Source: a virus. Taken from it: a stretch of 64,000 nt of DNA. Position 1 is the stretch's first letter; each line of letters begins with the position of its first letter. The stretch is from positions 32,001 through 96,000 of the IMG/VR virus record IMGVR_UViG_3300047548_001271, one strand, 5' to 3'. Positions 1 to 64,000 of this stretch are shown in pieces. Position numbers and translations under genes: made by a program. The notes below the pieces were generated by a model. That model was not told the origin of the DNA, ran no database searches, and saw nothing but the letters and a program-made list of their open reading frames with translations.

Positions 1-649
1 TACATTTTATCCAGTTTCAACAACTGGTAATTATTCCCATCATATTAATCATTATTTAGGACGTGTTATTTTTGATAATCCAATACCATCCGGATCTATT
101 GTTGAATGTCAATACAGTTATAAATATATCAGTGTAACAAAATGCGATGGCATTAATTGGTTCACACAAATTCAAAAAAATTCTGAGAGGTCGGATTCAA
201 CAAATTTTATTTCTCAAGATGGTGATTATAGTATCCTATCAGATAATCGCTATCAATTACCATCAATAGGAATTGAGGTAGGAAAAACTAGAAAAATGAA
301 GCCGTTCCAAATTGGAGGTGGCCAAATTGTGTACACAGATTTTTATTTACATTGTATTTCCGAAGACGCTTATACGAGAGATAATTTGGTGGACATAGTT
401 TGTCTACAAAATGAAAAAGTAATAAACGCTTATGATTTAAACAAAATCTCTGCTAGTGGTGCTTTCCCATTAGATTATAGAGGAGTTCCAGCTTCTGGAG
501 CTAAACAATATCCGGAATTAGTAACTGAATTCCCAGGTGATCAAATTAGAATTATTAATTCATCATTTGATTCCATATATTCACTAACCCCAGACATACA
601 CGTTGGGACAGTAAAGATTGTTACCGAGTGTATTTTGTTTGGCGTATAA
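1..649 (+). CDS. 5'-truncated virion protein, tail completion/terminator-like
   Basis: Frame of ORF 296..649 is open back to position 2 (TFYPVSTTGNYSHHINHYLGRVIFD...), so the gene starts before the window; lies directly upstream of the tail tube gene. Confidence 0.6.
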   Translation, partial: TFYPVSTTGNYSHHINHYLGRVIFDNPIPSGSIVECQYSYKYISVTKCDGINWFTQIQKNSERSDSTNFISQDGDYSILSDNRYQLPSIGIEVGKTRKMKPFQIGGGQIVYTDFYLHCISEDAYTRDNLVDIVCLQNEKVINAYDLNKISASGAFPLDYRGVPASGAKQYPELVTEFPGDQIRIINSSFDSIYSLTPDIHVGTVKIVTECILFGV

Positions 650-686
650 ATTAATACAATTTCACCCTTTTTACTGGAGATAAAAT

Positions 687-1880
687 ATGCCATTTGCAAG
701 TACATCACAAAATAAAAGAATTATATATGCTACTCAAGGCGTCGCTATAGGCGATATGGGAGCCTCAACTGTCCAAGATAGCTGGAAGAGCGGTTCAGCC
801 GTAAGCGGTTCTGGAAAACTAAGTATTGTTCACGGTCTACAGAGCATGGGCGTTGATACCAACTTCAATCTTGAGCAGATTTTTGAATTTGCACAGCTTT
901 CTCTTTATGAGAACTATGAAGAAGTTCCTGATATTCAAGTTCAATGCGAAAGAGTCCTTGATGGATACTCTCTGCTTTATCATTTAGGAACAGTGAGTGC
1001 GGTTAATCCTACATTAATTGGTCGATCGGACGCAAGAGCTGATGTTAGAGCTGTTATTGGCTTAACAACTGATACTGCTGTTAACAGCGGAGATGCTGCT
1101 GTTGCTGAAGTTTATGCGTCTGGAATGTATGTTAGTAGCGTCAGCTACAATCTTTCTACAGACGGAAACTTTACAGAATCAGTTACATTTGTTGGAAATG
1201 ATAAAGCGATTCTTGGCGGATCTCAAAATGGAGTTCTAACAAATAACGGCTCAGTTGTTGCTGCTTTTGGTACGATTTTTGGAAATGATTCTCCAGCAGC
1301 ACCAGGTGGAAGCGTTCTCCGTAGACAAAATCTAGTTGTTGGTTCAACAGGACGAACATATGGTGGAACTGTGTTTAGAACAGTTGTTCCATCTATTATC
1401 CCAGGCGTAACAACTGGTGGAGCTGGAATTGGAACGGGGTTAAATTCAAACTGCGGATACATTAATGTTGATAGCGGAGTTTATATTAACTCAATTTCAA
1501 CGAGTGTTGATCTTGGACGAGAAGAAATTAGAACTATGGGTCAGAAGCTTCCTTATTACAGGTATGTTTCTTTCCCTGTTGATGTTACAACTGATATCGA
1601 AGTAACTGCCGCTGGAGCAGACAATGTTCAAGCTAGTGGAAACGTTAAAAATCTATCAGATCACTCAATTCAATTTGTTCTCGATGATTCAACTGTTATT
1701 TCTCTTGGTAATAAAAACAAAGTAACTTCTGTTTCTTATGGAAATGGAGATACTGGTGGTGGAAATGCCACGATTTCATATTCATTTGTCAATTCAAATG
1801 ACTTTGTTGTTTTACATTCTGGAGACCCTAACTATACAGTTCCTCCAACTGGAACAAATTACTGGAAGAACTGGTTCTAA
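687..1880 (+). CDS. major tail tube protein (putative)
   Basis: GGAG RBS; Gly/Ser/Thr/Val-rich beta-type 397 aa with internal two-fold similarity (GVDTNFNLEQI / SVDLGREEI); position before chaperones and tape measure gene. Confidence 0.65.
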   Translation: MPFASTSQNKRIIYATQGVAIGDMGASTVQDSWKSGSAVSGSGKLSIVHGLQSMGVDTNFNLEQIFEFAQLSLYENYEEVPDIQVQCERVLDGYSLLYHLGTVSAVNPTLIGRSDARADVRAVIGLTTDTAVNSGDAAVAEVYASGMYVSSVSYNLSTDGNFTESVTFVGNDKAILGGSQNGVLTNNGSVVAAFGTIFGNDSPAAPGGSVLRRQNLVVGSTGRTYGGTVFRTVVPSIIPGVTTGGAGIGTGLNSNCGYINVDSGVYINSISTSVDLGREEIRTMGQKLPYYRYVSFPVDVTTDIEVTAAGADNVQASGNVKNLSDHSIQFVLDDSTVISLGNKNKVTSVSYGNGDTGGGNATISYSFVNSNDFVVLHSGDPNYTVPPTGTNYWKNWF

Positions 1881-1913
1881 TAATTAAAATCCGTTGTTAA
1901 AGGAAAAACAACG

Positions 1914-2906
1914 TTGTCAAAAATAAATCGACTACTTTCTGGGACTGTTATAGTCACATTAGACTCTAGTAAAATTTTCGTAAGACCTTTTTCACTAGAA
2001 GACAAACTGATTTCTGATGATATCTATCAAGAAATTTATGATGATTGTTTTCTAAGTGGAGGTTTTACGAATGAAGAACTAGAGTCTATTTTGTATCAAT
2101 TAGGCTTTTGGTCTGATAAAGAAGAGAAAGAGTTAGAATCTCTTGAGGATTTAATAGAACAAGCTAAAGTTGATTACTTCCTAAATTTCTTAATGGAATC
2201 AAAAAGGAAACACATCAAATATAACTTAGATATTGCTGAAGAAAAATATAAGAAGCTTCTCGCTAAAAAATCTGCTTTGGCCGATAAGACTTGTGAATAT
2301 ACAGCTCATTATGCAAAGCTAACTTATTTAATAGAGAATTCATCTTATATAGACAACAAGATTAAAATTGATGAAAATGTTGACATATTCAGATTAATTA
2401 ATAAACATATTGAAAAATCTCTTTCGGAATCAGAGATTAGAGGAATAGCAAAAAGCAATGAATGGAAAAGTATTTGGAATACATGTAAAAATCCTACCGA
2501 CTTGTTCAAACCGTCAGCTTATGAACTGACTAATGAGCAAGTCGTTTTGATTTCATGGTCAAGGATGTATGATAATATTCATGAATCGCCAGACTGTCCA
2601 CCAAACGAAGTAATAGATGATGATATCGCTATGGATGGCTGGATGATTCATCAAAGTAGAAAACGAAAAGAGGAGGATAAAGATAGACAAAAGGAAAACT
2701 TATTAACAACTAAAGCAAAGGAAGTGTTCATTCCAGTTAAAAACCAACAAGAGCAAAAAGAGATTTTATCTTTAAATAATGCTCATGGGAAATCAGTAAT
2801 TTCATCAATCAAAAAAGATGTAGAGGAAAGAGGAGTTTTAAACGAAATGGAGTTAACACATGTTAGACAAGAAATTCAAATGGAAGCAAACAAAAGGAGA
2901 AAGTGA
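1914..2906 (+). CDS. tail assembly chaperone-like protein, long paralog
   Basis: Between tube and tape measure genes; N-terminal half aligns by eye with 3220..4053. Confidence 0.5.
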   Translation: MSKINRLLSGTVIVTLDSSKIFVRPFSLEDKLISDDIYQEIYDDCFLSGGFTNEELESILYQLGFWSDKEEKELESLEDLIEQAKVDYFLNFLMESKRKHIKYNLDIAEEKYKKLLAKKSALADKTCEYTAHYAKLTYLIENSSYIDNKIKIDENVDIFRLINKHIEKSLSESEIRGIAKSNEWKSIWNTCKNPTDLFKPSAYELTNEQVVLISWSRMYDNIHESPDCPPNEVIDDDIAMDGWMIHQSRKRKEEDKDRQKENLLTTKAKEVFIPVKNQQEQKEILSLNNAHGKSVISSIKKDVEERGVLNEMELTHVRQEIQMEANKRRK

Positions 2907-3217
2907 TGGATAAAAAAGAACTTGTTAGACAGCAATCAAAAGAGCGACTAACAAAAGAAGTAAAAAAAAGAATTAATACAACTATGATCGGTGCTATTGC
3001 TAGTGTTGAAGAACACTTCGGAAAGTTATGGGGTTTTAATTCTGATGGTGAATTAAATTACCAACAACAAAAAATGAAGGAATTATTCGAAGAGCTTAGG
3101 GCCGATATACTAGATAAGGGAAATGCTCAAATTCGACAATTTGAAGCAGAATTAAATAATTACGATATCAACTGGAATAGATATCACATAACCATTTTAC
3201 CAATTAATAGGAGATAG
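2903..3217 (+). CDS. hypothetical protein, tail module
   Basis: Overlaps upstream stop codon; helical 104 aa. Confidence 0.7.
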   Translation: MMDKKELVRQQSKERLTKEVKKRINTTMIGAIASVEEHFGKLWGFNSDGELNYQQQKMKELFEELRADILDKGNAQIRQFEAELNNYDINWNRYHITILPINRR

Positions 3218-3219
3218 GA

Positions 3220-4053
3220 ATGTCAGAAAAGAGATTTACGTTTGAAGGCAAAGAATATGTTGTTAAGCCAATTTCTCGAAAAGCTGCAACAGAAGGCCAG
3301 AAGATTTATACTAAAGCGTTTAAGCGAGCCGTCGAAGAAGGTGCAATTCTAAAGAAAAGTCTTGACGATCATATGAGGAGACAAGGTCTCTGGGATGATA
3401 CTAAACAAGAAGAGTATATGTCCTTGATTAAAAAGAGTCAAGATATTGAATATAAGATTAAGAGTCGGTTTTATAAAAAAGCTTCTGAACTAAGAGATAA
3501 GGCTTTGGAATTGAAGAGATTGAGAAATAGCCTTTCCTCTTTACTGTCTGAGAAAAACTCAATGGACTCTGTAACTGCAGAAGGCCAAGCAGAAAACGAG
3601 AGATTTAACTATTTTGTATCCGTTTGTGTTTACGATTTTCTAACACAAAAACCAGTATTTTCTTCTCAAGAAGATTATGTTGAGAGAGGTGATACAGAAT
3701 TGGCTGGTAAATGCGCTTCAGAATTTGCCAATTATTTTTATGGTCTTGAAGAAAACTATGAAGACTCTTATGCAGAAAATAGAGTTCTCAAGCGAATTGG
3801 CTTAATCGATGATAAGGGTAATTTGATTGATCGTCAAGGTCGAAGAGTTGATACTGAGGGAAATCTGCTCGATGAAAATGGAGCAAGAGTTGATGAAAAT
3901 GGTCAACGAATTGACATCAATAACAACCCTATAATTAGCGATGATGTTTTAGATTCACTTGAGTTTGAGGATGATTTGGCTGTAAAACCAGTCGAAAAAC
4001 CAGTAATTGTCGAAACAGTTTATTCCGAAGAAACCGACGACACGAAAGAATAG
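3220..4053 (+). CDS. tail assembly chaperone-like protein with C-terminal D-x-x-G repeats
   Basis: Immediately upstream of tape measure gene; repeats DDKGNLI/DRQGRRV/DTEGNLL/DENGARV/DENGQRI. Confidence 0.55.
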   Translation: MSEKRFTFEGKEYVVKPISRKAATEGQKIYTKAFKRAVEEGAILKKSLDDHMRRQGLWDDTKQEEYMSLIKKSQDIEYKIKSRFYKKASELRDKALELKRLRNSLSSLLSEKNSMDSVTAEGQAENERFNYFVSVCVYDFLTQKPVFSSQEDYVERGDTELAGKCASEFANYFYGLEENYEDSYAENRVLKRIGLIDDKGNLIDRQGRRVDTEGNLLDENGARVDENGQRIDINNNPIISDDVLDSLEFEDDLAVKPVEKPVIVETVYSEETDDTKE

Positions 4054-4057
4054 TTAA

Positions 4058-7000
4058 ATGCTTAACGCCGCACTATTATTAAATGTTCAAGCTTCTCAGC
4101 AAAGTCTTAAACAATTAAATAGCACTATTACAAAGTCGCTATCTAATGTTGGCATTACAGTAAACTCTGCTAGTGCTGTAAAAGCGAATAGTCAAATACA
4201 ATCGCTTATGGCATCACAAAAACAGTTACAAAAAGTGCAACAAGATGCAAGCAAGACAGCAAAATCATTTTCTGATATTGTGGCGTTAAAGGGTGTTAAC
4301 TTCGTTCAATATACAATCGCAACTAGCGCCGTTTTGAGGCTTTCTAATGTCATAAGCGGCGCAACTCGCGAGTCTCTTAAATTTGAAAAAGAACTAGCTG
4401 TTTTAGCTCAAACTCTTAATCAGAGCAATGCGCAAGTTCAAGAATACTCAGATTCAATTTTAAAAATATCAAAAAATTACGGTCTAGCTCAAAATAAAGC
4501 CGCTGAATTAGTAAGAGTTTCAGCTCAAGCTGGTTTGTCAATTAGAGAATCATTAAAACTTGCTAATACATTAGCTAGAACCACGCTTATTGGAACATTT
4601 GAAGATTTAAATGAAACTCAAGAAGCAGCTATTTCTTTAATGTCGTCCTTTAAAACTAGTGTTGATGGTGCTGGCGAAGCAATTGATTCGATCAATGTTA
4701 TTTCTAAAAAATACGCCGTCGAATCTAGCGACTTGGTCGAAGTTATTAAAAGATCCGGTGGTGCGTTTAAAGCTTCTGGCGGCCAGCTTAATGAATTGTT
4801 GGCGGCATTTACTAGCGTTAGATCATACTCTCGTGAATCAGCAGACACAATCGCTACAGCGTTTAGAACAATTTTTGCTAGATTGCAAAGACCAAAAACG
4901 ATTGAATATTTTAAAACGCTTAATATTGAACTAGAAAAAGCTGGTGTATTTATTGGGAACTTTCAAGCTATTGAAGCTATTTCAAAAGGGCTTAAAGTAC
5001 AAAATATTGTTCCGGGTACTACAAAATTTGCTGAAGTTGTGGAGCAGATTGGTGGTATTAGACAGATTTCAAAAGTTATTCCATTATTAGAGAATTTTTC
5101 TGTAGCTCAAGATGCTCTAGCCCTTGCTAATAGAGGCGTTTCTGAATCGTCACAAGACGTTGCAACTGCACAAGAAACATTAATAGCCAGGATTGATAGA
5201 TTAAGAGCTAATTTTGCGGCTTTAATTACTGAAATCACACAGACGGAAAGTTTCAAAGCGATTGCTGACGCCTTTATAAATATGGCAAACGGAGCAATCG
5301 AATTAACTCGTCAATTAAAAGGTATAATCCCATTTATTGCTGCTATTTCAGGGTTTAAGCTTTCACTTGGTCTTGGTAGATATCTAAGCGGTAGAATAAA
5401 AAACCCCCCAAATAATCTACCAGTGACGCCAATGACAGCAAATACTGGAGGGTTTGTACCTGGTGTTGGTGATAGAGACACTGTCCCAGCTCTTTTAACC
5501 CCTGGCGAGTTTGTTATCAACAAGAAATCCGCAAAGGCTTATGGATATGGAAAACTTCATAAGATAAATAAATATGCTTTCGGAGGTAAGGTTTCTAAGC
5601 AACGAGCAACAACCTTTTCTGATAGAAGGTTTATGTCCAGAGGACCAAAATTAAAAGATTTTGCAGAAGCTGAAACTATATTACAAGATATTATTCGATC
5701 TTTATCTCCTGAAATACAAGAACTGTTAAAAAATAAATTCAAAGGAATATATCAAGCTTCTCCTGGTGAATTATTCCCTTTCGGAAAAGACACTCTCAAA
5801 CCACAATCTTTTGGTTATGCTCATAGAGTAGATAAATATATAGGCTTGAATAAAGATAAGATTGCTCTTGGTAACACCCCAAAACTTGTTGTTTCTCATG
5901 AGCTTGGTCATATTTTAGAAGGTCTAATGTCGGAAGCTAGAGGCGGTCCAGTCGGATCTATGCTTTCTGAAGGTGGAGCAACTACGGATACATTCCAGTC
6001 GGCATTAATTAAGTTGGTAAAACCAACTATGGAAAAGCAATACGCCGATATATTAACTAGTGGAAAAATTCCAGATCCAAAAAAAGCACAAGAAGAATTT
6101 GACTATTTAACAAGCAATGTTGAATTATTTGCCGACTTTTTTGCTAATTCAACAGATGAGGGTAGGAGAATACTTACAAGCACATCCCAAGTAAATCTTG
6201 GAATGGCGAGGTTAAAAGTTCATTTATTAAAAGCTGGAAAAACTTTTGCTGGTTTGTCTGCTGGAGATATTGACCCACAAGCAATCCCAAATGCAATTAC
6301 TCAATTAGAATCTGAATTGCAAAATTTAAGACCTGGACAAAATATACAACAATTAATAGCTCAATCGCAAGCGAAATCAGCGACTTATACTGGAGTTAGA
6401 CAAAGAAAAGAGGCTGATAAGGCGGCTTTGCGTAGTTCAGAAATAATACAGACGATAAGAATGCAGCAAGCACTTCCGATTGCGCAATCAGCTATAGACA
6501 AATTAGAAGACGCTAAACTAAATGTTCAAAAGGCGATTGATGAAGTTTATTTTGATAAAACTATGTATTCTCTAAGAGAGGATGATAAATCACACCAAGA
6601 AATTAACGCGATTTATGATCCAATTATTGCAGATCTGGAAAAAGCTAGGGACGGTTTTGATGCAGCAATGGATGAAATAGATAAAAGATTGGATTCTGAA
6701 ATAACTTCTCTTGAACGAGGGATAAAAAGAATTCAAAAGGCTATCGCCGGCTTAGAATCAGAAATCCTTGCACAAGATCAATTATTAGAGGCCGAGTCGA
6801 AAAACCGAGCACAATTATCTTCTATATTAGAAAAAAGAACTAAGATAGAAAAAGAATTACTAGTTCTTAAAAGAGTAGAAGCACAAAGACAAAAAGGTAT
6901 AGCATCAGCATTAGCAACAAAAGCGAGACAAGATGCAGCTTCAACACCAGAAAATAGATCGACTATTGGCGCTTCTTCTAATCAGTATGCTAAATCCAAA

Positions 7001-10000
7001 GGGTTTGCTAATGCCGCAGAAATGAATGCCGCTTTAGTTGCTAGAGGTTCAAAACAACCGACGACAACAACATCTGCGGGTTTGCAATTGCAGATGCGGC
7101 AGCAGAAAGCTATGAGATCAGTGCTATCTCCAATAGCAAAACAAACAATTCCGCCATTGATGTTGACTCCGCCGCCTGGTGCAACTCCTCCACTTTCTGA
7201 TCTTCAATCAAAAGTTGTTGATATAATCAAGCCACAAATTGAAAAGGTTATGTTGCAAGCCGGTAAAAGCGCTAATGATATAGCTGTATATTTCGCAAAT
7301 TCAAGAAGGGTGTATGAAGATTTTTACAAGGTGAGTGATCAGCAAACTCAACAAGTTTTAGACAGAGTTAAAGAGGCTAAAATTGGAATTCCATTGCTTG
7401 GGGCACAAGCTAAAAAACAAAATAAGAATTTCTTAGGTATATTTCCTCAAGGTTCGGCTGAAGCAAAAATTTCTCCAAATGAGCTAGCTAGTTCTTTAAG
7501 GGCATCAATAGAAAATATTAGAAAACTTAATGATGATAATACTAAGAGCAGGATAAAAATTATAAGAATAGGAAAAGATATTATTGCTGAACAATTGCTA
7601 ATATCTAAAGCTGAGGCAAAAAGAAATCAAGCTTTGACAAGACTTCAAACCGCAAAAGCTAATAGAAAAGCATTAGACCCGTTAGCTGAGCAAGTTAGAT
7701 TATTTCAAGGAACCCCACTCGCTCTTCCATCAAACATTATTCAACCGCTTATAGATGCAAATAAAGAACTTGCTGCGGCTAAATCGGAACTTACTAAAAC
7801 CACTAATATTGTAGCTGGTCTAAAATCACGAAGTAATCTACCAAGTTTATATGCTGCTAGATCAGCAGAACGTAGAGCTATTTCAGATCGTGAGGCTCAA
7901 GTAAAAGACGAAGAATTTGCAAGGCGGAGTGATCTATCAAGCGTTTCAGACAAAGAACAATCAAGAGAAATAATGAAAGTATTGGAAGATAGAAAAAAGG
8001 CTATTACGTCTGAAATTAGCAGCATCACTGCGAATATCAAAGCTATTGATCAGTCTACAGTCGCTGGACAACAACAAGCGGCGGTTTTAAATGCTAGAAA
8101 AATGGCATTGATAAAAGAAGCTAAAACAATAAAAACCGATATTGCTGGATTTCAACAAACTTATTTTGCTCAGCCAGGATCTTTTACACAATTTAATAAA
8201 GCGGCACAACAAAAACAGAACACAGTCTCAATTCTTTCTACTATCAGACAACAAGAGAAGGCTCGCCGAGAGGAAAGAGAAAGGCAAAGGCTTGCGGCGA
8301 TACAAGCAAAAATTTCAAATATAAGACAGGCTGGTGCGGCCAAACGAGAACCAGTAAAAAGAACTCCATTAACAGACCAGCAAAAATTTATGATATCTGC
8401 GGCGTCTGCGTTCGTTGCTAGCTCATTACAAGCTGCTAAAGAATATGATGAAACTGGAAAAGCTGTTAGAGGTTTTAAAAACGAGATGATTGACGCAACA
8501 TCTCAAATTGCTATTTTAGTTGGGACCTTATCTGGTTTTGGTTTTGATCTTTCTGCTGGATTTGAAAAGTTTAAACTCCCCACAATCAGTAAATCTAAGA
8601 GATTCAATAGCGGTAATATTGAGAGAGCTATTGATAGATTAGTAAATCCACCAATTCCATTTAGACCGATGGAAGAGAATGATGCTAGACGGAAAGTTAT
8701 GGATAAGGTCTGGAATGCAAGAAGACAAGATTTTAATAAAAGTCGTGTTGGTAGTATGCTTCCAAAATCAATACAAAGTTTTGTGATTGGTGCTGAAAAG
8801 CTTGGTTATAACCTTCGAAATAACATCTCTGATAACATAACTAAATTTGGAACTAGCGTAAGCAATGCTATAGGCCCAATATTATTAATAGCTTCTGCTG
8901 GATTATTAGTTGGTAAAGCAATGTCTACTCTTGCTGACTATATTTTTGGCGTGGCTGACGCTGAACAGCGTAGATTAAAAGCTATTGAATCCGGAAATGT
9001 AGAATCAGCAGTTGCTGCAGCTAGAGAAGAATCCAGATTAAAACAAAATGCTGGTATAGGAGGTGCTATTGGCGGAGCTATTGGTGGGGCAGCTACAGGA
9101 GCTTTGATTGGATCGGCTTTTGCTGGTTTTGGAGCACTTCCAGGTGCTATTATTGGTGGATTAACGGGGCTTATTGGCGGGGCATGGAATGCGGCATGGG
9201 ACATGTTCTATAACGCTGCTGAAAACCTAGAAGCCGCTTCAAAAGCTCAAGCTCAATCAGTAAAAGCATCAAAAGAAATTAATAGCTTAGTTAGAAAAAG
9301 AGAATCCTTAATTAAAGAAGGAAAGCAAAGTGAAATAATAAAATTAGAACTTCAAGCCGCTAAATCTTTAGCAAAAGCCGCTTCTGATACAGAAGCTGCT
9401 GAAGCACTTGCTAAATTCACTGGTGGAGAAGATCAAAAACTAAACGCTGAAAAAGCGAGAGAAGCGTTTGAAACTGCTAGTGATGAGTTCTCAAAAGTGT
9501 TAGAATCAAAGGTGTCTGAAATCGCATCACAAATCGCATCCGGTAAGATTGTAGTCAAAAATGATCCAGAAAAAGGATTTAACCTAGATAACTTTATTAA
9601 TCAAGTACCAGAACTAGCGGCGTTCCAAAATGAAATCGCTGGAATTCCATCGGTTCTCAAAGAGTATAGAACAGCTCTTGAAAACTCTGCGAGAATAGCG
9701 GTTTCTGAAAGAAATATAAAGTTACAATTATTAGAAGTCTATAAAAATGAACAAAAGGTTTTAGAAGATCGATTCAGAGCTGAAATGGCTTTAACTCAGT
9801 CATTGAATAAGGTCGTAGAAGCGTCAAATAAAATAGAAAGCTCTTTCTCTCTTATACAGCTTGGAGAAGATTTTACAAGAAACTTACAAATTTCTGCATC
9901 TTCATCTGATCAATTATCGAATATTAAAAATATTTCTGATAAACCAGCACTTGAAAGAGTGTTGAATGCAATCTCAATATTTGAAGAATTCTCTCCAGCT

Positions 10001-13000
10001 ATTAATGATGTTAGAGAGGCTGTTAGAAGACAAGATATAATTTCAAATCCATCAGGAGCAATTGTTACTGGTTCACAAGAAATAAATCAGATTTTAAACA
10101 ACATTGAAAGATCAGATTTAGCAATGTCAACTGAACCAGGGGATGTTCAAACAAGACAAACCGTTAATGATGTTATAGATGATATTATTGAGAAAAATTT
10201 CAAAGGGGCTGGAAAAGAAGTTGTTGAAGTAATTAAAAAACAAATACTCGACGCTTCAGTTTCTGGAATGATTAGCCCGTCTCAAATGAGAACTATTTTT
10301 GAAGAAAATCTAATTGACCCTCTTCAATCTTCTGCTGATAAACTTGCTAAAGCATATGAACTACAAGTTCAATCTATAAATAGATATTCAGAAGCGTTAA
10401 ATATATATTCTGGTATGGTTATAGAATCAGCCAAGATGGTTTCAAATGCTGAATCCACTTTTACTGCTAATCAAAGAGCGTTGTTTGAGGTAATAACCGG
10501 AACGAAAGCAGATCCTAGACAGATGCTTGCTGAAAGAACATCTTCTCAAGCGAAATTATTAAATAGATTAAATGTTGACGGAAGAATCGCTGGAGATTCT
10601 AGGGCTCTGTCGAAAGAAATTCAAGTTCTACAAGAAAAAATAGCTAAAACAGAAAAAGAAATTAGTGCTCAAGGCTTTTCAACTATATTGCAAAATCAAG
10701 AGCTGCAATCAAATAAAGATTTATTGCAATTATTTTCTGAAGCTATTAATGATAACATTGATAGCTTGTCAGAATTTAGAGACGCATCACTTCAGATTGC
10801 TCAAGCTGAAAGAGAAAGAGTTTCTCAGATGAAGCAAGAGCTACTGTCTAATATAACAAAACCTCTAAACGAACAATTTAGAAAAATATTTGCGTCTTCA
10901 TTTGCGAAGAATATTTTACTTGGTAGAAGTCCGCTGCAAATGTTAACATCTCAAGCAGCAATGATGAGACCTGCTAGACAGAGAGACCAATTTCAAGCAG
11001 ATCAAGCCGCTGTTATTCAAGAACTTCAGAATATCGCGACTAATGAAGGCCCACAATCACAATTAGCAAAAGCCGCATTAGATCAATTAGCATTTCAGCA
11101 AGCTATTTTTGAGGGTCAGAGACAATCAATGTTGATGTTTGGAACTCCAAACTCATTTGATCTACAATCAACCTTGCAAGAAATTTATTCTGGAACAACT
11201 CAAAAAGGAGCAAAGGCTGAACAAGATGTTGTTATAGCTAATGAAACATTAAAAAATGCTCAAATGGAACAAGCTAATATATTAAAATTTTCAGCTAATC
11301 TAGTTGCTGGAGAAATGGAGCTATTGTCTAAAGAAGTTAGATTCTTAACTGAGAAATTTAATAGATTAAATATAGAAATTCCACAACAAAGAAATAGTGG
11401 TGGAGAAAAATTCATTCTACAGCCAAGATTAGATAATACTCTAGTACAAGCCAGAAGTGGTGGCGGATCAATATTTAAGAAGAGAGGAACTGATACCGTT
11501 CCAGCAATGTTGACTCCTGGTGAATTTGTAATGAGAAAATCAGCAGTTGACAAGATTGGTGTTAGTAATTTAGAAAAAATGAATAAGACTGGTGTTATAT
11601 ATAGGGCAAACGGAGGACCGGTAGAACAAAAGGCAATGCAAGAATTTGGAGTCCCTAGTATGACTTCGAGATCTATGCGACAGCTTGAAAAAGCTATTTA
11701 TGAGATGGAAATAAAAACTGGAAGAACCCAAGATTTAGATCTTAGAAGTTCTCAAATGGGTTCTGGTTTAATTGGTAAATTTAATGCTGTTCCACGAGTC
11801 TTTTTTTCTGTTCAAGCAGATGCAATAAAATCAATCTTAAAAGGTAAAGCCCCATCTATATGGAAAGGCTATGATGCAGAATCAATAATGGCTGGCTCTC
11901 CACATGTTGAAGCAAGAAAAATAGAACAAAAAGATATTGAAGAAGTAATTGAATACATTAGAAATATCTATAGTAAACATCTAACACCAGGAACAAAAGA
12001 ACACGCAAAAGCTTATGAAGAGGCTGTTTCTAAAAATTCAGAACAAGCTATTCGTAATTATTTTGCTAGAATTCAAGAAAAAGAATCTTATTCTGATTCT
12101 GAGTTAGGCTTAATGTCTATATATAAATTTAGAGGTAATGAATTAGATCCAATGAAAACACCTCTAATAAAACAGCGAGTTATGAACAAACAAAAACAAT
12201 CAACTGGGCTACCAAAACTATTAGAAAGACCACCAGCTCAAACATATCAAGATAAAATCAGATCTATGTCATTAAATGAAAGGATTAATCTATATAAAGA
12301 ATGGGAAAACAGTGCTGATTTTATTGACTCAGAACCTGCAAGACGAAACAAAATGACAGAACTCGGATTAGCGGGAACGATAGTAAACCCTGAAGAAAAA
12401 AGAAAAGCACAATCTCGTCAAGTTTTTAGGGCATTAGCTTATTCTTTTGGTAGAGGAGCTTCTGGAAAAGAAGCTGTCGAGGCGACTCAAGAAAAACAAG
12501 TTGATAATTTCACAGATATTCTCCCAAAACCAGCAGTTAAAGATTATTATGCTGAAACAATGAATAAATTTCCACAACCAGTTGTACCACAAGCTGTTGC
12601 ACAGCAAGCAGTCACACCACAACCAATATCTATCCAAAACCCACTTGAACCAGAAGTGGTTAAAGAAGGACCAAATGAACAAAAAGCAATTTACACCAGG
12701 AATTTGATAGAAGAAAAAATTGCACGCCGAACTGCACCACAAGCAATTACGATGGAAGCGGTTGCATCTCAACCACAAGTAGATCAAACTCAAAAGATTA
12801 AAGAAAAATACAAGAGGTTATTTGGAAGATTTAGATATGATCCATTTACAACTCAAAGATTGATGATTTCATATCAGAAAGAATTAAAAGAAGCCTCACA
12901 ACCTAAAGATATTGTTGCTGAAACAAGAAAAAAATATGACAGAAAACAAACTAAACTAAATCAAGCTCTTATTTATGCAAATAAAACTAAATCAGAGATT

Positions 13001-13837
13001 GCTAAAAAAGAAGAAAAACTCATAGAAATTGGTGGTGGCGCAAGACCTAAAGAAAGATTTATTATTCGCCCAGATGGAAAAAGAATAGATTTAAATTCTC
13101 CAAACGCTTATAATGAATTAAAATCTCCATATGATTCTCGCGAAAATTTAAATCAAGTCGATGTTATGTTATGGGAGGATGAAACTCGATACAGAGCCGG
13201 ATTAATACCTGGTAGAAAAAACACTGCGTATAAAGAGAAGCCAAGATCTTTTGATGAGTTTATGAAGGAAAGAGAAAGAATAGCTGAAACTGATAAAAAG
13301 CTAAGATTAGAAAGAGAAAATAAAACACAAAAAGATTTGCATGAATACAAAAATATCCTAATGCACCAAGGAAGATTCTTCTCTAACGGTGGTAGTGTAG
13401 ATACCATACCAGCAATGCTATCTCCGGGCGAATTTGTTATGAACAAACGATCGGTTGATAAAATTGGTGTTGGAAATCTTCAAAGAATGAACAAACCTCA
13501 AGGATATGCAACTGGCGGGTTTGTTACAACTAAAGGTCCAAAATATCTACAAGCTGGAGGAGCGGTTGAAAATGGTGGATCGATTGATTTTACATCTCTA
13601 TTCAGCAAGTTCGAATCATTTAACAGTAAGTTTTCTGAAAGTGTGACTCGATTAATAGAAATGCCAAAAATCTTTGAGATTAGCTTAGAGACAGTTGGTA
13701 TAAATGTCAATCTTAATGGTGCAGAATTCTTAGAAAAACTACCATCTGTATTAAAGGCTACAATTCTGGAGAATATACAATTAGAGATAGGAAATATCAC
13801 GAAAAAAGTTAAACAAGAATTAGCAGCAGGAAACTAA
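4058..13837 (+). CDS. tail tape measure protein with internal HEXXH metallopeptidase-like domain
   Basis: 3259 aa, Ala/Gln/Lys coiled-coil; TP901-type core (ESADTIATAFRTIFARL); three DTVPA(L/M)L(T/S)PGEFV-type motifs; SHELGH; glycine-zipper segment. Confidence 0.9.
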   Translation: MLNAALLLNVQASQQSLKQLNSTITKSLSNVGITVNSASAVKANSQIQSLMASQKQLQKVQQDASKTAKSFSDIVALKGVNFVQYTIATSAVLRLSNVISGATRESLKFEKELAVLAQTLNQSNAQVQEYSDSILKISKNYGLAQNKAAELVRVSAQAGLSIRESLKLANTLARTTLIGTFEDLNETQEAAISLMSSFKTSVDGAGEAIDSINVISKKYAVESSDLVEVIKRSGGAFKASGGQLNELLAAFTSVRSYSRESADTIATAFRTIFARLQRPKTIEYFKTLNIELEKAGVFIGNFQAIEAISKGLKVQNIVPGTTKFAEVVEQIGGIRQISKVIPLLENFSVAQDALALANRGVSESSQDVATAQETLIARIDRLRANFAALITEITQTESFKAIADAFINMANGAIELTRQLKGIIPFIAAISGFKLSLGLGRYLSGRIKNPPNNLPVTPMTANTGGFVPGVGDRDTVPALLTPGEFVINKKSAKAYGYGKLHKINKYAFGGKVSKQRATTFSDRRFMSRGPKLKDFAEAETILQDIIRSLSPEIQELLKNKFKGIYQASPGELFPFGKDTLKPQSFGYAHRVDKYIGLNKDKIALGNTPKLVVSHELGHILEGLMSEARGGPVGSMLSEGGATTDTFQSALIKLVKPTMEKQYADILTSGKIPDPKKAQEEFDYLTSNVELFADFFANSTDEGRRILTSTSQVNLGMARLKVHLLKAGKTFAGLSAGDIDPQAIPNAITQLESELQNLRPGQNIQQLIAQSQAKSATYTGVRQRKEADKAALRSSEIIQTIRMQQALPIAQSAIDKLEDAKLNVQKAIDEVYFDKTMYSLREDDKSHQEINAIYDPIIADLEKARDGFDAAMDEIDKRLDSEITSLERGIKRIQKAIAGLESEILAQDQLLEAESKNRAQLSSILEKRTKIEKELLVLKRVEAQRQKGIASALATKARQDAASTPENRSTIGASSNQYAKSKGFANAAEMNAALVARGSKQPTTTTSAGLQLQMRQQKAMRSVLSPIAKQTIPPLMLTPPPGATPPLSDLQSKVVDIIKPQIEKVMLQAGKSANDIAVYFANSRRVYEDFYKVSDQQTQQVLDRVKEAKIGIPLLGAQAKKQNKNFLGIFPQGSAEAKISPNELASSLRASIENIRKLNDDNTKSRIKIIRIGKDIIAEQLLISKAEAKRNQALTRLQTAKANRKALDPLAEQVRLFQGTPLALPSNIIQPLIDANKELAAAKSELTKTTNIVAGLKSRSNLPSLYAARSAERRAISDREAQVKDEEFARRSDLSSVSDKEQSREIMKVLEDRKKAITSEISSITANIKAIDQSTVAGQQQAAVLNARKMALIKEAKTIKTDIAGFQQTYFAQPGSFTQFNKAAQQKQNTVSILSTIRQQEKARREERERQRLAAIQAKISNIRQAGAAKREPVKRTPLTDQQKFMISAASAFVASSLQAAKEYDETGKAVRGFKNEMIDATSQIAILVGTLSGFGFDLSAGFEKFKLPTISKSKRFNSGNIERAIDRLVNPPIPFRPMEENDARRKVMDKVWNARRQDFNKSRVGSMLPKSIQSFVIGAEKLGYNLRNNISDNITKFGTSVSNAIGPILLIASAGLLVGKAMSTLADYIFGVADAEQRRLKAIESGNVESAVAAAREESRLKQNAGIGGAIGGAIGGAATGALIGSAFAGFGALPGAIIGGLTGLIGGAWNAAWDMFYNAAENLEAASKAQAQSVKASKEINSLVRKRESLIKEGKQSEIIKLELQAAKSLAKAASDTEAAEALAKFTGGEDQKLNAEKAREAFETASDEFSKVLESKVSEIASQIASGKIVVKNDPEKGFNLDNFINQVPELAAFQNEIAGIPSVLKEYRTALENSARIAVSERNIKLQLLEVYKNEQKVLEDRFRAEMALTQSLNKVVEASNKIESSFSLIQLGEDFTRNLQISASSSDQLSNIKNISDKPALERVLNAISIFEEFSPAINDVREAVRRQDIISNPSGAIVTGSQEINQILNNIERSDLAMSTEPGDVQTRQTVNDVIDDIIEKNFKGAGKEVVEVIKKQILDASVSGMISPSQMRTIFEENLIDPLQSSADKLAKAYELQVQSINRYSEALNIYSGMVIESAKMVSNAESTFTANQRALFEVITGTKADPRQMLAERTSSQAKLLNRLNVDGRIAGDSRALSKEIQVLQEKIAKTEKEISAQGFSTILQNQELQSNKDLLQLFSEAINDNIDSLSEFRDASLQIAQAERERVSQMKQELLSNITKPLNEQFRKIFASSFAKNILLGRSPLQMLTSQAAMMRPARQRDQFQADQAAVIQELQNIATNEGPQSQLAKAALDQLAFQQAIFEGQRQSMLMFGTPNSFDLQSTLQEIYSGTTQKGAKAEQDVVIANETLKNAQMEQANILKFSANLVAGEMELLSKEVRFLTEKFNRLNIEIPQQRNSGGEKFILQPRLDNTLVQARSGGGSIFKKRGTDTVPAMLTPGEFVMRKSAVDKIGVSNLEKMNKTGVIYRANGGPVEQKAMQEFGVPSMTSRSMRQLEKAIYEMEIKTGRTQDLDLRSSQMGSGLIGKFNAVPRVFFSVQADAIKSILKGKAPSIWKGYDAESIMAGSPHVEARKIEQKDIEEVIEYIRNIYSKHLTPGTKEHAKAYEEAVSKNSEQAIRNYFARIQEKESYSDSELGLMSIYKFRGNELDPMKTPLIKQRVMNKQKQSTGLPKLLERPPAQTYQDKIRSMSLNERINLYKEWENSADFIDSEPARRNKMTELGLAGTIVNPEEKRKAQSRQVFRALAYSFGRGASGKEAVEATQEKQVDNFTDILPKPAVKDYYAETMNKFPQPVVPQAVAQQAVTPQPISIQNPLEPEVVKEGPNEQKAIYTRNLIEEKIARRTAPQAITMEAVASQPQVDQTQKIKEKYKRLFGRFRYDPFTTQRLMISYQKELKEASQPKDIVAETRKKYDRKQTKLNQALIYANKTKSEIAKKEEKLIEIGGGARPKERFIIRPDGKRIDLNSPNAYNELKSPYDSRENLNQVDVMLWEDETRYRAGLIPGRKNTAYKEKPRSFDEFMKERERIAETDKKLRLERENKTQKDLHEYKNILMHQGRFFSNGGSVDTIPAMLSPGEFVMNKRSVDKIGVGNLQRMNKPQGYATGGFVTTKGPKYLQAGGAVENGGSIDFTSLFSKFESFNSKFSESVTRLIEMPKIFEISLETVGINVNLNGAEFLEKLPSVLKATILENIQLEIGNITKKVKQELAAGN

Positions 13838-13838
13838 T

Positions 13839-15350
13839 ATGCCAGTTAAAATTAATGATGTTCAGATAGCACCCGCACCAATAGTTACATTTTCTAAGAC
13901 CTATGTAAATAACTTAGGAAGCGGTGTTATTGGTGCAGAGTACACAATTAATCTCGCGGGAACATTAATTGCTTACAAAGGAAATCCAGAAGCCACCGGT
14001 GTTGATCCAACAGTTATTTTGTCTAGTGGATCACAATACGGAGATTTTAATCCGGACAACGATCAGATTAATTCATTATTACCTCCGTCGGCTTATGCCA
14101 CGTCGATAATGAAAAAACAAGAACAGCTTCGCTCTTTAGTTGCCTCTGGTTTGTCCTCAAACTCAGGTGTTAAGCTTGAAATTATCGGATTCAACGAAAG
14201 CAAGGGAATAAAGGCGCATTGTGATGTAGAAAGCATAGAATTTGATGATCAGACAAGATGGACAAATATATGTGGTTATACGATCAATTTAAAAACAAAC
14301 AAGTTTACAGAATCATCTAATGGGATTTTTTCCGCTAATGCAACTGAAGACGCCTTTTCGTATTATATATCAGACGCACAAGAATCATGGAGTATTTCTG
14401 AAGCCGATTCATTAACAGCTAGCAGTGGAAATGCTTTAGATGAAAAAAAGACTTACTCAATTAGCCACACAGTATCTGCTGTTGGACAGAGAACATATAA
14501 TAGTGGAGTTTTAGTAAGCCCTGTCTCACAAGCGAGTGGGTATGTACATAATGTATTAGGAATTGGAAGTGGTAATATACCATCTAGCTTTTTCAATTTA
14601 CCTTCTGGTTTAGTTGCTTGCAATAGAAAAGTTTCAGAAGAAATAGACAGACTTGCTGGTTCTTACCAAATTCAAGAAGAATTTACATTTTTACCGAGTG
14701 GACAACTAGCGACAGAATCTGTTCAGTTTAGCATAGAAAATGACACAAGCTCTTTAAAAAGAATTTCAGTAAATGGTACAATAACTGGAATGAATTCTCT
14801 TGGTGCCACAGATAGATCAACAAATAGATATATAAATGCTTCTTCTTATTGGGCGTCTGTTTCTGGTCAGATATATAATAGAGCATCTGGAAATTACGAC
14901 GACATTTACTTAAATCCAATTCCATTATCAAAGAGTATTGGTAAAAATCCGCAAGAAGGCACGATTACTTATAATTATTCATTTGATAATAGACCAGCCA
15001 ATTTTATAGCAAACGCTTTAACAGAAGATATTCAAGTCACAGATACTTATCCAGGACAAAATATTAATGTTGTACCAGTTATTGGTAGAAGTCAACCTAT
15101 AATACAATATGTAAATTCTCGTAGTGAATATAGACGGTCACTATCTATTACCGCTAACTTACCAGCTAGCGGGGGGTTGGTTGCGAAACCCTCAATATCT
15201 GAATTAACAGCTATATTTGATTTTTACAAACCAATTGGAAACAAAGTTTATTATGAAGCTCCAACTGAAAACTGGAATCCAAGGACTGGACAATATTCAT
15301 ATAGCATTAATTGGGTTTTTGAAGGTCCAAGTTTAGTAAATAATTATTAG
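13839..15350 (+). CDS. tail protein (distal tail/hub-like)
   Basis: Directly follows tape measure gene; beta-rich, Ser-Gly-rich 503 aa. Confidence 0.6.
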   Translation: MPVKINDVQIAPAPIVTFSKTYVNNLGSGVIGAEYTINLAGTLIAYKGNPEATGVDPTVILSSGSQYGDFNPDNDQINSLLPPSAYATSIMKKQEQLRSLVASGLSSNSGVKLEIIGFNESKGIKAHCDVESIEFDDQTRWTNICGYTINLKTNKFTESSNGIFSANATEDAFSYYISDAQESWSISEADSLTASSGNALDEKKTYSISHTVSAVGQRTYNSGVLVSPVSQASGYVHNVLGIGSGNIPSSFFNLPSGLVACNRKVSEEIDRLAGSYQIQEEFTFLPSGQLATESVQFSIENDTSSLKRISVNGTITGMNSLGATDRSTNRYINASSYWASVSGQIYNRASGNYDDIYLNPIPLSKSIGKNPQEGTITYNYSFDNRPANFIANALTEDIQVTDTYPGQNINVVPVIGRSQPIIQYVNSRSEYRRSLSITANLPASGGLVAKPSISELTAIFDFYKPIGNKVYYEAPTENWNPRTGQYSYSINWVFEGPSLVNNY

Positions 15351-15359
15351 GAGACAGGA

Positions 15360-18300
15360 ATGATAGAGCCATTTGGCGACAACAACGGAATAGCATCTCC
15401 ATTAGATTTAGGCGTTCAGACCTTTCTAGGTCTAACAGTTGTTGACTTTGCTATAAATTCATCTTGGACTCCAGAAGGCGGACAATGTAATATTACACTG
15501 ATTCAAGATGATGGACAGTATTTATCTCCATTAGCTGTAGCTGGTAGTCCACAATATTTTGAAATTGTATCAAATGCTGGAGAGCCAATATTTAGATTCT
15601 ACGGTATTTTAAGTAAAATTTCAAGGGATGTAAATCAAAATTCTAAAACATATACTGCAACACTTCAATCCCCAACGATTCTTTTAGATGCTTGTGCATT
15701 AATTCTCGATTCTTATGCTGGAAAAGGATCTGAGTTAGAGGCATATGGACCAAACGTTCCAACTTGCATTCCATATGGAAGTAAAAATTCTTCATTAAAT
15801 ACATCTAGCATCTTTAACATACAGAACTTATTTGGTGTTTTTGAAAACTCCGCATATGGTGCCACTGGAGCAGGTTTTGGTAGAAGCGTTATAAACAAAG
15901 ACGGAATGCGTATTGACTTCTTTTCATACGCTCTTGATTTGCTACTAAATGGGACGGCATTAACTCCTGATTTAGGAAGTAATATTATTTATGGTTGTGA
16001 CACATATGATTTGACTTCATCAAAAGCGTTTGCTTATAATTTTGATGTTGTTGGTTTTCTTTCCAGCATAGCTTCATTCATCCCTAATGATTATCGTGTA
16101 ACAGCAACAACCATTATGGATTTTGTTGATAAACTATGTGCAGATATAAACCACGTCTATTATATCGACTTGCTAAAACCTCCTGGCTCTGGCAATCCAG
16201 CTTTTGGATCTTCGCATGAGTCTAGCAATGTTCCAAACCTAACACACGCAAACACAATATATGGCGGACAAATAATAGTAAAGGTGCAAAATAGAAATAC
16301 ATCACTTGGTGTTAAATTTCCGCTTTCTCAGAATATTATAAAAAATGAAGGCTCTGATAAACTTGGAGGAGTCGGTCAAACTCAAAATTTACCGCTTGAT
16401 ATTGGTGTCGAAGGATCTTTTCATCCAGATGGACCACCAGTGGCTTCTCCTCCATATGGAGAATTTCCAGTAGAAGAAATTACCTCTGATAACACTGAAA
16501 GATACTCAAGCACAAATTTGAGTGTCAATTTGACGCAGGGGGCTGTTGCAGCAAAATATATTACTGGTGGTTTTCAATCAAGAATGAATTATGTTTCCAC
16601 TTATTTAGGAAACGATAAAAATCCAGAAATATATGATTCAAATTGTTCTCCACCACCAGATGTTGATAATTCACCAAATGTATATTGTTACTGGGGAGAA
16701 ATCAATCTAGCCGCAAGGTTAAATCTAGGCGAAGAAAGCACCATCAGAAATGTTCCGATAATAACGCCTTTCTTATTTGGTGATTATGAATTTCACGACT
16801 TTATTTTAATTGATATTTTTGACTTAGTTGGTAACACAACAATGGGTGCAACTGGAGCTAGTACAGGTGCAGTGTTTAATGGTATTTATCCTTGCAGCTT
16901 AAGAGAGCTAAGACATGCCATGACTAGTTATGAATCTTGGATTAGCTTCATGGAATATAATAAAGCCGGAAAATTATTTGCAATACAAGTTTATTTTGAA
17001 CAAGCGAACGCTTCATATATAGCGCCTTTATATAACGCAGATGGAACATTAACGTTTGAAGGATTTGCGGCAAAATTTGGCGGATTAAATTCTTTACATC
17101 AACATACAACAGCTACAAAACAAATATCAAGACCGGCGTGTTCTAATTTATTTGATATTGACACGTTCTTAAAATCATTACATGGGAAGATATCTTCTAT
17201 AGGTGATGAGCATTATGGGCAGAGTTTTGCCGTTAAAATGCCAGTGTACAGTATAAAATCTGATAATGAATATGAAGCACCTCTTAATTCTTTTATAAAG
17301 AGCTGGCAAATATCAGACTCTGCTTATATAGATCCACCAAATTATATTTATTATGAGGCTCCTAATGGAGTTTTTGTTAGAAATGGAAGAGTTGCCGCAT
17401 ACGCAAATTTCGAGGCAAACTTTAACTCATTAAAAATTCCATACGGACCATATTCTCAAGAATTAAACATACCACTTAAATTTGTTGGAAATTATGATTT
17501 TTCTGGATATCAATCCAACGAAGTTTTAACACAGATATATGGAGCAAATATTATTAATTCGGTTTTAACCCAAGTTAATCCGGAATATTTGCTTGTTCCG
17601 CCATCTTATTTCACTTCCTATTCTTTACTGTTGATGCCGCCACTATCATCTGAGGTCCAACGCTTAAATATTCTACCGCAAATGATAGGATGTATAGATT
17701 ATATAAAACAACTAAAGATAGATGAGAACGGAATTGGAATGACTCCTTTTGCACTCGCAAAAATAAAAAGAGTTTTGGTTCCTTCTTTATTGAATGGCCC
17801 AGACAATCCTTATAATTATATGTCCCAGTTTACTGGGGTCTGCCAAAATGGTAATCTAAATCAATCGCAAATTAACGATCAAGACACTCCATATCCAGTT
17901 CACGGGGTTCCAAAAAGTTTTGGTATTCCACAGCAATCTACTAGGTATGTATATGGCCCATGGGTTACAAACATTTCTCTGCCATATGGAGCAAAAATAG
18001 AATATGTAAAAGACGAATCTTTAGTTCCTGAAAATTATATTATACCGGGTACAATAACAATAAATGGAATTGATTATACAATTTTATCTGGTTATGAAGG
18101 AATGAATCAAATAGGACAATTAATGGCCGACAGTGTTGAAAATTTTGATTATTTATTTACTGAGGAAGCGACAATTGAGATTCCAGGTTATCCAAAAATC
18201 ACTCATATTGGACAAGCCTTGATAGATGGCGGCCCTTTAGTTTCTGATATAAGTATTAATATTAATGCTAATAGCGTTTCAACTAAATACGGGATGAAGA

Positions 18301-18398
18301 CATTTGCTCCAAAATTTGGTAGAGCAAATCAGTTTATTATAAGATCTTTGTCTAATCTAGCTAAACAAATTTCTGCTGTTCAAAAGGTTGGTGGCTAA
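15360..18398 (+). CDS. large tail tip/baseplate hub-like protein
   Basis: GGAG RBS; 1012 aa; position; C-terminal strand pattern (VSDISININANSVSTKYGMKTF) typical of hub proteins. Confidence 0.55.
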   Translation: MIEPFGDNNGIASPLDLGVQTFLGLTVVDFAINSSWTPEGGQCNITLIQDDGQYLSPLAVAGSPQYFEIVSNAGEPIFRFYGILSKISRDVNQNSKTYTATLQSPTILLDACALILDSYAGKGSELEAYGPNVPTCIPYGSKNSSLNTSSIFNIQNLFGVFENSAYGATGAGFGRSVINKDGMRIDFFSYALDLLLNGTALTPDLGSNIIYGCDTYDLTSSKAFAYNFDVVGFLSSIASFIPNDYRVTATTIMDFVDKLCADINHVYYIDLLKPPGSGNPAFGSSHESSNVPNLTHANTIYGGQIIVKVQNRNTSLGVKFPLSQNIIKNEGSDKLGGVGQTQNLPLDIGVEGSFHPDGPPVASPPYGEFPVEEITSDNTERYSSTNLSVNLTQGAVAAKYITGGFQSRMNYVSTYLGNDKNPEIYDSNCSPPPDVDNSPNVYCYWGEINLAARLNLGEESTIRNVPIITPFLFGDYEFHDFILIDIFDLVGNTTMGATGASTGAVFNGIYPCSLRELRHAMTSYESWISFMEYNKAGKLFAIQVYFEQANASYIAPLYNADGTLTFEGFAAKFGGLNSLHQHTTATKQISRPACSNLFDIDTFLKSLHGKISSIGDEHYGQSFAVKMPVYSIKSDNEYEAPLNSFIKSWQISDSAYIDPPNYIYYEAPNGVFVRNGRVAAYANFEANFNSLKIPYGPYSQELNIPLKFVGNYDFSGYQSNEVLTQIYGANIINSVLTQVNPEYLLVPPSYFTSYSLLLMPPLSSEVQRLNILPQMIGCIDYIKQLKIDENGIGMTPFALAKIKRVLVPSLLNGPDNPYNYMSQFTGVCQNGNLNQSQINDQDTPYPVHGVPKSFGIPQQSTRYVYGPWVTNISLPYGAKIEYVKDESLVPENYIIPGTITINGIDYTILSGYEGMNQIGQLMADSVENFDYLFTEEATIEIPGYPKITHIGQALIDGGPLVSDISININANSVSTKYGMKTFAPKFGRANQFIIRSLSNLAKQISAVQKVGG

Positions 18399-19441
18399 TG
18401 CATAGAGATTCATCAACTATTATAAGTAAAAATCACTTTGTTGCAATAGCAAAAGTTTCTCCTCAGACAATATTATTGAAGAATACAATTGGAGAATCAA
18501 TAGACCCAAACGATGTAACTAAATATCAAACAATTAATTCTATTGAGGTTGGTTTTTGTACAATTGAATCGGCAAATAACGCAGTAGCAAATGATTTTGA
18601 CAATATTGGCTTAATAAGTTTGGATGGAATATTTTGTCCTTATGTAATTAAACCTGGTGGTGGATCTCACGCAAACCTGCCTTATTGGGAATTACCAACT
18701 AGCAGCTCAGATATAAACTCTATAAATTTAAACCCATTCAATACTAATAATTTATTTTTTGAAAGTGGCGTTTTTAATGCTGATAGATTTTATGAAAGCG
18801 GACATAATATAAATTTAATTAATTCTACTAGTGGGGTTGGTAGAGATTCTAAGTCCAATTTATCAGTATATAAGGAATTAGCTTATAATAATAAAGTTTC
18901 TTATGAAAATGGGATTAGAGCTGTCGGATTAAGAGCCCCTCTCATATTAAGCGGACCAGGATATAAAACAAATGGAAAACCAATACCAGCAGACCCAAAT
19001 GATGAAAATAAATTCGCTAATGATGCATTTCGTAATCCATCAAAATGGCCTTCTGGTCCGGTTGATCTGAGATTTGATGACGAAAGAAAGGTTTGGACAG
19101 CTTCTGGTATTGGACGAGAAGGTGTTCGACATATAAAATTTACAATAGTTTCCGCCGTTGATGGCTCTTTGTCAGTTTTTGGATCATATGACGAATGGGA
19201 TGTTGGATATACAGAATCTGATGTTCCAGGAGACTTAAATACACTTGCTGGAATATCTCCACCGCTAGGTGTAGTAGAAATTTTTGATAGTAATGGGTGC
19301 TACTTTGATGAACCAGCAGACGAATTATTAGGAAGAAGTGGATATGCTCATTATTTATTACCACGAGGAAGCTATAGTGAGCCAAGATGGGTCGTTACAT
19401 CTTTATGTTGTAGAAAATTAACTTGCTCAGAAGGAAATTAA
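18398..19441 (+). CDS. tail-associated protein
   Basis: TAATG coupling; GLRAPLILSG...GPVDLRFDDERKVW motif; Cys-rich C-terminus. Confidence 0.55.
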   Translation: MHRDSSTIISKNHFVAIAKVSPQTILLKNTIGESIDPNDVTKYQTINSIEVGFCTIESANNAVANDFDNIGLISLDGIFCPYVIKPGGGSHANLPYWELPTSSSDINSINLNPFNTNNLFFESGVFNADRFYESGHNINLINSTSGVGRDSKSNLSVYKELAYNNKVSYENGIRAVGLRAPLILSGPGYKTNGKPIPADPNDENKFANDAFRNPSKWPSGPVDLRFDDERKVWTASGIGREGVRHIKFTIVSAVDGSLSVFGSYDEWDVGYTESDVPGDLNTLAGISPPLGVVEIFDSNGCYFDEPADELLGRSGYAHYLLPRGSYSEPRWVVTSLCCRKLTCSEGN

Positions 19442-19442
19442 T

Positions 19443-21632
19443 GTGGATAAAGGACGAGATGAATTTTGTTGTTGCAACGGCTGTCAGTGTAAGCCAGAAC
19501 CCTCTTCATTGTCTGGAATAAATGGTTCTCCAGAGTATTTATCTAAACAAACTATATGGAGAAGGTTTTGTTGTTCATGCGTTCCAAAGCAAGCATGTGT
19601 AACAATAACTTATAAAGAAAATTCAAACACATATAACTATTTTTTATATTATCCACCATCTGCTCCTCCACAAGATTTAGATCAAGCGTTATATGTTCCA
19701 GAAAGTGGTCAATCTGTTTATATTGGTGATGGAGAAATAATAGATCTATCATTTCATTTTAAGATTAGAAATGGTTCTTGTTATTTTTCTTTAGCTAGTG
19801 AAAGTCTTGGAATAGATTTAGAAAATCAGTATTATGATAAAATAATAGACGCCGACACAAGAAAAGGGCCAGACTTTTTTTGTAAAACACTGTCTACTGA
19901 TGGTCTTGGATATACATTATTCCAGATTAATGATGATTTGCAAATAACAATCTCTGCAGCTAATCATGTTCCAATTCTAGGAAGAAAGAATTGTTATGAT
20001 CAATACGGAAACATTGTTTTTGATGAAAGTCCACTTCGCAATTTATGTTGCAATTGTTCTTGTATTTGTGAATGCATGTATCTTAACTACGGCGGAACGT
20101 TATTATTTATAGATGATAATAATGAAATAATTGACAATCAAGTAGCTATTCAATCAACCGCATGTTTAAATAATTATAATGATAATTGTTCAGTTAATTG
20201 GCTTTTTGATATGGGTGTAACATTAAGTATAAAAACAGATTATAATAAATGTCTGCTAGAGGATATGTTATCATGTTATAAGTTAGATGAGCAATATGGA
20301 GACAGAATTGATTCAATGGCTTCTTCTGGAGCATTAGCTAGTGGCGGTTTTAGTAGTAATGGAAGAACCCTATCTAGCATAAATAATGTTTCATATTCTT
20401 CTGGAAAAATTGGTAATTCGGCGTATTTTAATGGTAGTAACTATTTAATATGGCTAGATGAAGATCCAATAGATAGAATTAGATTAGAAGATTCTGACGG
20501 CGCAATATTATTATGGTGTAAACTAGATTCTATTAACAATGATATGTGCATACTATCTAAATATAGTGATCAAATTCAACTAAAGTTAGTAGATGATGTT
20601 TATACATATATTGATGTTGCTTCTTATGAAATTTCATTCGATGCTTCTGATAATAAGTTTATATTTAAAATATCTAATGGGTCTCAAGAATTTACAGTTT
20701 CATCAACATATAAAACTGGTATTGTCGCAAATACTTGGTATTCCATATATGCAGAAATAGATAATACAAATAAAAAAATAGCGATCAAAGTTGGTGATGA
20801 CCAATTTTATTCTTCATCTTTTAGTGGGTCTCTTCAAGATGTAAGACCCGCATTATATCTCGGTAGAAGTGGAAATTCAACAAATTATAATTATCTATCT
20901 GGCCAAATCGACCAAGTCTTAATATGGGCTAGAGTTTTAGGAAAATCAACAATCAAATGCTGTGATAATATAAGTGATTATAATTTAAGACTAAGCGAAG
21001 TTGATAAATTAATTAATAATAATTTTATTGCTGATACAAATGATATAATTACATGTAATTTTGATAAGAGGTGTTATGCCCATTTAGATGTTGGTGAGTT
21101 AGATATAACATCTACTCCACAACCAATACTTCTCGGTAGTGAGCTATTAAATACAAAATGTCCATCGCCAGAGCTAGTTTGGAATTTAACTCATGCGGCA
21201 GATGAGTTTATATCACAACCATATCCAGTTGTATTTACTTTTAGATGCAAAAACTGTGATAATATACCAACCGTCTATATTGATTCTTGTTGTTATACTG
21301 GAAGAACAAATTTTCCAACATCATTAAGAGCCGATATATCTACAGATTGCCCAGGTTGTCCATCAATAACAATAGGTTTGATATGGCAAGGATATAATTC
21401 TTATTATGAGGGTGTTGGATATTTATGTGGTCAGCAAATATTAGTTAGAGTCGCGTGCCCATTTAATGAAATATATATTAATTGGGGACTTTGTTTTGCT
21501 GGAAATATCAGTGCTGATTCATCTAATTGCGACCCCATTCTGATAACTGGTTCAGCACAATCTGCTGGATTAGGATGTTGTCCAAGCGACCCATTTTTAA
21601 ATCCTATATTAAGTATTACGATATATGAATAA
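19443..21632 (+). CDS. Cys-rich tail fibre-like protein with LamG/concanavalin-like domain
   Basis: About 40 Cys in CC/CxC clusters; central YKLDE...GKIGNSAYFNG...WY...GQIDQVLIWARVL LamG signature. Confidence 0.65.
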   Translation: MDKGRDEFCCCNGCQCKPEPSSLSGINGSPEYLSKQTIWRRFCCSCVPKQACVTITYKENSNTYNYFLYYPPSAPPQDLDQALYVPESGQSVYIGDGEIIDLSFHFKIRNGSCYFSLASESLGIDLENQYYDKIIDADTRKGPDFFCKTLSTDGLGYTLFQINDDLQITISAANHVPILGRKNCYDQYGNIVFDESPLRNLCCNCSCICECMYLNYGGTLLFIDDNNEIIDNQVAIQSTACLNNYNDNCSVNWLFDMGVTLSIKTDYNKCLLEDMLSCYKLDEQYGDRIDSMASSGALASGGFSSNGRTLSSINNVSYSSGKIGNSAYFNGSNYLIWLDEDPIDRIRLEDSDGAILLWCKLDSINNDMCILSKYSDQIQLKLVDDVYTYIDVASYEISFDASDNKFIFKISNGSQEFTVSSTYKTGIVANTWYSIYAEIDNTNKKIAIKVGDDQFYSSSFSGSLQDVRPALYLGRSGNSTNYNYLSGQIDQVLIWARVLGKSTIKCCDNISDYNLRLSEVDKLINNNFIADTNDIITCNFDKRCYAHLDVGELDITSTPQPILLGSELLNTKCPSPELVWNLTHAADEFISQPYPVVFTFRCKNCDNIPTVYIDSCCYTGRTNFPTSLRADISTDCPGCPSITIGLIWQGYNSYYEGVGYLCGQQILVRVACPFNEIYINWGLCFAGNISADSSNCDPILITGSAQSAGLGCCPSDPFLNPILSITIYE

Positions 21633-22842
21633 ATACTGCGAATGTACAGAACCAGGATTTTGTAATAGACATTTAATACAAAAAAATAATGTTCTATTTT
21701 CCATGTGCAAGGGCGAAGGAAAATGCGATGATTGTGGATTAAAATACTGGAAAGCTTGGGAAAATGGTATGCTAGGCGCCACTCCACCAAAAAAACCAGT
21801 CTTAAAACCAGACGGTTTTTGCCAAGACAAAAACGAAGGAAAGGAGCTTCCATGTGGATCATGCTCTCAATCTAAAAAAGAATTTTATTCTAAATCAAGC
21901 ATGGCTTATATAAAAAATGACAGATCTCTCACAACAGCGTTCAATATAAATGATGAGTTTTATAATAAGAGATTAGAGATTTGTAATAAATGTCCATTAT
22001 TAATAAATAATAAATGCCATGTAAAGGATGTTGAATATAACAAATTTGCCTCAAGAAAATATGAATCATGCCCTCTTGGTAAATGGTATCCGCTTGCAAG
22101 ACAAATAAGAAAATTTAACGGACATATAAAACGAAATTTATTAATGCATATAATGCCAATAAAAACAAATAATAACTGGAAAATGAATTTGGACCAAGTA
22201 GTATCTAAAATTGAATTATTTAATAATAAAAAGTTTTTAGCAATATGTTATGAAGATAAAATTGGTAGAAACAAATATCATACATTAAAACCAGAAGATG
22301 TTATCGCATATTGCGATAGTATAGGATTATATTTTGATGATATAAAAGTGTTTCAAAATAATCCAAAAATAAGAGAAGGTGTGTCTTTTCCATGGTTATT
22401 AGAAAGTATTCAAAGTGTTGATCCTAATGAAATTACTTTTTACTGTCATGGTAAGGGATGCACTCATGATGAAAATTCGATTACTGTTAAATGGGCTAAA
22501 GCTCAATATGATATATGCTTGAACAAAATTAAAAATGTAGAATTAGCACTTGAGCAATTTTGTATGGCTGGTGCGTTCAGAAGATTTGGCCAATTCACTA
22601 CACCCGGAAATAATAGATGGCACTATTCTGGAACCTTTTACTGGTTTAGAAATGACGAAGTATTCAAACCCGGTAAAGACTGGAGAAAATTAGATGATTT
22701 GTTCTTCTGTGTTGAATCATGGCCTGGGAGAATGTTCCATGCACACGAAACAGTTTCTATCTTGGGTGATGATTATGGTGATTTATACTCACAAGAAGAA
22801 TGGTTAAAAATTAACGAATTATTAGAATATTATTATTTATAA
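21625..22842 (+). CDS. Cys-rich N-terminal module fused to glycosyltransferase-like domain
   Basis: CECxxxGFCNRH and C..C...CPLGKW modules; C-terminal TFYCHGKG...HYSGTFYW...ESWPG segment resembling phage GT-like/rhamnan-synthesis-like proteins. Confidence 0.5.
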   Translation: MNKYCECTEPGFCNRHLIQKNNVLFSMCKGEGKCDDCGLKYWKAWENGMLGATPPKKPVLKPDGFCQDKNEGKELPCGSCSQSKKEFYSKSSMAYIKNDRSLTTAFNINDEFYNKRLEICNKCPLLINNKCHVKDVEYNKFASRKYESCPLGKWYPLARQIRKFNGHIKRNLLMHIMPIKTNNNWKMNLDQVVSKIELFNNKKFLAICYEDKIGRNKYHTLKPEDVIAYCDSIGLYFDDIKVFQNNPKIREGVSFPWLLESIQSVDPNEITFYCHGKGCTHDENSITVKWAKAQYDICLNKIKNVELALEQFCMAGAFRRFGQFTTPGNNRWHYSGTFYWFRNDEVFKPGKDWRKLDDLFFCVESWPGRMFHAHETVSILGDDYGDLYSQEEWLKINELLEYYYL

Positions 22843-22851
22843 GGATTTAAA

Positions 22852-23409
22852 ATGATTATTAAAGAAAATTCAATCTCAGAGCATATTGCAATAGCGGCTT
22901 CAGTCGCAATTCCAAAAGAAGACTGGCAGTGGTGGCATAGATATGTCGGTAAAGATTCAGTAAAATATGGAAGTGTCGATCATTTAAGGTTCCCAAATGC
23001 GTGCAGAATAGCACTTGAAGAATTAGCTAGAACATTTGTTCCACCAAGCGGATGCTTTCCAGACATGGACTACCATGCTGGTGGTATGCATATGATACCA
23101 CCAGAAGGATGGCTTAGTGGTCATTATGATGCTGAATATCACCCATTATACAATTGGCAGCGAGTTGGATCATTAGTGTGGTTTGCCAACGAAAAGTGGG
23201 AAGATAATTGGGGTGGAAAGCTAGTGATAAAAGGTAAAGAGATCACACCAAAATTTAATACTTGTGTTTATTTTGACACAAAAGATTGTTGGCATGAAGT
23301 AACACGAATAACTGGTCCCGAATTCAGAAAAACGTTAGCAATATTCTATTGGAAAGTGGTTGACAGCGTAGACAAAAAGGCTAGTAGAAAAGCTAATTTT
23401 GAAAAATAA
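22852..23409 (+). CDS. 2OG-Fe(II) oxygenase (prolyl-hydroxylase-like)
   Basis: HYD...WH iron triad, WGGKL, RKTL 2OG-binding Arg. Confidence 0.85.
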   Translation: MIIKENSISEHIAIAASVAIPKEDWQWWHRYVGKDSVKYGSVDHLRFPNACRIALEELARTFVPPSGCFPDMDYHAGGMHMIPPEGWLSGHYDAEYHPLYNWQRVGSLVWFANEKWEDNWGGKLVIKGKEITPKFNTCVYFDTKDCWHEVTRITGPEFRKTLAIFYWKVVDSVDKKASRKANFEK

Positions 23410-23410
23410 T

Positions 23411-23761
23411 TTACCATTTGCCTAGTGGACACTGAGACGATTCCCATTTAACCTTTAAGTCTAGGAAGCACCCACACTCAAAACAAGTTCTATCAGACTT
23501 ATTGAATCTATCACATGTTTCACATAAAGAAATTCTGCGATTAGATTCTTCATCTGTGCAGTTTTTTGCTCCGTTATACACGTGTTTAACTACAGCTTTT
23601 GAAAAATTGATAGCTTTTTCTACTAAGCCTTTTCCAGACTTTGATTCCCACATGTTAAAATATTTAATATTTGTGGAGCAAAGTCTATGCTCGGTATCAT
23701 TTTTATTTATTTTATGTCTATTGCAGTACCCACTAAGAGGGCATTCACATGGTGTGTTCAT
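23411..23761 (-). CDS. small Cys-rich protein (DUF6171-like), paralog of the 21625 N-terminus
   Basis: CECPLSGYCNRH; RISLCETC...CFECGC...CPLGKW. Confidence 0.75.
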   Translation of the reverse strand: MNTPCECPLSGYCNRHKINKNDTEHRLCSTNIKYFNMWESKSGKGLVEKAINFSKAVVKHVYNGAKNCTDEESNRRISLCETCDRFNKSDRTCFECGCFLDLKVKWESSQCPLGKW

Positions 23762-23762
23762 T

Positions 23763-24440
23763 TTATTCCTTAGAATATTTCTCTGCTGTTACACACATAC
23801 CACCCTCCCACATAAGAACATCTTTTATTATAAAATATTTAATAACTTGAGTAATAAGAGAATGCACGGAATATGTCCTTAAATGTGTTTTTTCTTTCCA
23901 GTTATCAACAATAAAACTATGTCTTGGTGTTTGTATATGTACAATACCATTTTCATTAAGATTTTTATAGCAAGAATAGACTAAGAGTTCTGGATATGGA
24001 ACATGTTCGATGACTTCTCTTACCGTAATAACATCAAATTTATTATTGAAATTAACAATATGCAATTCATTATCGATATAAATTTTGTCGCGGCTAACGC
24101 CATTTGAGACGGCTAACTCTTCCGATTCTTTAGAGATATCAAATCCATAAACATCAAACCCAGCATCTTCTAATGCTAGCATACTTACACCATCTCTAAA
24201 TCCAACTTCTAATAGTTTCCCATGAGACTTAAACTTTTTGATCAAAAATATGTTTGTGTCCCATTCCTTTTTTAGTTGATCTATTGAATGTCTTGATATT
24301 TCTAATGACTGATATTCCCCAGTATACAATTTTCTAATATCTTTTTTATTTTTGTCTGCTGTCCACAAATCACATTGTTCGCAAAAATAAAAATCGCTAT
24401 CATTTATTTCTAAAAATTTATCACATATTTCACAATGCAT
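23763..24440 (-). CDS. class I SAM-dependent methyltransferase with N-terminal Zn ribbon
   Basis: CxxC...CxxC; LLEVGFRDG motif I; FDVITVREVIEH. Confidence 0.85.
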   Translation of the reverse strand: MHCEICDKFLEINDSDFYFCEQCDLWTADKNKKDIRKLYTGEYQSLEISRHSIDQLKKEWDTNIFLIKKFKSHGKLLEVGFRDGVSMLALEDAGFDVYGFDISKESEELAVSNGVSRDKIYIDNELHIVNFNNKFDVITVREVIEHVPYPELLVYSCYKNLNENGIVHIQTPRHSFIVDNWKEKTHLRTYSVHSLITQVIKYFIIKDVLMWEGGMCVTAEKYSKE

Positions 24441-24453
24441 GTTTTTACCTTAT

Positions 24454-24480
24454 AAAAAAACCCGCTAGTTTTCTAGCGGG
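24454..24480 (-). terminator. intrinsic terminator
   Basis: Minus strand CCCGCTAG-AAAA-CTAGCGGG followed by T7, just after ORF 24503..24883. Confidence 0.85.
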
Positions 24481-24502
24481 CTTACTCACTTTTTACGTAA
24501 TA

Positions 24503-24883
24503 CTACTTCTTAATATATTTATGCCAGCCGTTTTCACCTCGCTCAACGCTCGTATCGCCTTCGTCTGGTCTTTTGGGGAACAAGTTGTCTGTTCCATCAT
24601 CGAGCACTCCATAGCTCTTCTTATACCATTTGAGAGGTCCATTTGTTACAACCTTCTCAAAATATTCCGCTTCCTTTTCCTTTCCTTTTTCATCCGTATA
24701 TTTTGCTTTTCTAACACGATAAGAAACATCTCCTCCTGTAACAAGTTTCTTATCTACAGTTCCAGATGGAACATCTTCATAAATTTCTTGAAATCGAGCT
24801 AGCTTTCTAAACATTTCCTTGTCATTATTAGCTTCGAGTTCAACTGTCATTCTTCCATCACTAGTCGTATATGTCAACTTCAT
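24503..24883 (-). CDS. hypothetical protein
   Basis: Coupled to upstream gene, followed by terminator. Confidence 0.75.
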   Translation of the reverse strand: MKLTYTTSDGRMTVELEANNDKEMFRKLARFQEIYEDVPSGTVDKKLVTGGDVSYRVRKAKYTDEKGKEKEAEYFEKVVTNGPLKWYKKSYGVLDDGTDNLFPKRPDEGDTSVERGENGWHKYIKK

Positions 24884-25563
24884 TATTTACTCCAATCTTC
24901 TTGATAACCTTTAATATTTTCTGGGACGTTTTCAACACTATATTCGTTAAGATTTTTTATCATCGCTTTAGCGGTCTCTTTTGAGACCTCATGAATGCTA
25001 CGATAGTTTTTCTTTCCCGAATTAATAAATTTAATAACATCAATATCAAGTTTTTTACACTTTACATTGATAAGATTTTTCTGCTCGCTTGTAATTCTTT
25101 CTTCAGTTGTAATTTGATCTGCGATGAACTTTCTAACATCTTTTTTACAAAGTTCTTCAGCGGCTAACGCTCTAATATTTAGAGCTTTTCTTAATGCTCT
25201 TCCTTCAGCTTTTGTTCCTGCGGTTGCTACAGCATGAGCTAGGAATAAATCGTCTGTATTTCCTTCCCAAGTATCACATACATCACCAAAAGTTCTGTAT
25301 GCTTTTTCTCCGTCAAGCTTCCATTTAAAAACCACTTCCCATACAACTGTAGCTCTTCCAACTCCATTACCTTCTACCGGCCACACATTCACTGGCTTAC
25401 TAGAGATTATATCCCCAAGAATTAAACCGGCAACACGTCTTAAGCTATTTGTTTTTGGATGGCCGTCAATAAGCTCTTCTGGAGTAAAATGAGACATGAC
25501 ATAATCATGCCACTCTACAGAATTGTATGAAGGGATTTCTTTATCTGAATCTTGATCCATCAT
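24883..25563 (-). CDS. Rad52/Sak-like ssDNA annealing protein (putative)
   Basis: AVATAGTKAEGRALRKALNI helix typical of Rad52-fold annealing proteins; C-terminal ITSEQ...AKAMIKNL HTH. Confidence 0.55.
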   Translation of the reverse strand: MMDQDSDKEIPSYNSVEWHDYVMSHFTPEELIDGHPKTNSLRRVAGLILGDIISSKPVNVWPVEGNGVGRATVVWEVVFKWKLDGEKAYRTFGDVCDTWEGNTDDLFLAHAVATAGTKAEGRALRKALNIRALAAEELCKKDVRKFIADQITTEERITSEQKNLINVKCKKLDIDVIKFINSGKKNYRSIHEVSKETAKAMIKNLNEYSVENVPENIKGYQEDWSK

Positions 25564-26344
25564 TTACCTCTATTTCTATTAAACGTTTAGATCTTTCTGG
25601 AAACTGCTTTTCAATTTTTCTTAGTTCGGTATAGACAGAATCAAACAAATCATTCATCTTTGTTATTGAAATGCTTTTGTCTATCTGCTTAACTCTTATA
25701 ATTGCATAGCCAGCATCCATCAAGATACCTTGTTTAATAATATCAGCAGATTGTTGTTTTTGCAGCTTATCTTCTCCCCAAATCGGGAGAAAATGTGTTG
25801 GTCCGTCAACCTCGATCGCCGTCTTAATTTCTGGTAAAAACAAGTCAACTTTTAACGATGAATGAGGAACAAGATGCGTCTTTTGTGCTTCCACCTCATA
25901 CCCAGATTCAACTAAACGATTAAGTAAATGTTTTTCTGTTTTTGACCCAGAGCGAGAAGCTGCACGACAAGCATCAAGAGCTTTTTCTCGAAGTTCTTGC
26001 TTCTGAGATTCTGTCATTGAATTCCATTTGTCTTTGTTTAATTGTCTTATATATTCATAATCGTCTGGATTCATTTGCTTCCAAGCGTTTGATCTAGCTC
26101 TACCTATTTTTAGCTTTGCAGTTTCTTTTAATGCTTTGCCTTTTGTTGGATGCTCTGCACGACCAGTTGAAAGAGCTTTTGACTGAGCTGCTGAATAACT
26201 TCTACGCTCAATACCTAAGAAATCCAACGCTCTTAGAATTTTTGTAGAGTTTGTCTGTAATATTTCAGCAATTTGATATGTACTTAAACCTTGTCGTACA
26301 TACAGGTCTATTATTTTGTCTTTGTATTTTCTAGCAAATTCCAT
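25541..26344 (-). CDS. DUF559/Vsr-like endonuclease with N-terminal HTH (homing-type)
   Basis: SKTE...VDLFLPEIKTAIEVDGPTH...GYAIIRV. Confidence 0.75.
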   Translation of the reverse strand: MEFARKYKDKIIDLYVRQGLSTYQIAEILQTNSTKILRALDFLGIERRSYSAAQSKALSTGRAEHPTKGKALKETAKLKIGRARSNAWKQMNPDDYEYIRQLNKDKWNSMTESQKQELREKALDACRAASRSGSKTEKHLLNRLVESGYEVEAQKTHLVPHSSLKVDLFLPEIKTAIEVDGPTHFLPIWGEDKLQKQQSADIIKQGILMDAGYAIIRVKQIDKSISITKMNDLFDSVYTELRKIEKQFPERSKRLIEIEVNDGSRFR

Positions 26345-26778
26345 AAATCCTCCAAATTAAAATCTTCTAATATATCAGCTTCAATCTTGAAAAAACTTTT
26401 AATAGCAGCTTGATGACTTTGTGACCTTGTAATTATTTTTATATTTGAATTAAAAACGCTTCTTAAAAATTCACCAGAAAACTCCTCAAAAAACCAATCA
26501 AGATCCCATAAATATAAAACTTTTAAAGCATTTGTCTTACATGATATGATCTCAGCCGCGTGTTTAACTGTTGTGGCTATTAATACTCCATTAGAGAACG
26601 AACTTAATTCTCCAATATTTACTATTGCACACTGTAAATTAATCATATTATTACTAATATCGTATGGAACAATACAAACATCATTTAATGTATCAGTAAC
26701 TATCCTATTTACTTCTGATAATATTACATAGTTTTTTTCTGAAAAAGCTGTGTGATCTAATAGTATCATAGTTTTCAT
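26311..26778 (-). CDS. hypothetical protein, possible glycosyltransferase-fold half
   Basis: LIATT...KVLYLWDLDW...IITRS pattern; inside glycosylation cluster. Confidence 0.5.
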   Translation of the reverse strand: MKTMILLDHTAFSEKNYVILSEVNRIVTDTLNDVCIVPYDISNNMINLQCAIVNIGELSSFSNGVLIATTVKHAAEIISCKTNALKVLYLWDLDWFFEEFSGEFLRSVFNSNIKIITRSQSHQAAIKSFFKIEADILEDFNLEDLWNLLENTKTK

Positions 26779-27416
26779 ATATTTTTTACCTTAGCTTTAT
26801 CATTTTGAACAATGTGAAATTTATATTTTTTATTAATTATATTTACTAATTCATATAAACCAATGTTAGTTTTTGAATAATTTACTAAACTTCGCACTTC
26901 TTCAAAATAGTTTATTGGAATATAGAACATTTCTGACCAAGCATTAGATACATTAGAAACACCATAAGATAAATTATTTAATAAATAGTTTTGATGAAGA
27001 ATCCCTATTTTATCTTTTATTTTACAGTTCATTTCAAATGTAAATAATTTACTACTGTTTATTCTATCAATAGAATATTTATTAAAGTACCTATCGCCAT
27101 GAATTATAAAAAGATTACTTTCAGAAGAAGCGTTAATTGCCAATCTAAGAGATTCAACAGATGAAGTTTCCTTATGATTATGATTTTCAACAAGTCTTAT
27201 TTTAAGATTTGATTGATGCACATAGGATGTTACATCTTTTGATTTGTATCCAGTACATAATACAATATCAGCAAAATTATACATCTTATTTATTGTATTT
27301 GTTTGCGAGTCAATTAAAGTAGTCTTATTTACTAGCGAAAGAGGTGCTGGTAATTTAGATCGAGTTTTTGGTTGACCGGCAGACAATATAATAAATGTTA
27401 TCGATTCAATATGCAT
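26775..27416 (-). CDS. sugar/phosphocholine nucleotidyltransferase-like protein
   Basis: IILSAG, P..L, TGYK, ENHNHKETSSVESL, IIHGD. Confidence 0.75.
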   Translation of the reverse strand: MHIESITFIILSAGQPKTRSKLPAPLSLVNKTTLIDSQTNTINKMYNFADIVLCTGYKSKDVTSYVHQSNLKIRLVENHNHKETSSVESLRLAINASSESNLFIIHGDRYFNKYSIDRINSSKLFTFEMNCKIKDKIGILHQNYLLNNLSYGVSNVSNAWSEMFYIPINYFEEVRSLVNYSKTNIGLYELVNIINKKYKFHIVQNDKAKVKNI

Positions 27417-27928
27417 AAAGGCTCTGGAATGTGTTTAGATAAAGAGTTTGATAGAATATGTGATTCTGGATCTTTCTCAAACCCATAATGATTTGTATTA
27501 AAAAATACAAGAGGTAAGACATTGCTTTTTACAGGCATACTTTTTTGATAAACAATAGATCTAACACCAGTAGAGTTAGAAGTAGAATAATCTGAATATA
27601 TAGCTCCATAATTATTATCTTCAAATGTTTCTAATTTAAACTTATCAATATAACCTTCAACTGGATCGACTTTAGCGTTTATCGTAGTAAAACAATAAGA
27701 GTTTTTAATTATTTCTCTAATGTGATCTTTAAAAAATTGAGCATCAGACTCTTCATATTTAAAAAGATTGTAATAATCTTTACTACTAAAAGTGGAAGAG
27801 GAGTATAATAGGACATTTAAAACAACATCGTATTTACTACTATTAGATAAGTCTTTAATTTTTTTAAATCTGTCTTCATCTATTGATGAAGTAACAATAT
27901 TAATATTTACACGCTTCATTAATATCAT
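27398..27928 (-). CDS. hypothetical protein, degenerate GT-A-like
   Basis: GAIYSDY and HIPEPL segments resemble GT2 motifs, no clear DxD. Confidence 0.45.
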   Translation of the reverse strand: MILMKRVNINIVTSSIDEDRFKKIKDLSNSSKYDVVLNVLLYSSSTFSSKDYYNLFKYEESDAQFFKDHIREIIKNSYCFTTINAKVDPVEGYIDKFKLETFEDNNYGAIYSDYSTSNSTGVRSIVYQKSMPVKSNVLPLVFFNTNHYGFEKDPESHILSNSLSKHIPEPLCILNR

Positions 27929-28643
27929 CCCATGTTAAAATTTGATTTAAGCATCCTTGTTCCTCAGCCATTGCAATAACCTTGTCCTCAAATGTCATAT
28001 TCTTATTACCATGAACAAATTTAAACAGTGGCGATATACAGACCGACTGATGATAAAAATTTCCTACTTGTTTAACTAGTAATAATCTTTGTAGTTTTTC
28101 ATTAACGTAATAATTAATTTTGTCGAAAATAGAAGGATCAAAATCTTGCGAACTATCTAAGAAAAAGAGATAGCCATTTTTTGTCTTACGAAAAACTTCG
28201 CTAGACGCTTGCTCGTCGTTAAAAACATCGAATAATTTTACAACAGTCCATTTGTCTGTTTTAAATTTTTTTGCCTCTTTTACTACTAATGAAAGATCGT
28301 ATTGATCAGCACAGCAGATTGTTAATTTAAATTTTTTAGTAATATCAGAACTATTTATCTTTTCAATAACAGTGGCTAAATTAGAGGTTGGACCAGTATG
28401 ATGGAATAAAACAATTGTTCCTGGTATTGAAACTTCTTCTTTTAGTTGATCTAATACATCTTTTGTTTTATCTGGTTGCCATGTATGTGGTCGTCGATAC
28501 ATACAAATTCTATCAATGACCACGTCGCCATCTGTATGATTTACGTTTGCACCAGCAGCAAGCCACTTTTCGTGCAATCCAACTGAGCACTTTCCATCTG
28601 AAAATAAACAACACTCAGAACAAATTATTCCTAATTTAACCAT
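27900..28643 (-). CDS. hypothetical protein with Cys-rich N-terminus
   Basis: CSECC...C...C then a GT-A-like region (GYLFFLDS). Confidence 0.5.
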   Translation of the reverse strand: MVKLGIICSECCLFSDGKCSVGLHEKWLAAGANVNHTDGDVVIDRICMYRRPHTWQPDKTKDVLDQLKEEVSIPGTIVLFHHTGPTSNLATVIEKINSSDITKKFKLTICCADQYDLSLVVKEAKKFKTDKWTVVKLFDVFNDEQASSEVFRKTKNGYLFFLDSSQDFDPSIFDKINYYVNEKLQRLLLVKQVGNFYHQSVCISPLFKFVHGNKNMTFEDKVIAMAEEQGCLNQILTWDDINEACKY

Positions 28644-30268
28644 GATTCTTCTCCAAAATTTATTAAGCCAGTTCTTGCTTTTTCCCAGAAATTAGAATTT
28701 TTGGCTTTTCCAATAAATAATTTAATAGTGTCTTCTTTAGAAAAAGACGACAGATTTTGTCTTCCATAAATAGATAGTTCTGAGTAGAAATAACCATCTT
28801 TTGATGGTCTATAGCTCGCAGCGTTTAGATCTCTTCTCAACATTCTAATGTCGTGGCTGTATTTTCTCCAGCTATCAATTAAGTAGGCATCACAACACTT
28901 ATCAACAAAAACGGAATTAGGTATATTAGGCGGAAGATTTAATACGTCTTCTGATTTTATAATCGGTGCAACATCCCAATCTGCATAACCAACTGAATCA
29001 ATAGCATTCATCCATACTTCAGAAGATGATTCTAGTGAATAATTTTCTTCAAATAATGATCTTACTCTTCTTCTTTTCTCTTCGTTCGTTTGTGTTAATT
29101 TTTCAATAGCTTCACAAACAGATTCAGAAGATGGCACAGCTCTGTCACAACCAGTTTCCAACTCCTTATATTTTCCGTCCAACTCAATAGGAATCGCTTC
29201 TAACTTATGAATAACATCTTCCATAGCTGAGTATCTAGTACAAGCCACTGGCACTCCACAAGCAGCAGCTTCGATCTGTGGAATTCCAAAACCCTCACAG
29301 TTAGCACACTGAATATACCCATCAAATAAATTATACAGTTTTCCAAAAACTTCGTCATTAAGACCGTTTACAACATTAACAGTTTGCGATGTAAATTTAT
29401 TGCAGTTAATACAAAACTTTAATGAATCACAGAACTTTGAAACTTCAAAGCTGTTACAATTAGAACATACATAAGAAAAAAGAACACGATTTGCAATTCC
29501 ATTTTCATGCAATAATTGTGCTAAGTCCCACCCATTATCTGGATATGATGTATGACAATACAGATAAACATCTTTCGCTTGTGTTTTATCGAGATATTTT
29601 TTAAAAGCTTCAAAAAGCACTGGGAATAATTTTCTTCTTTGATTCCTCATTACGGTGCCTATAATTTTTATATTTTGGTCTATTCCAAATTCTTCTCTAA
29701 TTTTTGCCTTATCCATCATGTGAAAATGACAGTTCGCAGTTGGAGACGCAGTGCCAAAATATTTTACATTTCCTCCAGATTGTCCATTTATAATTTTTGC
29801 TCCCCAATCAGAATAAGTAATAATACCATCTGCATTTGAGAAGTAATGAACCCACTCTTCATTTTGAGGAGCCGCATCAATTGTTGGCATCCAAATCCAT
29901 TTAAAAATCCTTCTAAACGGAGATGAATATACAAAAGAATCCATCCAAAAATCTCGGATGGATAAGACAACATCTGGTTTAAAATCTAAACAAGCTCTTT
30001 CAAATCGAAAAGCTCCGAATTGGTTTTGTGGATTTTCTACGTATTTAGACAAACCATCTTTATCAGAGTCTAAAGGAATTACTGGATAATTTTTCCATTT
30101 TATCGTCTGCCTTCTTTTATCGTCTTCTTTTCCGTAGCAAGACAATTCTGCAATTTCATACTTTCCGGTTTTATCAAAGGCCTCCATCATATTTTTAGAA
30201 TATGTGGCGTAACCAGTATTTTGATACGTTGCCTCAGTTAAGAATAATAGTCTTTTTTTATTCTTCAT
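28631..30268 (-). CDS. GT-B (family 4-like) glycosyltransferase with Zn-ribbon insert
   Basis: TGYATY, RNQRRK, EGFGIPQIEAAACGVP. Confidence 0.9.
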   Translation of the reverse strand: MKNKKRLLFLTEATYQNTGYATYSKNMMEAFDKTGKYEIAELSCYGKEDDKRRQTIKWKNYPVIPLDSDKDGLSKYVENPQNQFGAFRFERACLDFKPDVVLSIRDFWMDSFVYSSPFRRIFKWIWMPTIDAAPQNEEWVHYFSNADGIITYSDWGAKIINGQSGGNVKYFGTASPTANCHFHMMDKAKIREEFGIDQNIKIIGTVMRNQRRKLFPVLFEAFKKYLDKTQAKDVYLYCHTSYPDNGWDLAQLLHENGIANRVLFSYVCSNCNSFEVSKFCDSLKFCINCNKFTSQTVNVVNGLNDEVFGKLYNLFDGYIQCANCEGFGIPQIEAAACGVPVACTRYSAMEDVIHKLEAIPIELDGKYKELETGCDRAVPSSESVCEAIEKLTQTNEEKRRRVRSLFEENYSLESSSEVWMNAIDSVGYADWDVAPIIKSEDVLNLPPNIPNSVFVDKCCDAYLIDSWRKYSHDIRMLRRDLNAASYRPSKDGYFYSELSIYGRQNLSSFSKEDTIKLFIGKAKNSNFWEKARTGLINFGEESWLN

Positions 30269-30692
30269 AAACTTCTCTTATCTCTCTCATTATCTGTCTA
30301 GTTTTTTTCAATGAAATTTTTAATTTTTTTGATATGTCTTTCATTGTAAAGCCAGAAAGTTTCATACGTAAAACCTCTTCTTCTGTGGAGTTGAAGTTTT
30401 TTATACAATCAAGATCATTTAATTCATATTCTACGTCTACACGTTTTGCTGCTTTAGAAATATCTCTACCAAGCTTTTGCGACTTCATAAATTTTATTAT
30501 ATCATTCCTAATGCACTTTGTTAGAAATGTAGATATTTTTGATTTTTCGCTATTGTATTTTTTCATGACTTTTACTATTGTCATGCAGCCAACCTGCTCT
30601 AAATCTTGCAGACTATAAACTGGATTTTTTTTGTAGAACGACTTGGCTATACTTTTTGCTAAAGGAATATGTTTTTCTATTTCTTCGTTCAT
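30258..30692 (-). CDS. sigma-70 family sigma factor (small)
   Basis: Region 2 DLEQVG...KYN...STF; region 4 HTH GFTMKDISKKL. Confidence 0.8.
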   Translation of the reverse strand: MNEEIEKHIPLAKSIAKSFYKKNPVYSLQDLEQVGCMTIVKVMKKYNSEKSKISTFLTKCIRNDIIKFMKSQKLGRDISKAAKRVDVEYELNDLDCIKNFNSTEEEVLRMKLSGFTMKDISKKLKISLKKTRQIMREIREVYEE

Positions 30693-32263
30693 ATTAAAAA
30701 TATACTTTCAACTATAAATGATTTTCTTACAGGGTCTTTTATTTCTCCGCTGATAAGAACGAGTGCGTCTTCATATATTATATCTTTGTTTTGCCCGTAC
30801 AAGTCAGTGAAAATGACAACATTCTCTAATTGAGAAGATTCATCCTCTAAGGTAAGAAAGCACATTTCTTCACCCTTTTTAGTCTTATGCACTTTGATAC
30901 GTTTGATAATAGCGGCAATTGTTGACCTCGACATTTTACCATTAGCAATCTCTACGCATCTAGTATCGGCGTGTCCGGCCTCAGCAGAGGCAGTTAGCTC
31001 TGAATGGTAGATCGAACAACCCAGCAGCTTTTCTTCGATCTTTGCATACACAGAAGGATTATCCTTCAATGATCTTCCTGGATTATTCAATCTTGTGATG
31101 ATATCTTTGACTTTTAGAAGTCTCGCTGCCGTAGAAATAAATCCAACTTCGCCTCGCTTTTTCTTAACGCCTTTATCAACTAAAGACTGAATAATGTCGA
31201 TGATTGGCTTGCTCTTATCATAAGATAGTTTAATTGCTTCAACTTCATTGTCGTTTAGGTCATTTAGACATGAGAATTCATGCAGCATTTCAGATCTAGT
31301 TTTGCCAAAACCAGAAAATGTACCAACAGAAATCATGTTCTCTATTGCTTTTTTATTGATATTATACAAACCCTCAATTAATAGTTGAGACCATGTTGGT
31401 TTTGGATTCTCATCTAAAAACTTCTTTAAGTCATCATGGTGGGCTTGTCCGACATATTTTATATTGCAGACTCCAAATCTTATACAATTATATTTTGAAT
31501 CCCAAAAGAAATCGTCAGAAAGTCGAGTATAATGAGGCCCAGCAACTTCTAGGTCTTTTCCTTTAGTTGCCATAACAAGCTCTTTGACTTCTACGTCCGG
31601 ATCAACTTTGTCAGCAGCCAGTCTCAACCAGTTTACAAAGAATTTTTTAGGTCTATGATATTTAACATAAGCAGACCAATATGATAATGTAGCATAGCAC
31701 ACGCTGTGGCTAGCATTGAACGAATATCTATTGCTTTTTTCGATAATATCAAATACTTCTATAGCTTTTTCTTCTGTTATGTTATTTTTTACACAACCTT
31801 CTATAAAGCTAAGTCTAACCTTTGCCATCAGATCGGCTTTTTTCTTACCAATAGCTTTTCGCAAATCATCAGCTTGTTCTAGCGTGAATTTAGCCATAAC
31901 CTCTGCGATTTTCATTGACTGTTCTTGATATACAATAACCCCATAAGTCTTCTGAAGAATATGGTCTATTGATTCATGAAAGCTCGTGGGCTTCTCTAGG
32001 CCATGTTTTCTATCACAGTAGATCTGAGTCATTGACTTGCCACCCGCTGAGCTAGCCAAGCATCCTGGGCGTATTAGAGCGATTACGTCGGAAAGCTCCG
32101 AGATAGTTCTTGGTTTGATTTTTTTCACCCAACTCTTACCAAGATAGCTCTCAATCTGAAAACAACCTTTTACTTGTCCATCACAAATCATATCCCAAAC
32201 ATCTGGGTCGTTTAGATTACATGTCTGTATATTAAGATCGTCTTCAGCTAAAGCCTTAAACAT
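30689..32263 (-). CDS. dnaE: DNA polymerase III alpha, C-terminal fragment (fingers, HhH, OB)
   Basis: GCFQIES, ALIRPG, TYGVIVYQEQ, ADDLRKAIGKKK, YSFNASHSVCY, OB fold MCFLTLED. Confidence 0.92.
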   Translation of the reverse strand: MFKALAEDDLNIQTCNLNDPDVWDMICDGQVKGCFQIESYLGKSWVKKIKPRTISELSDVIALIRPGCLASSAGGKSMTQIYCDRKHGLEKPTSFHESIDHILQKTYGVIVYQEQSMKIAEVMAKFTLEQADDLRKAIGKKKADLMAKVRLSFIEGCVKNNITEEKAIEVFDIIEKSNRYSFNASHSVCYATLSYWSAYVKYHRPKKFFVNWLRLAADKVDPDVEVKELVMATKGKDLEVAGPHYTRLSDDFFWDSKYNCIRFGVCNIKYVGQAHHDDLKKFLDENPKPTWSQLLIEGLYNINKKAIENMISVGTFSGFGKTRSEMLHEFSCLNDLNDNEVEAIKLSYDKSKPIIDIIQSLVDKGVKKKRGEVGFISTAARLLKVKDIITRLNNPGRSLKDNPSVYAKIEEKLLGCSIYHSELTASAEAGHADTRCVEIANGKMSRSTIAAIIKRIKVHKTKKGEEMCFLTLEDESSQLENVVIFTDLYGQNKDIIYEDALVLISGEIKDPVRKSFIVESIFLI

Positions 32264-32948
32264 TAAAACAACCCTTAAAGTTTTCTTTGGATACTTTATT
32301 ACGAATGAATTTCATAGTTCTGCAAAACAATTCGGCGGTCATCATAACGTCGGACATAGCATCGTGTGCAGTTCCTTTAGAATAACCCATGTGACCTCTT
32401 ATTAAATTATCCGCACTTAGAGATGAAACTTCTTTATCATTCTCAAAAAAGCTAAACATGAATGGATACATATCAATTACATTGATTATGCTAAACAAAT
32501 CTTGTCTATTTTCTTTATTTGATGGTCCATATTTATAAGGTTCTTTACAGCAAATCCTTTCAACAATAGGCATGTCAAAATTTACAATATTATAACCAGT
32601 TGCAATTGGTGCTGTAAAATTGCTATTACCAGTATTGAACTGCTTACAATATTCAGTAAAATTTGACCATACCGACTCAAGAGATGGAGCATTTTCTAGC
32701 ATCTCTTTAGTCTTTCCATGTTTTTTAACAGCGTCATCTGTTAATGGATCAAGATTCAATTTTTTGCATTTTTCTTCATCAAAAATTGGACGGATCAATG
32801 ATTGAAATTCTGTTCCGTGCTTTATCTCTAATTTTCGGCCATGAATAACTACCGCAGCAATTTGAACTGGTTGTGTTGTCGCAGCAAACTTAGAAGTGGT
32901 TTCAAAGTCAAAACATATAAAATCTCTATAATTCATTAATCTCTCCAA
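32256..32948 (-). CDS. DEDDh 3'-5' exonuclease (DnaQ-like)
   Basis: DFET, GYNIVNFD, HDAMSD. Confidence 0.9.
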   Translation of the reverse strand: MERLMNYRDFICFDFETTSKFAATTQPVQIAAVVIHGRKLEIKHGTEFQSLIRPIFDEEKCKKLNLDPLTDDAVKKHGKTKEMLENAPSLESVWSNFTEYCKQFNTGNSNFTAPIATGYNIVNFDMPIVERICCKEPYKYGPSNKENRQDLFSIINVIDMYPFMFSFFENDKEVSSLSADNLIRGHMGYSKGTAHDAMSDVMMTAELFCRTMKFIRNKVSKENFKGCFNV

Positions 32949-33430
32949 TAATTTTCTACTTTAATTTTTTTAGACATTGCGTATTTAACTGTGTAAAATG
33001 TTCCACTTTCTTGTTCTAATGGATTAAGCAAAGCAAAAACCATATCACAGTTATCAACCATAGCTCTATCTCTTTCAGTGAAAGCGGATGGTTTATATTG
33101 ATCATGAAGAACTACAACTTTTTCAGCTTTACCTATTATTTGATTATACTTTTCTTTAGTTGATGTTGGCCAAGCTGATTCTTGACCTTTAAATGGTATA
33201 TAACAATGAATTGGTATTTCAAGTTCAATAGCGACTTCAGCTAGCCAAGTGTCAAATCCAATTGCCATACCTGTGATAATATGACTTATTTGCCCGCTGT
33301 TATAGCCAACATCTAAGTCACAATATAGTCTATTTTTTAGATTTTTCAACCATGGATGGTTATCATTATATTTACAAGGACAATATTTTGGTCTATGCCC
33401 AGTTCCTGCAATTCTATTCATAATCTCCAA
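32936..33430 (-). CDS. SLOG-superfamily protein (YspA/DUF1273-like)
   Basis: GTGHRP, TGMAIGFD, RDRAMVD, SGTFYTV. Confidence 0.85.
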   Translation of the reverse strand: MEIMNRIAGTGHRPKYCPCKYNDNHPWLKNLKNRLYCDLDVGYNSGQISHIITGMAIGFDTWLAEVAIELEIPIHCYIPFKGQESAWPTSTKEKYNQIIGKAEKVVVLHDQYKPSAFTERDRAMVDNCDMVFALLNPLEQESGTFYTVKYAMSKKIKVENYWRD

Positions 33431-34262
33431 TTCCTTCGCAAGTCATTTGTATTTTACTTAAAAGAGAAACGCCAAGAATATCAAATTTTGTGCATCCAAT
33501 AGCTTCAAGATCACCCATTTCCATTCCAGCAATTTTAGCATTTCCTCTAGCTTCTTTGATCATTGGGCAGACCTCATTTAGCAAATCTAATGAAATAACT
33601 ACACCAGCGGCGTGTTTACCTTGAGATTTGTATGTTCCTTCCAACCGTATAGCTTGTTCAAAATCTCTCGCATATTCACCTTTCAAAGATCCATCTTCGT
33701 CTATCCAACAATAATCAGACAACTCTTTAGGTGTGTTCTCAAGGGACCACATTAATATTGACGGCCTTTCCATATCTTTCAACTCATCGGAAATTTCAGC
33801 CTCGTCTGGTATATATTTTGTGATTTGGTTCATTTGTTCCGGAGAACATCTATCATTGACTCTTAGAACTTCTTTTAGGATCGATTTGCCTTGAAGCCGA
33901 CCAAACGTAATCATTTGACAAACTCTGTCCGAGCTATACTTATCTCGAAGATATTGAATAACATCTTCTCTAATTTCTGGTGGAAAGTCAACGTCAATGT
34001 CTGGTAAGGAGTAGTTTCCTTTTATAAACTTAACAGGTTTTGTCTTATCTAAATCATCGCATTTTCCACAAACCCATAACACATAACTATTTTTTGAATT
34101 TGATTTTACTTCGACATTTTCTATTATGTGCTTATAGTAGGCAAATCCATTTTTCATTTCTGATATGATATTACATTCTTCAATAAAGAACGGATTGTTC
34201 TCTACTTCTTCAAGTCTATTATCAATAGGTCTTAATCCGTTTTTACTCAATACTGAATTCAT
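33414..34262 (-). CDS. dnaE: DNA polymerase III alpha, middle fragment (catalytic palm, thumb)
   Basis: LPDIDVDF, GKHAAGVVIS, KFDILG (all three catalytic Asp). Confidence 0.92.
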   Translation of the reverse strand: MNSVLSKNGLRPIDNRLEEVENNPFFIEECNIISEMKNGFAYYKHIIENVEVKSNSKNSYVLWVCGKCDDLDKTKPVKFIKGNYSLPDIDVDFPPEIREDVIQYLRDKYSSDRVCQMITFGRLQGKSILKEVLRVNDRCSPEQMNQITKYIPDEAEISDELKDMERPSILMWSLENTPKELSDYCWIDEDGSLKGEYARDFEQAIRLEGTYKSQGKHAAGVVISLDLLNEVCPMIKEARGNAKIAGMEMGDLEAIGCTKFDILGVSLLSKIQMTCEGIGDYE

Positions 34263-34455
34263 CTATACTCTTTCTAATACTCTTTCTAGTTTCTATAATA
34301 ATATTATAAAATCCGTTTATCAACCAAGATTCTATATACACACCATTGAATTTAGTAAAGAGTGGCAAATCCCATGTTGTTTTCAATAAACCTTCTGATA
34401 TTTGACCCTCTAATTTATTAACTATATTTTTAATCATATTCTTTCTCAAAATCAT
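34243..34455 (-). CDS. small hypothetical protein
   Basis: ORF track; MIKNIVNKLEGQISE resembles start of 34490..34627. Confidence 0.5.
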   Translation of the reverse strand: MILRKNMIKNIVNKLEGQISEGLLKTTWDLPLFTKFNGVYIESWLINGFYNIIIETRKSIRKSIDEFSIE

Positions 34456-34489
34456 ATTTTTTACTAATAATCATTACAAGCATTCTTTA

Positions 34490-34627
34490 TTATTTCATAA
34501 ATATTACCAAATCTGTGCCTTGATAAAACCGCAAAATATGATCCATGTAAAATACATCGTTTGAGCTGATTATTTCAGCTTCTGAGATTTTATATTTTAA
34601 TTTATAAATTATATTTTTTAATATCAT
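34490..34627 (-). CDS. small hypothetical protein (45 aa, below ORF track cutoff)
   Basis: Manual translation MILKNIIYKLKYKISEAEII... Confidence 0.4.
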   Translation of the reverse strand: MILKNIIYKLKYKISEAEIISSNDVFYMDHILRFYQGTDLVIFMK

Positions 34628-34638
34628 TTGTTACAACT

Positions 34639-34842
34639 TTAATTAAAGTCTTTTGTGATTTGTTTAGCAATAAATGCTTTGGCATAAATCCCAATAAAGT
34701 TATTGATTCTATATTCATTACGGTTTTTAAGAGAAAATCGATAATAGTTTTCTAAATCGCTATTATTGATTTTGTATTTACCAAAAAAATAATATTCAAT
34801 TATACATTTAGTATAATAATTTAAATCAATTAATTTTTTCAT
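34639..34842 (-). CDS. small hypothetical protein
   Basis: Likely start MKKLIDL overlapping the end of the dnaE N-terminal fragment. Confidence 0.45.
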   Translation of the reverse strand: MKKLIDLNYYTKCIIEYYFFGKYKINNSDLENYYRFSLKNRNEYRINNFIGIYAKAFIAKQITKDFN

Positions 34843-36055
34843 TGTATTCGTACTCATCAAAACTAATCTTATCTCTTGAAAATCTACCACCATTAAAAAA
34901 TCGCTCAAAAAGTAAGCCGTATTCAATTGGATCAACTAGCGTAATCCCTAGTAGATAACAAACTAATGATCCGGCACCGCTGCCTCTTCCAGGTCCAATT
35001 AAATAACCTTTTGATCTAAAGTGGTTAACATAATCTTGTACAATTAAAAAGTAACCAGAAAGACCAGTGTTTGATATAACTCCAAGCTCATATAATACTC
35101 TATTTTTATATTCCTCTTGTTTTTCTGCTGGAATTTTATCTTTGATTAATTTTCTCCATCCAGAACGACAAAGCTCTTTTAGATATTCCTCTTGAGACAT
35201 TCCACTTGGGCAACTAAAGGAAGGAAGTTTTGGGTTTGACAAAATATTGAATTGTGTTATTTTACTAATTAAGTCTGAGAAATTATCTTCGTTAATTGAT
35301 CTAATATAGTAAGAACTATTTCGTATGAACATTAGCAAGTTTGTATTGTTGCTATTCTCTTTTTCTATTTTGTCTTGCAGTCTTTCAAGCGTTGTTTTTA
35401 GCTTAGAGCATAGAATAACTCTATGGTCTATCGAGTCACACCTTTTATTGTAAAAACTAGAAGAAAATGGTATTTTTTTTACATTAGTATTTATTAAGGC
35501 TTCTCTAAGAACTTTTATCGCTAAAAGCGTTGTTGAATCTTGATCATCAATTTCTATGTAATAGTCTTCGCCAAATATATTTTGCATTTCTTGTATTACA
35601 CTGCTAGGATCGGCGATATTGTAGGATTCAACATCTGCAAAGTCAATGGACTCTCCTAAGCAGTGACGAGCTAAGCGACTCCCTAAATAACCATCAACAC
35701 AAACGAAGTTTTGAGGATTTATTAGTGTAATAAGTTCTTCAAATGATATTTTTGCCCCTTTGTCATAATTATCCTCGTCATTACATCTTGATATAACAAC
35801 AAGTAAATTCTTCCAAGCATTAATATTTTTACAGAACAAACAGATAGACGACCCATCCTTTAACACTATCTCTGAGCCAATTATTGGTATTATTTCATTC
35901 TCTTTACAAGCTTTAAGGAATGATATGACGCCGCTGATTGAACCAATATCACAAATACCAGCATGTTTATATCCAAGCTCTTTACATCTCTTTACTATGT
36001 CTTTTGGCTTCTGAGTTGACAATAGTAATGAATAATGAGAATGATTTCTTAGCAT
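34826..36055 (-). CDS. dnaE: DNA polymerase III alpha, N-terminal fragment (PHP domain and start of palm)
   Basis: NHSHYSLL, PIIGSE, GYFLIVQD, GPGRGSGAGSLVCYLLGIT..DP...LLFERF. Confidence 0.92.
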   Translation of the reverse strand: MLRNHSHYSLLLSTQKPKDIVKRCKELGYKHAGICDIGSISGVISFLKACKENEIIPIIGSEIVLKDGSSICLFCKNINAWKNLLVVISRCNDEDNYDKGAKISFEELITLINPQNFVCVDGYLGSRLARHCLGESIDFADVESYNIADPSSVIQEMQNIFGEDYYIEIDDQDSTTLLAIKVLREALINTNVKKIPFSSSFYNKRCDSIDHRVILCSKLKTTLERLQDKIEKENSNNTNLLMFIRNSSYYIRSINEDNFSDLISKITQFNILSNPKLPSFSCPSGMSQEEYLKELCRSGWRKLIKDKIPAEKQEEYKNRVLYELGVISNTGLSGYFLIVQDYVNHFRSKGYLIGPGRGSGAGSLVCYLLGITLVDPIEYGLLFERFFNGGRFSRDKISFDEYEYNEKIN

Positions 36056-36056
36056 T

Positions 36057-37058
36057 TTAATCCTTCGCTATTCTTCCGCCGCCGTCTTGATATTTTGTAA
36101 TTTTCTTTAAGTCTGCGTATTTTTCTGTGACTTTTTTAATTCCATCTCTTTTTATTTCTTTGTGCATCGCTTGGCATATAGTATCTCCATTTTCTGTCAA
36201 TTCTGAAAAATTGCATAGCTTTGTACATTTGAAATCGGTGTTATTTGCAGAAACTTGCTTAGGTATTTGAACATTTTTTATGTATTCAAATTTTTGTCGA
36301 AGCATTGATTCAGCTTTTATATAATCAGATTCATCAAATGGCAAGTCAAAAACACCACCATCGTTAACATAAAAGATACTAGTATAAAATGAATACTCTG
36401 GATAAAGATTTTTGATCGCATAATAGTATAAAAGTAATTGAGGGTCTTTTTGAAAATCTTCATATTCTTTAATCTTTCCAGTTGCCCAGTCTTTTCTTTT
36501 CCCACTTTTGTAGTCTAATATCTGAAAGTATTTTTCATCCTCTTGTATGATTAGGTCAACTGTGCCTTTGATAGATAAATAACCAGATATTTTTTGTCCA
36601 TTAACTTCATAATCATACTTAGCCCAATCTTGTTTTATTTCTATATCAAAAAATTTTTCAGTAGCAAATACGTTTTGATTTCTTGGGTCGTACATTCCAT
36701 TTTTGTATAATATTGTCTTATATACCCAAGAAATACAAGTCTGCAAATCAGCTTCTGTTAAACCTAAATCTGGCTCTAGCTTGGAATAGTGTTCGAAAGC
36801 TAGCGTCGTAATATACTCGATATCATCGCACTGGGCAAATGTCAAATCCTCTAAATCGTCATTTTTTAGCTTTCTTTTTTTAGTTTTTTGTGCTAATTTT
36901 TTATCGGCTAGGATTTGTAAGGCTCGATGCATGATTGTTCCCATTGTCGCCTTTTTGTTTTGCTTGCCTTTAAAACCCAAAACATATGTGAAAAAATATT
37001 GCATTTCACACATACTAAGCGTGCCAATAGAACTAGATCTTAAATAACATATCATCAT
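36057..37058 (-). CDS. PD-(D/E)XK exonuclease, Cas4/AddB-like
   Basis: GTIMH, GTVDL, DYKSG, QLLLY; one N-terminal and three C-terminal Cys. Confidence 0.85.
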   Translation of the reverse strand: MMICYLRSSSIGTLSMCEMQYFFTYVLGFKGKQNKKATMGTIMHRALQILADKKLAQKTKKRKLKNDDLEDLTFAQCDDIEYITTLAFEHYSKLEPDLGLTEADLQTCISWVYKTILYKNGMYDPRNQNVFATEKFFDIEIKQDWAKYDYEVNGQKISGYLSIKGTVDLIIQEDEKYFQILDYKSGKRKDWATGKIKEYEDFQKDPQLLLYYYAIKNLYPEYSFYTSIFYVNDGGVFDLPFDESDYIKAESMLRQKFEYIKNVQIPKQVSANNTDFKCTKLCNFSELTENGDTICQAMHKEIKRDGIKKVTEKYADLKKITKYQDGGGRIAKD

Positions 37059-37064
37059 AGTATT

Positions 37065-37934
37065 TTACTTTATTGTTGTTGTGTATCTACCAGTATTTAT
37101 TTTTTGAGTTACTCCGAGCTTGATCATTAATTTCAAAAACTCAGAACATGATTCTTCTATAGATATATTTTGATTGTCAAGTATAAAGTCAAAGCCCTCA
37201 TATCCATCAAGCTCAACCTCGCTGATATGCGAGTCTTCTTTTACTGATCTTGTTAATCGTACAACTTTGCCGCCAGCAGCTTGAATGGCTTTGACTTCAT
37301 TTTCGAATCTACAATCACTAATTACTGCAATTGCCGACCCATCACTATTTATGCGATTTAAACAGTTGTTAATCCATATTGGCCCATATATTTTTCTCAT
37401 GATATTAGTGCCAAAGAACTGCATAAATTCACGAGCTGTCATTGGTCCAGGATCATGAAACGTCATTTTTGAAATCACATCTCTTACATTAGATCCATAG
37501 TGATTTTTCATAACAGCGTTATAAAATTCTGCATCAGTGATAACACCCGGCATATTTTCCCATAGCAAATGTTCTTGAATCTGATTCTTTTGTTCATCAG
37601 TTCCATAAACACATTCTAGTGGAATATTGAATAGGGAAACGCATAATTCTTTTAAAGAATCGGCAAAGCTATAACCTTTTATTAAAGGCCAGATTCTTCT
37701 ACTAGCAAAATCGTAAAAATTATCATTATTTTGATTTAAATCAAGAACACCCATTTGTTCAACTACATCGCCATTATCATCTGACACTGTGCAATTTACA
37801 ATCAAATCTCCAGTAGGAGAAATTTCAAATCTATCAATTATATCATGCCTTTTCATTTCATGGCCGTGTATAAAGTTTGATAATGTTGTTTTGCCACTTT
37901 GTTTGCGGCCAGATAAAGCAATAATTGTTGTCAT
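37065..37934 (-). CDS. deoxynucleoside monophosphate kinase
   Basis: SGRKQSGKT, FADSLK, REFMQFFGT, SDCRFENE, HISE. Confidence 0.9.
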   Translation of the reverse strand: MTTIIALSGRKQSGKTTLSNFIHGHEMKRHDIIDRFEISPTGDLIVNCTVSDDNGDVVEQMGVLDLNQNNDNFYDFASRRIWPLIKGYSFADSLKELCVSLFNIPLECVYGTDEQKNQIQEHLLWENMPGVITDAEFYNAVMKNHYGSNVRDVISKMTFHDPGPMTAREFMQFFGTNIMRKIYGPIWINNCLNRINSDGSAIAVISDCRFENEVKAIQAAGGKVVRLTRSVKEDSHISEVELDGYEGFDFILDNQNISIEESCSEFLKLMIKLGVTQKINTGRYTTTIK

Positions 37935-38977
37935 ATCATTCCTATTAATTTTGGTTTTATAAATTTGTTAACTTCTTCAACTGTCATTTCTCCAACATCT
38001 TTTTTTTGGAGTTCAATATCAATAATATTAAAAAATGAGGACAGTCTTTCTCTTATTTCTTGTCTACATTTTTTCCCAGCTTCATCATTATCCATAATTA
38101 CAATTAGATTTAACGCGCCAGTTCTCTGGAGCATAAATTCTTGAGAATCACTTAAATGACAGCCAAAAATACCGACACAGTTTTTAATGCCAGATTCCCA
38201 TAATCTTAGCACATCACCCTGTCCTTCGACAATGATAATCGAGCCACTTTTTTCAATAAAAGGTAAAGATTTTCCATAATTATAAAGGTGGTTTGATTTA
38301 TTAAATCCTTTTTTGTTAATCCATTTTGATTCTGAATTTGTTACTGTTCGGCCAACACAACCTACTAGATACTTGTCATCATCATCATAAATAGGAAAAA
38401 CAACCCTATTGTAAAAACTAGAACTTGGATCTAAGCATAGACCAATATCAAATTCATCCAATGTTTCTGGTTTAAATCCTCTATTTATATAGAATTGTGA
38501 AGGTATTTTAAGTCTCTTCCTGACATCTGCTTTTGTGAATTTTGTTTTTTCAGGTCTTTTCTGTTTACTCAGCAAATCTAAATAAGAATCTTTTTCATAT
38601 TTGAATGCCTTAGCCTTAACACCTTTCGTGAAACTTTCAAGAAATTTTATTGTTTCAACAAATGTGTGTTTCTTATTTAGTTTTTTATCAAGAAGTAAAT
38701 TAACTAGTGATACTATGTCATGACCTTTGTGTTTGTGACATTGTTTTGTGTTACAAAACCATAAACCATAATGACGACTATCCTCTTCGATATTAATATT
38801 CCATGCTGAAGGATTGTCACCGTTGTGAACTGGGCACGAACCAACTAAAATTTCATCTTGCTCAAAAAAATCATTATAACCAAAGTAATCTAAAAGATCA
38901 AAAATTCTCTTCATCGCCTTCATCTTCAGATTCAGAAGTGCTTGCGTTCGAGAATCCTTTTGATCTTGTTTTTTCAT
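37931..38977 (-). CDS. dnaG: DNA primase
   Basis: CPVH...C...C Zn finger, RVVFPI, VEGQGD, MDNDEAG TOPRIM. Confidence 0.92.
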   Translation of the reverse strand: MKKQDQKDSRTQALLNLKMKAMKRIFDLLDYFGYNDFFEQDEILVGSCPVHNGDNPSAWNINIEEDSRHYGLWFCNTKQCHKHKGHDIVSLVNLLLDKKLNKKHTFVETIKFLESFTKGVKAKAFKYEKDSYLDLLSKQKRPEKTKFTKADVRKRLKIPSQFYINRGFKPETLDEFDIGLCLDPSSSFYNRVVFPIYDDDDKYLVGCVGRTVTNSESKWINKKGFNKSNHLYNYGKSLPFIEKSGSIIIVEGQGDVLRLWESGIKNCVGIFGCHLSDSQEFMLQRTGALNLIVIMDNDEAGKKCRQEIRERLSSFFNIIDIELQKKDVGEMTVEEVNKFIKPKLIGMI

Positions 38978-40376
38978 TTTTCTTTATCTCTCTAATCAAA
39001 CCTATTTCTCTGATATTTGCTGTAGAGCCATCCATTTGCAAGCAGATGTAACCACCGTCATCAATTCCTGGCCCATGCCTAGCAACAAGCGGAATTAGCT
39101 TACGATTGCCATTTTGCAAGCCATCTTGAGCCCTCTCCTCGTCTGTCTTCGCCTTAAAGATGGAGAATGAGGTACAAAGCCAAATCAGACGGTCAGAGCC
39201 AGATACGGCGTCTGTAGATTCTTTAGTGATACCATCTCTATTAAGCTGGACAAATGATAAGCAAGCACAATCATTCTCAACACAAAAATTATGCAAGCTA
39301 GTTATTTGAAATCCTAACACTTGAAATTCTGCAAGGTTATTACTTATACTCTCAGAAGTCATTAACTTCAAATAATCATAAATAATTAGACAGTCTTTTA
39401 GTTTTCCATTCTCATCATATCCAACATGTTTCATTAGCCATCGCCTAGCAATTGACAATGTCTCTTCAAAAGGTTTTCCAGCAATGCTAATATAATGATA
39501 TGGTATTTTCTTTAGAACTTTTGCGGCGGCAACAACTTTATCTCTGTCCTCAAAGTTTTTTGCAAAACCACCATTCGCAATAGTATTGATTTCAACACCA
39601 CTTAAATTTGCGAGTAATCTATTCCAATGATCTTCAGTGCTCATTTCTGTGTCGAGCATTAACACTGGAATGTTTAATTTGCTAGAAATATGCAATGCAA
39701 TATTATCAGCAATGCAGCTTTTCCCAACTTTTGGTCGAGCGGATATTAGATCAACACACTTTCTTCTAAAACCTCCACCAATAGCAACATCATAAGATGG
39801 ATATCCACTAGGAATTCCTAATGATTTTCCTTTATTATTTTCTACGTGCTCAAGATATTCATCAATCGACTCGCCAATTTTCTTTGGTGCCGATTCATCC
39901 TCTTTAATATATGACAGACAAATATCTTCGATTGGTTTTTCAACTAAAGAAAGAATCTTGTTTATTGTCTCTTCACCGGAAGTCGCGTCTAATGCTCGAT
40001 AAATATCTCTTAACTTATTTTGAATTGTTCGAGAGAATTGCAGTCTTCGTATCTTTTGAGCGTGTTTTCTAACATTCTCTATTTTTATACTTGCTGATAA
40101 AATACCATTTAAATGCTTTAGATTTTCTTTTTCATTGATAAACTCGCCGAGAGATAAGGTTTGTGCTGATGATAATATTGTTGAAAAATCTATCTTTGCG
40201 TTGGTTTTAATTGCATGTTTTATACACGCAAATATTACACGATTCACTTCTAATGTGAATGTGCTCTCCTCAACCAAACCATCAACATCTAGCCATGCAT
40301 CTTCTCCAAACTGACAAACACCAGCAAGAACAGCTCTTTCAGAGGCAATGTTTTGCAAATTAGACTTTGATGTCAT
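38898..40376 (-). CDS. dnaB: replicative helicase
   Basis: SERAVL, ARPKVGKS, DTEM, YDYLKLM, QLNR, ARHGP; start placed at MTSK. Confidence 0.92.
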   Translation of the reverse strand: MTSKSNLQNIASERAVLAGVCQFGEDAWLDVDGLVEESTFTLEVNRVIFACIKHAIKTNAKIDFSTILSSAQTLSLGEFINEKENLKHLNGILSASIKIENVRKHAQKIRRLQFSRTIQNKLRDIYRALDATSGEETINKILSLVEKPIEDICLSYIKEDESAPKKIGESIDEYLEHVENNKGKSLGIPSGYPSYDVAIGGGFRRKCVDLISARPKVGKSCIADNIALHISSKLNIPVLMLDTEMSTEDHWNRLLANLSGVEINTIANGGFAKNFEDRDKVVAAAKVLKKIPYHYISIAGKPFEETLSIARRWLMKHVGYDENGKLKDCLIIYDYLKLMTSESISNNLAEFQVLGFQITSLHNFCVENDCACLSFVQLNRDGITKESTDAVSGSDRLIWLCTSFSIFKAKTDEERAQDGLQNGNRKLIPLVARHGPGIDDGGYICLQMDGSTANIREIGLIREIKKNEKTRSKGFSNASTSESEDEGDEENF

Positions 40377-40377
40377 A

Positions 40378-40845
40378 TTATTTTCCTGGTATGGATTTTG
40401 AAATACAGCGATCACACACAAAATATTCTCGATTAAAAGCTGGGTTTATATCATGTTCTTTCCCGCATTTTTCACAAACTCTTTTTATGTATTTAAATTT
40501 TGGCCTATTTCTCGGAGTCAGATTAATTTTTGGAGTATCTTTATCTTCTTCCGGATCTATTTTTATTTCGCTTGGATTAAATGTATTAGTTCTTAAATTT
40601 CTTGTGCTAGTTTTAATAATCGAAGTTTCAGTTTTTTTTGAACTAGCTATATAACTATTTGTAGAAGGCTGTTTCTCATCAGGAGGCTCTTTTATAAGTT
40701 TTTGCTTATTGCTCGTTCTTCTCTTTTTAGGTTTTTCCTCTTTTAGTTGAGTAGTATCACTATTTTTTTGAATCAGAGATTCCGCCATAAGTGTAATAAT
40801 TTTTTCTAGTTTTTCAAGCCTAGATGATAAATCTTCTATTTCCAT
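40378..40845 (-). CDS. hypothetical protein with C-terminal Zn ribbon
   Basis: CEKCG...CDRC. Confidence 0.7.
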   Translation of the reverse strand: MEIEDLSSRLEKLEKIITLMAESLIQKNSDTTQLKEEKPKKRRTSNKQKLIKEPPDEKQPSTNSYIASSKKTETSIIKTSTRNLRTNTFNPSEIKIDPEEDKDTPKINLTPRNRPKFKYIKRVCEKCGKEHDINPAFNREYFVCDRCISKSIPGK

Positions 40846-41321
40846 TGTTTAGACCTTCCAAAATCTTGATATATTGAAATCAACCTTCTTAGATCAGAGC
40901 ATGATTGTGCTGATCTATCCTTTAACGAACTCAATCTTATACAACACTTTTCAAGAAGAGTAAGAAAAGAATTGTCTTTTATAATTGCTTGTCTCTTTAC
41001 ATTTGTTGGCATAAATTTATCATAATTACTCCATTGTTTAGAGCATTCTCTGTCAATAACTGCCGAGGCGTAATTAATAATAGAAGAACAATGATCTACT
41101 ATTCTTTGTAGATAGAGGACATAACTAGTCATCAGAGTTGCATAGGCAAAGCACTCTTCTTGTGTAAAAGAAACAATATCTTCATAATTAAATGATATTA
41201 ACTCTTTATATTTTTCATTATAATTACATCTTGGTATATTATTATGATCGGATATTTTTTCGAGCCAATCATTAAATTCACTTAAGTGTGTTGACTCATT
41301 AATAATATCTGTGATTTCCAT
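40836..41321 (-). CDS. helical protein, possibly UvsY-like recombination mediator
   Basis: All-helical, near recA; function inferred from context only. Confidence 0.4.
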   Translation of the reverse strand: MEITDIINESTHLSEFNDWLEKISDHNNIPRCNYNEKYKELISFNYEDIVSFTQEECFAYATLMTSYVLYLQRIVDHCSSIINYASAVIDRECSKQWSNYDKFMPTNVKRQAIIKDNSFLTLLEKCCIRLSSLKDRSAQSCSDLRRLISIYQDFGRSKQWK

Positions 41322-41710
41322 AACTCTCTTTCATTGTATTTTAATTCTATATACATGATATTGTTAAGATCGCACCACTCTTTTTTAATCTTGTCTCTGT
41401 TTTTGTATTTTAAGAAATCTAATTTTGACTTATGAAATAGAGATGTATATTCATAATGTTGTTTTCCGTGAACCTCAACAATAATCATCTTATTTGGCAA
41501 AAAAAAGTCAGCATACAATAAACCCTTCCCGTTCTTTTTAGATCCAGGAAGGGTTACTTCTTCGTAAAATCTTTGATTCGGGAAAATTTCAACAAGTAAT
41601 TCTCTAGCTGATATATGTAATGAAGATTTTCCGCTTCTATGTTTTCTGCTTTTATTTTTTAGATAATTAAACTTGTGAAGTTTTCCATCAAATCCTACAA
41701 CGATCATCAT
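41282..41710 (-). CDS. PD-(D/E)XK/DUF559-like endonuclease
   Basis: EE...ADFFLP...IVEVHGKQHY...RDKIKKEWC. Confidence 0.75.
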   Translation of the reverse strand: MMIVVGFDGKLHKFNYLKNKSRKHRSGKSSLHISARELLVEIFPNQRFYEEVTLPGSKKNGKGLLYADFFLPNKMIIVEVHGKQHYEYTSLFHKSKLDFLKYKNRDKIKKEWCDLNNIMYIELKYNERELWKSQILLMSQHT

Positions 41711-42735
41711 AGTAATTCTTTTACTTTAGACAGAATAATATCAAATACATCTGGTCTTTCCTCAAGGAAGGAATACAATTTTGATTGTCCTTGAAATTTT
41801 GGGGCTTCTTCAAAATCTTTTGTACCAGCCAAAAATGGTATTGAATACCAAGCACCGGCTTTGTCTATTATAGACAATGCTTCTGCTAGTTCAATGACTT
41901 CCTTTTTACTGTCTATTCCTTTCCCGTATCTAAGATACGAGGTGCATTCTGTTCCCGTCGCACCAAGGCTAGACCACGACACTTTCCAATTTACAATTTG
42001 CCCTATCTTTTTCCCACTATCTTCCCAAGGCTCAACCCTCGATATATCCATTCTCGTATCAGATTGAAACTGAATCATCAACCCACCGTCTGGATTTTTC
42101 AGTTTTCCATATCCAGAGGTGTTTGTGATGTAATGTGTGATAAGTAACATTATCAATCTATTACTTGTTACAGTGTGTATATTCTTCTTAACCCAATGTG
42201 TCAGCAATTTTGGTAGTGACGCCCTAATAGTTGCCGACGGATCTTCCTCAAGCTCATTTAATGGCACAAGACATGAGACCGAATCAATTACACAAACAGC
42301 TCCTTTATTTTCCGGTAGAGACATTAATGACTCAAGAACTTTTAGATATTCTTCTGCTGATAATTGTCTTCTTCCTTCTGGAGAATGAATGATTTGTATT
42401 TTTGATAAATCAAAACCTTCTATTCCATTTAGATTGTATTGTTTCAATCGACTTTCAGCATCTAAGTATATTACGGGTCTTCCTTCGTCAATTGCGTTTT
42501 TACATATTTGTAGACACGTGGTACTTTTCCCACTCTTAGGATCTCCACAAAACAAATTCCATGTGCCCTCAGACAACCCACCATTTAATGCTAAATCAAT
42601 ACTAGGGCTAACAGAAAGAGTTCTTAGTTTTTTCTTTTCCGCAATAAGCTCATTACCCTTGCTAATAACTTTTCCAAATTCTTTTTCTATCGCTTTTAAT
42701 GATCCGAGATCTGCTTTTGCTTTTTTATCTTTCAT
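41707..42735 (-). CDS. recA: RecA/UvsX-like recombinase
   Basis: SIDLALNGG, GDPKSGKST, YLDAE, VIDSV, KAGAWY. Confidence 0.92.
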   Translation of the reverse strand: MKDKKAKADLGSLKAIEKEFGKVISKGNELIAEKKKLRTLSVSPSIDLALNGGLSEGTWNLFCGDPKSGKSTTCLQICKNAIDEGRPVIYLDAESRLKQYNLNGIEGFDLSKIQIIHSPEGRRQLSAEEYLKVLESLMSLPENKGAVCVIDSVSCLVPLNELEEDPSATIRASLPKLLTHWVKKNIHTVTSNRLIMLLITHYITNTSGYGKLKNPDGGLMIQFQSDTRMDISRVEPWEDSGKKIGQIVNWKVSWSSLGATGTECTSYLRYGKGIDSKKEVIELAEALSIIDKAGAWYSIPFLAGTKDFEEAPKFQGQSKLYSFLEERPDVFDIILSKVKELL

Positions 42736-43196
42736 AAATCGTGCAACCTATTTCTATTCTTACTAAATGGTTTAATAACATCAACAATCTCTTGCTCTTC
42801 TGTTTTTACTATCTCAAGATCTTTTTTGTTTTTCTCAAACTCTTCTATTATCTTAATAAGTTTCTCATCTTGCAGTTTTATCACGCCGCGAGATCTTTCA
42901 GACTTTAGAGCATTTATTATTGATTGGCCAGAATACTTTTTTAGTAGTCTACTAGCAGCAACGACTTGACCAGTAAATTGACCTTTGTATTTAGGCAAAT
43001 TCCAAAATCGCTCTGGATATCTTCCAGAGTTAAATATTTCAGCTCTTTTTTGGAATAGCAGCTCTACTATATATGAGGACTCTGATACATATCCTTCTCG
43101 ATATATGGATTTATAACTATTTTTTGATTTTTGTGACGTATTCTTGCTGTTTTTTTTCTGTGTTGATTTTTGCATTTTTTCTTGATTCGTCTCCAA
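42732..43196 (-). CDS. hypothetical protein (true start probably internal)
   Basis: ORF track; overlaps upstream gene by 80 nt. Confidence 0.6.
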   Translation of the reverse strand: METNQEKMQKSTQKKNSKNTSQKSKNSYKSIYREGYVSESSYIVELLFQKRAEIFNSGRYPERFWNLPKYKGQFTGQVVAASRLLKKYSGQSIINALKSERSRGVIKLQDEKLIKIIEEFEKNKKDLEIVKTEEQEIVDVIKPFSKNRNRLHDL

Positions 43197-43485
43197 TTTG
43201 AGATGATCCAGGCGTCATAACAATCGCACCGTATCGTTTGTTGCGAATAAATAAATCTTCAGCAGTGGCCATTTTCGGAGATCCATCATCAACAACCTTT
43301 TTATTGATTGTTTCTTCTTTTTGAGAAGATAAAGATTCTATTTCTTTTTTAATCAAATCTAATGGAATCTTAGTTGCAACTGATAATTCTTCGGGATCAA
43401 CATCTAAATGATTTGCTATATAAAACTTCTCCACTTTTGTAAGTGTTTTTTTCTTTACTTTTTTTCTAATTGACCCTTTGTTCAT
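43117..43485 (-). CDS. hypothetical protein, HTH-like N-terminus
   Basis: LTKVEKFYI...EELS; coupled gene. Confidence 0.65.
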   Translation of the reverse strand: MNKGSIRKKVKKKTLTKVEKFYIANHLDVDPEELSVATKIPLDLIKKEIESLSSQKEETINKKVVDDGSPKMATAEDLFIRNKRYGAIVMTPGSSQIGDESRKNAKINTEKKQQEYVTKIKK

Positions 43486-43754
43486 GTCATTAAATTCCTT
43501 GATAAGTTAAAATATGATTCTTGTTTTGTTTTTAAAAATGATATGTACGCATTAAAACATCTTTCACTAACAGACTGCATTCTTGAATTCAATGGGACTT
43601 TATCAGTTGTTGGAAAAATACCCATACAAACTCTAATAAGAAACCGTTGGTTTCCACTCTCAAAGCTTATTTTTTTTGCAAAAAAATTATTTGCTAGATC
43701 ATTTGTGTCTATTATTTCACCATTAAAATTATAATAATCACAATTTTCCTTCAT
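43482..43754 (-). CDS. hypothetical protein
   Basis: Coupled gene in operon. Confidence 0.65.
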   Translation of the reverse strand: MKENCDYYNFNGEIIDTNDLANNFFAKKISFESGNQRFLIRVCMGIFPTTDKVPLNSRMQSVSERCFNAYISFLKTKQESYFNLSRNLMT

Positions 43755-44079
43755 ATATATACCTATCTTTTTGTTCTGGAGTCATTGATGATATTTTTTT
43801 ATTTAAATCAGACCTCTCTTTATCAAAGAAATTTTTAGCAGTCTCTTTTTTCTTTGCGTCTCTTTCTGAGATTTCTCCAGTTCCAAGTTTTTTTGAATTT
43901 CTGTCAGCTAACTGGCCGATTGTCTTAGCCTCTTGTCTTACAAAGACCATTGGAGAATATATGAGTCTCTCAATAGATAAATTCTTGCAGTGTGGGCACT
44001 TTTTAAGTGGCTTATCTTTTACTGATTGTTCAGTATCAAATTGATGTTCGCAATCATAACATTTGTAAGTATAAATCAT
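43738..44079 (-). CDS. FmdB-family Zn-ribbon protein
   Basis: MIYTYKCYDCEHQF...CPHC...RLI. Confidence 0.85.
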   Translation of the reverse strand: MIYTYKCYDCEHQFDTEQSVKDKPLKKCPHCKNLSIERLIYSPMVFVRQEAKTIGQLADRNSKKLGTGEISERDAKKKETAKNFFDKERSDLNKKISSMTPEQKDRYIYEGKL

Positions 44080-44777
44080 TCTTCCACAGCCCTCAAAAAT
44101 GTATAAACAAGGTCTCTACGTTGAATATCATCATAGTCGAGTTCGCATATAGCTATTTCTTTAACACCCCTAACTTTATTAATTATAAAGTCTAGTCCAC
44201 TTTTTTTCAAGTCTGTTTGTTTAGTATCTCCATTAATTAAAACTTTTGAATCTTTTCCGATTCTAGTTACAAACATTTTTATTTGTTCAATAGTACAGTT
44301 TTGAGCTTCATCTAAAATCATGATAGAGTTATCGAATGTAAACCCCCTCATCATTTCTAGTGGTTCAAACCTAATTGTTCTATCGTTAACTAGCAATCCG
44401 TAATGTGGTCCTAAAAATTTCTTTAAGTTTTCTTGCATTGGCCCAAGATATGGATTAATTTTATCTGACAATTCTCCAGGTAGAGAACCTACATCTTTTC
44501 CCGTACAAACTAACGGCCTAGTTACTATTACTTGAGAATACTTACCTTCCATAATAAACTTAGAGGCCATTCCAGCAGCAATATAACTTTTACCACAACC
44601 AGCAGGACCAGTGCAAAAAACAATATCATATTCGCTAATACAACTTATATAATCATTTTGATTTGGAGTTTGACCTTGTAGTCTAATTTTAGGTTTTTCA
44701 TGTGAAACCCTTTCTTTTTGTTTTGGTATTACTCTTGACCTTTTAGTTGACTCGACACGTGGCTTTCGTCTAGGCAT
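44076..44777 (-). CDS. phoH: PhoH-family ATPase
   Basis: GPAGCGKS, TRP, LPG, MRGFTF, LDEAQN, GDTKQTD. Confidence 0.95.
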   Translation of the reverse strand: MPRRKPRVESTKRSRVIPKQKERVSHEKPKIRLQGQTPNQNDYISCISEYDIVFCTGPAGCGKSYIAAGMASKFIMEGKYSQVIVTRPLVCTGKDVGSLPGELSDKINPYLGPMQENLKKFLGPHYGLLVNDRTIRFEPLEMMRGFTFDNSIMILDEAQNCTIEQIKMFVTRIGKDSKVLINGDTKQTDLKKSGLDFIINKVRGVKEIAICELDYDDIQRRDLVYTFLRAVEE

Positions 44778-44778
44778 T

Positions 44779-46479
44779 TTATCCCTCGCAAGATTTGCAT
44801 GATAGTATATTCCTCGCCAGTTCTTGAGCTGGATTGGAACTTCGTTGATAGTAAAATGTCTTTATACCCATTCTCCACCCTTCAATTAAAAGGGAGCTAA
44901 CATCTTTTGGTGATGTATTTGATGGAATCATTAGGTTTAAAGATTGTGACTGATCTATATATTTTTGTCTTTGAGCGGCTTGTATTACAATTTCTTTTTG
45001 AGAAATTTCTCCAAAAGTTTTGAATACATTTTTTTCATCATCAGATAGAAAATCTAAATGCTGAACAGATCCACCTTTAACTAAAATAGATCCCCAAATA
45101 TCTTCTGTATTTTTATCTTTTTCTGTCAACAAAGACTGAAGATATGGGTTTCTATATGTAAAATTGCCCTTAGCTAGTTTTTTAACAAAGTAATTAGAGT
45201 TTAAAGGCTCTATAGACTGTGAAACTTGTCCAAGAATAAATGAGCTAGATGTTGTTGGTGCGACTGCTAATAGAGTTGTATTTCTCTTGCCATAACCTTT
45301 TAAGTAAAAGGGTTCACCAAATAGATTAGCCAATTCTTTTGTTGCGGCATTAGCTTTTTCATTAATTGTTGACCATATTTGACTGTTTAGTAGTTTGGCT
45401 TGCATAGATTCAAATGGAATCATTTTTGATTGTAGCAGCGAATGCCAACCAAGGACACCAGCTCCTAACGCTCTATGGTCTCTAGCAAATCTGTGAGCGT
45501 TAGACATAAAAGGAATGTCTCTGCTTTTTTGAACAAACTCTTCATTCACAGCATCTAAGAAATAGATTAACGTTTCAATAGCATCTGTTTCTTTTATTTC
45601 GTCCCAGTGTAATAAATTTAATGAAGATAGAACACAAACGAATGATTCCATATGATCCGTTGGTAAACAAATTTCAGAGCACAAGTTTGAAGCATGTATT
45701 TTTTTATCTCGATCCTTATAAACTTGTGGTTTGTTTGAATTAACAGTATCTCCAAACATTATATATGGATATCCACTTTCAAATCTCTTTTGAATTATTT
45801 TGGCCCATATAGCTCTTTTAGAAACATCGCCTTCTATCATTTTGTTCATAAAATCATCGCTTATTACAACTCCAAATGAGCTGTCTTGGATTGGGTTTCC
45901 CTCAGAGCGAATTCTGAGAAACTCTTCTATGTCTGGATGATCAACGTTTAGATATGCAGCGAATGAACCTCTCCTAGTAGAGCCTTGACTAACAACATTC
46001 GTTACCGAGTCAAACAATCGCATGAAATGAACTGGTCCGCTAGATTCTCCGCCTACGCTAATTGCAGATCCTCTTGGCCTTAGATCGCCAAAATATGCAG
46101 AAGTTCCACCACCCAATTTAGACATCATACCAGTCTCAGATACAGAGTATAAGATTGATGCCATTTTATCTTGTATGTAAGAACCAAAACAACTAACTGG
46201 TAGACCTTTTTTTGTTCCAAAATTAGTCCAAACGGGGGTTGATAAAGAATAATACCCCTTTGCCATATATCTTTGAAATTTTTCAGAAAAATCATTGATC
46301 TTTATAAGATATGGAATGTGTTCAAGTGGAGTGTTTAACATCTCAGTAGTTAAATTATTACGCAATATACTAGCAGCATTATCTGCAATTTCTTTTATTC
46401 TTTGCTCTACTGGTATATCAAAATAACCTCTTTTTATAAATATTCTAGTATCATCATTTAGCCAATAATAATCTGCCAT
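44779..46479 (-). CDS. nrdA: ribonucleotide reductase alpha subunit, no ATP cone
   Basis: PVSCF, GGGTS, SNLCSEI, APTTSSS, KTFYY, CKSCE. Confidence 0.95.
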   Translation of the reverse strand: MADYYWLNDDTRIFIKRGYFDIPVEQRIKEIADNAASILRNNLTTEMLNTPLEHIPYLIKINDFSEKFQRYMAKGYYSLSTPVWTNFGTKKGLPVSCFGSYIQDKMASILYSVSETGMMSKLGGGTSAYFGDLRPRGSAISVGGESSGPVHFMRLFDSVTNVVSQGSTRRGSFAAYLNVDHPDIEEFLRIRSEGNPIQDSSFGVVISDDFMNKMIEGDVSKRAIWAKIIQKRFESGYPYIMFGDTVNSNKPQVYKDRDKKIHASNLCSEICLPTDHMESFVCVLSSLNLLHWDEIKETDAIETLIYFLDAVNEEFVQKSRDIPFMSNAHRFARDHRALGAGVLGWHSLLQSKMIPFESMQAKLLNSQIWSTINEKANAATKELANLFGEPFYLKGYGKRNTTLLAVAPTTSSSFILGQVSQSIEPLNSNYFVKKLAKGNFTYRNPYLQSLLTEKDKNTEDIWGSILVKGGSVQHLDFLSDDEKNVFKTFGEISQKEIVIQAAQRQKYIDQSQSLNLMIPSNTSPKDVSSLLIEGWRMGIKTFYYQRSSNPAQELARNILSCKSCEG

Positions 46480-46488
46480 ATTATACCT

Positions 46489-47463
46489 TTAAAATAAATC
46501 TTCTGGTGAAAAACTTTGATTTTTCTTTGAATACTCAACCGGTCTTGAATGAAAAAAGTCAGACTGATTATTTCCAATTATTTGCTCATTAAACCAAACC
46601 GTTTTTTCTAGTTGGGAATTATCAATATCAAATATTTTATCAAATCCAATTTCATGCAGAGAATCATTCATTCTGTTTTTTATAAAATTCTCAATCAAGA
46701 CTAAATTGAGATGCTCTTGCGAATATCCATTTAATATCCATTCAACTATTTTAAGCTCATGTTTAACAGCATCATTAGCTTCTGATAATATTTTTTGCGT
46801 TAATTCTTCATCAAATAATTCTGGGTATTCTTTTCTTATCGTATTAATTAATTTAATACCAATAATTGCGTGGAGATTTTCTTCTCTCGACGTATATTCA
46901 ATTTGCTTGTTTGTATCTTTAAGCTTATTATGAAACTTGCCGAAGTATGAAATAGTGTAAAATTGTGAAAATAACGCGATATTCTCAACAAACAACGTAA
47001 ATAATATCAATGAATATACAAACTGTTTTTTATTATCAGAATGAAACTTGTGTAAATGCTTTCTCAAATAATTAACTCGACCTTTTATAATATCAAGTTC
47101 TAGGATTTTATCAAACGCATCATTAATCCCAAGCACTTCTAATAGTCGCTCATAAGCATTTCCATGTATAACCTCAGTATTAGCCATGACATAGCCAAGA
47201 TCGTTTATTGATGGATGCGGTAGATTATCTCCAACTTTAGCCCAAAACTTTTTTACAGAAATTTCTAGCTGACCAATAGTTGCTAGTGCTCTAGTTATAA
47301 TTTCTTTTTCTTGGTCGGTAAATGAAACTAAAAAATCTTGTACATCACTAGTAAAACTAAACTCTTTATCAGTCCAAAATCCATTATGCATTGCTTGAAT
47401 AAAATCATTGGTCCATGGATAAAGATTCGGCTTTCTGCTAATTTGCTCGTCAAATATTGTCAT
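46489..47463 (-). CDS. nrdB: ribonucleotide reductase beta subunit, class Id (NrdBi)-like
   Basis: QLEISVK, EVIHGNAY, VENIALF, EENLH, DFF. Confidence 0.92.
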   Translation of the reverse strand: MTIFDEQISRKPNLYPWTNDFIQAMHNGFWTDKEFSFTSDVQDFLVSFTDQEKEIITRALATIGQLEISVKKFWAKVGDNLPHPSINDLGYVMANTEVIHGNAYERLLEVLGINDAFDKILELDIIKGRVNYLRKHLHKFHSDNKKQFVYSLILFTLFVENIALFSQFYTISYFGKFHNKLKDTNKQIEYTSREENLHAIIGIKLINTIRKEYPELFDEELTQKILSEANDAVKHELKIVEWILNGYSQEHLNLVLIENFIKNRMNDSLHEIGFDKIFDIDNSQLEKTVWFNEQIIGNNQSDFFHSRPVEYSKKNQSFSPEDLF

Positions 47464-47509
47464 GTATATCTTTCTTAAATAGACGTAATTATATGCATAT
47501 AATGCATGT

Positions 47510-47537
47510 ATTATATGGTGTTTGAGATAGATGTCAA
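47510..47537 (-). promoter_or_regulatory. sigma70-type promoter for nrdB operon
   Basis: Minus strand TTGACA-N16-TATAAT in intergenic gap upstream of nrdB. Confidence 0.8.
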
Positions 47538-47547
47538 CGTGGAAAAA

Positions 47548-48069
47548 TTAAATAATGCCCATCACTGTGATACTATATGAAGCAACACCGGAGGACGTTC
47601 CAGACGTTGACGCAACATTGTGCAGTTGCAATCTATTAGCGGTTGATGTATTTATACCGCCATGCGGGTCATTGTATATGAAGCTAGAATATGGCTTTAT
47701 TAAAAGGTTTCCACTTCCACCATTAAAGAAAGATGTCGCCGCGTTTACGCCAGTAGCTCTTATGTTTAAATCGACACCGCTAGATGTTGATGTGTTTGAG
47801 ATTACAATGGATTTAATTGTCTTAAAAGAAGCGACACCTGTAACGCCAAAATCAACTGAATTATAAGATCCAAAATTAATTGATAGATTAGATCCACTTG
47901 GGATTACTCCTGTTGTTTTTACAACAGAATTAACTTGAAAATTTCCAGTTCCATATGTAAAATCACAAGCATTTTGTGAGTTGTCTGTTTTAGTTGATGC
48001 TTGACTTGTAGATGAGTCACTAATTGTGTATTGAATCTGAGCCAGTGATTTTGCCGATAATACTGTCAT
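47548..48069 (-). CDS. Ser/Thr/Gly-rich protein, probably virion-associated
   Basis: Beta-rich low-complexity composition with SG/TG motifs. Confidence 0.55.
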   Translation of the reverse strand: MTVLSAKSLAQIQYTISDSSTSQASTKTDNSQNACDFTYGTGNFQVNSVVKTTGVIPSGSNLSINFGSYNSVDFGVTGVASFKTIKSIVISNTSTSSGVDLNIRATGVNAATSFFNGGSGNLLIKPYSSFIYNDPHGGINTSTANRLQLHNVASTSGTSSGVASYSITVMGII

Positions 48070-48070
48070 A

Positions 48071-48640
48071 TTAATTACCTTGATTAAGTTTTAATATTTC
48101 TGAATAGATAGTTTCCGCAGTTTCATTGCCAAATCGTTTTACAATTTTATTCGACTGAGTATCAACTAAAAGGAAATATGGTATTGTGTCAAAATTGTAT
48201 TTTTCTGCAAGATCTGGTTCTTCATCAATATCATAAGATTCAACTTTAAATCCAGCAGATTCTAGTTTTGGTTTTTCAACTTGATCCCATGATTTGCATG
48301 GAGCACACCACTCAGCAGTAAATTTTACTAAATAATATTTTTGTTGTAGTGAAATAGGTTGAGGATCTGATGTTATTTTCTTGCATTTGCAATTATCACA
48401 TGGACAAGGTGTTTTGTGTCCATCTCCATGTGTTAGTTGTTTTGTCCCATTACACGCACACGCATTCCCATCATCAGGTTTGTCTGGTTGTACAGAGTCT
48501 TCTCCACTTTCTGAATTTACAATGAAGGCAACATATCCTTCAGACTCTTTTTCATCAATAGTTCTATTTGATTGTTGGGTAATAGTAGACGGTAGAAATA
48601 AAACAGCACCAACAAATAATAGTGGCAGAAGATCTTTCAT
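48071..48640 (-). CDS. exported thioredoxin-fold protein with Cys-rich linker
   Basis: N-terminal hydrophobic signal; CACNG...CPCDNCKC; FTAEWCAPC; TIP cis-Pro motif. Confidence 0.85.
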   Translation of the reverse strand: MKDLLPLLFVGAVLFLPSTITQQSNRTIDEKESEGYVAFIVNSESGEDSVQPDKPDDGNACACNGTKQLTHGDGHKTPCPCDNCKCKKITSDPQPISLQQKYYLVKFTAEWCAPCKSWDQVEKPKLESAGFKVESYDIDEEPDLAEKYNFDTIPYFLLVDTQSNKIVKRFGNETAETIYSEILKLNQGN

Positions 48641-48651
48641 TTTAAAATCCT

Positions 48652-48882
48652 TTAGTTTTCAGTTTTTTCTTCAACTACACACTCGCCTAAACAACAGCAG
48701 CAGCATGTTTTGCAACAACAATCATCACAAGTATTACATGTATTGCAAGACTCGCACGACTGATTGGAGTTTTTTGGCGCCGTAATATAAACAACAATAC
48801 CCAACAGAGTTAAGCCAATCGCGAATAAAATTGTTTTTTCAATTATTGATTCTATATTCATTTTAGAGCCCTTTAAAACCAA
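48652..48882 (-). CDS. small membrane protein with poly-Cys tail
   Basis: One TM segment then CESCNTCNTCDDCCCKTCCCCC. Confidence 0.55.
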   Translation of the reverse strand: MVLKGSKMNIESIIEKTILFAIGLTLLGIVVYITAPKNSNQSCESCNTCNTCDDCCCKTCCCCCLGECVVEEKTEN

Positions 48883-49084
48883 GAGTTTCAGGAAAATTCA
48901 AAGGTAAAAAACGCAAATAACAAGGTAAATAAAAATAAAATTCTATATAGAAGCGCAATACAATAAGAGTAGTAAATATAAGAAATTTTAAAAAATCAAT
49001 TACTTTATCTGAAAAAGTACGTTCATCAGGCATATACCAAAACAAAGCGACACCAATAAATAATATTGACAGACTATCATTCAT
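48863..49084 (-). CDS. small membrane protein
   Basis: Two hydrophobic segments; start placed at MNDSL. Confidence 0.5.
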   Translation of the reverse strand: MNDSLSILFIGVALFWYMPDERTFSDKVIDFLKFLIFTTLIVLRFYIEFYFYLPCYLRFLPLNFPETLGFKGL

Positions 49085-49085
49085 T

Positions 49086-51116
49086 TTAAAAAATTCTAGT
49101 ATTAAGTTTTTGAGGTTTGAAACCATTGTAACCAGAGAAAGCCCAACAATCACCGCTTTTTAGAATTCTATTTTCAATTTCTTGGGCATCAACCCAGAAT
49201 GAACCATCTGGTTGATTATGTCTTTTTGGTCCACTATTCCAGACTCCCCAAGAATTTTGAACTAACACTCCAGGTCTTTTATATTCGTCGTCAACGGCAA
49301 TAATGCACATTTGATGCGCCCAATTTCCTTCTGGTTTAGCAAAACCTTCAGAATCTCTCTTGTTAGAAAACCCTTGATTACTAGCAATCGTAACAGCATA
49401 ACCATTTACAATTAAATCTCTAACTTCGTTATATGTTTTTACTTGGGACACAGTTAATACACTATGTTCCTTAGCTATTGGTATTAATTCTGCTGGAACA
49501 CCAACACTTGGCATTCCCCAAGATTTTGCTCGCTGTGCATCATATTTTGATAAATCAATATTTCCATATTTCTGTCTTGCTAAAGCCCCGAATTTACTAA
49601 CATATTCTGCGGCCCACGCACCTAACGATCCATCGTCAGATCCGATTTGCCCCTTGCCAATTTGTACTCTGCTGCCAGCGTAAATATCCTCAGTAGCTGT
49701 CTCAGCAACCCACTCCTCAAACTCTTTATTAAGGAAGATATCTACGGCTTTAATAATATCTACTGCATATGCGGCTCCCATTGATACACAATTGTGAATT
49801 CCATATCCATTGCATATAAACGAATGATCTTCTTCTACTCCTATACAATATACGTATTCAGTTTCAGGTTCAACAATTTCTATTTTACATATTTTTGCAG
49901 CCTTACCATACTTAGTAACTTGCTTTTGGTTTAATTTTAATCCAATCGCTTGTTGTGTTAATACATCTACACCACAGTTAAGATTTAGTGAAAAAGATTC
50001 TTTGCTTTGTTTATACGCTTTTCTTTTTTGAATAGAACAATTTATATTAATTGAGTTTGCTATTTGAAAAAAATCATATATTAAATTTTCTGAAACAGAA
50101 ACTCCAATTTGATTATTATATCCATCACCATCCATCCATCCAGATAAAATCTGTAGTTTATTTTGTTCTGTTGTTATGAGTAAATCTTTATTTAATTTTT
50201 TGTTGTAAACATTACCAGAACATAATTTCTTAAATAGAGAACTGATAAGTAAATTTTGAACTCTTACATATATTATAGATGGTTTTGAAGGAACTGACGT
50301 TATGATGGCGTCAAAATCAAAAACGTCTTTAATATACGATTTTATCTTATTTGCTAACACGACCTCTTTAGAAGATAAGTTAAAGGTTATTCTTCCATTA
50401 TCAATACCGCCCTCTGCCGCATAAATCCCAATTAACCAGCAAAGCTTTTCATCTAAATCAATAAACCTGTTTATTTCTTTACTTGATCCTTTTACTCTTA
50501 TTTTATTAAAAAAAACAGGTTGTGTTCTTAATTTTTTAAAATCAGATTCGCTTGTTATAGATTCACCACATAAATCTTTTAAGTCGTATTTATATTTATT
50601 AATTGAAGGAAGTTTTGGTAATAGAATATAGTCGCCTTCATTTAAAGCGACTATAGGCTTCCATTCTATTTTAGATTTGTCTCCTGATTTACCCCTTCCA
50701 ACATTTGGAAGATACATATATAAATGATCTGGAGTTGACTCTATTGGTTTTTTATAGCCAGAAACGTGTATTCTTACCATGCTTTTATTGTATGGTTTTT
50801 TTATATAGTCTATAACTCTTCTAATGTTTCCATAAGGACTTATTACATATTCTCCTATCTTTATATCTTTTATTTGTTTTTCAGACCCATCCGCCATTCG
50901 AACCATAGCAGATGGATTTTGACAGTCGCCAATACCTTGATTCCTATTAGGAAATGAACCAGCAACTTTCTCTACAATCTGATATAGTAATGCTTTTTTA
51001 CCAGCACCGCTATCCTTAATTGGAGCCCAAACATCATTAAAAACCGGGAAAGGTAATCTATTCATTACCTTTTCAACTAAGTTTGGTTTATTTACCCATC
51101 CAAATTTATTACTCAT
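49086..51116 (-). CDS. papain-like (C1) cysteine peptidase containing an intein
   Basis: After removing the intein: NQGIGD-CVSMG (oxyanion Q, catalytic C), WAHQM (H), VQNSWG (N). Confidence 0.85.
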   Translation of the reverse strand: MSNKFGWVNKPNLVEKVMNRLPFPVFNDVWAPIKDSGAGKKALLYQIVEKVAGSFPNRNQGIGDCQNPSAMVRMADGSEKQIKDIKIGEYVISPYGNIRRVIDYIKKPYNKSMVRIHVSGYKKPIESTPDHLYMYLPNVGRGKSGDKSKIEWKPIVALNEGDYILLPKLPSINKYKYDLKDLCGESITSESDFKKLRTQPVFFNKIRVKGSSKEINRFIDLDEKLCWLIGIYAAEGGIDNGRITFNLSSKEVVLANKIKSYIKDVFDFDAIITSVPSKPSIIYVRVQNLLISSLFKKLCSGNVYNKKLNKDLLITTEQNKLQILSGWMDGDGYNNQIGVSVSENLIYDFFQIANSININCSIQKRKAYKQSKESFSLNLNCGVDVLTQQAIGLKLNQKQVTKYGKAAKICKIEIVEPETEYVYCIGVEEDHSFICNGYGIHNCVSMGAAYAVDIIKAVDIFLNKEFEEWVAETATEDIYAGSRVQIGKGQIGSDDGSLGAWAAEYVSKFGALARQKYGNIDLSKYDAQRAKSWGMPSVGVPAELIPIAKEHSVLTVSQVKTYNEVRDLIVNGYAVTIASNQGFSNKRDSEGFAKPEGNWAHQMCIIAVDDEYKRPGVLVQNSWGVWNSGPKRHNQPDGSFWVDAQEIENRILKSGDCWAFSGYNGFKPQKLNTRIF
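49791..50924 (-). mobile_element. intein with LAGLIDADG homing endonuclease (378 aa)
   Basis: Starts at Cys (CQNPSAMVRMADG), block B STPDH, WLIGIYAAEG and LSGWMDGDG motifs, ends VYCIGVEEDHSFICNGYGIHN followed by Cys+1. Confidence 0.92.
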
Positions 51117-51540
51117 ATTTTATTGCCATATAAATAGAGTTGAATATGTTATATAACCAAGTTCTGTCTCGTTGTGTTGACAGCTCTCTAGGCTCGTCAT
51201 AACCTTCTTCTATTAGATAATCTGAGATTGCATCCGTAAATCTAGGATATTTATCAACCTCCCACATATATGAGGATTGAACTTTTAATAGTATAGGATA
51301 GAAGTCAGAGCTTTTATTTAATTTTTTTGCGTTCTTAATATAGAGTGCTGAACCGGCTATCTGCTTATAAAAAAGGTCTTGATCTTCTTTATCTAGCTTC
51401 TTAAATTCTACTTGTATTTTTCTTAAAGAACTTGTTAATTCAAAATCTTCATTTTCAGAAGTGTTGTCAACTCTATCATCAACTCCAGGTCGATTACAGC
51501 CAACACAAAATAAAATAGCAAGTATAAATACAAACCTCAT
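51109..51540 (-). CDS. lipoprotein
   Basis: MRFVFILAILFCVGC lipobox-type signal. Confidence 0.75.
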   Translation of the reverse strand: MRFVFILAILFCVGCNRPGVDDRVDNTSENEDFELTSSLRKIQVEFKKLDKEDQDLFYKQIAGSALYIKNAKKLNKSSDFYPILLKVQSSYMWEVDKYPRFTDAISDYLIEEGYDEPRELSTQRDRTWLYNIFNSIYMAIKYE

Positions 51541-51547
51541 AAAATCC

Positions 51548-51937
51548 TCATCTTTTTACTATTAATATGTCAACTAATTTCCTAATGATTTCAGTAAGTT
51601 CTTCAGAATTCAACTCTTTGTTTTTATCTCTTAAAAACTCAATAACATTGTATTTATTTATTAAAATACCACCATCTGGTGAATTATCTTCTTTGTCTGT
51701 TTTCTCTTGGTCAACAAAGAAATAATCAAATTCTTTTTCTTTAGTTGAATTGTTATTTACTAATTTTATAATTGTAGATAGATCAAATCCAGAAGCTAAA
51801 TAATAGATTCCACAAGCAACACAAACACCGATTTTAATCCAGAAGTTGTTGTCCGCTACAAAATCTGGATTATTATACCAATAATAATACTGATAGGCAG
51901 AATATCCAAAAAGAGGTATAGAAAGAGCGCTTTTCAT
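51548..51937 (-). CDS. membrane protein
   Basis: Two N-terminal hydrophobic segments, charged C-terminus. Confidence 0.65.
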   Translation of the reverse strand: MKSALSIPLFGYSAYQYYYWYNNPDFVADNNFWIKIGVCVACGIYYLASGFDLSTIIKLVNNNSTKEKEFDYFFVDQEKTDKEDNSPDGGILINKYNVIEFLRDKNKELNSEELTEIIRKLVDILIVKR

Positions 51938-51946
51938 AAGTCACCA

Positions 51947-52156
51947 TTATTCTTTTGTGTTATCTTTTACCCATGTTATTACAGATTCTAATAGTGTAGA
52001 TATAACTGGAACAACTAGTGGAGCCATTGGCCCTAGATCTAATACTGATAATTTTGTTGAAATAAATGTTAATCCAGCGGCAAGAGAAACCAAGACCGCA
52101 TTTTTAATTACTTTGTTAACTTCTTCTTTATTTACTGATAAATTTTTCGATCCCAT
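51947..52156 (-). CDS. holin-like small membrane protein
   Basis: 69 aa, two TM segments, charged ends (WVKDNTKE). Confidence 0.55.
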   Translation of the reverse strand: MGSKNLSVNKEEVNKVIKNAVLVSLAAGLTFISTKLSVLDLGPMAPLVVPVISTLLESVITWVKDNTKE

Positions 52157-52157
52157 C

Positions 52158-52493
52158 TTATTTATCCCTTTCTAATTTATTAAGTAATCTATCTAAGATA
52201 TCGGCTATTCGTTTTTGGTCGTGAACAATTTGTTGTAATGTTCTTTGTAAATCTCGTTGAATTTCAATAAATGTTCTTGGCGTGTAAACGAGAGGCGTTC
52301 CATCTTGATCAACTCTCATATGAACTTCATGTATTTCTTTTAAACACGCTCTTTCTTCATCTGTTAATATTGATTGTTTTGGTATCGCCTTGCTTAGAAG
52401 CATTTCTATAATTTTAGATAATGCTACAACAACTGCGACTATTGCAGCAAGGACGGGTGCATCGAACAATGACTCTGGCATATCATTCTCCAA
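52158..52493 (-). CDS. single-TM protein with coiled-coil tail (holin/antiholin-like)
   Basis: VLAAIVAVVVAL TM segment; C-terminal heptads. Confidence 0.5.
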   Translation of the reverse strand: MENDMPESLFDAPVLAAIVAVVVALSKIIEMLLSKAIPKQSILTDEERACLKEIHEVHMRVDQDGTPLVYTPRTFIEIQRDLQRTLQQIVHDQKRIADILDRLLNKLERDK

Positions 52494-52521
52494 TCTAAGA
52501 TTTTAGGTTAATAAAATTACA

Positions 52522-53145
52522 TTATAATGTTGCTGGTTTATAATCGTCTTGTTTTGGAGCTAATGATCCATACATATATACAAACTCACCAGGTATTGAT
52601 TTGTAAGTGACATAAATAGCTTGATCGTTTATGCTTCCACCTACGCCATTTTGATATGTAACTTTATTTGTGCTTGGAGCAGTAGACCAGTTTGTTCTTT
52701 GACCAGAAATGCCGGTATGTCTAAAATATCCACTTCTGAACGCTGTATTAGTTTGAGCACCAACAGATTTAGTTGCAATATTTCTTCTAACTCTGTTTTG
52801 TTCGTTTCCAACAATTCTTAATGAGTTATTAGCTGATCCATTTATCATGGTAGCCATTCCTCTTGCTAAAAATTGAGATGGTATTTGCTTATAAGCAAAC
52901 GTGCCAGATGTTAATGCTTTAGTTGTGCTGTATGTATGACCAGCACCGGATAATTCAACCATAACACTAGATCTAACTGCCGCACCATCCATTGCAGTGT
53001 CTCTAATTGTTAAAATTTTAGTAATTGGACTTTTTGTAGTAGTAACAGTTGTACTAGTTAATCCAAGTGCAACCCCTCCGATTTTTTCGGTTGGAGCGAC
53101 AGTGCCGGTTGTGCTGATAACAATTCCAGTTGGTAACATAGCCAT
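52522..53145 (-). CDS. Thr/Ser/Gly-rich protein, probably virion-associated
   Basis: GGAG RBS; composition; preceded by candidate late promoter. Confidence 0.55.
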   Translation of the reverse strand: MAMLPTGIVISTTGTVAPTEKIGGVALGLTSTTVTTTKSPITKILTIRDTAMDGAAVRSSVMVELSGAGHTYSTTKALTSGTFAYKQIPSQFLARGMATMINGSANNSLRIVGNEQNRVRRNIATKSVGAQTNTAFRSGYFRHTGISGQRTNWSTAPSTNKVTYQNGVGGSINDQAIYVTYKSIPGEFVYMYGSLAPKQDDYKPATL

Positions 53146-53228
53146 ATTAAAATCTCCAATTTATCACATTATATTCCTAATTTTCCTAGTATTTTTATTA
53201 GTCCATTCCTATAAATATATACTCCAGC

Positions 53229-53783
53229 TTATTCTGATACGAGGACATTGTTATTCTTTATTTTCTTTAGCATTGCAACGGCATCATTAAACTCTTCAAT
53301 TGTGTTAAAATCTGTTTCTTGCATAATTTCAACGGACTTATCATCATTAACAAACATAGCCCATTTAAAATTAACGTCTTGATCATCATAATTAGTTTCA
53401 CAAAAAATATTTTGTATTTGTTTTCTAATCGTTGAGAAGTCAAACATTTTCCCAACGCCAACAAAAAATCTATATTTTGTTATAATTTTTAAACACTCAA
53501 TACCTGGTATATTTTCTAATATATCTTTTTCAGCTTGGCAAATTGGAAAATCTGTATGCCCAATCCAACACTCTTTGAAAAATTTTGTAGGAAGCATTCG
53601 ATCACCAACTGGGTAAACACCAATTGGAGTTGTTATTGTTTGATTTTCAAGAAATCCAGAAGTTATTATATTTATTTCTTCGCCATCATCATTATCATCA
53701 AAAGATACTTCTTTTTCGTTTTCTTCGTTAGTTTCTTCTTCTTCTTCGTCTGTATCGTACCATGGTTCCCAAGCTATTTTCAT
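53229..53783 (-). CDS. hypothetical acidic protein
   Basis: ORF track; GAGG RBS. Confidence 0.7.
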   Translation of the reverse strand: MKIAWEPWYDTDEEEEETNEENEKEVSFDDNDDGEEINIITSGFLENQTITTPIGVYPVGDRMLPTKFFKECWIGHTDFPICQAEKDILENIPGIECLKIITKYRFFVGVGKMFDFSTIRKQIQNIFCETNYDDQDVNFKWAMFVNDDKSVEIMQETDFNTIEEFNDAVAMLKKIKNNNVLVSE

Positions 53784-54053
53784 TTAATCACCTCTTTTGT
53801 ATTCAGTGGGTTTTACAACTGGTTGTTTTTCGACTTGTCTAGCACTTGCTATTTTGCTCACCGCCTCAAAAGTTTCAATGTCTCCAGCGTCTTTTAAGTT
53901 GGTTAAAACAGCTTTTAATGTTGAATTTACTAAAGATCTATTACATACCAATTCTAGTAATGTAGAAAAAATAATTGGATCACTAGAAGAAAAAACAACT
54001 TCAATATTATCAGTTTCTTTGTTAACTCTAAAGCTAATATAATCTTCTTTCAT
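53784..54053 (-). CDS. hypothetical protein
   Basis: ATGA coupling. Confidence 0.65.
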   Translation of the reverse strand: MKEDYISFRVNKETDNIEVVFSSSDPIIFSTLLELVCNRSLVNSTLKAVLTNLKDAGDIETFEAVSKIASARQVEKQPVVKPTEYKRGD

Positions 54054-54910
54054 GCCATGTCACTCACTTTCTTTGCACTCCAAAATTTACATGACCAATA
54101 TTTTGCTTTCCATCTTGGACCAGCATTTTGACAATTATGTCTAGCTCTAAAAATTTTTCTACGCTCTGGATCATCTCTTTTAATTGACATATTAGGATCG
54201 CCGAAATTAACCTTTACGACATTTCCTTTGTCATTTTTCACATAGACAGAAAACTTCTTTGGGCCACCAGGTGTTCTAAATGGCTTATTCAGTTTAACGT
54301 TTGATTTTTTCTCTGCCGCCTCAGAAAGCTCTTCTTCTGCTTCTAGCCAATCTTCTAACTCTTCAATATCTTTGCCTGGTATCCATACTGTTTTGCCTTC
54401 TGAAGTATGTGAAAACACACCATCTAAGCCCATTTTCTTAGCGGCTTTCATAGCTTCTTCTTTAGAGGTGAATACATACTCCATCATCGAGGCAATGGAT
54501 TGCGACTTCTTGAAGGCATCTGGTTTTGGGCGGTCTTTATCTCCTGGTTTAGATGGTTTATATTTTTTACCCATCCTCTCTTTTTTCTTGCGGATGTTTT
54601 CCCATAAACCAGGTTTATTTGCTGCTATGCAATAATCTTCTTCTTCATCAGATCCACACTCAGATTCAAAATCAATATAATCTTCATCATTTGGAATTAA
54701 TAAATTTTCTTCTGAAAGCTCTTCTGTAAATCCATATGAATTAAAGTAATAACTATCATCTAGTGTTTCTGCAGATGTTTTTGTTTCTCTAATACAAACA
54801 GCGTATCTTTGTTTTTGATCCGGATATTCCTTATTCATAACTTCAGACCCCATGCATCTCTGAATAAAAGAATCTTTCTGTTCCCCTGGATTTGGTTTAG
54901 GTATTGGCAT
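54050..54910 (-). CDS. modular protein of small basic phage domains
   Basis: MPIPKP..FIQRCM; GLWENIRKK; KLNKPFRTPGGPKKF...FRARHNC...YWSCKFW separated by acidic linkers. Confidence 0.7.
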   Translation of the reverse strand: MPIPKPNPGEQKDSFIQRCMGSEVMNKEYPDQKQRYAVCIRETKTSAETLDDSYYFNSYGFTEELSEENLLIPNDEDYIDFESECGSDEEEDYCIAANKPGLWENIRKKKERMGKKYKPSKPGDKDRPKPDAFKKSQSIASMMEYVFTSKEEAMKAAKKMGLDGVFSHTSEGKTVWIPGKDIEELEDWLEAEEELSEAAEKKSNVKLNKPFRTPGGPKKFSVYVKNDKGNVVKVNFGDPNMSIKRDDPERRKIFRARHNCQNAGPRWKAKYWSCKFWSAKKVSDMA

Positions 54911-55970
54911 TGCAAAGCTTTCTAAGTGTTGAATCTAAAATTAAAGACGATTTTTTCCAAGTAAATTGTTTTGATGTTTCTATTCCACTTTTGTTGATTT
55001 TTAAAGACCCTTCCATATTTTTCTTATGAACTAATCTTAAATACTCAACAAGTTGATCAAATTCATCGTCTCCAAATGATCTCCACTCAGATTTACCATC
55101 AAAAAAGACATAATCCTTAGCTTTTTCATAACCAGATGTCATATTAATTAGATAGCTATTATCTTTATTTGCGTATTCAGAGTGAGCTGTACAATCTGTG
55201 ATTATCAAATGTCTACCACACGCTAATATTTCTAACGCCTCTAAATTCCATCCTTCTGCACGAGCTGGAAATACACCACAATGAACTTGACTCATGATAT
55301 TATACACCATCGCTTGACTCTCAAAACGAGGCATAATAGTCACCCTAGATCCAAGTTTTGATGACTTATATCTCATTTCCCAATCATATTTTTGAGAATC
55401 CATCAAGAACATATTATGAGGCATCATAAATAGTGACACCTTATCTTTATGAGTAAATGCACTACAAAAAGCTTTTATTAAAATGTCGTGGCCTTTTCTA
55501 AGCTCCCACTTGCCAAAATTAGCAAATATTGTATGATCTCCGCTTGGTAAATCACAAGGTTTAAAAATAGATTCTTCGTATCCAAGAGGTATCTTGAATG
55601 CATCTCTATTAATTGATCTCTTGATAACATTTGCCGCCCAGTCACTACATACAAATAAATAGTCGGGATATCCCAACGAATGAGACTCCCGACTATCGAA
55701 TGATTCTAGTTCAAAAATTGGAAAACCTATTCTTGGACTTCCAGTAAATCCAGACATATCATGCTGATGCCAAATTTTAAGGCATGGAGCGTCATAGTGA
55801 AAATTACCAGTAACATTTTTTATAAATGGATATATGTCCGCGTCTGGTTTGTTTTGTCCAATTGGAATATGTCTTAAATCATAACCAAGCCCAACTAATT
55901 CCTTCATAAAATACGATGAAACATATCCATATGAAGTTTGATTTATTGGGCAAGTTATATTAAGTTTCAT
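54897..55970 (-). CDS. GT-B (family 4-like) glycosyltransferase
   Basis: TSYG, GKWELRKGHD, RAEGWNLEALE. Confidence 0.9.
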   Translation of the reverse strand: MKLNITCPINQTSYGYVSSYFMKELVGLGYDLRHIPIGQNKPDADIYPFIKNVTGNFHYDAPCLKIWHQHDMSGFTGSPRIGFPIFELESFDSRESHSLGYPDYLFVCSDWAANVIKRSINRDAFKIPLGYEESIFKPCDLPSGDHTIFANFGKWELRKGHDILIKAFCSAFTHKDKVSLFMMPHNMFLMDSQKYDWEMRYKSSKLGSRVTIMPRFESQAMVYNIMSQVHCGVFPARAEGWNLEALEILACGRHLIITDCTAHSEYANKDNSYLINMTSGYEKAKDYVFFDGKSEWRSFGDDEFDQLVEYLRLVHKKNMEGSLKINKSGIETSKQFTWKKSSLILDSTLRKLCNANT

Positions 55971-56139
55971 TCTTTGGCTTTCTATATGGGACTTGTTTTT
56001 CCCTCATTTGTTCTTGAATTTTTGCAATCTCTTTTTTTGATCTTGCTTCTTCTCTAATTTCAGCTCGCCTTTTTAATACTTCTTTGCGAACTCTTTTCTT
56101 TCTTTCATTTTTTTTCTTGTCTTGAAGTTTCTTTGACAT
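55960..56139 (-). CDS. small very basic protein (59 aa, below ORF track cutoff)
   Basis: Manual translation MSKKLQDKKKNERKKRVRKEVLKRR...; TAATG-coupled to ssb. Confidence 0.6.
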   Translation of the reverse strand: MSKKLQDKKKNERKKRVRKEVLKRRAEIREEARSKKEIAKIQEQMREKQVPYRKPKNET

Positions 56140-56495
56140 TAGAAAGGTGAATCTCCATCTGGTTGTGTTGCTACTTGTTCAACAACTTTTCGCTTTTCAA
56201 TTTTTGATACTTGATTAGCATAAACCAAAACTTTTGTAACCTTTTGACCTTCCTTGTTATTGAATTCCTCAGAAACCAATCTTCCGACAACATGTACTCT
56301 GTCACCTTTAGATAGTGAATAGGCGTCAATATCGTTAGATGTTTTTCCAAAGAGCTTTACATCCATGTATAGAGTTTCTTCATTTTCTCCAAGACGAGAA
56401 TTTACTGCAACTCTAACTCTTCCAGCAGTTCCATTTTTTGTCTGAAATTTTTCTGGGTCAGTAACCAAATTACCAATTAAATAAACATTATTCAT
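56139..56495 (-). CDS. ssb: single-stranded DNA-binding protein
   Basis: MNNVYLIGNL..DPE, KGDRVHVVGRL, acidic DGDSPF tail. Confidence 0.92.
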   Translation of the reverse strand: MNNVYLIGNLVTDPEKFQTKNGTAGRVRVAVNSRLGENEETLYMDVKLFGKTSNDIDAYSLSKGDRVHVVGRLVSEEFNNKEGQKVTKVLVYANQVSKIEKRKVVEQVATQPDGDSPF

Positions 56496-56653
56496 TTCAT
56501 TTCCTCCAATTGTTTTTCTAAATCTTTACACATACTTTTAACGGAATCTCTAATTAAACTATTCATTGACTTTTTATCATCACTAGGATCTAAACTATTT
56601 AATAGATTTCTAGCTTTTTCAAGCCAAATTTTTGTTGTATCAATATTATCCAT
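56492..56653 (-). CDS. small hypothetical protein (53 aa, below ORF track cutoff)
   Basis: Manual translation MDNIDTTKIWLEKARNLL...; ATGA-coupled to ssb. Confidence 0.55.
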   Translation of the reverse strand: MDNIDTTKIWLEKARNLLNSLDPSDDKKSMNSLIRDSVKSMCKDLEKQLEEMK

Positions 56654-56969
56654 TTAATGGAGCCGTAAGTAGTTTTACTAACGAACCTCTAACAACTTGA
56701 GCATGTCCATTGCTAGCTTGTGACATTAATGATTTTGTCAGCTCTGATGTTAGACCGAGAGATTTTGCTGCTGACAGCGTCCCTTGTGCATTACAATTAT
56801 ACAGTTGTTTTCCACTCGACCTTGCTAGTGCAACTGCTGTAATTGGATTAACCTTCAACCCCTTATTCTTTCCGTTTTTCACAATACCAACAAGTCTTCC
56901 ATCATTCATCGTCCACTGAAATCTGTTCGAATAAAAACCAAACGAAGTCAAAAATTCACTCTGTGTCAT
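56646..56969 (-). CDS. hypothetical protein
   Basis: First gene after promoter; start placed at MTQSEF behind AAGGA. Confidence 0.65.
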   Translation of the reverse strand: MTQSEFLTSFGFYSNRFQWTMNDGRLVGIVKNGKNKGLKVNPITAVALARSSGKQLYNCNAQGTLSAAKSLGLTSELTKSLMSQASNGHAQVVRGSLVKLLTAPLNG

Positions 56970-57010
56970 TTTATTTCCTTTCAAAAAAAGTTTTGAACAC
57001 AATCTCTACT

Positions 57011-57038
57011 ATTATTGGTTTCTTCTGGAAAAAGTCAA
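57011..57038 (-). promoter_or_regulatory. sigma70-type promoter, leftward operon
   Basis: Minus strand TTGACT-N16-AATAAT. Confidence 0.6.
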
Positions 57039-57056
57039 TTTTTTTTCAAAATCGTT

Positions 57057-57084
57057 TTTACATTTTTCGGAAATAGGTTATGAT
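57057..57084 (+). promoter_or_regulatory. sigma70-type promoter, rightward
   Basis: TTTACA-N16-TATGAT; predicted start near 57091. Confidence 0.55.
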
Positions 57085-57090
57085 AATGTC

Positions 57091-57225
57091 GCCGACTGTT
57101 GCTCTTCGGCTTACATATCGCCTCACGGCACAGAGCATCATTCTCGTTGGGCGTAGGTGCAATATTAATTGACGCTAAAGAGCCTCCAACGGTATAGAAT
57201 CCTATATGGTTCCGAGCAGTCGGGT
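57091..57225 (+). ncRNA. putative structured non-coding RNA of unknown family
   Basis: GC-richer non-coding island with nested complementary segments CCGACTG/CAGTCGG, TTCGG/CCGAG, CATAT/ATATG, ATTCT/AGAAT, CGTTGG/CCAACG. Confidence 0.55.
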
Positions 57226-57319
57226 AATTTCTATATCACCTCAACGAAAATTTTTTTTCTTACTCTGAGCGTAATTCTATAATTAAGTTACACATTTTAC
57301 AACTAAAAGGGAAAAACAA

Positions 57320-58093
57320 GTGAAAAGAATAACGGTGATTACTTCTGTATTTAATGGTGATGAATTTATCGAAGGGTTTTTGGAGGATATCACTCAACAA
57401 ACAATATTTGATGATTGCCTTTTCCTTTTAGTTGACTGTAATAACCGTCCGGTCAGTAAAGAGGGAAGTTTAATATTGGAGTACACAAAAAAGTATAAGA
57501 ACATCAAATACGAGAAGAAGGCTGAACACTCTGGTATTGGAATATACGAAGCTTGGAACTATATGATTAAGAATTCAGAAACGGAATATATTACAAACGC
57601 AAACCTAGATGACAGATTGTTCTCAAGATCAATAGAAGAACATATAAATCTATTAGATAATAATAAAGAAATAGATGTTGCTTATTGTTACAATTTAATG
57701 ACAAACGAGCCAAATTATAATGAGAAAAAGCTATTAGAAAAGTATCATAATAGTGTTCATCAAGCATTAAAGAGTAAAAAGTTTTCAATATTTCCTTGTT
57801 ATGAATTCAGCTTAGAAAGTTTACTACAAACAAATAGTCCGCATAATCATCCAGTCTGGAGGCGGTCTTTGCATGAAAAAAATGGATACTTTTCTACTGA
57901 ATATAAGTCTGCTAGTGATTGGGAGTTTTGGCTTAGATGTGCGTTAAATGGAGCCAAAATGAAGCTGATTCCAGAAGTTTTAGGGATATACTACCATAAC
58001 CCAAAAGGTATGTCAACAGCTAGTGAAAATATGCAGCGGAATTTGGCTGAAGTTGCTCAAATATATTCAATTTATTCAAGGAAAATTAAATGA
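57320..58093 (+). CDS. GT2-family glycosyltransferase
   Basis: ITVITSVFN, GIYEAWN, NLDDR, SASDWEFWLR. Confidence 0.9.
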   Translation: MKRITVITSVFNGDEFIEGFLEDITQQTIFDDCLFLLVDCNNRPVSKEGSLILEYTKKYKNIKYEKKAEHSGIGIYEAWNYMIKNSETEYITNANLDDRLFSRSIEEHINLLDNNKEIDVAYCYNLMTNEPNYNEKKLLEKYHNSVHQALKSKKFSIFPCYEFSLESLLQTNSPHNHPVWRRSLHEKNGYFSTEYKSASDWEFWLRCALNGAKMKLIPEVLGIYYHNPKGMSTASENMQRNLAEVAQIYSIYSRKIK

Positions 58094-58794
58094 AAAAAGT
58101 GATATCATTCTCGCTTTGGGGGACTAATCCAAAGTATACTGAAGGGGCAATTAAAAATGCTTATTTAGCACAACATATTTATCCTGGATGGGAAACTTGG
58201 TTTTATGTTGCAAATGATGTTCCTCCAAATGTTATAAGTTCTATCAATAGATTACGAGGAAAAATAATTTACACAGGTCGCGTGACTCCACTAGCCATGC
58301 TTTGGCGATTCACCCCGATGTTTGATAAAACAGTAGATATTGTAATATCGCGAGATACAGATTCTCGTTTGGGATATCGAGAAAGAAAAATGGTTGAAGA
58401 ATTTGAAAATTCTGTTTATCCAGTTCATTCAATAAGAGATCATGCTTATCACAATGTTCCAATTCTTGGTGGAATGTGCGGAGTGAAACCAAAGATCTTA
58501 CCAGATTATCTTGATTTGGATTGGTTTGAAAGCTTCTTTAAAGACAAAGTTGATTTAAATTCCACAAATGTAGAATATGATTTTGACCAAAAATTTTTAA
58601 GAGAAATTATTTTATCATGTACTCTTCCGGATAAATTGAAATGTGCAGTTCATGATTATAGACGAAACACTTTTGCTTGCGCGTCTTTTGATTCAAGAAT
58701 GGATTTTTATTTTCATGTTCCACCAAGAGAGAATAATGAATATGTTGGGGCTCCATATTCTAGCACTGAAGAATTGGAGATACCGTTTGTATGA
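58090..58794 (+). CDS. GT-A-like glycosyltransferase (putative)
   Basis: ISFSLWG..PKY, MLWRF, SRDTDSR (DxD), RDH..H..PILGGM, DQKFL. Confidence 0.65.
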   Translation: MKKVISFSLWGTNPKYTEGAIKNAYLAQHIYPGWETWFYVANDVPPNVISSINRLRGKIIYTGRVTPLAMLWRFTPMFDKTVDIVISRDTDSRLGYRERKMVEEFENSVYPVHSIRDHAYHNVPILGGMCGVKPKILPDYLDLDWFESFFKDKVDLNSTNVEYDFDQKFLREIILSCTLPDKLKCAVHDYRRNTFACASFDSRMDFYFHVPPRENNEYVGAPYSSTEELEIPFV

Positions 58795-59744
58795 ATTTTT
58801 TTAATATAGATTTACATATTTCAGTAATAGAAGATATCAAGACTATATTTGCTGATCTCGGACATACTGTTGATTCGCTATGTCTATCGGATCACAACTG
58901 GGTGTTTAATAGACCTAGAGCCGTTCTAAAGCCACCATACGACAAGCTAAGGATGGTCCACTCAATGGACGAGTTTTTTAATCAGTCGTTTTGTGACGCC
59001 TTCTATGAGGACACAAAAGATATTCTAAGCGTATACGATGGGTTTATTGCTTGCTACCCACCATTGTTCTCACTTCTTTACCAGAAGTTCGAGAAGCCCA
59101 TCTACACAGTCGCCGCTACGAGATATGATCATCCACTAAAGGTGGATTCTAATGTAGCGTGGTTCAATGAAAAACTATTTGAAATGTGGAAATCTGGTCA
59201 GCTAATTCCCATAGCAAACAATAGATATGATGCTTACTATTGCAAGTCAAGAACAAATATTGACTTTAAGTATATTCCTAGCTTGTGCTCATACACAAAC
59301 GCATTATACACCGGCACTAAAGATCCAATCGTTGCCGGGAGAGAAAACATTCCTCCATACAAGCATATTACTAGTATTCCAGCTCATTCTTGGTACGAAC
59401 TATATTCACACAAGGCTATTATACACATTCCGTATAATGTGTCTTTAATGTCGATTTTTGAGCAATACACAGCCGGAGTCCCACTTCTTTTTCCATATTT
59501 TAATGCTAGGGAGCGTTTTAATACATTTCTTAATGAGGCCGGCGGTCAAGAGGCTATTGACATGAGATATTTATCTGATTTTTATGATGAAGAATGGATG
59601 CCGCATTTAAAATATTTTGATTCTATTGAAGACCTTCACGCTAAAATTAATGAAATGGATTTTTTTTCTATTAGCTCTAACATGAAGGAATTCAATAAAA
59701 TAAGAAAACAAAGAATATATGATCTGTGGGAAGAAGTTATTTAA
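58791..59744 (+). CDS. glycosyltransferase-like protein
   Basis: DLHISVIED; IHIPYNVSLMSIFEQYTAGVPL resembles GT-B donor-binding motif. Confidence 0.6.
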   Translation: MNFFNIDLHISVIEDIKTIFADLGHTVDSLCLSDHNWVFNRPRAVLKPPYDKLRMVHSMDEFFNQSFCDAFYEDTKDILSVYDGFIACYPPLFSLLYQKFEKPIYTVAATRYDHPLKVDSNVAWFNEKLFEMWKSGQLIPIANNRYDAYYCKSRTNIDFKYIPSLCSYTNALYTGTKDPIVAGRENIPPYKHITSIPAHSWYELYSHKAIIHIPYNVSLMSIFEQYTAGVPLLFPYFNARERFNTFLNEAGGQEAIDMRYLSDFYDEEWMPHLKYFDSIEDLHAKINEMDFFSISSNMKEFNKIRKQRIYDLWEEVI

Positions 59745-60170
59745 TCAAAAATATTTTATAACTAGACGTTGAACAACTTTTTTAATCAACAAATTAATAA
59801 ATTTTATTCTCAATACAAAAAACAATAATGATTGTATTGGGCAAAAACCTACTAAGTTAAACTTTTTAAAGTCTACATTTTTATTGATGTGTTCCTTGCA
59901 TAGTTTATATAATTGATTTAAATCTAAAGATCTATATGTATTTATACATATTGAACTAATTGGCGATGGAAATCTTTTTGGATCTGTGAAATAACCTTCA
60001 TTTTCTTTTTCATATTGCTCAGCTCACTCAGACGCTTTTAACAAAACGTCGTTAAAAAATTCTTGAATAATTTCTAAATTTTGTTTAGAAAAACATATAC
60101 GATATATTTCTTCTTTTAAAAAGATTAATTCGTACTGGCAATAATTGTAAATCTCACTAGAGACACTCAT
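59745..60170 (-). pseudogene. paralog of 60183..60524 interrupted by one in-frame TGA
   Basis: Manual translation: GGAG RBS, ATG at 60170, TGA at 60024-60026, frame then open to 59745; shares C...I.KNVDFK.....GF with neighbour. Confidence 0.7.
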
Positions 60171-60182
60171 GCTAGCTCCAAA

Positions 60183-60524
60183 CTACTTATATTTATTAAG
60201 AAGGTATTCAACTATCTTATTTACAATCCAATTAACTAGCATTGGAAGAAATATAGCAAATAGTCCACCATCAATAAAACCGGAAGGTCTCATTGATTTA
60301 AAGTCTACATTCTTGTAAATATAAGCTTTGCAATTTTTAGTTAGGAATTTTTTATCTTTAACATAATGGCCTGTAGATAGCAATGGTGCTGTGCTATCAG
60401 CCCATGTCGCTCCAGCAGTTAATGCCTCTTGAAAAACACTCATATCTTTCTGTGAGTATTCCTCACCAAAATATGATTTTTTGTCACCCCATACATAATC
60501 AAAAACTTCATGATATACAGCCAT
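60183..60524 (-). CDS. hypothetical protein with C-terminal hydrophobic/amphipathic helix
   Basis: ORF track; TAATG coupling. Confidence 0.7.
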   Translation of the reverse strand: MAVYHEVFDYVWGDKKSYFGEEYSQKDMSVFQEALTAGATWADSTAPLLSTGHYVKDKKFLTKNCKAYIYKNVDFKSMRPSGFIDGGLFAIFLPMLVNWIVNKIVEYLLNKYK

Positions 60525-61021
60525 TAAATCTTCTCCATTAAAGAAAGTGGTATAATATAGTTCATCGGCTTTCCAGCCCCGTATTTTCTCTTCTTCTTCT
60601 TAACGTCAAAATCTTCTCTTGTTATTTGTCCTAGTAGATTGACAGTTCTCTTCATGTCGAAATGAGCTAAGATGTATTTTGTTGGCGTCTTTCTCTCATA
60701 CTCTTTTAGTTGAATCTTGAGTTCCGGCTCGCCAGTTCCAGAATACGTTATAGTCTTTACGTCTACACCACTTGAAAAATCTCGACCAGAATCCCTCACC
60801 TTATATATCTGCTCGTCCATTGGCTCATTAGAGGCTATAGACCAAGCCATTTCTCCAATAGCACCAATGATATGAGGTGAGTATTCCTTTGGCAGCCCAA
60901 AAAGAGTTTCTTCTGATGAAGATATTCGTTTATTTCTAAAAGACATGTTTTTTGCTTCGTGTCTTTTTTTAGCAATTTCAATAGCAGAATTTAATTGCTC
61001 GTCTGTTAGTTCTATTATCAT
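60524..61021 (-). CDS. hypothetical protein, PD-(D/E)XK-like
   Basis: GAIGEMA...RDF...VDVKT; start placed at MIIEL. Confidence 0.55.
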   Translation of the reverse strand: MIIELTDEQLNSAIEIAKKRHEAKNMSFRNKRISSSEETLFGLPKEYSPHIIGAIGEMAWSIASNEPMDEQIYKVRDSGRDFSSGVDVKTITYSGTGEPELKIQLKEYERKTPTKYILAHFDMKRTVNLLGQITREDFDVKKKKRKYGAGKPMNYIIPLSLMEKI

Positions 61022-61521
61022 TTTTTCTTTCTTATGAAATCTAACCATTCTCTTGGAGCACAAGAGGCCGCTCCAATTATGGGATGGACTTCAACCGGCT
61101 CGTTCAGCAGTCTCATTTCTGTTTCATACAGAAGTTTATTGCCTTTCTTGTGGTTGCATTTTTTGCAGCAAGCCACCATATTAGTCCAAGTGTTAGCATC
61201 GTTCTTATGTTTGAACTTACACACTGGTTTTACATGGTCTATAGTAGCTGTGCTTTCATTTAATTTTACCCCACAATACTGGCAAGTCATGTCATCTCTC
61301 TTCAAGATGGCTTTTTTGCTTGGTCTTTTGCTGTTTGATCGCGATATGTATTTTGAGTATAGAATTACTGCTGGGACTCTTATGCGAGCGTTTTCTGAGT
61401 TGATGTAATTGTCATACCACGAAATAACAGAAAGTTTGTTCTTCAGCAAAAGCGAAACCCCTCGTCTGTAAGAAACAACAGACAAGGGGCTAAAATCAGC
61501 GTTTAATATTAGAGTTTTCAT
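61018..61521 (-). CDS. HNH endonuclease
   Basis: LILNAD, RDDMTCQYCG, TIDHVKP, NMVACCKKCNHKK. Confidence 0.92.
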   Translation of the reverse strand: MKTLILNADFSPLSVVSYRRGVSLLLKNKLSVISWYDNYINSENARIRVPAVILYSKYISRSNSKRPSKKAILKRDDMTCQYCGVKLNESTATIDHVKPVCKFKHKNDANTWTNMVACCKKCNHKKGNKLLYETEMRLLNEPVEVHPIIGAASCAPREWLDFIRKKK

Positions 61522-61709
61522 TTTGCATTCCTCGGTCTAGCCCTTTGAATTGCCTCTGAAACTTGTTCCATTTCTATTGGCGTCAGTCCTGTTTTATAAA
61601 TTGGGTCGCATGTTTGGTCAAGCATTGATTGCAAGAATCTTCCTTTTTCGTAAAACCCAACAACCCTATTCATTGAATCGACAATTTTATTATTTTTTAA
61701 GTAAAACAT
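61518..61709 (-). CDS. hypothetical protein
   Basis: ATGA coupling to HNH gene. Confidence 0.6.
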   Translation of the reverse strand: MFYLKNNKIVDSMNRVVGFYEKGRFLQSMLDQTCDPIYKTGLTPIEMEQVSEAIQRARPRNAK

Positions 61710-61710
61710 T

Positions 61711-61887
61711 CTATTTCCTTTTTAATGAATTCTTTATATTTTCTCTTAACTCTAATTTAAACCTTTGATTTCCAGACCGCTTATAATCAATCAAATTCTC
61801 TCTTTTAGAGAAAACAAGCAAAGGATCAACCTTTTTAAATATTTCTTGACTAATAATATAAATTAGTGAGTGGTTTAAATTTCTCAT
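61711..61887 (-). CDS. small hypothetical protein (58 aa, below ORF track cutoff)
   Basis: Manual translation MRNLNHSLIYIISQEIFKK... fills the gap. Confidence 0.5.
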   Translation of the reverse strand: MRNLNHSLIYIISQEIFKKVDPLLVFSKRENLIDYKRSGNQRFKLELRENIKNSLKRK

Positions 61888-62041
61888 TTTTTAATATTTC
61901 TCTACTTATATTTCGTTTTATTGAATTTGTCGTAATAGAGTCTGAATATATCACCCAAATATTATGATGTAATTTGAAGTCGCATAGATTAATGACTTCA
62001 TCAAGCAATCGCTCTTTTATAAACTTATTCAATGTTTTCAT
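61850..62041 (-). CDS. small hypothetical protein
   Basis: AGGAAG RBS after tRNA. Confidence 0.55.
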   Translation of the reverse strand: MKTLNKFIKERLLDEVINLCDFKLHHNIWVIYSDSITTNSIKRNISREILKNEKFKPLTNLYY

Positions 62042-62054
62042 TCTCTTCCTTTAA

Positions 62055-62126
62055 TAACTCTACTAGGATTCGAACCTAGACTGTCAGATTCAAAATCTGA
62101 AGTGCTGACCATTACACCATAGAGCT
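62055..62126 (-). tRNA. trnQ: tRNA-Gln(UUG)
   Basis: Acceptor AGCTCTA/TAGAGTT, anticodon arm TCAGA-TTTTGAA-TCTGA, T arm CTAGG-TTCGAAT-CCTAG; CCA not encoded. Confidence 0.92.
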
Positions 62127-62129
62127 AGA

Positions 62130-62456
62130 TTAACCAAAAACAAACTCGCCTTGTTCATTAATGAAAAGCTCTTCGCCGTTTTTAACTCTTTGTTCAATAT
62201 TTGAGTCTTCATTAGGTTCGACATGATCAACGCAGTAAGTGTTAATTGGTACTTGAATTATTGATGCTTCCCAATTCCACCTCTTACCATCTTCTTCATA
62301 TGGTCCAATATATTCATCAATTTCGTCGTAAGCAATTTTTGCCGAGTTTCTATCTGTAAAAACTCCAAATATCCTACTTTGTTTTTCATTTCCATATATA
62401 ACAACATAAACAGAGTTATTTGTATTTTCGTTCATATCTACCCTTAAAAAAAACAT
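62130..62456 (-). CDS. hypothetical protein
   Basis: VYVVIY...IFGVFT motif common in small phage proteins. Confidence 0.6.
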   Translation of the reverse strand: MFFLRVDMNENTNNSVYVVIYGNEKQSRIFGVFTDRNSAKIAYDEIDEYIGPYEEDGKRWNWEASIIQVPINTYCVDHVEPNEDSNIEQRVKNGEELFINEQGEFVFG

Positions 62457-62682
62457 ATGAAAAAGGCCACGGGAAAATCTCTTTTAGACATTTGAAATGC
62501 CAAAAATGATCATCAAAATCTATTATGAGATGCGGAACACTTCTGTTATCATCACGTCTAACCAATTTTAGCTTACCCTTGCCATAAGTCAAGCGAAAAA
62601 TTAGACCATTTATAAAACAATTACCGTAAGATATTTTCCCGTGCCAGTTTACTTTTCCTCTTGCCATTTTCCTGGAATCCAT
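62416..62682 (-). CDS. hypothetical protein
   Basis: ORF track; overlaps neighbours. Confidence 0.5.
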   Translation of the reverse strand: MDSRKMARGKVNWHGKISYGNCFINGLIFRLTYGKGKLKLVRRDDNRSVPHLIIDFDDHFWHFKCLKEIFPWPFSYVFFKGRYERKYK

Positions 62683-63185
62683 TTATAGGTTTTAGAACGA
62701 ACAGTTTCCACCCGCACAGGGGCTGGAGTTGTAATAACCGTATCCGCCATAACTTCCGTAATTATAGGACTGTCCACCGTAGTAATTATAGGGCTGCGAA
62801 CCGTAGTAACCGTAACTGGAGCAGTTGCCTGTTGCACAGTTTCCACTAGTGTAGGTTGGTGAACCGTAGTAACCGTAACCGGAGTAGTTACTTGTTGCAT
62901 AGTTTCCACTAGAGTAATAGGCGGGCTGGTTATAATACTCCCTCTGAATACTTTTACGGGTGATCCTACTGTACGGGCGACCATTTGAGGATATGTAGAT
63001 GTTGTTACTGTTGTAACTGGTAGTGTTTGGGTAACTGTTGTAACTGGATAAACAGGCTGGACAGGAACAATTGGGTAAACTTGAGGATTCAGAGAAAAAA
63101 AAACTGGTCTTGACTGATAAAACTGTGCTTGACTAACAGACGCAAAGGCAACTAAACAAAAGAGAAACGCGAATAAGTTCTTCAT
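62649..63185 (-). CDS. secreted Thr/Val/Pro-rich repeat protein
   Basis: Signal peptide ending SQA; GGAG RBS; low-complexity body. Confidence 0.75.
   Translation of the reverse strand: MKNLFAFLFCLVAFASVSQAQFYQSRPVFFSLNPQVYPIVPVQPVYPVTTVTQTLPVTTVTTSTYPQMVARTVGSPVKVFRGSIITSPPITLVETMQQVTTPVTVTTVHQPTLVETVQQATAPVTVTTVRSPIITTVDSPIITEVMADTVITTPAPVRVETVRSKTYKWIPGKWQEEK
62798..62916. repeat. 63-bp imperfect tandem duplication (21 aa)
   Basis: TLVETMQQVTTPVTVTTVHQP / TLVETVQQATAPVTVTTVRSP. Confidence 0.85.
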
Positions 63186-63257
63186 TTAAAGATCTCCATT
63201 GAATTTTATTATGAAAGTGTCACACAATATGACACGCCCATTATATTATACTCAATA

Positions 63258-63854
63258 TCAACCCCACTGATTAGCCATAGCTTCAGCAACGCCTAAAAAT
63301 GTTTTCGATCTGACTTTTCCTCTTTCTGATCGTTTTACATTTGATGTTTTGTAAAACCAAGCGTCCATACGTTTTCCACTTTTAAAAACAACTGGTGGAT
63401 CTGGTTGTACAATATTAGTTGGTACTAATTTTGGCAAACCCTTTAACCACAAACAAGTTTTCTTCGTTGCTGGAAATCCAAACATATACGGCTCAATGAT
63501 TTGGTCTGGTTTTCGATAAACGTTTGACATAATACCGACTGGATTTTCGATGCATATTTTTGGACATGGGTGATTTGCAAACAGCATGAAAAAATCAATA
63601 CCTTGCTGTTGTCTTCCGTCGGCTCTTTTCTGGGCAAAGTGTGCAGCCCCAGAACTAGCTAAATGAGTGCATGGAGGAAAGGCAATAATCATATCCCAAT
63701 CTTCATTTAAGACTGTATTGACATCGCACTGGAGATGGAATTCGGGAAGGCCGCCAGAACAAGGCTCAATGTCGCATGAAAAAGCCTTGTGACCTTTTTC
63801 CCGAAAAGCTTTACAAACAGCTTGACTTTCCTCACATGCAATTAGTATTTTCAT
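63258..63854 (-). CDS. DNA cytosine methyltransferase-like protein
   Basis: LIACEES motif I variant, FPPCT (motif IV), IENP (motif VI), RSKTF. Confidence 0.75.
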   Translation of the reverse strand: MKILIACEESQAVCKAFREKGHKAFSCDIEPCSGGLPEFHLQCDVNTVLNEDWDMIIAFPPCTHLASSGAAHFAQKRADGRQQQGIDFFMLFANHPCPKICIENPVGIMSNVYRKPDQIIEPYMFGFPATKKTCLWLKGLPKLVPTNIVQPDPPVVFKSGKRMDAWFYKTSNVKRSERGKVRSKTFLGVAEAMANQWG

Positions 63855-64000
63855 ATGTTTCTATTTCTTGTTTAATGACATGTTTATAACTAATAAGAAA
63901 AGAGAATAATATTTGAAAAAGTTTATTATTTATATTTATCGGAATATTTTTATCACTTATTGACTTACCAATTGACATAATGGTTTTAGTATAGATTAAA

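Follow-up and report, generated by a model that had tools for sequence, protein, structure and literature searches.

A full-length DnaE-type DNA polymerase encoded by three separate phage genes, with two breaks of apparently different origin

The DnaE-type (C-family) DNA polymerase of an uncultured aquatic phage probably consists of three separately translated chains that associate non-covalently, with two breaks of different origin, the first derived from a cassette. In the 64,000-nt stretch of DNA analyzed here (the window), a complete DnaE is encoded by three collinear minus-strand ORFs, termed F1, F2 and F3, that adjoin one another within the replication module. F1 (34826-36055, 409 aa) comprises the PHP domain and the N-terminal, NTP-binding palm subdomain, and terminates in a short stub (aa 399-409 and stop codon, 34826-34861). 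It is separated from F2 (33414-34262, 282 aa) by an AT-rich gap of 563 nt on the same strand (gap 1, 34263-34825). F2 is composed of an N-terminal extension forming a five-helix module (aa 1-85, 34008-34262) and a core (33414-34007) with the C-terminal palm, the thumb and three catalytic Asp residues, whereas F3 (30689-32263, 524 aa) contains the fingers and putative HhH and OB-fold regions. Two further minus-strand genes lie in break 2, between palm and fingers: a YpsA/SLOG-family gene (32936-33430; Pfam YpsA, 72 bits), followed by a gene for a DEDDh (RNase T/epsilon-like) 3'-5' exonuclease (32256-32948; Pfam RNase_T, 58.6 bits). The original prediction had placed a polymerase III alpha split into three genes at 30689-36055, and all three ORFs are found there. 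Its description of the breaks needs amendment: F2 does not resume at SLPDIDVDF but begins 84 residues earlier, with the conserved helical extension, and the unrelated genes it assigned to both gaps amount in gap 1 to just three small ORFs that belong to no known family (34639-34935, 34490-34627 and 34243-34455; no Pfam match) and in the second to the YpsA/SLOG and exonuclease genes, the latter functionally tied to the polymerase.

Pfam lays F1, F2 and F3 along DnaE in the collinear order originally claimed. The PHP domain covers F1 residues 2-171 (PF02811, 81.1 bits, cut-off 26.4), the DNA_pol3_alpha profile (PF07733) is divided between F1 (profile positions 1-100, 116.9 bits) and F2 (positions 99-260, 113.7 bits), and DNA_pol3_finger (PF17657) matches F3 with 153.8 bits. 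HhH and OB-fold matches in F3 are weak and stay below their cut-offs (HHH_6, 22.8 against 25.6 bits; OB fold, 24 against 27 bits). On E. coli alpha, residues 396-571 are covered by F2 and residues 581-902 and 995-1055 by F3; in structure, the F2 core corresponds to E. coli alpha 399-576 and to Taq 461-639 (Z 8-14). No part of canonical DnaE appears to be missing or doubled across the three ORFs in Pfam and PDB alignments. The catalytic motifs are intact, as had been proposed: GRGS in F1 (aa 356-359, nt 34979-34990), PDIDVD (aa 87-92, nt 33987-34004) and KFDILG (aa 259-264, nt 33471-33488) in F2, and the finger motifs in F3, which contains GCFQIES, YQEQ, LRKAIGKKK and FNASHS; LRKAIGKKK (31838-31864) aligns with E. 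coli LRRAMGKKK. Residues G354, R357, G358 and S359 of F1 are invariant among 37 homologues, and D88, D90 and D261 of F2 are likewise invariant in its homologues. The catalytic core is not located on one polypeptide, being distributed over three ORFs that are parted by stop codons and other genes. In the assembled enzyme, F1 would contribute the PHP domain together with the palm half that binds NTP and bears the GS motif, F2 the Mg-binding half with the three Asp residues and the thumb, and F3 the fingers, HhH and OB fold.

Overlapping stop and start codons link F2 to the YpsA and exonuclease genes and to F3: the ATG of the YpsA gene overlaps the F2 stop, and the end of the exonuclease gene shares 8 nt with the start of F3. 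The four products are therefore probably made together. The exonuclease motifs FDFET, NFDMP and HDAMSD are found, and the enzyme encoded within break 2 is likely the proofreader. Among ~160 related viral loci fetched, those from IMG/VR that span break 2 have palm, exonuclease and fingers genes as separate ORFs, the exonuclease gene lying between the other two. On this comparative evidence, break 2 is an old, family-wide arrangement in a huge phage family. Only some relatives, namely L091 and the contigs of P0019 and P0010, have a YpsA gene at the position seen in the window. Viral relatives with a single chain branch within the clade of split forms, and the history of break 2 is therefore not simple. 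In syntenic phages, single-chain DnaE proteins such as P0249 (1052 aa, locus L169) share 38-41% identity with F3 and have a replication-module neighborhood like that of the window, with primase, DNMK, PD-(D/E)XK and glycosyltransferase genes; unlike in the window, the polymerase is one polypeptide and the exonuclease gene is positioned directly upstream of dnaE rather than inside. Two-piece DnaE proteins of uncultured aquatic phages, split between palm and fingers with an exonuclease gene in the break, have the same arrangement as break 2 of the window, which adds a second, independent break in the palm with a cassette history of its own. We found no paper describing this two-piece form.

It is scarcely credible that dnaE is decaying or misassembled here, with the phage relying on the host polymerase or another one. 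Gap 1 does look junk-like, AT-rich with small ORFs of no family, and our polymerase search covered the 64-kb window; the replication-module ORFs that were scanned include none for a family-B polymerase. Intact catalytic motifs and the tight start/stop codon coupling nevertheless contradict decay, as do the recurrence of the three-piece layout in many diverged relatives and the low dN/dS values of its fragments (0.015-0.04, see below). Moreover, the same gene order recurs on an 83-kb contig assembled independently from another data set, which argues against misassembly.

Break 1 has a different setting. It sits just before the catalytic PDIDVDF motif, within a patchily distributed cassette whose upstream end is the short stub closing F1 and whose downstream end is the 84-aa helical module that opens F2. 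In most relatives the cassette additionally includes a free-standing gene for a double-motif LAGLIDADG homing endonuclease (27.9-35.6 bits, above the Pfam cut-off), located precisely in the break of about nine sampled relatives (L081-L086, L088-L090 and L104). There the endonuclease ORF fills the gap, with spacers of ~20-80 nt ahead of it and an overlap with the F2 start. In cassette-free relatives, GR-NTEDHVS leads directly into LPDIDVDF and the stub is absent. The F1 tail motif SF-x-E-F/Y is common to other split forms, and in the continuous forms P0010 and L087 the F1 tail reads in frame into the extension. The extension profile matches only 36 clusters among 1.84 billion representatives; in two of these the extension is internal to a continuous PHP-palm protein, and in the rest it starts no further than ~25 residues from the N-terminus. 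Stand-alone F2-like proteins that include the extension are numerous and measure 280-300 aa. F1 always adjoins F2 and is co-oriented with it in the relatives examined. Both the window and locus L170 are devoid of the endonuclease and still split between F1 and F2, which in L170 meet at a TAATG stop/start overlap. No endonuclease remnant was detected in the window by tblastn or with a profile of six relatives' endonucleases. The window thus appears to have lost the endonuclease gene later while the split persisted, the link of its break to homing being drawn from the relatives. The separate origins of the two breaks, the family-wide occurrence of break 2 and the position of break 1 within a homing-endonuclease cassette had all been missed by the original prediction.

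Neither break shows a sign of an element that could rejoin the pieces. The absence of inteins at the breaks, claimed earlier, agrees with our searches: none of the three fragments has a Hint or intein match in Pfam, with the same library detecting inteins in DnaE of relatives (P0221, P0229, P0230 and P0236) and in another ORF of the window (49086-51116). Rfam finds no intron in window positions 30000-37000 at E values up to 1, including gap 1, or in five relatives at E up to 0.1. Rejoining of the pieces into a single-chain or two-chain enzyme, by a divergent intron in gap 1, an atypical split intein with a short N and a long C part, or ribosomal bypass or frameshifting, is on balance highly improbable. 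It would fit a phage family rich in inteins, in which relatives carry split inteins at GRG|S of DnaE, as well as the usual residence of LAGLIDADG endonucleases in introns or inteins, and very divergent introns can escape Rfam models. On the other hand, the gap 1 RNA is barely more stable than shuffled sequences (folding z-score -1.85), and in relatives the interval is taken up by the endonuclease ORF and short spacers. A group I or II intron was rejected on the Rfam result for the ribozyme core and this z-score. The extension of F2 is protein-coding, conserved and helical, unlike a Hint fold; (L/M)PDIDVDF is preceded by S, A or Q, which leaves no conserved +1 Ser/Thr/Cys nucleophile at the F2 junction, nor is there a conserved Asn before this motif. 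A split-intein fractured gene was rejected on these grounds. In P0010 and L087, which retain F1 tail and extension in frame, these parts are not excised, and in L094 the F1|F2 break stays unhealed although a split intein at GRG|S is only ~50 aa upstream of it. A gap of 563 nt also far exceeds any known ribosomal hop. We therefore favor, for lack of an intron or intein, non-covalent reassembly of the halves.

The distribution of the cassette is patchy. The closest relative of the window, its sister L091 (74% identity in the F2 core, 80% in the exonuclease, 72% in YpsA), has fused F1-F2 without cassette, and the uninterrupted allele is present in more than 100 other loci. Eight alleles with the cassette require five or more changes when placed on a tree built from the flanking DnaE sequence, and an AU test rejects their monophyly (log-likelihood difference 890, p about 1e-51), although patchiness alone cannot tell repeated gain from repeated precise loss. 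The same breakpoints, which the original prediction proposed to look for in relatives, are accordingly family-wide for break 2 and patchy for break 1. Its question of relaxed selection is answered in a closely related three-piece pair, L085/L104, where all fragments are under strong purifying selection: dN/dS amounts to 0.024 for F1, 0.015 for F2 and 0.040 for F3, compared with 0.062 for the exonuclease and 0.19 for the endonuclease. The last 40 F1 codons of this pair, spanning the end of the N-terminal palm and the tail, contain three synonymous and no non-synonymous changes.

The helical extension itself is conserved, with E29, Y42, Y43, N55, N58 and S59 invariant among 59 homologues, and its AF2 model is all-helical (pLDDT about 80-94). 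Modelled alone, its six best matches among 48,161 PDB chains are all C-family polymerases (DnaE/PolC; Z 2.9-4.5), each aligning over 77-80 residues to the segment just ahead of the PDxD motif, that is, the palm N-subdomain. An Atlas structural search with the extension also yields DnaE proteins (TM 0.58-0.63). Profile-profile comparison with the palm N-subdomain is no better than column-shuffled controls (11.3 versus 11.1 ± 2.4). The extension may thus resemble a degenerate copy of the palm N-subdomain, a weak likeness that is structural only, with Z under 5. If so, F2 with its own pseudo N-subdomain might form the enzyme with F3 alone, leaving F1 as a stand-alone PHP nuclease or pyrophosphatase. 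Beyond the structural matches, when F2 is modelled by itself with AF2, one alignment superposes residues 10-84 of the extension on E. coli alpha 309-398, where the true N-subdomain lies (rmsd 8.9). We consider a dispensable F1 very unlikely: GRGS is missing from the extension and invariant in F1, the selection on F1 as a whole and on its last 40 codons speaks for a constrained protein, and F1 keeps its place and orientation next to F2.

Complex modelling, as suggested originally, placed F1 and F2 together with an ipSAE of 0.85 (best control 0.00), clearing a mark that 58 of 80 solved complexes attain, as do 2 of 110 mismatched pairs. Such a pass is expected for halves of a known fold, intact DnaE having been solved, so that it may reflect likeness only. 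Model runs have at least 77% of contacts in common, with partner pLDDT of at least 81. The modelled interface includes extension residues 29-59 and the F1 tail (386-403), and recreates the PHP-palm interface of intact DnaE, which likewise speaks against an F1 outside the polymerase. The non-covalent heterotrimeric polymerase postulated earlier is hence supported, at the level of genes and models, by the lack of a rejoining element, conservation, purifying selection and the F1+F2 model.

Comparable fractures are known from T4-related phages, where nrdA of Aeromonas phage Aeh1 is split by mobE and the family-B polymerase of Aeromonas phage 25 into gp43A and gp43B with seg43(25); the split NrdA is functional, and gp43A/B co-purify and are active (PMC2988022). 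As in these cases, an essential replication enzyme is cut at a functionally critical region without intron or intein, the cut harbors a free-standing homing endonuclease gene (here in relatives, lost in the window), and related phages have uninterrupted alleles. Non-covalent reassembly is experimental for Aeh1 and phage 25 and predicted here from genes and model. The present polymerase, known from sequence, differs in belonging to the C family and being in three pieces, in LAGLIDADG instead of HNH or GIY-YIG endonucleases at the break of its relatives, in ~100 extra codons (stub and helical module) kept in its proteins, and in remaining split without an endonuclease. Among fractured genes, in which split inteins accompany a free-standing endonuclease, are three marine metagenomic DnaE loci (Dassa et al. 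2009, PMC2677866), which share with our locus a gene in pieces, aquatic metagenomic phage-like DNA and an endonuclease gene between the halves, found here at the homologous break of relatives and not in the window. Those genes and cyanobacterial dnaE-n/dnaE-c have Hint motifs, Cys1 and Asn-Cys, and their halves are ligated by trans-splicing, whereas neither break of the window has a Hint motif or a nucleophile, and the extension beside break 1 is helical. Group 2.2 jumbo phages encode a minimal split DNA polymerase III alpha, a Pol-beta-like module predicted to be divided into an N-terminal NTP-binding and a C-terminal Mg/template-binding protein (Iyer et al. 2021, PMC7824862). Its seam is structurally the same as the F1|F2 break. 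However, that module lacks PHP and other DnaE domains, its genes are far apart and a family-B polymerase is encoded alongside, in contrast to the full-length replicative-type DnaE of the window (PHP, fingers and putative HhH and OB) with neighboring genes in a replication module.

Collectively, the locus is best read as a novel form of "genes in pieces". The endonuclease would spread the cassette by homing into uninterrupted alleles, and the helical module and stub could act as an extra clasp for reassembly of the cut palm. More tentatively, and with some doubt, stub, LAGLIDADG gene and helical module might constitute a distinct mobile element that inserts itself, with neither intron nor intein, into the active site of an essential gene. 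Such an element would bring along a "protein splint" in the form of a degenerate palm N-subdomain, enabling non-covalent reassembly. If this is true, the split would outlive the endonuclease, as in the window and L170, and homing would lead directly to permanent gene fission.

The polymerase is encoded on the minus strand by three ORFs: F1 (34826-36055, 409 aa), first in gene order, F2 (33414-34262, 282 aa) and F3 (30689-32263, 524 aa), last in gene order. An AT-rich gap of 563 nt containing three small ORFs (gap 1, 34263-34825) separates F1 from F2, and F2 is followed on the same strand by a YpsA/SLOG gene (32936-33430) and a DEDDh exonuclease gene, the latter located between the YpsA/SLOG gene and F3. 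Pfam assigns a PHP domain and positions 1-100 of the DNA_pol3_alpha profile to F1, positions 99-260 of that profile to F2 and the finger domain, together with weak HhH and OB matches, to F3. Alignment to solved structures equates F2 residues 83-277 with residues 396-571 of E. coli alpha, and F3 residues 7-330 and 448-509 with residues 581-902 and 995-1055, respectively; the AF2 model of F2 superposes on the palm/thumb of DnaE and PolC at Z 8-14. Diagnostic motifs are distributed over all three products, with GRGS in F1, PDIDVD and KFDILG in F2, and GCFQIES, YQEQ, LRKAIGKKK and FNASHS in F3. Domain matches, structural alignments and motif placement thus bear out the collinear, three-piece DnaE of the original prediction, of which three details did not stand: that F2 resumes at SLPDIDVDF, that recognizable genes fill gap 1 and that the genes in the second gap are unrelated.

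Stop and start codons overlap successively from F2 through the YpsA/SLOG and exonuclease genes to F3, the usual mark of translational coupling. The YpsA/SLOG gene, coupled in this way on either side, is present in only a subset of relatives (the window, the related viral locus L091 at 5593-6093, and the contigs of related proteins P0019 and P0010). The neighborhood is a phage replication module comprising RNR, PhoH, RecA, DnaB, primase, dNMP kinase and a PD-(D/E)XK nuclease, and no second polymerase was seen among the window ORFs scanned. Gene calling on an 83-kb contig assembled independently gave the identical order, which speaks against misassembly. No close cultured relatives were found among 50,697 phage records, where protein identity peaks at about 30-35% and the only DNA match is a single chance one of 100 nt. 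Two of the small gap-1 ORFs (34243-34455 and 34490-34627, minus strand) start alike (MILKNIIYKLKYKISEAEII and MILRKNMIKNIVNKLEGQISEG), which may reflect a local duplication; neither matches any family, and the gene caller also finds both on the independent contig.

No element that could rejoin the pieces was detected. None of the three proteins has a Hint or intein domain by Pfam, in line with the claim that no inteins flank the breaks; as positive controls, the same search finds Intein_splicing in another window ORF, and precomputed Pfam annotation marks it in F1 proteins of several relatives. The window ORF in question (49086-51116, minus strand, 676 aa) contains an intein (Intein_splicing 35.9 bits, Hom_end_hint 25.2 bits), and the genome therefore uses protein splicing elsewhere. 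E-value scans with Rfam gave zero intron matches in window positions 30000-37000 and in five related loci, and gap 1 RNA is scarcely more stable than shuffled sequences (folding z -1.85), which argues against a group I or group II intron in gap 1. Promoter and terminator scans were uninformative in this AT-rich DNA and revealed no terminator-like site within gap 1. The interpretation of three separate chains is supported by these results, with a history richer than originally proposed.

The pieces are under purifying selection. In a pair of related loci with the three-piece layout (L085/L104), dN/dS lies at 0.015-0.040 for the polymerase genes (F1 0.024, F2 0.015, F3 0.040), compared with 0.062 for the exonuclease and 0.19 for an endonuclease encoded between F1 and F2; selection on the fragments is not relaxed in this pair. 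Complex prediction for F1 and F2 of the window, from alignments built for the purpose, yielded an ipSAE of 0.85 against 0.00 for the best control; among solved complexes 58 of 80 reach that mark, among mismatched pairs 2 of 110. At least 77% of contacts are shared between runs, with a partner pLDDT of at least 81, and the predicted interface comprises PHP-palm contacts as in intact DnaE, residues 29-59 of an extension at the start of F2 and the F1 tail (386-403). Since intact DnaE structures have already been solved, this pass may reflect mere likeness, and the model does not amount to a demonstration of binding.

Two scans of IMG/VR returned about 160 related loci (35-74% identity), in which the two breaks behave differently. 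The palm, exonuclease and fingers genes are separate ORFs in that order in every locus reaching far enough, frequently with further genes or one small ORF intervening; the palm|fingers break is family-wide. We found no published description of a palm|fingers split with an exonuclease gene inside. Viral single-chain relatives of 1052-1154 aa do exist. In locus L169 the module is otherwise syntenic, but DnaE is a single piece of 1052 aa (5312-9159) and the exonuclease gene lies directly upstream with a 4-nt overlap; what distinguishes split from unsplit forms is therefore whether the exonuclease gene precedes or follows the part coding for PHP and palm. On an F3 tree (FastTree, rooted with bacterial DnaE), single-chain forms make up two clusters nested among the split forms, requiring at least three changes.

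The break between F1 and F2 lies inside the palm, and most relatives have one ORF here, in which GR-NTEDHVS reads directly into LPDIDVDF. In the window, F1 continues for an 11-residue stub beyond the serine of this motif and F2 starts with 84 additional residues. Stand-alone F2-like proteins with this extension are numerous (280-300 aa, down to 43% identity), and residues E29, Y42, Y43, N55, N58 and S59 are invariant in F2-like homologues. Nine long contigs of the split, extension-bearing type were sampled for a gene between F1 and F2, and all except L087 carry one, of 226-310 aa. It begins ~20-80 nt after the F1 stop, with the exception of contig 2rFXsbbe (one of the eight), where it overlaps the F1 end, and it overlaps the F2 start in all eight. 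The three such genes scanned match LAGLIDADG_3 at 27.9-35.6 bits (cut-off 22.5), and both GDG/ADG motifs are kept in each of six aligned endonucleases. Searches of window gap 1 for an endonuclease gene or remnant, by tblastn with the enzymes of three relatives and by running a profile of six enzymes over every piece of the six-frame translation, produced chance-level scores only. The endonuclease is also lost in locus L170, where F1 and F2 meet at a TAATG stop/start overlap; on reading the sequence, no slippery site that would allow a frameshift fusion was seen at this junction. Locus L094 retains just the C-terminal third of the enzyme. In the continuous forms P0010 and L087, the latter riddled with frameshifts, stub, short linker and extension share one frame, and the endonuclease therefore sits in the linker of a ~110-residue in-frame insertion.

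The extension profile matches only 36 clusters among 1.84 billion representatives. It is internal in two of these (continuous PHP-palm proteins, 678-689 aa) and starts at most about 25 residues from the N-terminus in the remainder. About ten proteins with an N-terminal extension are 766-1171 aa long, a length that suggests F2 fused to F3. Judged likewise by length, six proteins of 766-951 aa with the extension at their start (P0361, P0373, P0375, P0382, P0387, P0390) look like part of a two-piece DnaE cut only between F1 and F2. If the long proteins are F2-F3 fusions, this break is found both with and without the palm|fingers break. The break inside the palm belongs to the cassette of stub, endonuclease gene and extension.

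The extension is modeled as five helices (pLDDT >90 within F2 by AF2, mean 80 alone), excluding a Hint fold. An atypical split intein, with a short N part and a long C part, was likewise considered; the helices of the extension and the lack of a conserved nucleophile at the junction led to its rejection. Compared on its own with 48,161 PDB representatives, the extension matched only 16 chains at Z 2 or more, the best six all being C-family polymerases (PolC 9qpc and 3f2b; DnaE 5lew, 5fku, 5m1s and 7pu7) and Taq 2hpi ranking eighth. In each of these chains, 77-80 of 85 extension residues align with the stretch immediately ahead of the PDxD motif (E. coli 287-399) at Z 2.5-4.5, and a structural search of the ESM Atlas also gives DnaE proteins (TM 0.58-0.63). 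Foldseek with the extension alone gave no match, hhalign against the fused family gave P 0.36, and the score against the palm-N block was 11.3, compared with 11.1 +/- 2.4 for 60 column-shuffled controls. Sequence-level proof of a duplication of the palm N-subdomain was thus not obtained, profiles performing no better than shuffled controls. The Z-scores are low, yet the hits top an unbiased list and converge on one homologous segment; with sequence profiles free of signal, the predicted structure supports a degenerate copy of the palm N-subdomain at fold level only. The S-F-x-E-F/Y motif of the F1 stub loosely resembles S-L-P-D-I-D, an echo, over a very short stretch, such as an overlapping duplication at the break could have left.

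Distribution of the cassette is patchy. L091 is the sister of the window on every tree (identities: F2 core 74%, exonuclease 80%, YpsA 72%, F3 66%), and its F1 and F2 are fused with the insertion absent. Nine insertion-bearing rows on the F3 tree need 8 changes, versus 8.8 with shuffled labels, and eight cassette-bearing alleles need at least 5 on a tree of flanking DnaE (F1 without the stub plus F2 core), where holding them together lowers the log-likelihood by 890 (AU test, p about 1e-51). Endonuclease likeness does not follow host-gene likeness: the enzymes of L085 and L088 are 55% identical although these loci belong to different major clades, and those of L081 and L083, from the same clade, are just 41% identical. 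Synonymous divergence between L085 and L104 is 0.040 for the endonuclease and 0.018 for the extension (a single change), compared with 0.135 for the F2 core and 0.080 for F1, which hints at a recent co-conversion tract, on few sites. Across diverged pairs, the extension evolves faster than the core, with non-synonymous differences still far below synonymous ones. The data do not fit one ancient cassette event with vertical descent; recurrent gain through homing, recurrent precise loss or a mixture of the two would account for them.

Other positions of the polymerase and its surroundings are interrupted in relatives. Several loci (L091 at 7318-10122; L088, L089, L094) have a fingers gene broken at the site matching residue ~184 of window F3, by an in-frame insertion of ~1.3 kb in L091 and with two ORFs of 272 and 386 aa in L088; the F3-like proteins P0241 and P0242 match LAGLIDADG and Intein_splicing. 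This site looks like a second mobile-element hot spot in the enzyme. Locus L094 (4000-5300) has its DnaE divided into five or more pieces: GRG|S is the site of a split intein whose halves flank an ORF, a middle extein fragment of ~50 aa ends in the usual F1 stub, and a shortened LAGLIDADG remnant, the extension-bearing F2 and an interrupted fingers gene follow. The gene immediately preceding F1, for the PD-(D/E)XK nuclease, encodes 647-662 aa in L085 (1952-3895), L086 (1907-3895) and the P0019 and P0010 contigs; three of these four long genes have a LAGLIDADG_3 match, probably an intein, and the 650-aa copy of the P0010 contig matches PDDEXK_1 only. The window copy (36057-37058) is 333 aa long, without a LAGLIDADG_3 match.

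The closest mechanism is that of the genes in pieces of T4-related phages, where a free-standing homing endonuclease made the gene split; the split NrdA of Aeh1 retains full function, and the phage 25 products gp43A and gp43B co-purify and polymerize (PMC2988022). From marine metagenomes, Dassa et al. reported DnaE loci in which split inteins occur together with free-standing endonucleases (PMC2677866). Relatives of the window carry exactly such split inteins, at GRG|S, whereas neither break in the window has intein features. Iyer et al. predicted a minimal Pol III alpha of jumbo phages, split at the NTP-binding|Mg-binding seam (PMC7824862), the same seam as the break inside the palm here; their version lacks PHP and the remaining DnaE domains, and the genes for its two halves lie at a distance from each other, whereas the window enzyme is full-length. 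The endonuclease of relatives would spread the cassette by homing, and the window represents a stage with the endonuclease gone and the fission kept, in which three chains would assemble into an active polymerase, the helical module possibly acting as a clasp.

The window thus encodes an enzyme of the C-family replicase type that is full-length and divided among three chains, with one family-wide break and a second that marks a homing-endonuclease cassette bringing additional protein parts. Bacterial replicases are C-family polymerases, and the solved structures matched here are all single-chain, with the active site formed by palm and finger elements of that chain. A natural, selected three-chain version, with the dNTP-binding GS motif, the metal-binding Asp triad and the finger residues each on a different polypeptide, would show where the fold tolerates cutting, and would offer a ready system for studying active-site assembly and for split-enzyme engineering. 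Within this family, one gene is found as uninterrupted alleles, with split inteins and free endonucleases, with intein-free endonuclease cassettes and as endonuclease-less splits, a near complete series for testing how selfish endonucleases make several genes from one.

Follow-up and report, generated by a model that had tools for sequence, protein, structure and literature searches.

An intein-split papain-fold peptidase in a candidate non-canonical lysis cassette of a freshwater phage

Cysteine peptidases of the papain superfamily have been described as phage lytic enzymes encoded beside holins (PMC3314691, PMC4982276, PMC10318531), and papain-family domains are carried by mycobacteriophage LysA (N5/N4; PMC3314691) and by Gordonia phage BetterKatz gp29 (PMC4982276). 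These enzymes, as well as the CHAP and NlpC/P60 lysins, fall within the C39-like, NlpC/P60 or CHAP branches, and they usually act alongside a wall-binding domain and a glycosidase or amidase domain, in phages of monoderm or mycolate hosts. The enzyme described here is in contrast stand-alone and C1-like, and the signal types of its cassette are those of a diderm host. The cassette is reminiscent of the holin–endolysin–spanin genes of phage lambda in that genes for small membrane proteins, for an enzyme and for a lipoprotein follow one another closely in one orientation, with prophage copies lying upstream of terminase, although none of the products falls within a known family of holins or endolysins. 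There is also a likeness to the SAR endolysins (P1 Lyz and phage 21 R) and the pinholins, in that the family includes both soluble and N-terminally tethered forms, the peptidase is encoded beside a small protein with two transmembrane (TM) segments, and the catalytic cysteine may be subject to periplasmic redox control. P1 Lyz and phage 21 R are, however, muramidases whose own cysteines isomerize, whereas the peptidase has a separate or fused thioredoxin, and the copy in the window (the whole stretch of 64 000 nt analysed here) lacks a SAR-type N-terminal TM domain.

The genes from g207 to g173 (53226–47548, − strand) form one transcription unit, which is probably expressed late. The eight ORFs singled out by an earlier, sequence-only reading are all present on the − strand, each separated from the next, or overlapping it, by a few bases, and the tight, co-oriented packing attributed to them is thus real. 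The features of the unit and its boundaries are, in order of transcription:

53218–53226, − strand: TGGAGTATA, a promoter-like element 73 nt ahead of the g207 start
52522–53145, − strand: g207, which opens the unit; conserved protein with no TM segment
52158–52493, − strand: cc111, single-pass membrane protein (TM residues 14–32) with a charged helical C-terminal part
51947–52156, − strand: tm69, small holin-like protein with two TM segments and charged ends
51548–51937, − strand: tm129, membrane protein (by hydropathy) that contains an acidic linker and, C-terminally, a helical domain
51109–51540, − strand: lipo143, exported partner with a signal, a lipobox (Cys15) and a conserved helical domain of ~100 aa
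49086–51116, − strand: 676-aa precursor of the papain (C1)-like cysteine peptidase, without an export signal
49791–50924, − strand: intein of 378 aa (Hint and LAGLIDADG) directly before the catalytic Cys
48863–49084, − strand: tm73, small membrane ORF (by hydropathy), not conserved
48652–48882, − strand: polyC, ORF with a single TM segment (by hydropathy) and a 13-Cys tail, not conserved
48071–48640, − strand: Trx189, with a signal or anchor, a Cys-rich HGDGHKT module and a thioredoxin domain (WCAPC)
47548–48069, − strand: g173, which closes the unit; Ser/Thr/Gly-rich protein
47510–47537, − strand: perfect sigma-70 consensus promoter (12/12), starting the nrdB–nrdA unit

There are three copies of TGGAGTATA in the window, two of them in the ~1.4 % of it that is intergenic, and the second intergenic copy lies at the head of the tail operon, at position 640. 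The element is found at an equal distance before the g207 homologue in relatives L002, L004 and G001, with variants in L006 and L022; we count this conserved position, and the sharing of the element by the cassette and the tail operon, in favour of a lysis cassette. The sigma-70 promoter ahead of nrdB marks where the unit is bounded downstream, and we count it likewise. Homologues of g207 (cluster c3) are found at this position in 10 loci, and neither g207 nor g173, which are unrelated to each other, has a match in Pfam or PHROG.

The motifs of the window enzyme and an AF2 model identify it as a cysteine peptidase of the papain (C1) fold. Its two exteins (N-extein 50925–51116, C-extein 49089–49790) are 63–77 % identical to intein-less homologues of ~300 aa. 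Among 74 homologues the catalytic C67 and H225 are invariant, and conservation is at least 90 % for Q62 (the oxyanion-hole Gln), S246 and W247; within a closer homologue set N245 hardly varies. In profile alignments to PDB entries H225 and the N-S-W-G motif align with those of xylellain and cathepsin K, and the peptidase profile matches xylellain (3OIS) at 4e-6. The AF2 model (pLDDT 94.5, pTM 0.93) has a papain fold with its L and R domains, for which Foldseek finds xylellain (2.6e-13) and procathepsin B (TM up to 0.64). In Pfam there is no match to PF00112, and that to PF03051 (E-value 0.07–0.11) is under its cut-off; since the Peptidase_C1 threshold is missed, the enzyme represents a distant, separate family within the papain fold. 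It shares its fold and its Gln/Cys/His/Asn set with xylellain and the cathepsin B-type C1A enzymes, and the ~60-residue segment before its catalytic Cys with the best-matching C1A zymogens, but it is 13–19 % identical to these enzymes, lacks a classical prodomain and is phage-borne, encoded within a membrane-protein cassette and often split by an intein. No hydrophobic segment was found in the N-extein in a hydropathy scan with a 19-residue window, and the initial description of a papain-like protease with no obvious signal peptide therefore holds. Among its structural neighbours in BFVD are C1-like domains of phage proteins that bear peptidoglycan-binding or muramidase annotations.

The intein boundaries were computed by comparison with intein-less homologues, and removal of the intein leaves a protein collinear with these. 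The intein has the block B TxxH motif; its first residue is Cys and its last two are HN, with Cys as the next residue, such that the window peptidase reads Q…GD/C across the junction and its catalytic Cys is the intein +1 residue. Pfam matches are to Intein_splicing (35.9 bits, cut-off 35.8), Hom_end_hint and LAGLIDADG_3. Across the peptidase family the Cys, His and Asn motifs are hot spots for intein insertion.

The signal-bearing WCAPC thioredoxin of the initial description is borne out by Trx189, which matches PF00085 (E-value 7e-11, 42.5 bits, cut-off 23.5) and has an N-terminal hydrophobic segment at residues 4–22 by hydropathy. It resembles TlpA, ResA and CcmG/DsbE in combining an N-terminal anchor or signal with a WCxxC thioredoxin fold facing the periplasm, but it is phage-encoded, carries the extra conserved Cys-rich HGDGHKT module and is paired with a cysteine peptidase. 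This module is the constant part of the family, whose members carry signal peptides or lipoboxes (lipoboxes in L022 and L040) and are predicted on this basis to be exported; the thioredoxin domain itself is absent from the gene in L006–L011 and L040. Homologues lie directly downstream of the peptidase gene in relatives, and in the distant member P0326 a single ORF encodes a TM segment, the peptidase, two TM segments and a thioredoxin domain (WCEPC) that aligns with the active site of the window thioredoxin (E-value 2e-6); P0327 is a similar fusion with CPAC. The adjacency in relatives and these fusions support a functional link between peptidase and thioredoxin, as had been supposed.

The small membrane proteins were assessed by hydropathy with a 19-residue window. 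That cc111 has one TM segment, and tm69, at 69 aa, two, agrees with the earlier assignments; tm69 homologues, 39–47 % identical, occupy the same position in relatives, where a TM-anchored protein (c6) that matches PAS weakly takes the position of cc111. For tm129 the assignment as a membrane protein stands, but of the two TM segments claimed only one clear hydrophobic stretch (residues 33–51) is seen here, two being present in its positional counterpart in relatives (c25), which has a similar C-terminal motif. No Pfam or PHROG family matches tm69, and no holin family matches the cassette membrane proteins. The identification of lipo143 as a lipoprotein applies to this protein and its four nearest homologues (P0271–P0274), which keep the lipobox Cys, but not farther out, where the lipobox is lost and the counterparts in L001, L004, L005 and L006 have a plain signal or anchor. 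The lipo143 gene lies directly upstream of that of the peptidase in 10 loci, and its AF2 model is a helical bundle (pLDDT 74) with no informative fold match. The acidic N-terminus of cc111 and the Lys-rich stretch past its TM segment suggest an N-out/C-in topology, and thus a cytoplasmic C-terminal domain rather than the periplasmic one of the lambda spanins; with the lipobox limited to the nearest relatives and the two genes not adjacent, lipo143 and cc111 appear unlikely to work together as spanins. The remaining two membrane ORFs, tm73 (its true start is probably the ATG at 49084) and polyC, with 13 Cys within 69–76 aa, are present as first described; neither has a tblastn match in any related locus, and in relatives the c1 gene directly follows that of the peptidase.

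As to canonical lysins, no muramidase or amidase was found by Pfam among the scanned window ORFs of at least 140 aa, in accord with the sequence-only reading, and no Pfam peptidoglycan-hydrolase family matches the cassette. A six-frame search with 15 such families, which a cryptic lysin could escape, was made on the 98 %-complete syntenic relative G001 in place of the present genome and gave no match, CHAP and NlpC/P60 included; the searches with PF00182 and PF05838 are little informative, as they matched no control genome either. In three cultured planctomycete genomes carrying the peptidase gene there is no match to Phage_lysozyme or SLT anywhere, and the sole Amidase_2 match is on a different contig.

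IMG/VR relatives L001–L009, L011 and L022 share the core gene order, which runs from tm69 through a 2-TM protein, the exported partner c4 and the peptidase to c1, the exported Cys-rich/thioredoxin protein, with tm69, tm129 and cc111 conserved beside the peptidase, which fits the suggestion of a protease in the endolysin slot amid holin-like proteins. Distant peptidases carry classical Tat signals (P0181, P0184, P0194, P0200, P0208, P0223, P0230 and P0241; Tat forms are on viral contigs beside a small 2-TM protein) or, in planctomycete prophage copies and in gene-called representatives, SAR-like N-terminal TM anchors rich in Gly/Ala/Ser/Thr (L033, L034, P0325 and P0327 among them; 2-TM proteins adjoin the SAR-like forms as well). 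These forms, taken with the thioredoxin fusion, indicate a family that acts outside the cytoplasm with a redox partner; known endolysin families are likewise split between soluble and membrane-tethered forms. Prophages of Planctomycetota carry the cassette between genes for TM proteins, 2–3 kb upstream of the gene for the large terminase subunit. Profile comparison gave no link between the 2-TM proteins and exported partners of aquatic phages and those of planctomycetes.

We consider a non-canonical lysis cassette, on balance, the best reading of the g207–g173 unit. The peptidase would be made as an inert precursor, because the intein occupies its catalytic Cys, and once spliced it would wait in the cytoplasm until the inner membrane is opened; tm69, tm129 and perhaps cc111 would permeabilize that membrane in the manner of holins. 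The released enzyme would cleave peptide bonds of the cell envelope, with peptidoglycan stem or cross-link peptides, or proteins tying outer layers to the wall, as candidate substrates. The exported thioredoxin would keep or render the catalytic thiol reduced in the oxidizing periplasm, and exported lipo143 would be a periplasmic partner. Against this, cleavage of peptidoglycan is not known for C1-family peptidases, and the peptidase (63–77 % identity) is far better conserved than its cassette neighbours (30–50 %), which is unusual for endolysins.

This high conservation, and the extracytoplasmic nature of the components, would also suit a cassette that remodels the envelope and modifies surface or periplasmic proteins, for example by destroying receptors to exclude superinfection or to avoid progeny loss on debris. 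The cassette lies within the replication/nucleotide-metabolism arm, apart from the structural arm, and homologues in Mucilaginibacter and Balneolaceae sit amid cellular genes for envelope glycosyltransferases and dehydrogenases; both observations count against lysis and for such a role. It is nonetheless rather unlikely, given the position of the prophage cassettes before terminase among TM proteins, the lack of any other lysin among the 15 families in G001, and the lack of an export signal on the window peptidase, which would need membrane permeabilization to reach the envelope.

The sequence-only reading had the protease act with a disulfide reductase on an envelope of disulfide-linked protein such as that described for Planctomycetes, which here would mean taking apart the cross-linked protein wall of a planctomycete host. 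Its association with Planctomycetes is upheld, in that these account for 16 of 31 homologue loci (Planctomycetota loci: L012–L015, L017, L018, L021, L027, L029–L031, L033–L037 and L041) and homologues occur in 4 of 300 Planctomycetota genomes, against 1 of 300 and 0 of 300; the peptidase–thioredoxin link and the three cultured carriers with no SLT or Phage_lysozyme match also speak for it. The proposed substrate is unsupported, however, and it rests on a superseded model of the planctomycete wall: Planctomycetes possess peptidoglycan, reportedly described by Jeske and by van Teeseling in 2015. The family spans Bacteroidota, Pseudomonadota, Acidobacteriota and many low-G+C aquatic phages, this uncultured phage is from freshwater with 33 % G+C, the planctomycete prophage cassettes observed have no thioredoxin neighbour, and the thioredoxin domain is missing in the relatives listed above. 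We thus regard this explanation as improbable.

Quite doubtful, too, is a cytoplasmic protease for host takeover or processing among unrelated neighbours, with the thioredoxin serving the adjacent ribonucleotide reductase. The window copy indeed has no signal peptide, nrdB is ~600 bp away from the thioredoxin gene, and nucleotide metabolism is the category assigned to PHROG 22, but the unit is set apart from the nrd genes by the sigma-70 promoter, gene order is conserved, distant homologues bear Tat signals or TM anchors, and the thioredoxin family carries signal peptides or lipoboxes and includes fusions to the peptidase with TM segments in between. Maturation or oxidative folding of the two very Cys-rich distal tail proteins (one has 41 Cys in its 729 aa, the other 20 in 405 aa), the alternative offered in the sequence-only reading and one that the promoter motif common to the cassette and the tail operon would favour, is very improbable on topological grounds because the thioredoxin family and lipo143 are exported whereas virions, tails included, assemble in the cytoplasm, and planctomycete and Tat-type cassettes have the peptidase with no thioredoxin.

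The peptidase family, with 1642 clusters at 50 % identity and no match among 50,697 GenBank phages, is very large and nearly all uncultured. If the g207–g173 unit is indeed a lysis cassette, its papain-family peptidase may represent a novel type of lytic enzyme in phages.

The cassette at 48071-52493 on the minus strand comprises eight ORFs, all co-oriented, with neighbours a few bases apart or overlapping by a few bases, and lies between genes g207 and g173. A treatment of these two flanking genes as paralogues was discarded, since they are not related to each other. Searches of Pfam and PHROGs with the small proteins of the cassette gave no match.

Products of the cassette (48071-52493, minus strand) in gene order; membrane features are from hydropathy
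cc111: one strong transmembrane (TM) segment
tm69: two TM segments
tm129: a single clear hydrophobic stretch
lipo143: signal and lipobox Cys
peptidase: no hydrophobic segment in the N-extein
tm73: membrane segment
polyC: membrane segment and 13 Cys residues
thioredoxin protein (Trx189), 48071-48640: N-terminal hydrophobic segment, WCAPC motif and PF00085 match (7e-11)

The peptidase is encoded as a 676-aa precursor in which an intein, recognized by Hint and LAGLIDADG matches, occupies residues 65-442 (window 49791-50924). The first residue of the intein is Cys and the last two are His-Asn; the residue that follows is the catalytic Cys of the peptidase, and with the intein taken out the precursor is collinear with hundreds of homologues of about 300 aa. 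Among 74 diverse homologues conservation is complete for C67 and H225 and at least 90 % for Q62 and the Ser-Trp of the N-S-W-G motif; the alignment of these 74 sequences was too diverse to serve in a locus scan. The family profile matches xylellain (3OIS) at 4e-6 and cathepsins next, the match covering the His/Asn region, and an AF2 model of P0001, an intein-less homologue with 77 % identity, has a pLDDT of 94.5 and gives Foldseek matches to xylellain, procathepsin B and other C1A enzymes. In BFVD, Foldseek matched C1-like proteins from tailed phages that are uncultured, and some of these proteins are annotated as peptidoglycan-binding or muramidase. Since the peptidase does not reach the Pfam C1 models and its profile and structure matches are papain-type, it represents a family of its own, distantly related to the others of the papain fold. 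Intein-sized insertions are present in 26 of 150 family representatives (P0121-P0270), with three hot spots at the catalytic Cys, His and Asn motifs, and some representatives contain two (P0146, of 1207 aa, P0206 and P0257).

An exhaustive search places the peptidase family at 1642 clusters at 50 % identity, and its neighbours in the Atlas are nearly all viral. No match was found among 50,697 GenBank phages with an intein-less homologue (tblastn), or among GenBank phages with the DNA of the cassette region (blastn). Peptidase loci were located by scans of IMG/VR and GTDB, the latter giving 31 loci, 16 of them from Planctomycetota; the Planctomycetota loci (L012-L015, L017, L018, L021, L027, L029-L031, L033-L037 and L041) include those of Kolteria novifilia Pan216, Planctomicrobium sp. 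SH661 and Thalassoglobus neptunius KOR42. When even samples were taken with the seed genomes excluded, homologues were carried by 4/300 Planctomycetota, 1/300 Bacteroidota and 0/300 Pseudomonadota. The sequence-only reading had connected the cassette with the proteinaceous, disulphide-linked envelope of Planctomycetes; the distribution of homologues bears out the link to this phylum in part, and a protein wall as the substrate is not supported. Homologues in Mucilaginibacter and Balneolaceae (L019:4763-8900, L020:4666-8912 and L016) adjoin GT87/GT2 glycosyltransferases or a short-chain dehydrogenase, which are cellular rather than phage genes, and the family thus has cellular members too.

Several features of the homologues bear on where the enzyme works. 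The Planctomycetota copies have N-terminal Gly/Ala/Ser/Thr-rich TM segments ahead of the conserved start, as do several gene-called representatives, and textbook Tat signals are present in eight representatives (P0181, P0184, P0194, P0200, P0208, P0223, P0230 and P0241), one of which, P0194, combines a Tat signal and an intein in one protein. Tat-signal members are encoded at L051:2817-3815 and L052:1589-2617, and some Tat forms are on viral contigs, where they adjoin a small two-TM protein and exported or TM proteins. A phage lysis enzyme exported by the Tat route is not known to us. In P0326 a single ORF encodes a TM anchor, the peptidase and, after two more TM segments, a thioredoxin domain with WCEPC; this domain aligns with the active site of the window thioredoxin (E-value 2e-6), and its PDB matches are thioredoxins only; P0327 and P0325 have a similar architecture. 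The TM anchors, Tat signals and thioredoxin fusions in these distant homologues show that the peptidase family acts outside the cytoplasm, and the link between the peptidase and the thioredoxin fold recurs independently. The long homologues consist only of intein-bearing forms and the three TM/thioredoxin-type fusions, and when they were screened for wall-binding fusions a peptidoglycan-binding domain was found in none. Assignment of the peptidase as a prohead protease was rejected in view of the export signals of its homologues and the position of the gene.

That the cluster forms a module, as the sequence-only reading had proposed, is borne out by its conservation, the core gene order (g207-like protein, TM-anchored protein, tm69, two-TM protein, lipo143 family, peptidase and the Trx189 family, c1) being kept in IMG/VR relatives and in mis-binned MAG contigs. 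The peptidase is 63-77 % identical to those of the relatives, compared with 30-50 % for the neighbouring genes. No counterpart of tm73 or polyC was found in any relative examined, and the lipobox of lipo143 is retained solely in its four nearest homologues; the AF2 model of lipo143 is a generic helical bundle with no informative match (best Z 5.9). What is constant in c1 is a Cys-rich HGDGHKT module, preceded by a signal peptide or lipobox; only some members also have the thioredoxin domain. This exported module (a Cys pair, G-T, HGDGHKT and Cys-Pro), seen in Trx189 (48071-48640), L004, L005, L006, L022 and L040, has no family match and is retained where the thioredoxin domain is lost; with the N-terminal module of Trx189 as the query, the Atlas gave no usable match. 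At the position of cc111 the relatives encode a TM-anchored protein (L004:8233-8799 and homologues, c6) with weak, sub-threshold PAS matches, and this protein may be a sensor inside the cassette.

The planctomycete prophages have the order two-TM protein, exported protein with PKD, Pro-Thr-linker and helical parts (carrying a lipobox in L029), peptidase and TM proteins. This cassette lies amid phage marker genes, and the gene for the large terminase subunit is 2-3 kb downstream of it. Comparisons by hhalign did not support homology of the lipo143 family with the planctomycete exported partner (c20), or of the tm69 family with the planctomycete two-TM protein, and both pairs are positional analogues only.

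The window derives from a siphophage of freshwater metagenomes with a tape measure protein of 3259 aa, and is syntenic with the IMG/VR contig G001 (162,690 bp, 98 % complete by CheckV). P0287 is the window's own 676-aa precursor; its contig has a length of 157,442 bp, which is the likely genome size. The tape measure protein has no Cys; two distal tail proteins are very Cys-rich, with 41 Cys in 729 aa (19443-21632, Laminin_G_3 domain) and 20 Cys in 405 aa (21625-22842), and a 116-aa ORF at 23411-23761 is 9.5 % Cys. A promoter-like element, TGGAGTATA (53218..53226, minus strand), lies 73 nt upstream of g207 and is found at equal distance before the g207 homologue in L002, L004 and G001; the motif has three copies in the window, two of them intergenic, the second of which heads the tail operon. 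A promoter that matches the sigma-70 consensus perfectly, at 12/12 positions (TTGACA, 16 nt, TATAAT; 47510-47537, minus strand), lies directly after the cassette in the 84-nt gap between g173 and nrdB. With the one element before g207 and the other after g173, the cassette is its own transcription unit within the replication arm, probably with late timing.

The absence of a muramidase or amidase from the window, noted from the sequence at the outset, agrees with the lack of any Pfam lysin among the window ORFs scanned. A search for a canonical endolysin in the relative G001 and in G002 gave no match to 15 peptidoglycan-hydrolase families, of which the negatives for PF00182 and PF05838 carry little weight because these searches matched no control genome. 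In the three cultured planctomycete carriers (genomes G004, G007 and G008, of L027, L034 and L029 respectively) Phage_lysozyme and SLT have no match genome-wide at E≤0.01, and the sole Amidase_2 match is on a different contig. A PHROG 'endolysin' match within the tape measure gene corresponds to a Gly-rich hydrophobic stretch without a lytic-domain match in the PDB, and was discarded as a lysin candidate.

The reading that best fits these gene contents, and towards which we lean, is that of a lysis cassette of non-canonical type. Once the intein is spliced out, the holin-like proteins would release the cytoplasmic peptidase, which would cut peptide bonds of the envelope, and the exported thioredoxin would protect or activate the peptidase thiol. 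A role of cc111 and lipo143 as spanins is not supported. Papain-superfamily domains in lysins have precedents (PMC3314691, PMC4982276, PMC10318531). In none of these does a C1-like enzyme stand alone and have a redox partner in a diderm-type cassette. More tentatively, we suggest as possible rather than probable a new class of phage lysis enzyme. In a large group of aquatic siphophages, all uncultured, and in prophages of Planctomycetes and of other diderms, the place of the glycosidase or amidase endolysin would be taken by a peptidase of the C1 papain fold. This enzyme would reach the envelope via a holin, a SAR-like anchor or a Tat signal, and a dedicated thioredoxin, in some cases fused to it, would keep it active in the periplasm, with the intein at the catalytic Cys as an extra control in this phage.

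Were the peptidase not lytic, its conserved pairing with thioredoxin would still represent an unexplained envelope-directed phage function. Outside the model groups, as in Planctomycetes and in many bacteria of fresh and marine waters, the way in which phages lyse their hosts is largely unexplained, and in many such genomes no endolysin is seen. If the peptidase is the lytic enzyme, this gap would be filled for a very large group of uncultured phages (the 1642 clusters), and a papain-type, redox-assisted enzyme would be added to the lysin repertoire. Tat export of a lysis enzyme would then be shown, apparently for the first time, and the prophages of K. novifilia Pan216, Planctomicrobium sp. 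SH661 and T. neptunius KOR42 would provide cultured test systems.

Follow-up and report, generated by a model that had tools for sequence, protein, structure and literature searches.

A conserved RNA element with two pseudoknots at the head of sugar-modification genes in an uncultured freshwater phage lineage

A conserved RNA element of about 180 nt is found at positions 57091-57271 (plus strand, 3' limit near 57271) of the window, i.e., the whole 64,000-nt stretch of DNA that was analysed. It represents a genuine and well-supported new RNA family in a single lineage of freshwater phages, with two pseudoknots and a nearly invariant core. Its host DNA belongs to an uncultured freshwater phage, and the same DNA is present in freshwater metagenomes. 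The RNA is housed in a 317-nt gap between a minus-strand gene of 118 aa and a plus-strand glycosyltransferase (GT2) gene. The features of the region are as follows.

56646-57002, minus strand: divergent gene for a small basic protein of about 100-130 aa, which accompanies the RNA in every locus
57057-57084, plus strand: predicted sigma70-type promoter, TTTACA (57057-62), 16-nt spacer, TATGAT (57079-84)
57091-57110, plus strand: P1, 5'-terminal hairpin, GCCGA (57091-95) with TCGGC (57106-10)
57097-57140, plus strand: PK1, first pseudoknot, P1 loop TGTTGCTCT (57097-105) with AGAGCATCA (57132-40)
57111-57129, plus strand: invariant single-stranded UACA within TTACAT (57111-16), then the putative hairpin P2, GCC (57120-22) with GGC (57127-29)
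57145-57246, plus strand: P3L, long-range closing helix of the 3' domain, CGTTGGG (57145-51) with CTCAACG (57240-46)
57152-57190, plus strand: conserved core strand, CGTAGG-Y-G-N-AATA, variable insert, NNNT-AA-AGA-R-CCTCCAAC
57173-57181, plus strand: 5' strand proposed for PK2, CGCT-AA-AGA, within the core strand, to be paired with 57264-71
57191-57237, plus strand: P4, GGTATAGAA (57191-99) with TTCTATATC (57229-37), enclosing a three-way junction
57201-02 with 57208-09, plus strand: P4a in the junction, CC with GG, supported by pair counts
57211-15 with 57220-24, plus strand: P5 in the junction, TCCGA with TCGGG, loop GCAG (57216-19)
57247-57263, plus strand: low-complexity linker, AAAA, T8 (57251-58), CTTAC
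57264-57271, plus strand: 3' strand proposed for PK2, TCT-G-AGCG, beyond P3L
57320-59744, plus strand: downstream operon, GT2 glycosyltransferase gene (57320-58093) and two overlapping genes of no assigned function

Occurrence and non-coding character of the element

The original prediction described a GC-richer non-coding island at this place, and this description agrees with the data. The GC content of the island is 43-48%, as compared with 25-33% in the flanks. Among 18 members, none has an open frame through the element, all six frames being interrupted, and alignments of relatives show indels of 1, 2, and 4 nt inside conserved blocks. The idea of a small protein gene was rejected on these grounds, and ARAGORN detects neither a tRNA nor a tmRNA at 56800-57500. 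The run of eight T that had been noted downstream is present (57251-58), whereas the 3' end, previously placed at 57260, has to be shifted, the element reaching about 57271.

The first relatives, L001 and L002, were found among the loci of GT2-protein relatives, where nhmmer and blastn recognised the non-coding stretch. Pattern scans derived from the two best-conserved blocks, GGCGTAGG...AAAGANCCTCC, gave related stretches in viral and metagenome contigs. The resulting set comprises 20 distinct homologues, one per contig, from uncultured phage contigs and from freshwater or other environmental metagenome contigs. Covariance models retrieve exactly one copy of the RNA per contig, and this holds for five contigs of 84-131 kb as well. 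Compared as DNA, the element shows 71-82% identity over 50-150 nt, a conservation that equals or exceeds that of the neighbouring genes. Loci L003-L013, which carry more distant GT2 homologues, lack the RNA, and a viral scan using the upstream small protein as query found nothing. As for cultured phages, no blastn match to 56900-57400 is obtained among 50,697 phage records, and the nearest cultured phages, as judged from their RNR or GT1 protein, are distant. A single pattern match in 185,579 species genomes was discarded as a chance occurrence in GC-rich coding DNA, to which the covariance model does not match.

That the RNA is structured, unannotated and of no recognised family, as originally proposed, is supported by its strong covariation and by the Rfam scans. 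At the gathering score, Rfam gives no match on the whole window apart from a tRNA; at E <= 10, it gives none on 56900-57400 (501 nt) or on nine relatives, i.e., ten members in total. The novelty of the family is therefore not removed, and literature searches found no description of the motif. The tRNA gene matched by Rfam lies at 62055-62126 on the minus strand (RF00005, 67.9 bits).

Conserved helices and pseudoknots

The fold was evaluated on a 17-sequence alignment, A5. In this alignment, which was fitted to a model and is consequently biased towards the proposed structure, 91.9% of the cells form standard pairs versus 71.2% in shuffles, 30 of the 38 pairs are changed on both sides, and none of 500 shuffles reaches any of these measures; controls with slid partners give 35-47% of paired cells. 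Two checks were made on A4, an unfitted MAFFT alignment. The pairs were checked by hand, and RNAalifold independently returned P1, P3L, P4, and P5.

In the 5' part of the element, P1 is paired in 95.3% of the cells of A5, with changes on both sides for four of its five pairs. PK1, which contains a conserved U-U mismatch at 57099/57138, is paired in 79.8% of the cells, and eight of its ten pairs are changed on both sides. Compensated variants are observed, such as CGTATTTT/AAAATACG in L020 and CCATTTT/AAAATGG in L018. The TGCTCT/AGAGCA pairing that had been noticed in the window is part of PK1; it covaries and is thereby borne out. RNA geometry probably imposes a constraint here, as P1 and a full PK1 of 9-10 bp fill the whole hairpin loop with almost no linker, so that both can hardly be complete together. 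It may be that a few terminal pairs stay open; alternatively, P1 and PK1 may alternate. Downstream of P1, the UACA segment (T27 A28 C29 A30 in the alignment) is invariant. P2, which would follow it, is a weak proposal: a small variable hairpin read by eye, whose position shifts between subgroups.

The 3' domain is closed by P3L, for which 92.8% of the cells are paired and six of nine pairs are changed on both sides in A5. Three members added later strengthen this helix, and in L043 it is made of a wholly different sequence, CUAAUUAAC/GUUAGUUAG. P4 (98.5% paired; seven of eight pairs changed on both sides) and P5 (98.8%; five of five) are both confirmed in a second count and by RNAalifold. The invariance of the core strand is partly a product of the search patterns that were used. 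Within this strand, columns 87 and 111 of A5 (57158/57182) hold C-A ten times, U-G five times, and C-C once. Since C-A and U-G are isosteric wobble geometries, the two positions change together in a way that hints at an inner helix or at a tertiary pair. A possible inner helix would associate GUAGG with CCUCC, including 57158/57182; RNAalifold prefers another register, and the bases are otherwise invariant.

The second pseudoknot, PK2, would be formed by the NNNU-AA-AGA part of the core strand and a UCU-G-ANNN strand located beyond P3L. Every member has exactly one downstream TCT[GC]A site. The four variable bases of this site complement the core 4-mer of the same member, with CGCU/AGCG in the window, CAGU/ACUG in L020, AGGU/ACCU in L043, CACU/AGUU in L027, and GAGU/ACCU in L039. 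In a permutation test, 34 of 40 pairs form, as compared with a permuted mean of 29.4, and this score is reached or exceeded in 164 of 20,000 permutations. In addition, 88.8% of the cells are paired and three pairs are changed on both sides. These counts argue with moderate, not strong, weight for PK2. The TCTGAGC sequence was also considered as a repeated promoter motif and rejected, 5 sites being found in the window against 6 expected.

The overall fold supported by the homologues is not the one that had been proposed from the window, namely an end-to-end rod. The rod was read because the minimum-energy fold of the window sequence (-43.5 kcal/mol) is a rod of this kind. It has a much lower energy than the conserved nested structure (-27.4 kcal/mol), but relatives do not share it. 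Jointly, the helices of the rod are paired in 61.6% of the cells versus 59.8% in shuffles. Its closing helix (57092-98 with 57217-23) is paired in 67.8% of the cells and only one of its seven pairs is changed on both sides; the nested TTCGG/CCGAG, CATAT/ATATG, ATTCT/AGAAT, and GCGT/ACGC helices were counted with it and share the shuffle-like result. Most members can form CGTTGG/CCAACG, since the invariant CCUCCAAC is similar to the P3L 3' strand, but this helix does not covary, and L042 and L043 cannot form it. Taken alone, the window RNA folds only slightly better than shuffles (z-score -2.05). Single-sequence folding thus misled both the original prediction and the minimum-energy calculation.

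The rod had suggested a 6S-like decoy, whose central bubble would imitate an open promoter and hold the sigma70 holoenzyme. The length of the element, its own promoter, the phage setting, and the rod-like minimum-energy fold of the window would all suit such a role. Because the rod helices do no better than shuffles and CGTTGG/CCAACG is not conserved, the decoy is nonetheless unsupported. Moreover, the 5' and 3' ends are not paired with each other in the conserved structure, and neither the window nor any of nine relatives is matched by a 6S model of Rfam, whether at the gathering score or at E <= 10. We regard a 6S-like function as extremely improbable.

Substitutions in near-identical DNA variants from two other freshwater runs fit the conserved structure. 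All three that fall in the fold (57121, 57126, and 57160) are structure-neutral: in run X5, 57121 C>T leaves P2 with a G-U pair, 57126 is a loop base, and 57160 is a variable base.

Transcription, genomic context and possible functions

The claim that the RNA has its own promoter is supported. Beyond the TTTACA-N16-TATGAT site of the window, a TATAAT-like -10 hexamer ends 5-6 nt upstream of P1 in about 18 of the 20 homologues, amid otherwise unconserved sequence. Transcription would probably start at about 57090-92, at the first bases of P1. Transcription of the RNA and the position of its end are deduced from sequence. Contigs from two freshwater metatranscriptome libraries (95-99% alike) cover 56662-56986 only, within a 1-kb stretch; their low depth makes them uninformative on expression of the RNA, and DNA carry-over may account for the coverage of the upstream gene. 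On the minus strand, a promoter-like site antisense to the RNA (TTGTAA-17-TAGAAT, 57302-57274) is a consensus match only.

The sequence that follows P3L varies. Directly 3' of this helix, 13 of 17 members have at least six U within 8 nt. In the window, T8 comes only after AAAA, and the length of the T-run differs in freshwater runs X3 and X5. In L018 (9362-9375) and L039 (933-947), about 15 A replace the U-run, and L042 and L043 have A7, then a run of U. The linker is thus low-complexity throughout, while its composition flips between lineages. In L016 and L028, a strong canonical terminator, separate from P3L, comes right after the fold; in L016, it precedes the 3' strand of PK2. Many members are U-rich again after the PK2 strand. 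In L039, no terminator is found between the RNA and the next start codon.

The synteny is constant at every homologous locus, with the gene of about 100 aa, the SSB gene, and the GT1 gene on the minus strand. Wherever enough downstream sequence is available, the RNA precedes by 61-317 nt a co-oriented first gene, which in the relatives encodes a GT2, a manA-like cupin isomerase, a methyltransferase, or a GT1. The distance between the RNA and the start codon is 60-75 nt in the window, L039, L034, and L033. No promoter-like site was reported between the two in the window, and none was seen by eye in L039, L034, and L033, so that the promoter of the RNA is the sole visible one for the operon. A perfect TATAAT does occur in the window at 57278-57283, separated by 7 nt from the PK2 strand and by 36 nt from the downstream GT2 start codon. 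It has a weak -35 and its position is not conserved in relatives; it is a possible second promoter.

Because the RNA is always on the same strand and directly upstream of sugar-modification genes, a leader is the best class of explanation. We estimate at about one half the probability that the element is a cis-acting 5' leader governing read-through into the sugar-modification operon. According to this proposal, host RNA polymerase would start at the 57057-84 promoter and make the RNA, about 180 nt long, as the 5' leader of the operon. The 5' half would fold as the terminal hairpin P1, with its loop paired to a downstream strand (PK1). The 3' half, closed by P3L, would enclose the core strand and the three-way junction P4/P4a/P5, and the core strand would also pair beyond P3L to give the second pseudoknot. 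The folded leader would then affect, in cis, either the transcript or the polymerase that makes it, and set how much transcription passes the U-rich or terminator-like stretch after P3L into the operon. It could do so as an attenuator or riboswitch-like sensor, P3L and the U-tract being the built-in stop, or as a put/EAR-like element making the polymerase read through.

Several observations favor the cis-acting leader. In addition to the fixed position and strand, the distance to the start codon is short in the window, L039, L034, and L033, where the RNA is followed by no second promoter-like site. L039 has no terminator at all before the gene, and stop-like signals follow the fold elsewhere (a U-tract in 13 of 17 members and, in L016 and L028, a strong terminator). 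The fixed distance of the -10 box and the neutrality of the three DNA-variant substitutions to the fold are also consistent with it. Other observations weigh against it. In L018/L039 and L042/L043, P3L is followed by A-rich and not by U-rich sequence, and in the window AAAA precedes T8. TATAAT at 57278-83 could belong to a second promoter. Finally, all members come from one syntenic phage lineage, and their constant context may reflect shared ancestry rather than function.

The original prediction had also mentioned a switchable leader for the glycosyltransferase operon. Position and strand bear out the leader, but the switch lacks conserved alternative helices. When each strand of P3L is blocked in turn, RNAalifold finds no conserved alternative partner for either of them, and no alternative conserved helix competes with P3L. 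Only 4 of 17 lineages (L014, L027, L043, and L016) have a strong local hairpin that would compete with PK2, so no universal expression platform is visible. A universal local terminator hairpin before TCTGAGC was looked for and not found across lineages. The possibility that CCUCC is an anti-Shine-Dalgarno strand was dropped since, by eye, it does not match the downstream ribosome-binding sites, which are of the AAGGA type.

The same ends can be read in another way, as those of a stand-alone small RNA of about 165-200 nt acting in trans. Its 3' end would be set by the U-tract that follows P3L or by the U-rich stretch beyond PK2, and it would bind a phage or host protein, for example the adjacent protein of about 100 aa, or mRNAs via the invariant CCUCC or UACA. 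Its own promoter, the U-tracts after P3L and often after the PK2 strand, the strong canonical terminators right after the fold in L016 and L028, and a rigid-looking fold with no evident switch would agree with this; the L016 terminator, by preceding the PK2 3' strand, fits a discrete small RNA. In the L039 lineage, however, there is no terminator before the start codon, and 60-75 nt are left in several members, so that a small RNA would need to be cut out of the mRNA. Moreover, no target or partner has been identified. The conserved small gene without recognised fold always adjoins the RNA, which makes its product a possible partner or regulator. This protein is 26-44% identical between relatives and the window, with a conserved ...NPVTAVA...SNRGHAQIVRGK... 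region. It has no Pfam, PHROG, or NCBIfam family and no Atlas lead. Its AlphaFold2 model (mean pLDDT 86.8) has no convincing PDB fold match (best Z 3.2), and it shows no recognisable RNA-binding fold, which weakens the case for a protein-binding small RNA. On balance, the trans-acting RNA is the main rival to the cis-acting leader, but we consider it clearly the less probable of the two.

The rigid fold without detected switch and the location of P1 at the predicted 5' end, or no more than a few bases from it, would also be expected of a plain protective structure, in which a terminal pseudoknotted fold guards the mRNA from 5'-end-dependent decay, or aids folding, without sensing anything. Against this, the nearly invariant 40-nt core and the two pseudoknots suggest a specific partner, and the bacterial 5' stabilisers known to us are simple hairpins. 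This explanation appears unlikely.

Still less credible is an origin-associated or primer transcript, like ColE1 RNA II or the T4 ori transcripts, with the A/T-rich stretch behind it as unwinding element. The RNA does lie at a divergence point beside the SSB gene, a low-complexity A/T run follows it, and a local minimum of the cumulative GC skew is found near 57200-57300. The skew turns where the gene strand changes, however, and so adds no independent evidence. Primer RNAs are not known to need two covarying pseudoknots with a nearly invariant core, and no repeats or iterons were noted.

A further reading can tentatively be proposed, in which the element would belong to a new class of regulatory RNA as its sensing or catalytic part (metabolite riboswitch, glmS-like ribozyme, or put-like RNA) and time the expression of the glycosylation genes. 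If this were true, a metabolite of the sugar pathway or of the infection state would be sensed, or the host polymerase reprogrammed, in a freshwater phage lineage. The genes headed by the RNA probably glycosylate phage DNA, the virion, or the host surface, and such glycosylation bears on evasion of host defence and on host range.

Comparison with known systems

By analogy, the closest parallels appear to be the manA and wcaG phage motifs and leaders of the put/EAR type. The manA (RF01745) and wcaG (RF01761) motifs are orphan cis-regulatory RNAs found before mannose or exopolysaccharide genes in cyanophages and marine metagenomes (Weinberg et al., 2010; PMC2864571). Like the present element, they are structured orphan RNAs of uncultured or aquatic phages and likely 5' UTRs of sugar genes (PMC2864571), manA having in addition a possible pseudoknot. 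The genomic location is comparable, as the RNA described here is found upstream of GT2, manA-like cupin, methyltransferase, or GT1 genes. The manA-like cupin is the first downstream gene in L016 and L026, and GT2 elsewhere. In L016 (5496-5846) and L026 (4891-5244), this gene encodes a cupin of 116-117 aa resembling the C-terminal part of mannose-6-phosphate isomerase (PF01050), a gene class that is also found behind the cyanophage manA RNA motif. On the other hand, the RF01745 and RF01761 models do not match at E <= 10 in ten members, and the hosts differ, freshwater contigs of about 33% GC here versus T4-like cyanophages. Moreover, the present RNA is larger, with two pseudoknots and a promoter directly at its 5' end.

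HK022 putRNA has the layout promoter, folded RNA, stop signals, operon (PMC9378689). The element would resemble put and EAR/epsC in being a nascent RNA that folds and acts in cis, with a promoter on one side and terminator-like signals on the other, in front of a phage or polysaccharide operon. As regards these signals, strong terminators are present in L016 and L028, U-tracts in most members, and neither a terminator nor a U-tract in L039. The put RNA of HK022, by comparison, is small (about 70 nt, two hairpins) and is not known to form a pseudoknot. Neither sequences nor models of this kind match the present RNA, Rfam epsC included, and binding of the present RNA to polymerase is putative.

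In common with riboswitches and attenuators, the element places at the head of an operon a conserved, aptamer-like core that has pseudoknots and invariant bases in its junction, and a U-tract follows its closing helix in most members. Covarying helices and invariant junction bases upstream of genes, as in riboswitch-type aptamers, are indeed found here. The differences are that the element shows no conserved terminator/antiterminator alternative, has no known ligand, and lacks the U-tract in some lineages. The glmS ribozyme (RF00234) has about 170 nt and two pseudoknots, and lies in the 5' UTR of a gene for sugar metabolism. Its model does not match in ten members, no core sequence is shared, and ribozyme activity of the present RNA is hypothetical. 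As to 6S RNA, the likeness is limited to a similar length, an own promoter, and a possible link with RNA polymerase, whereas the rod with its central bubble is not conserved and none of the Rfam 6S models gives a match.

If the RNA senses a ligand or acts on polymerase, it would constitute a new regulatory RNA class and provide a handle on gene timing in uncultured freshwater phages. Even as a mere leader structure, it merits an Rfam covariance model. To our knowledge, complex phage RNAs with comparable covariation are uncommon and few orphan motifs with two pseudoknots have been described.
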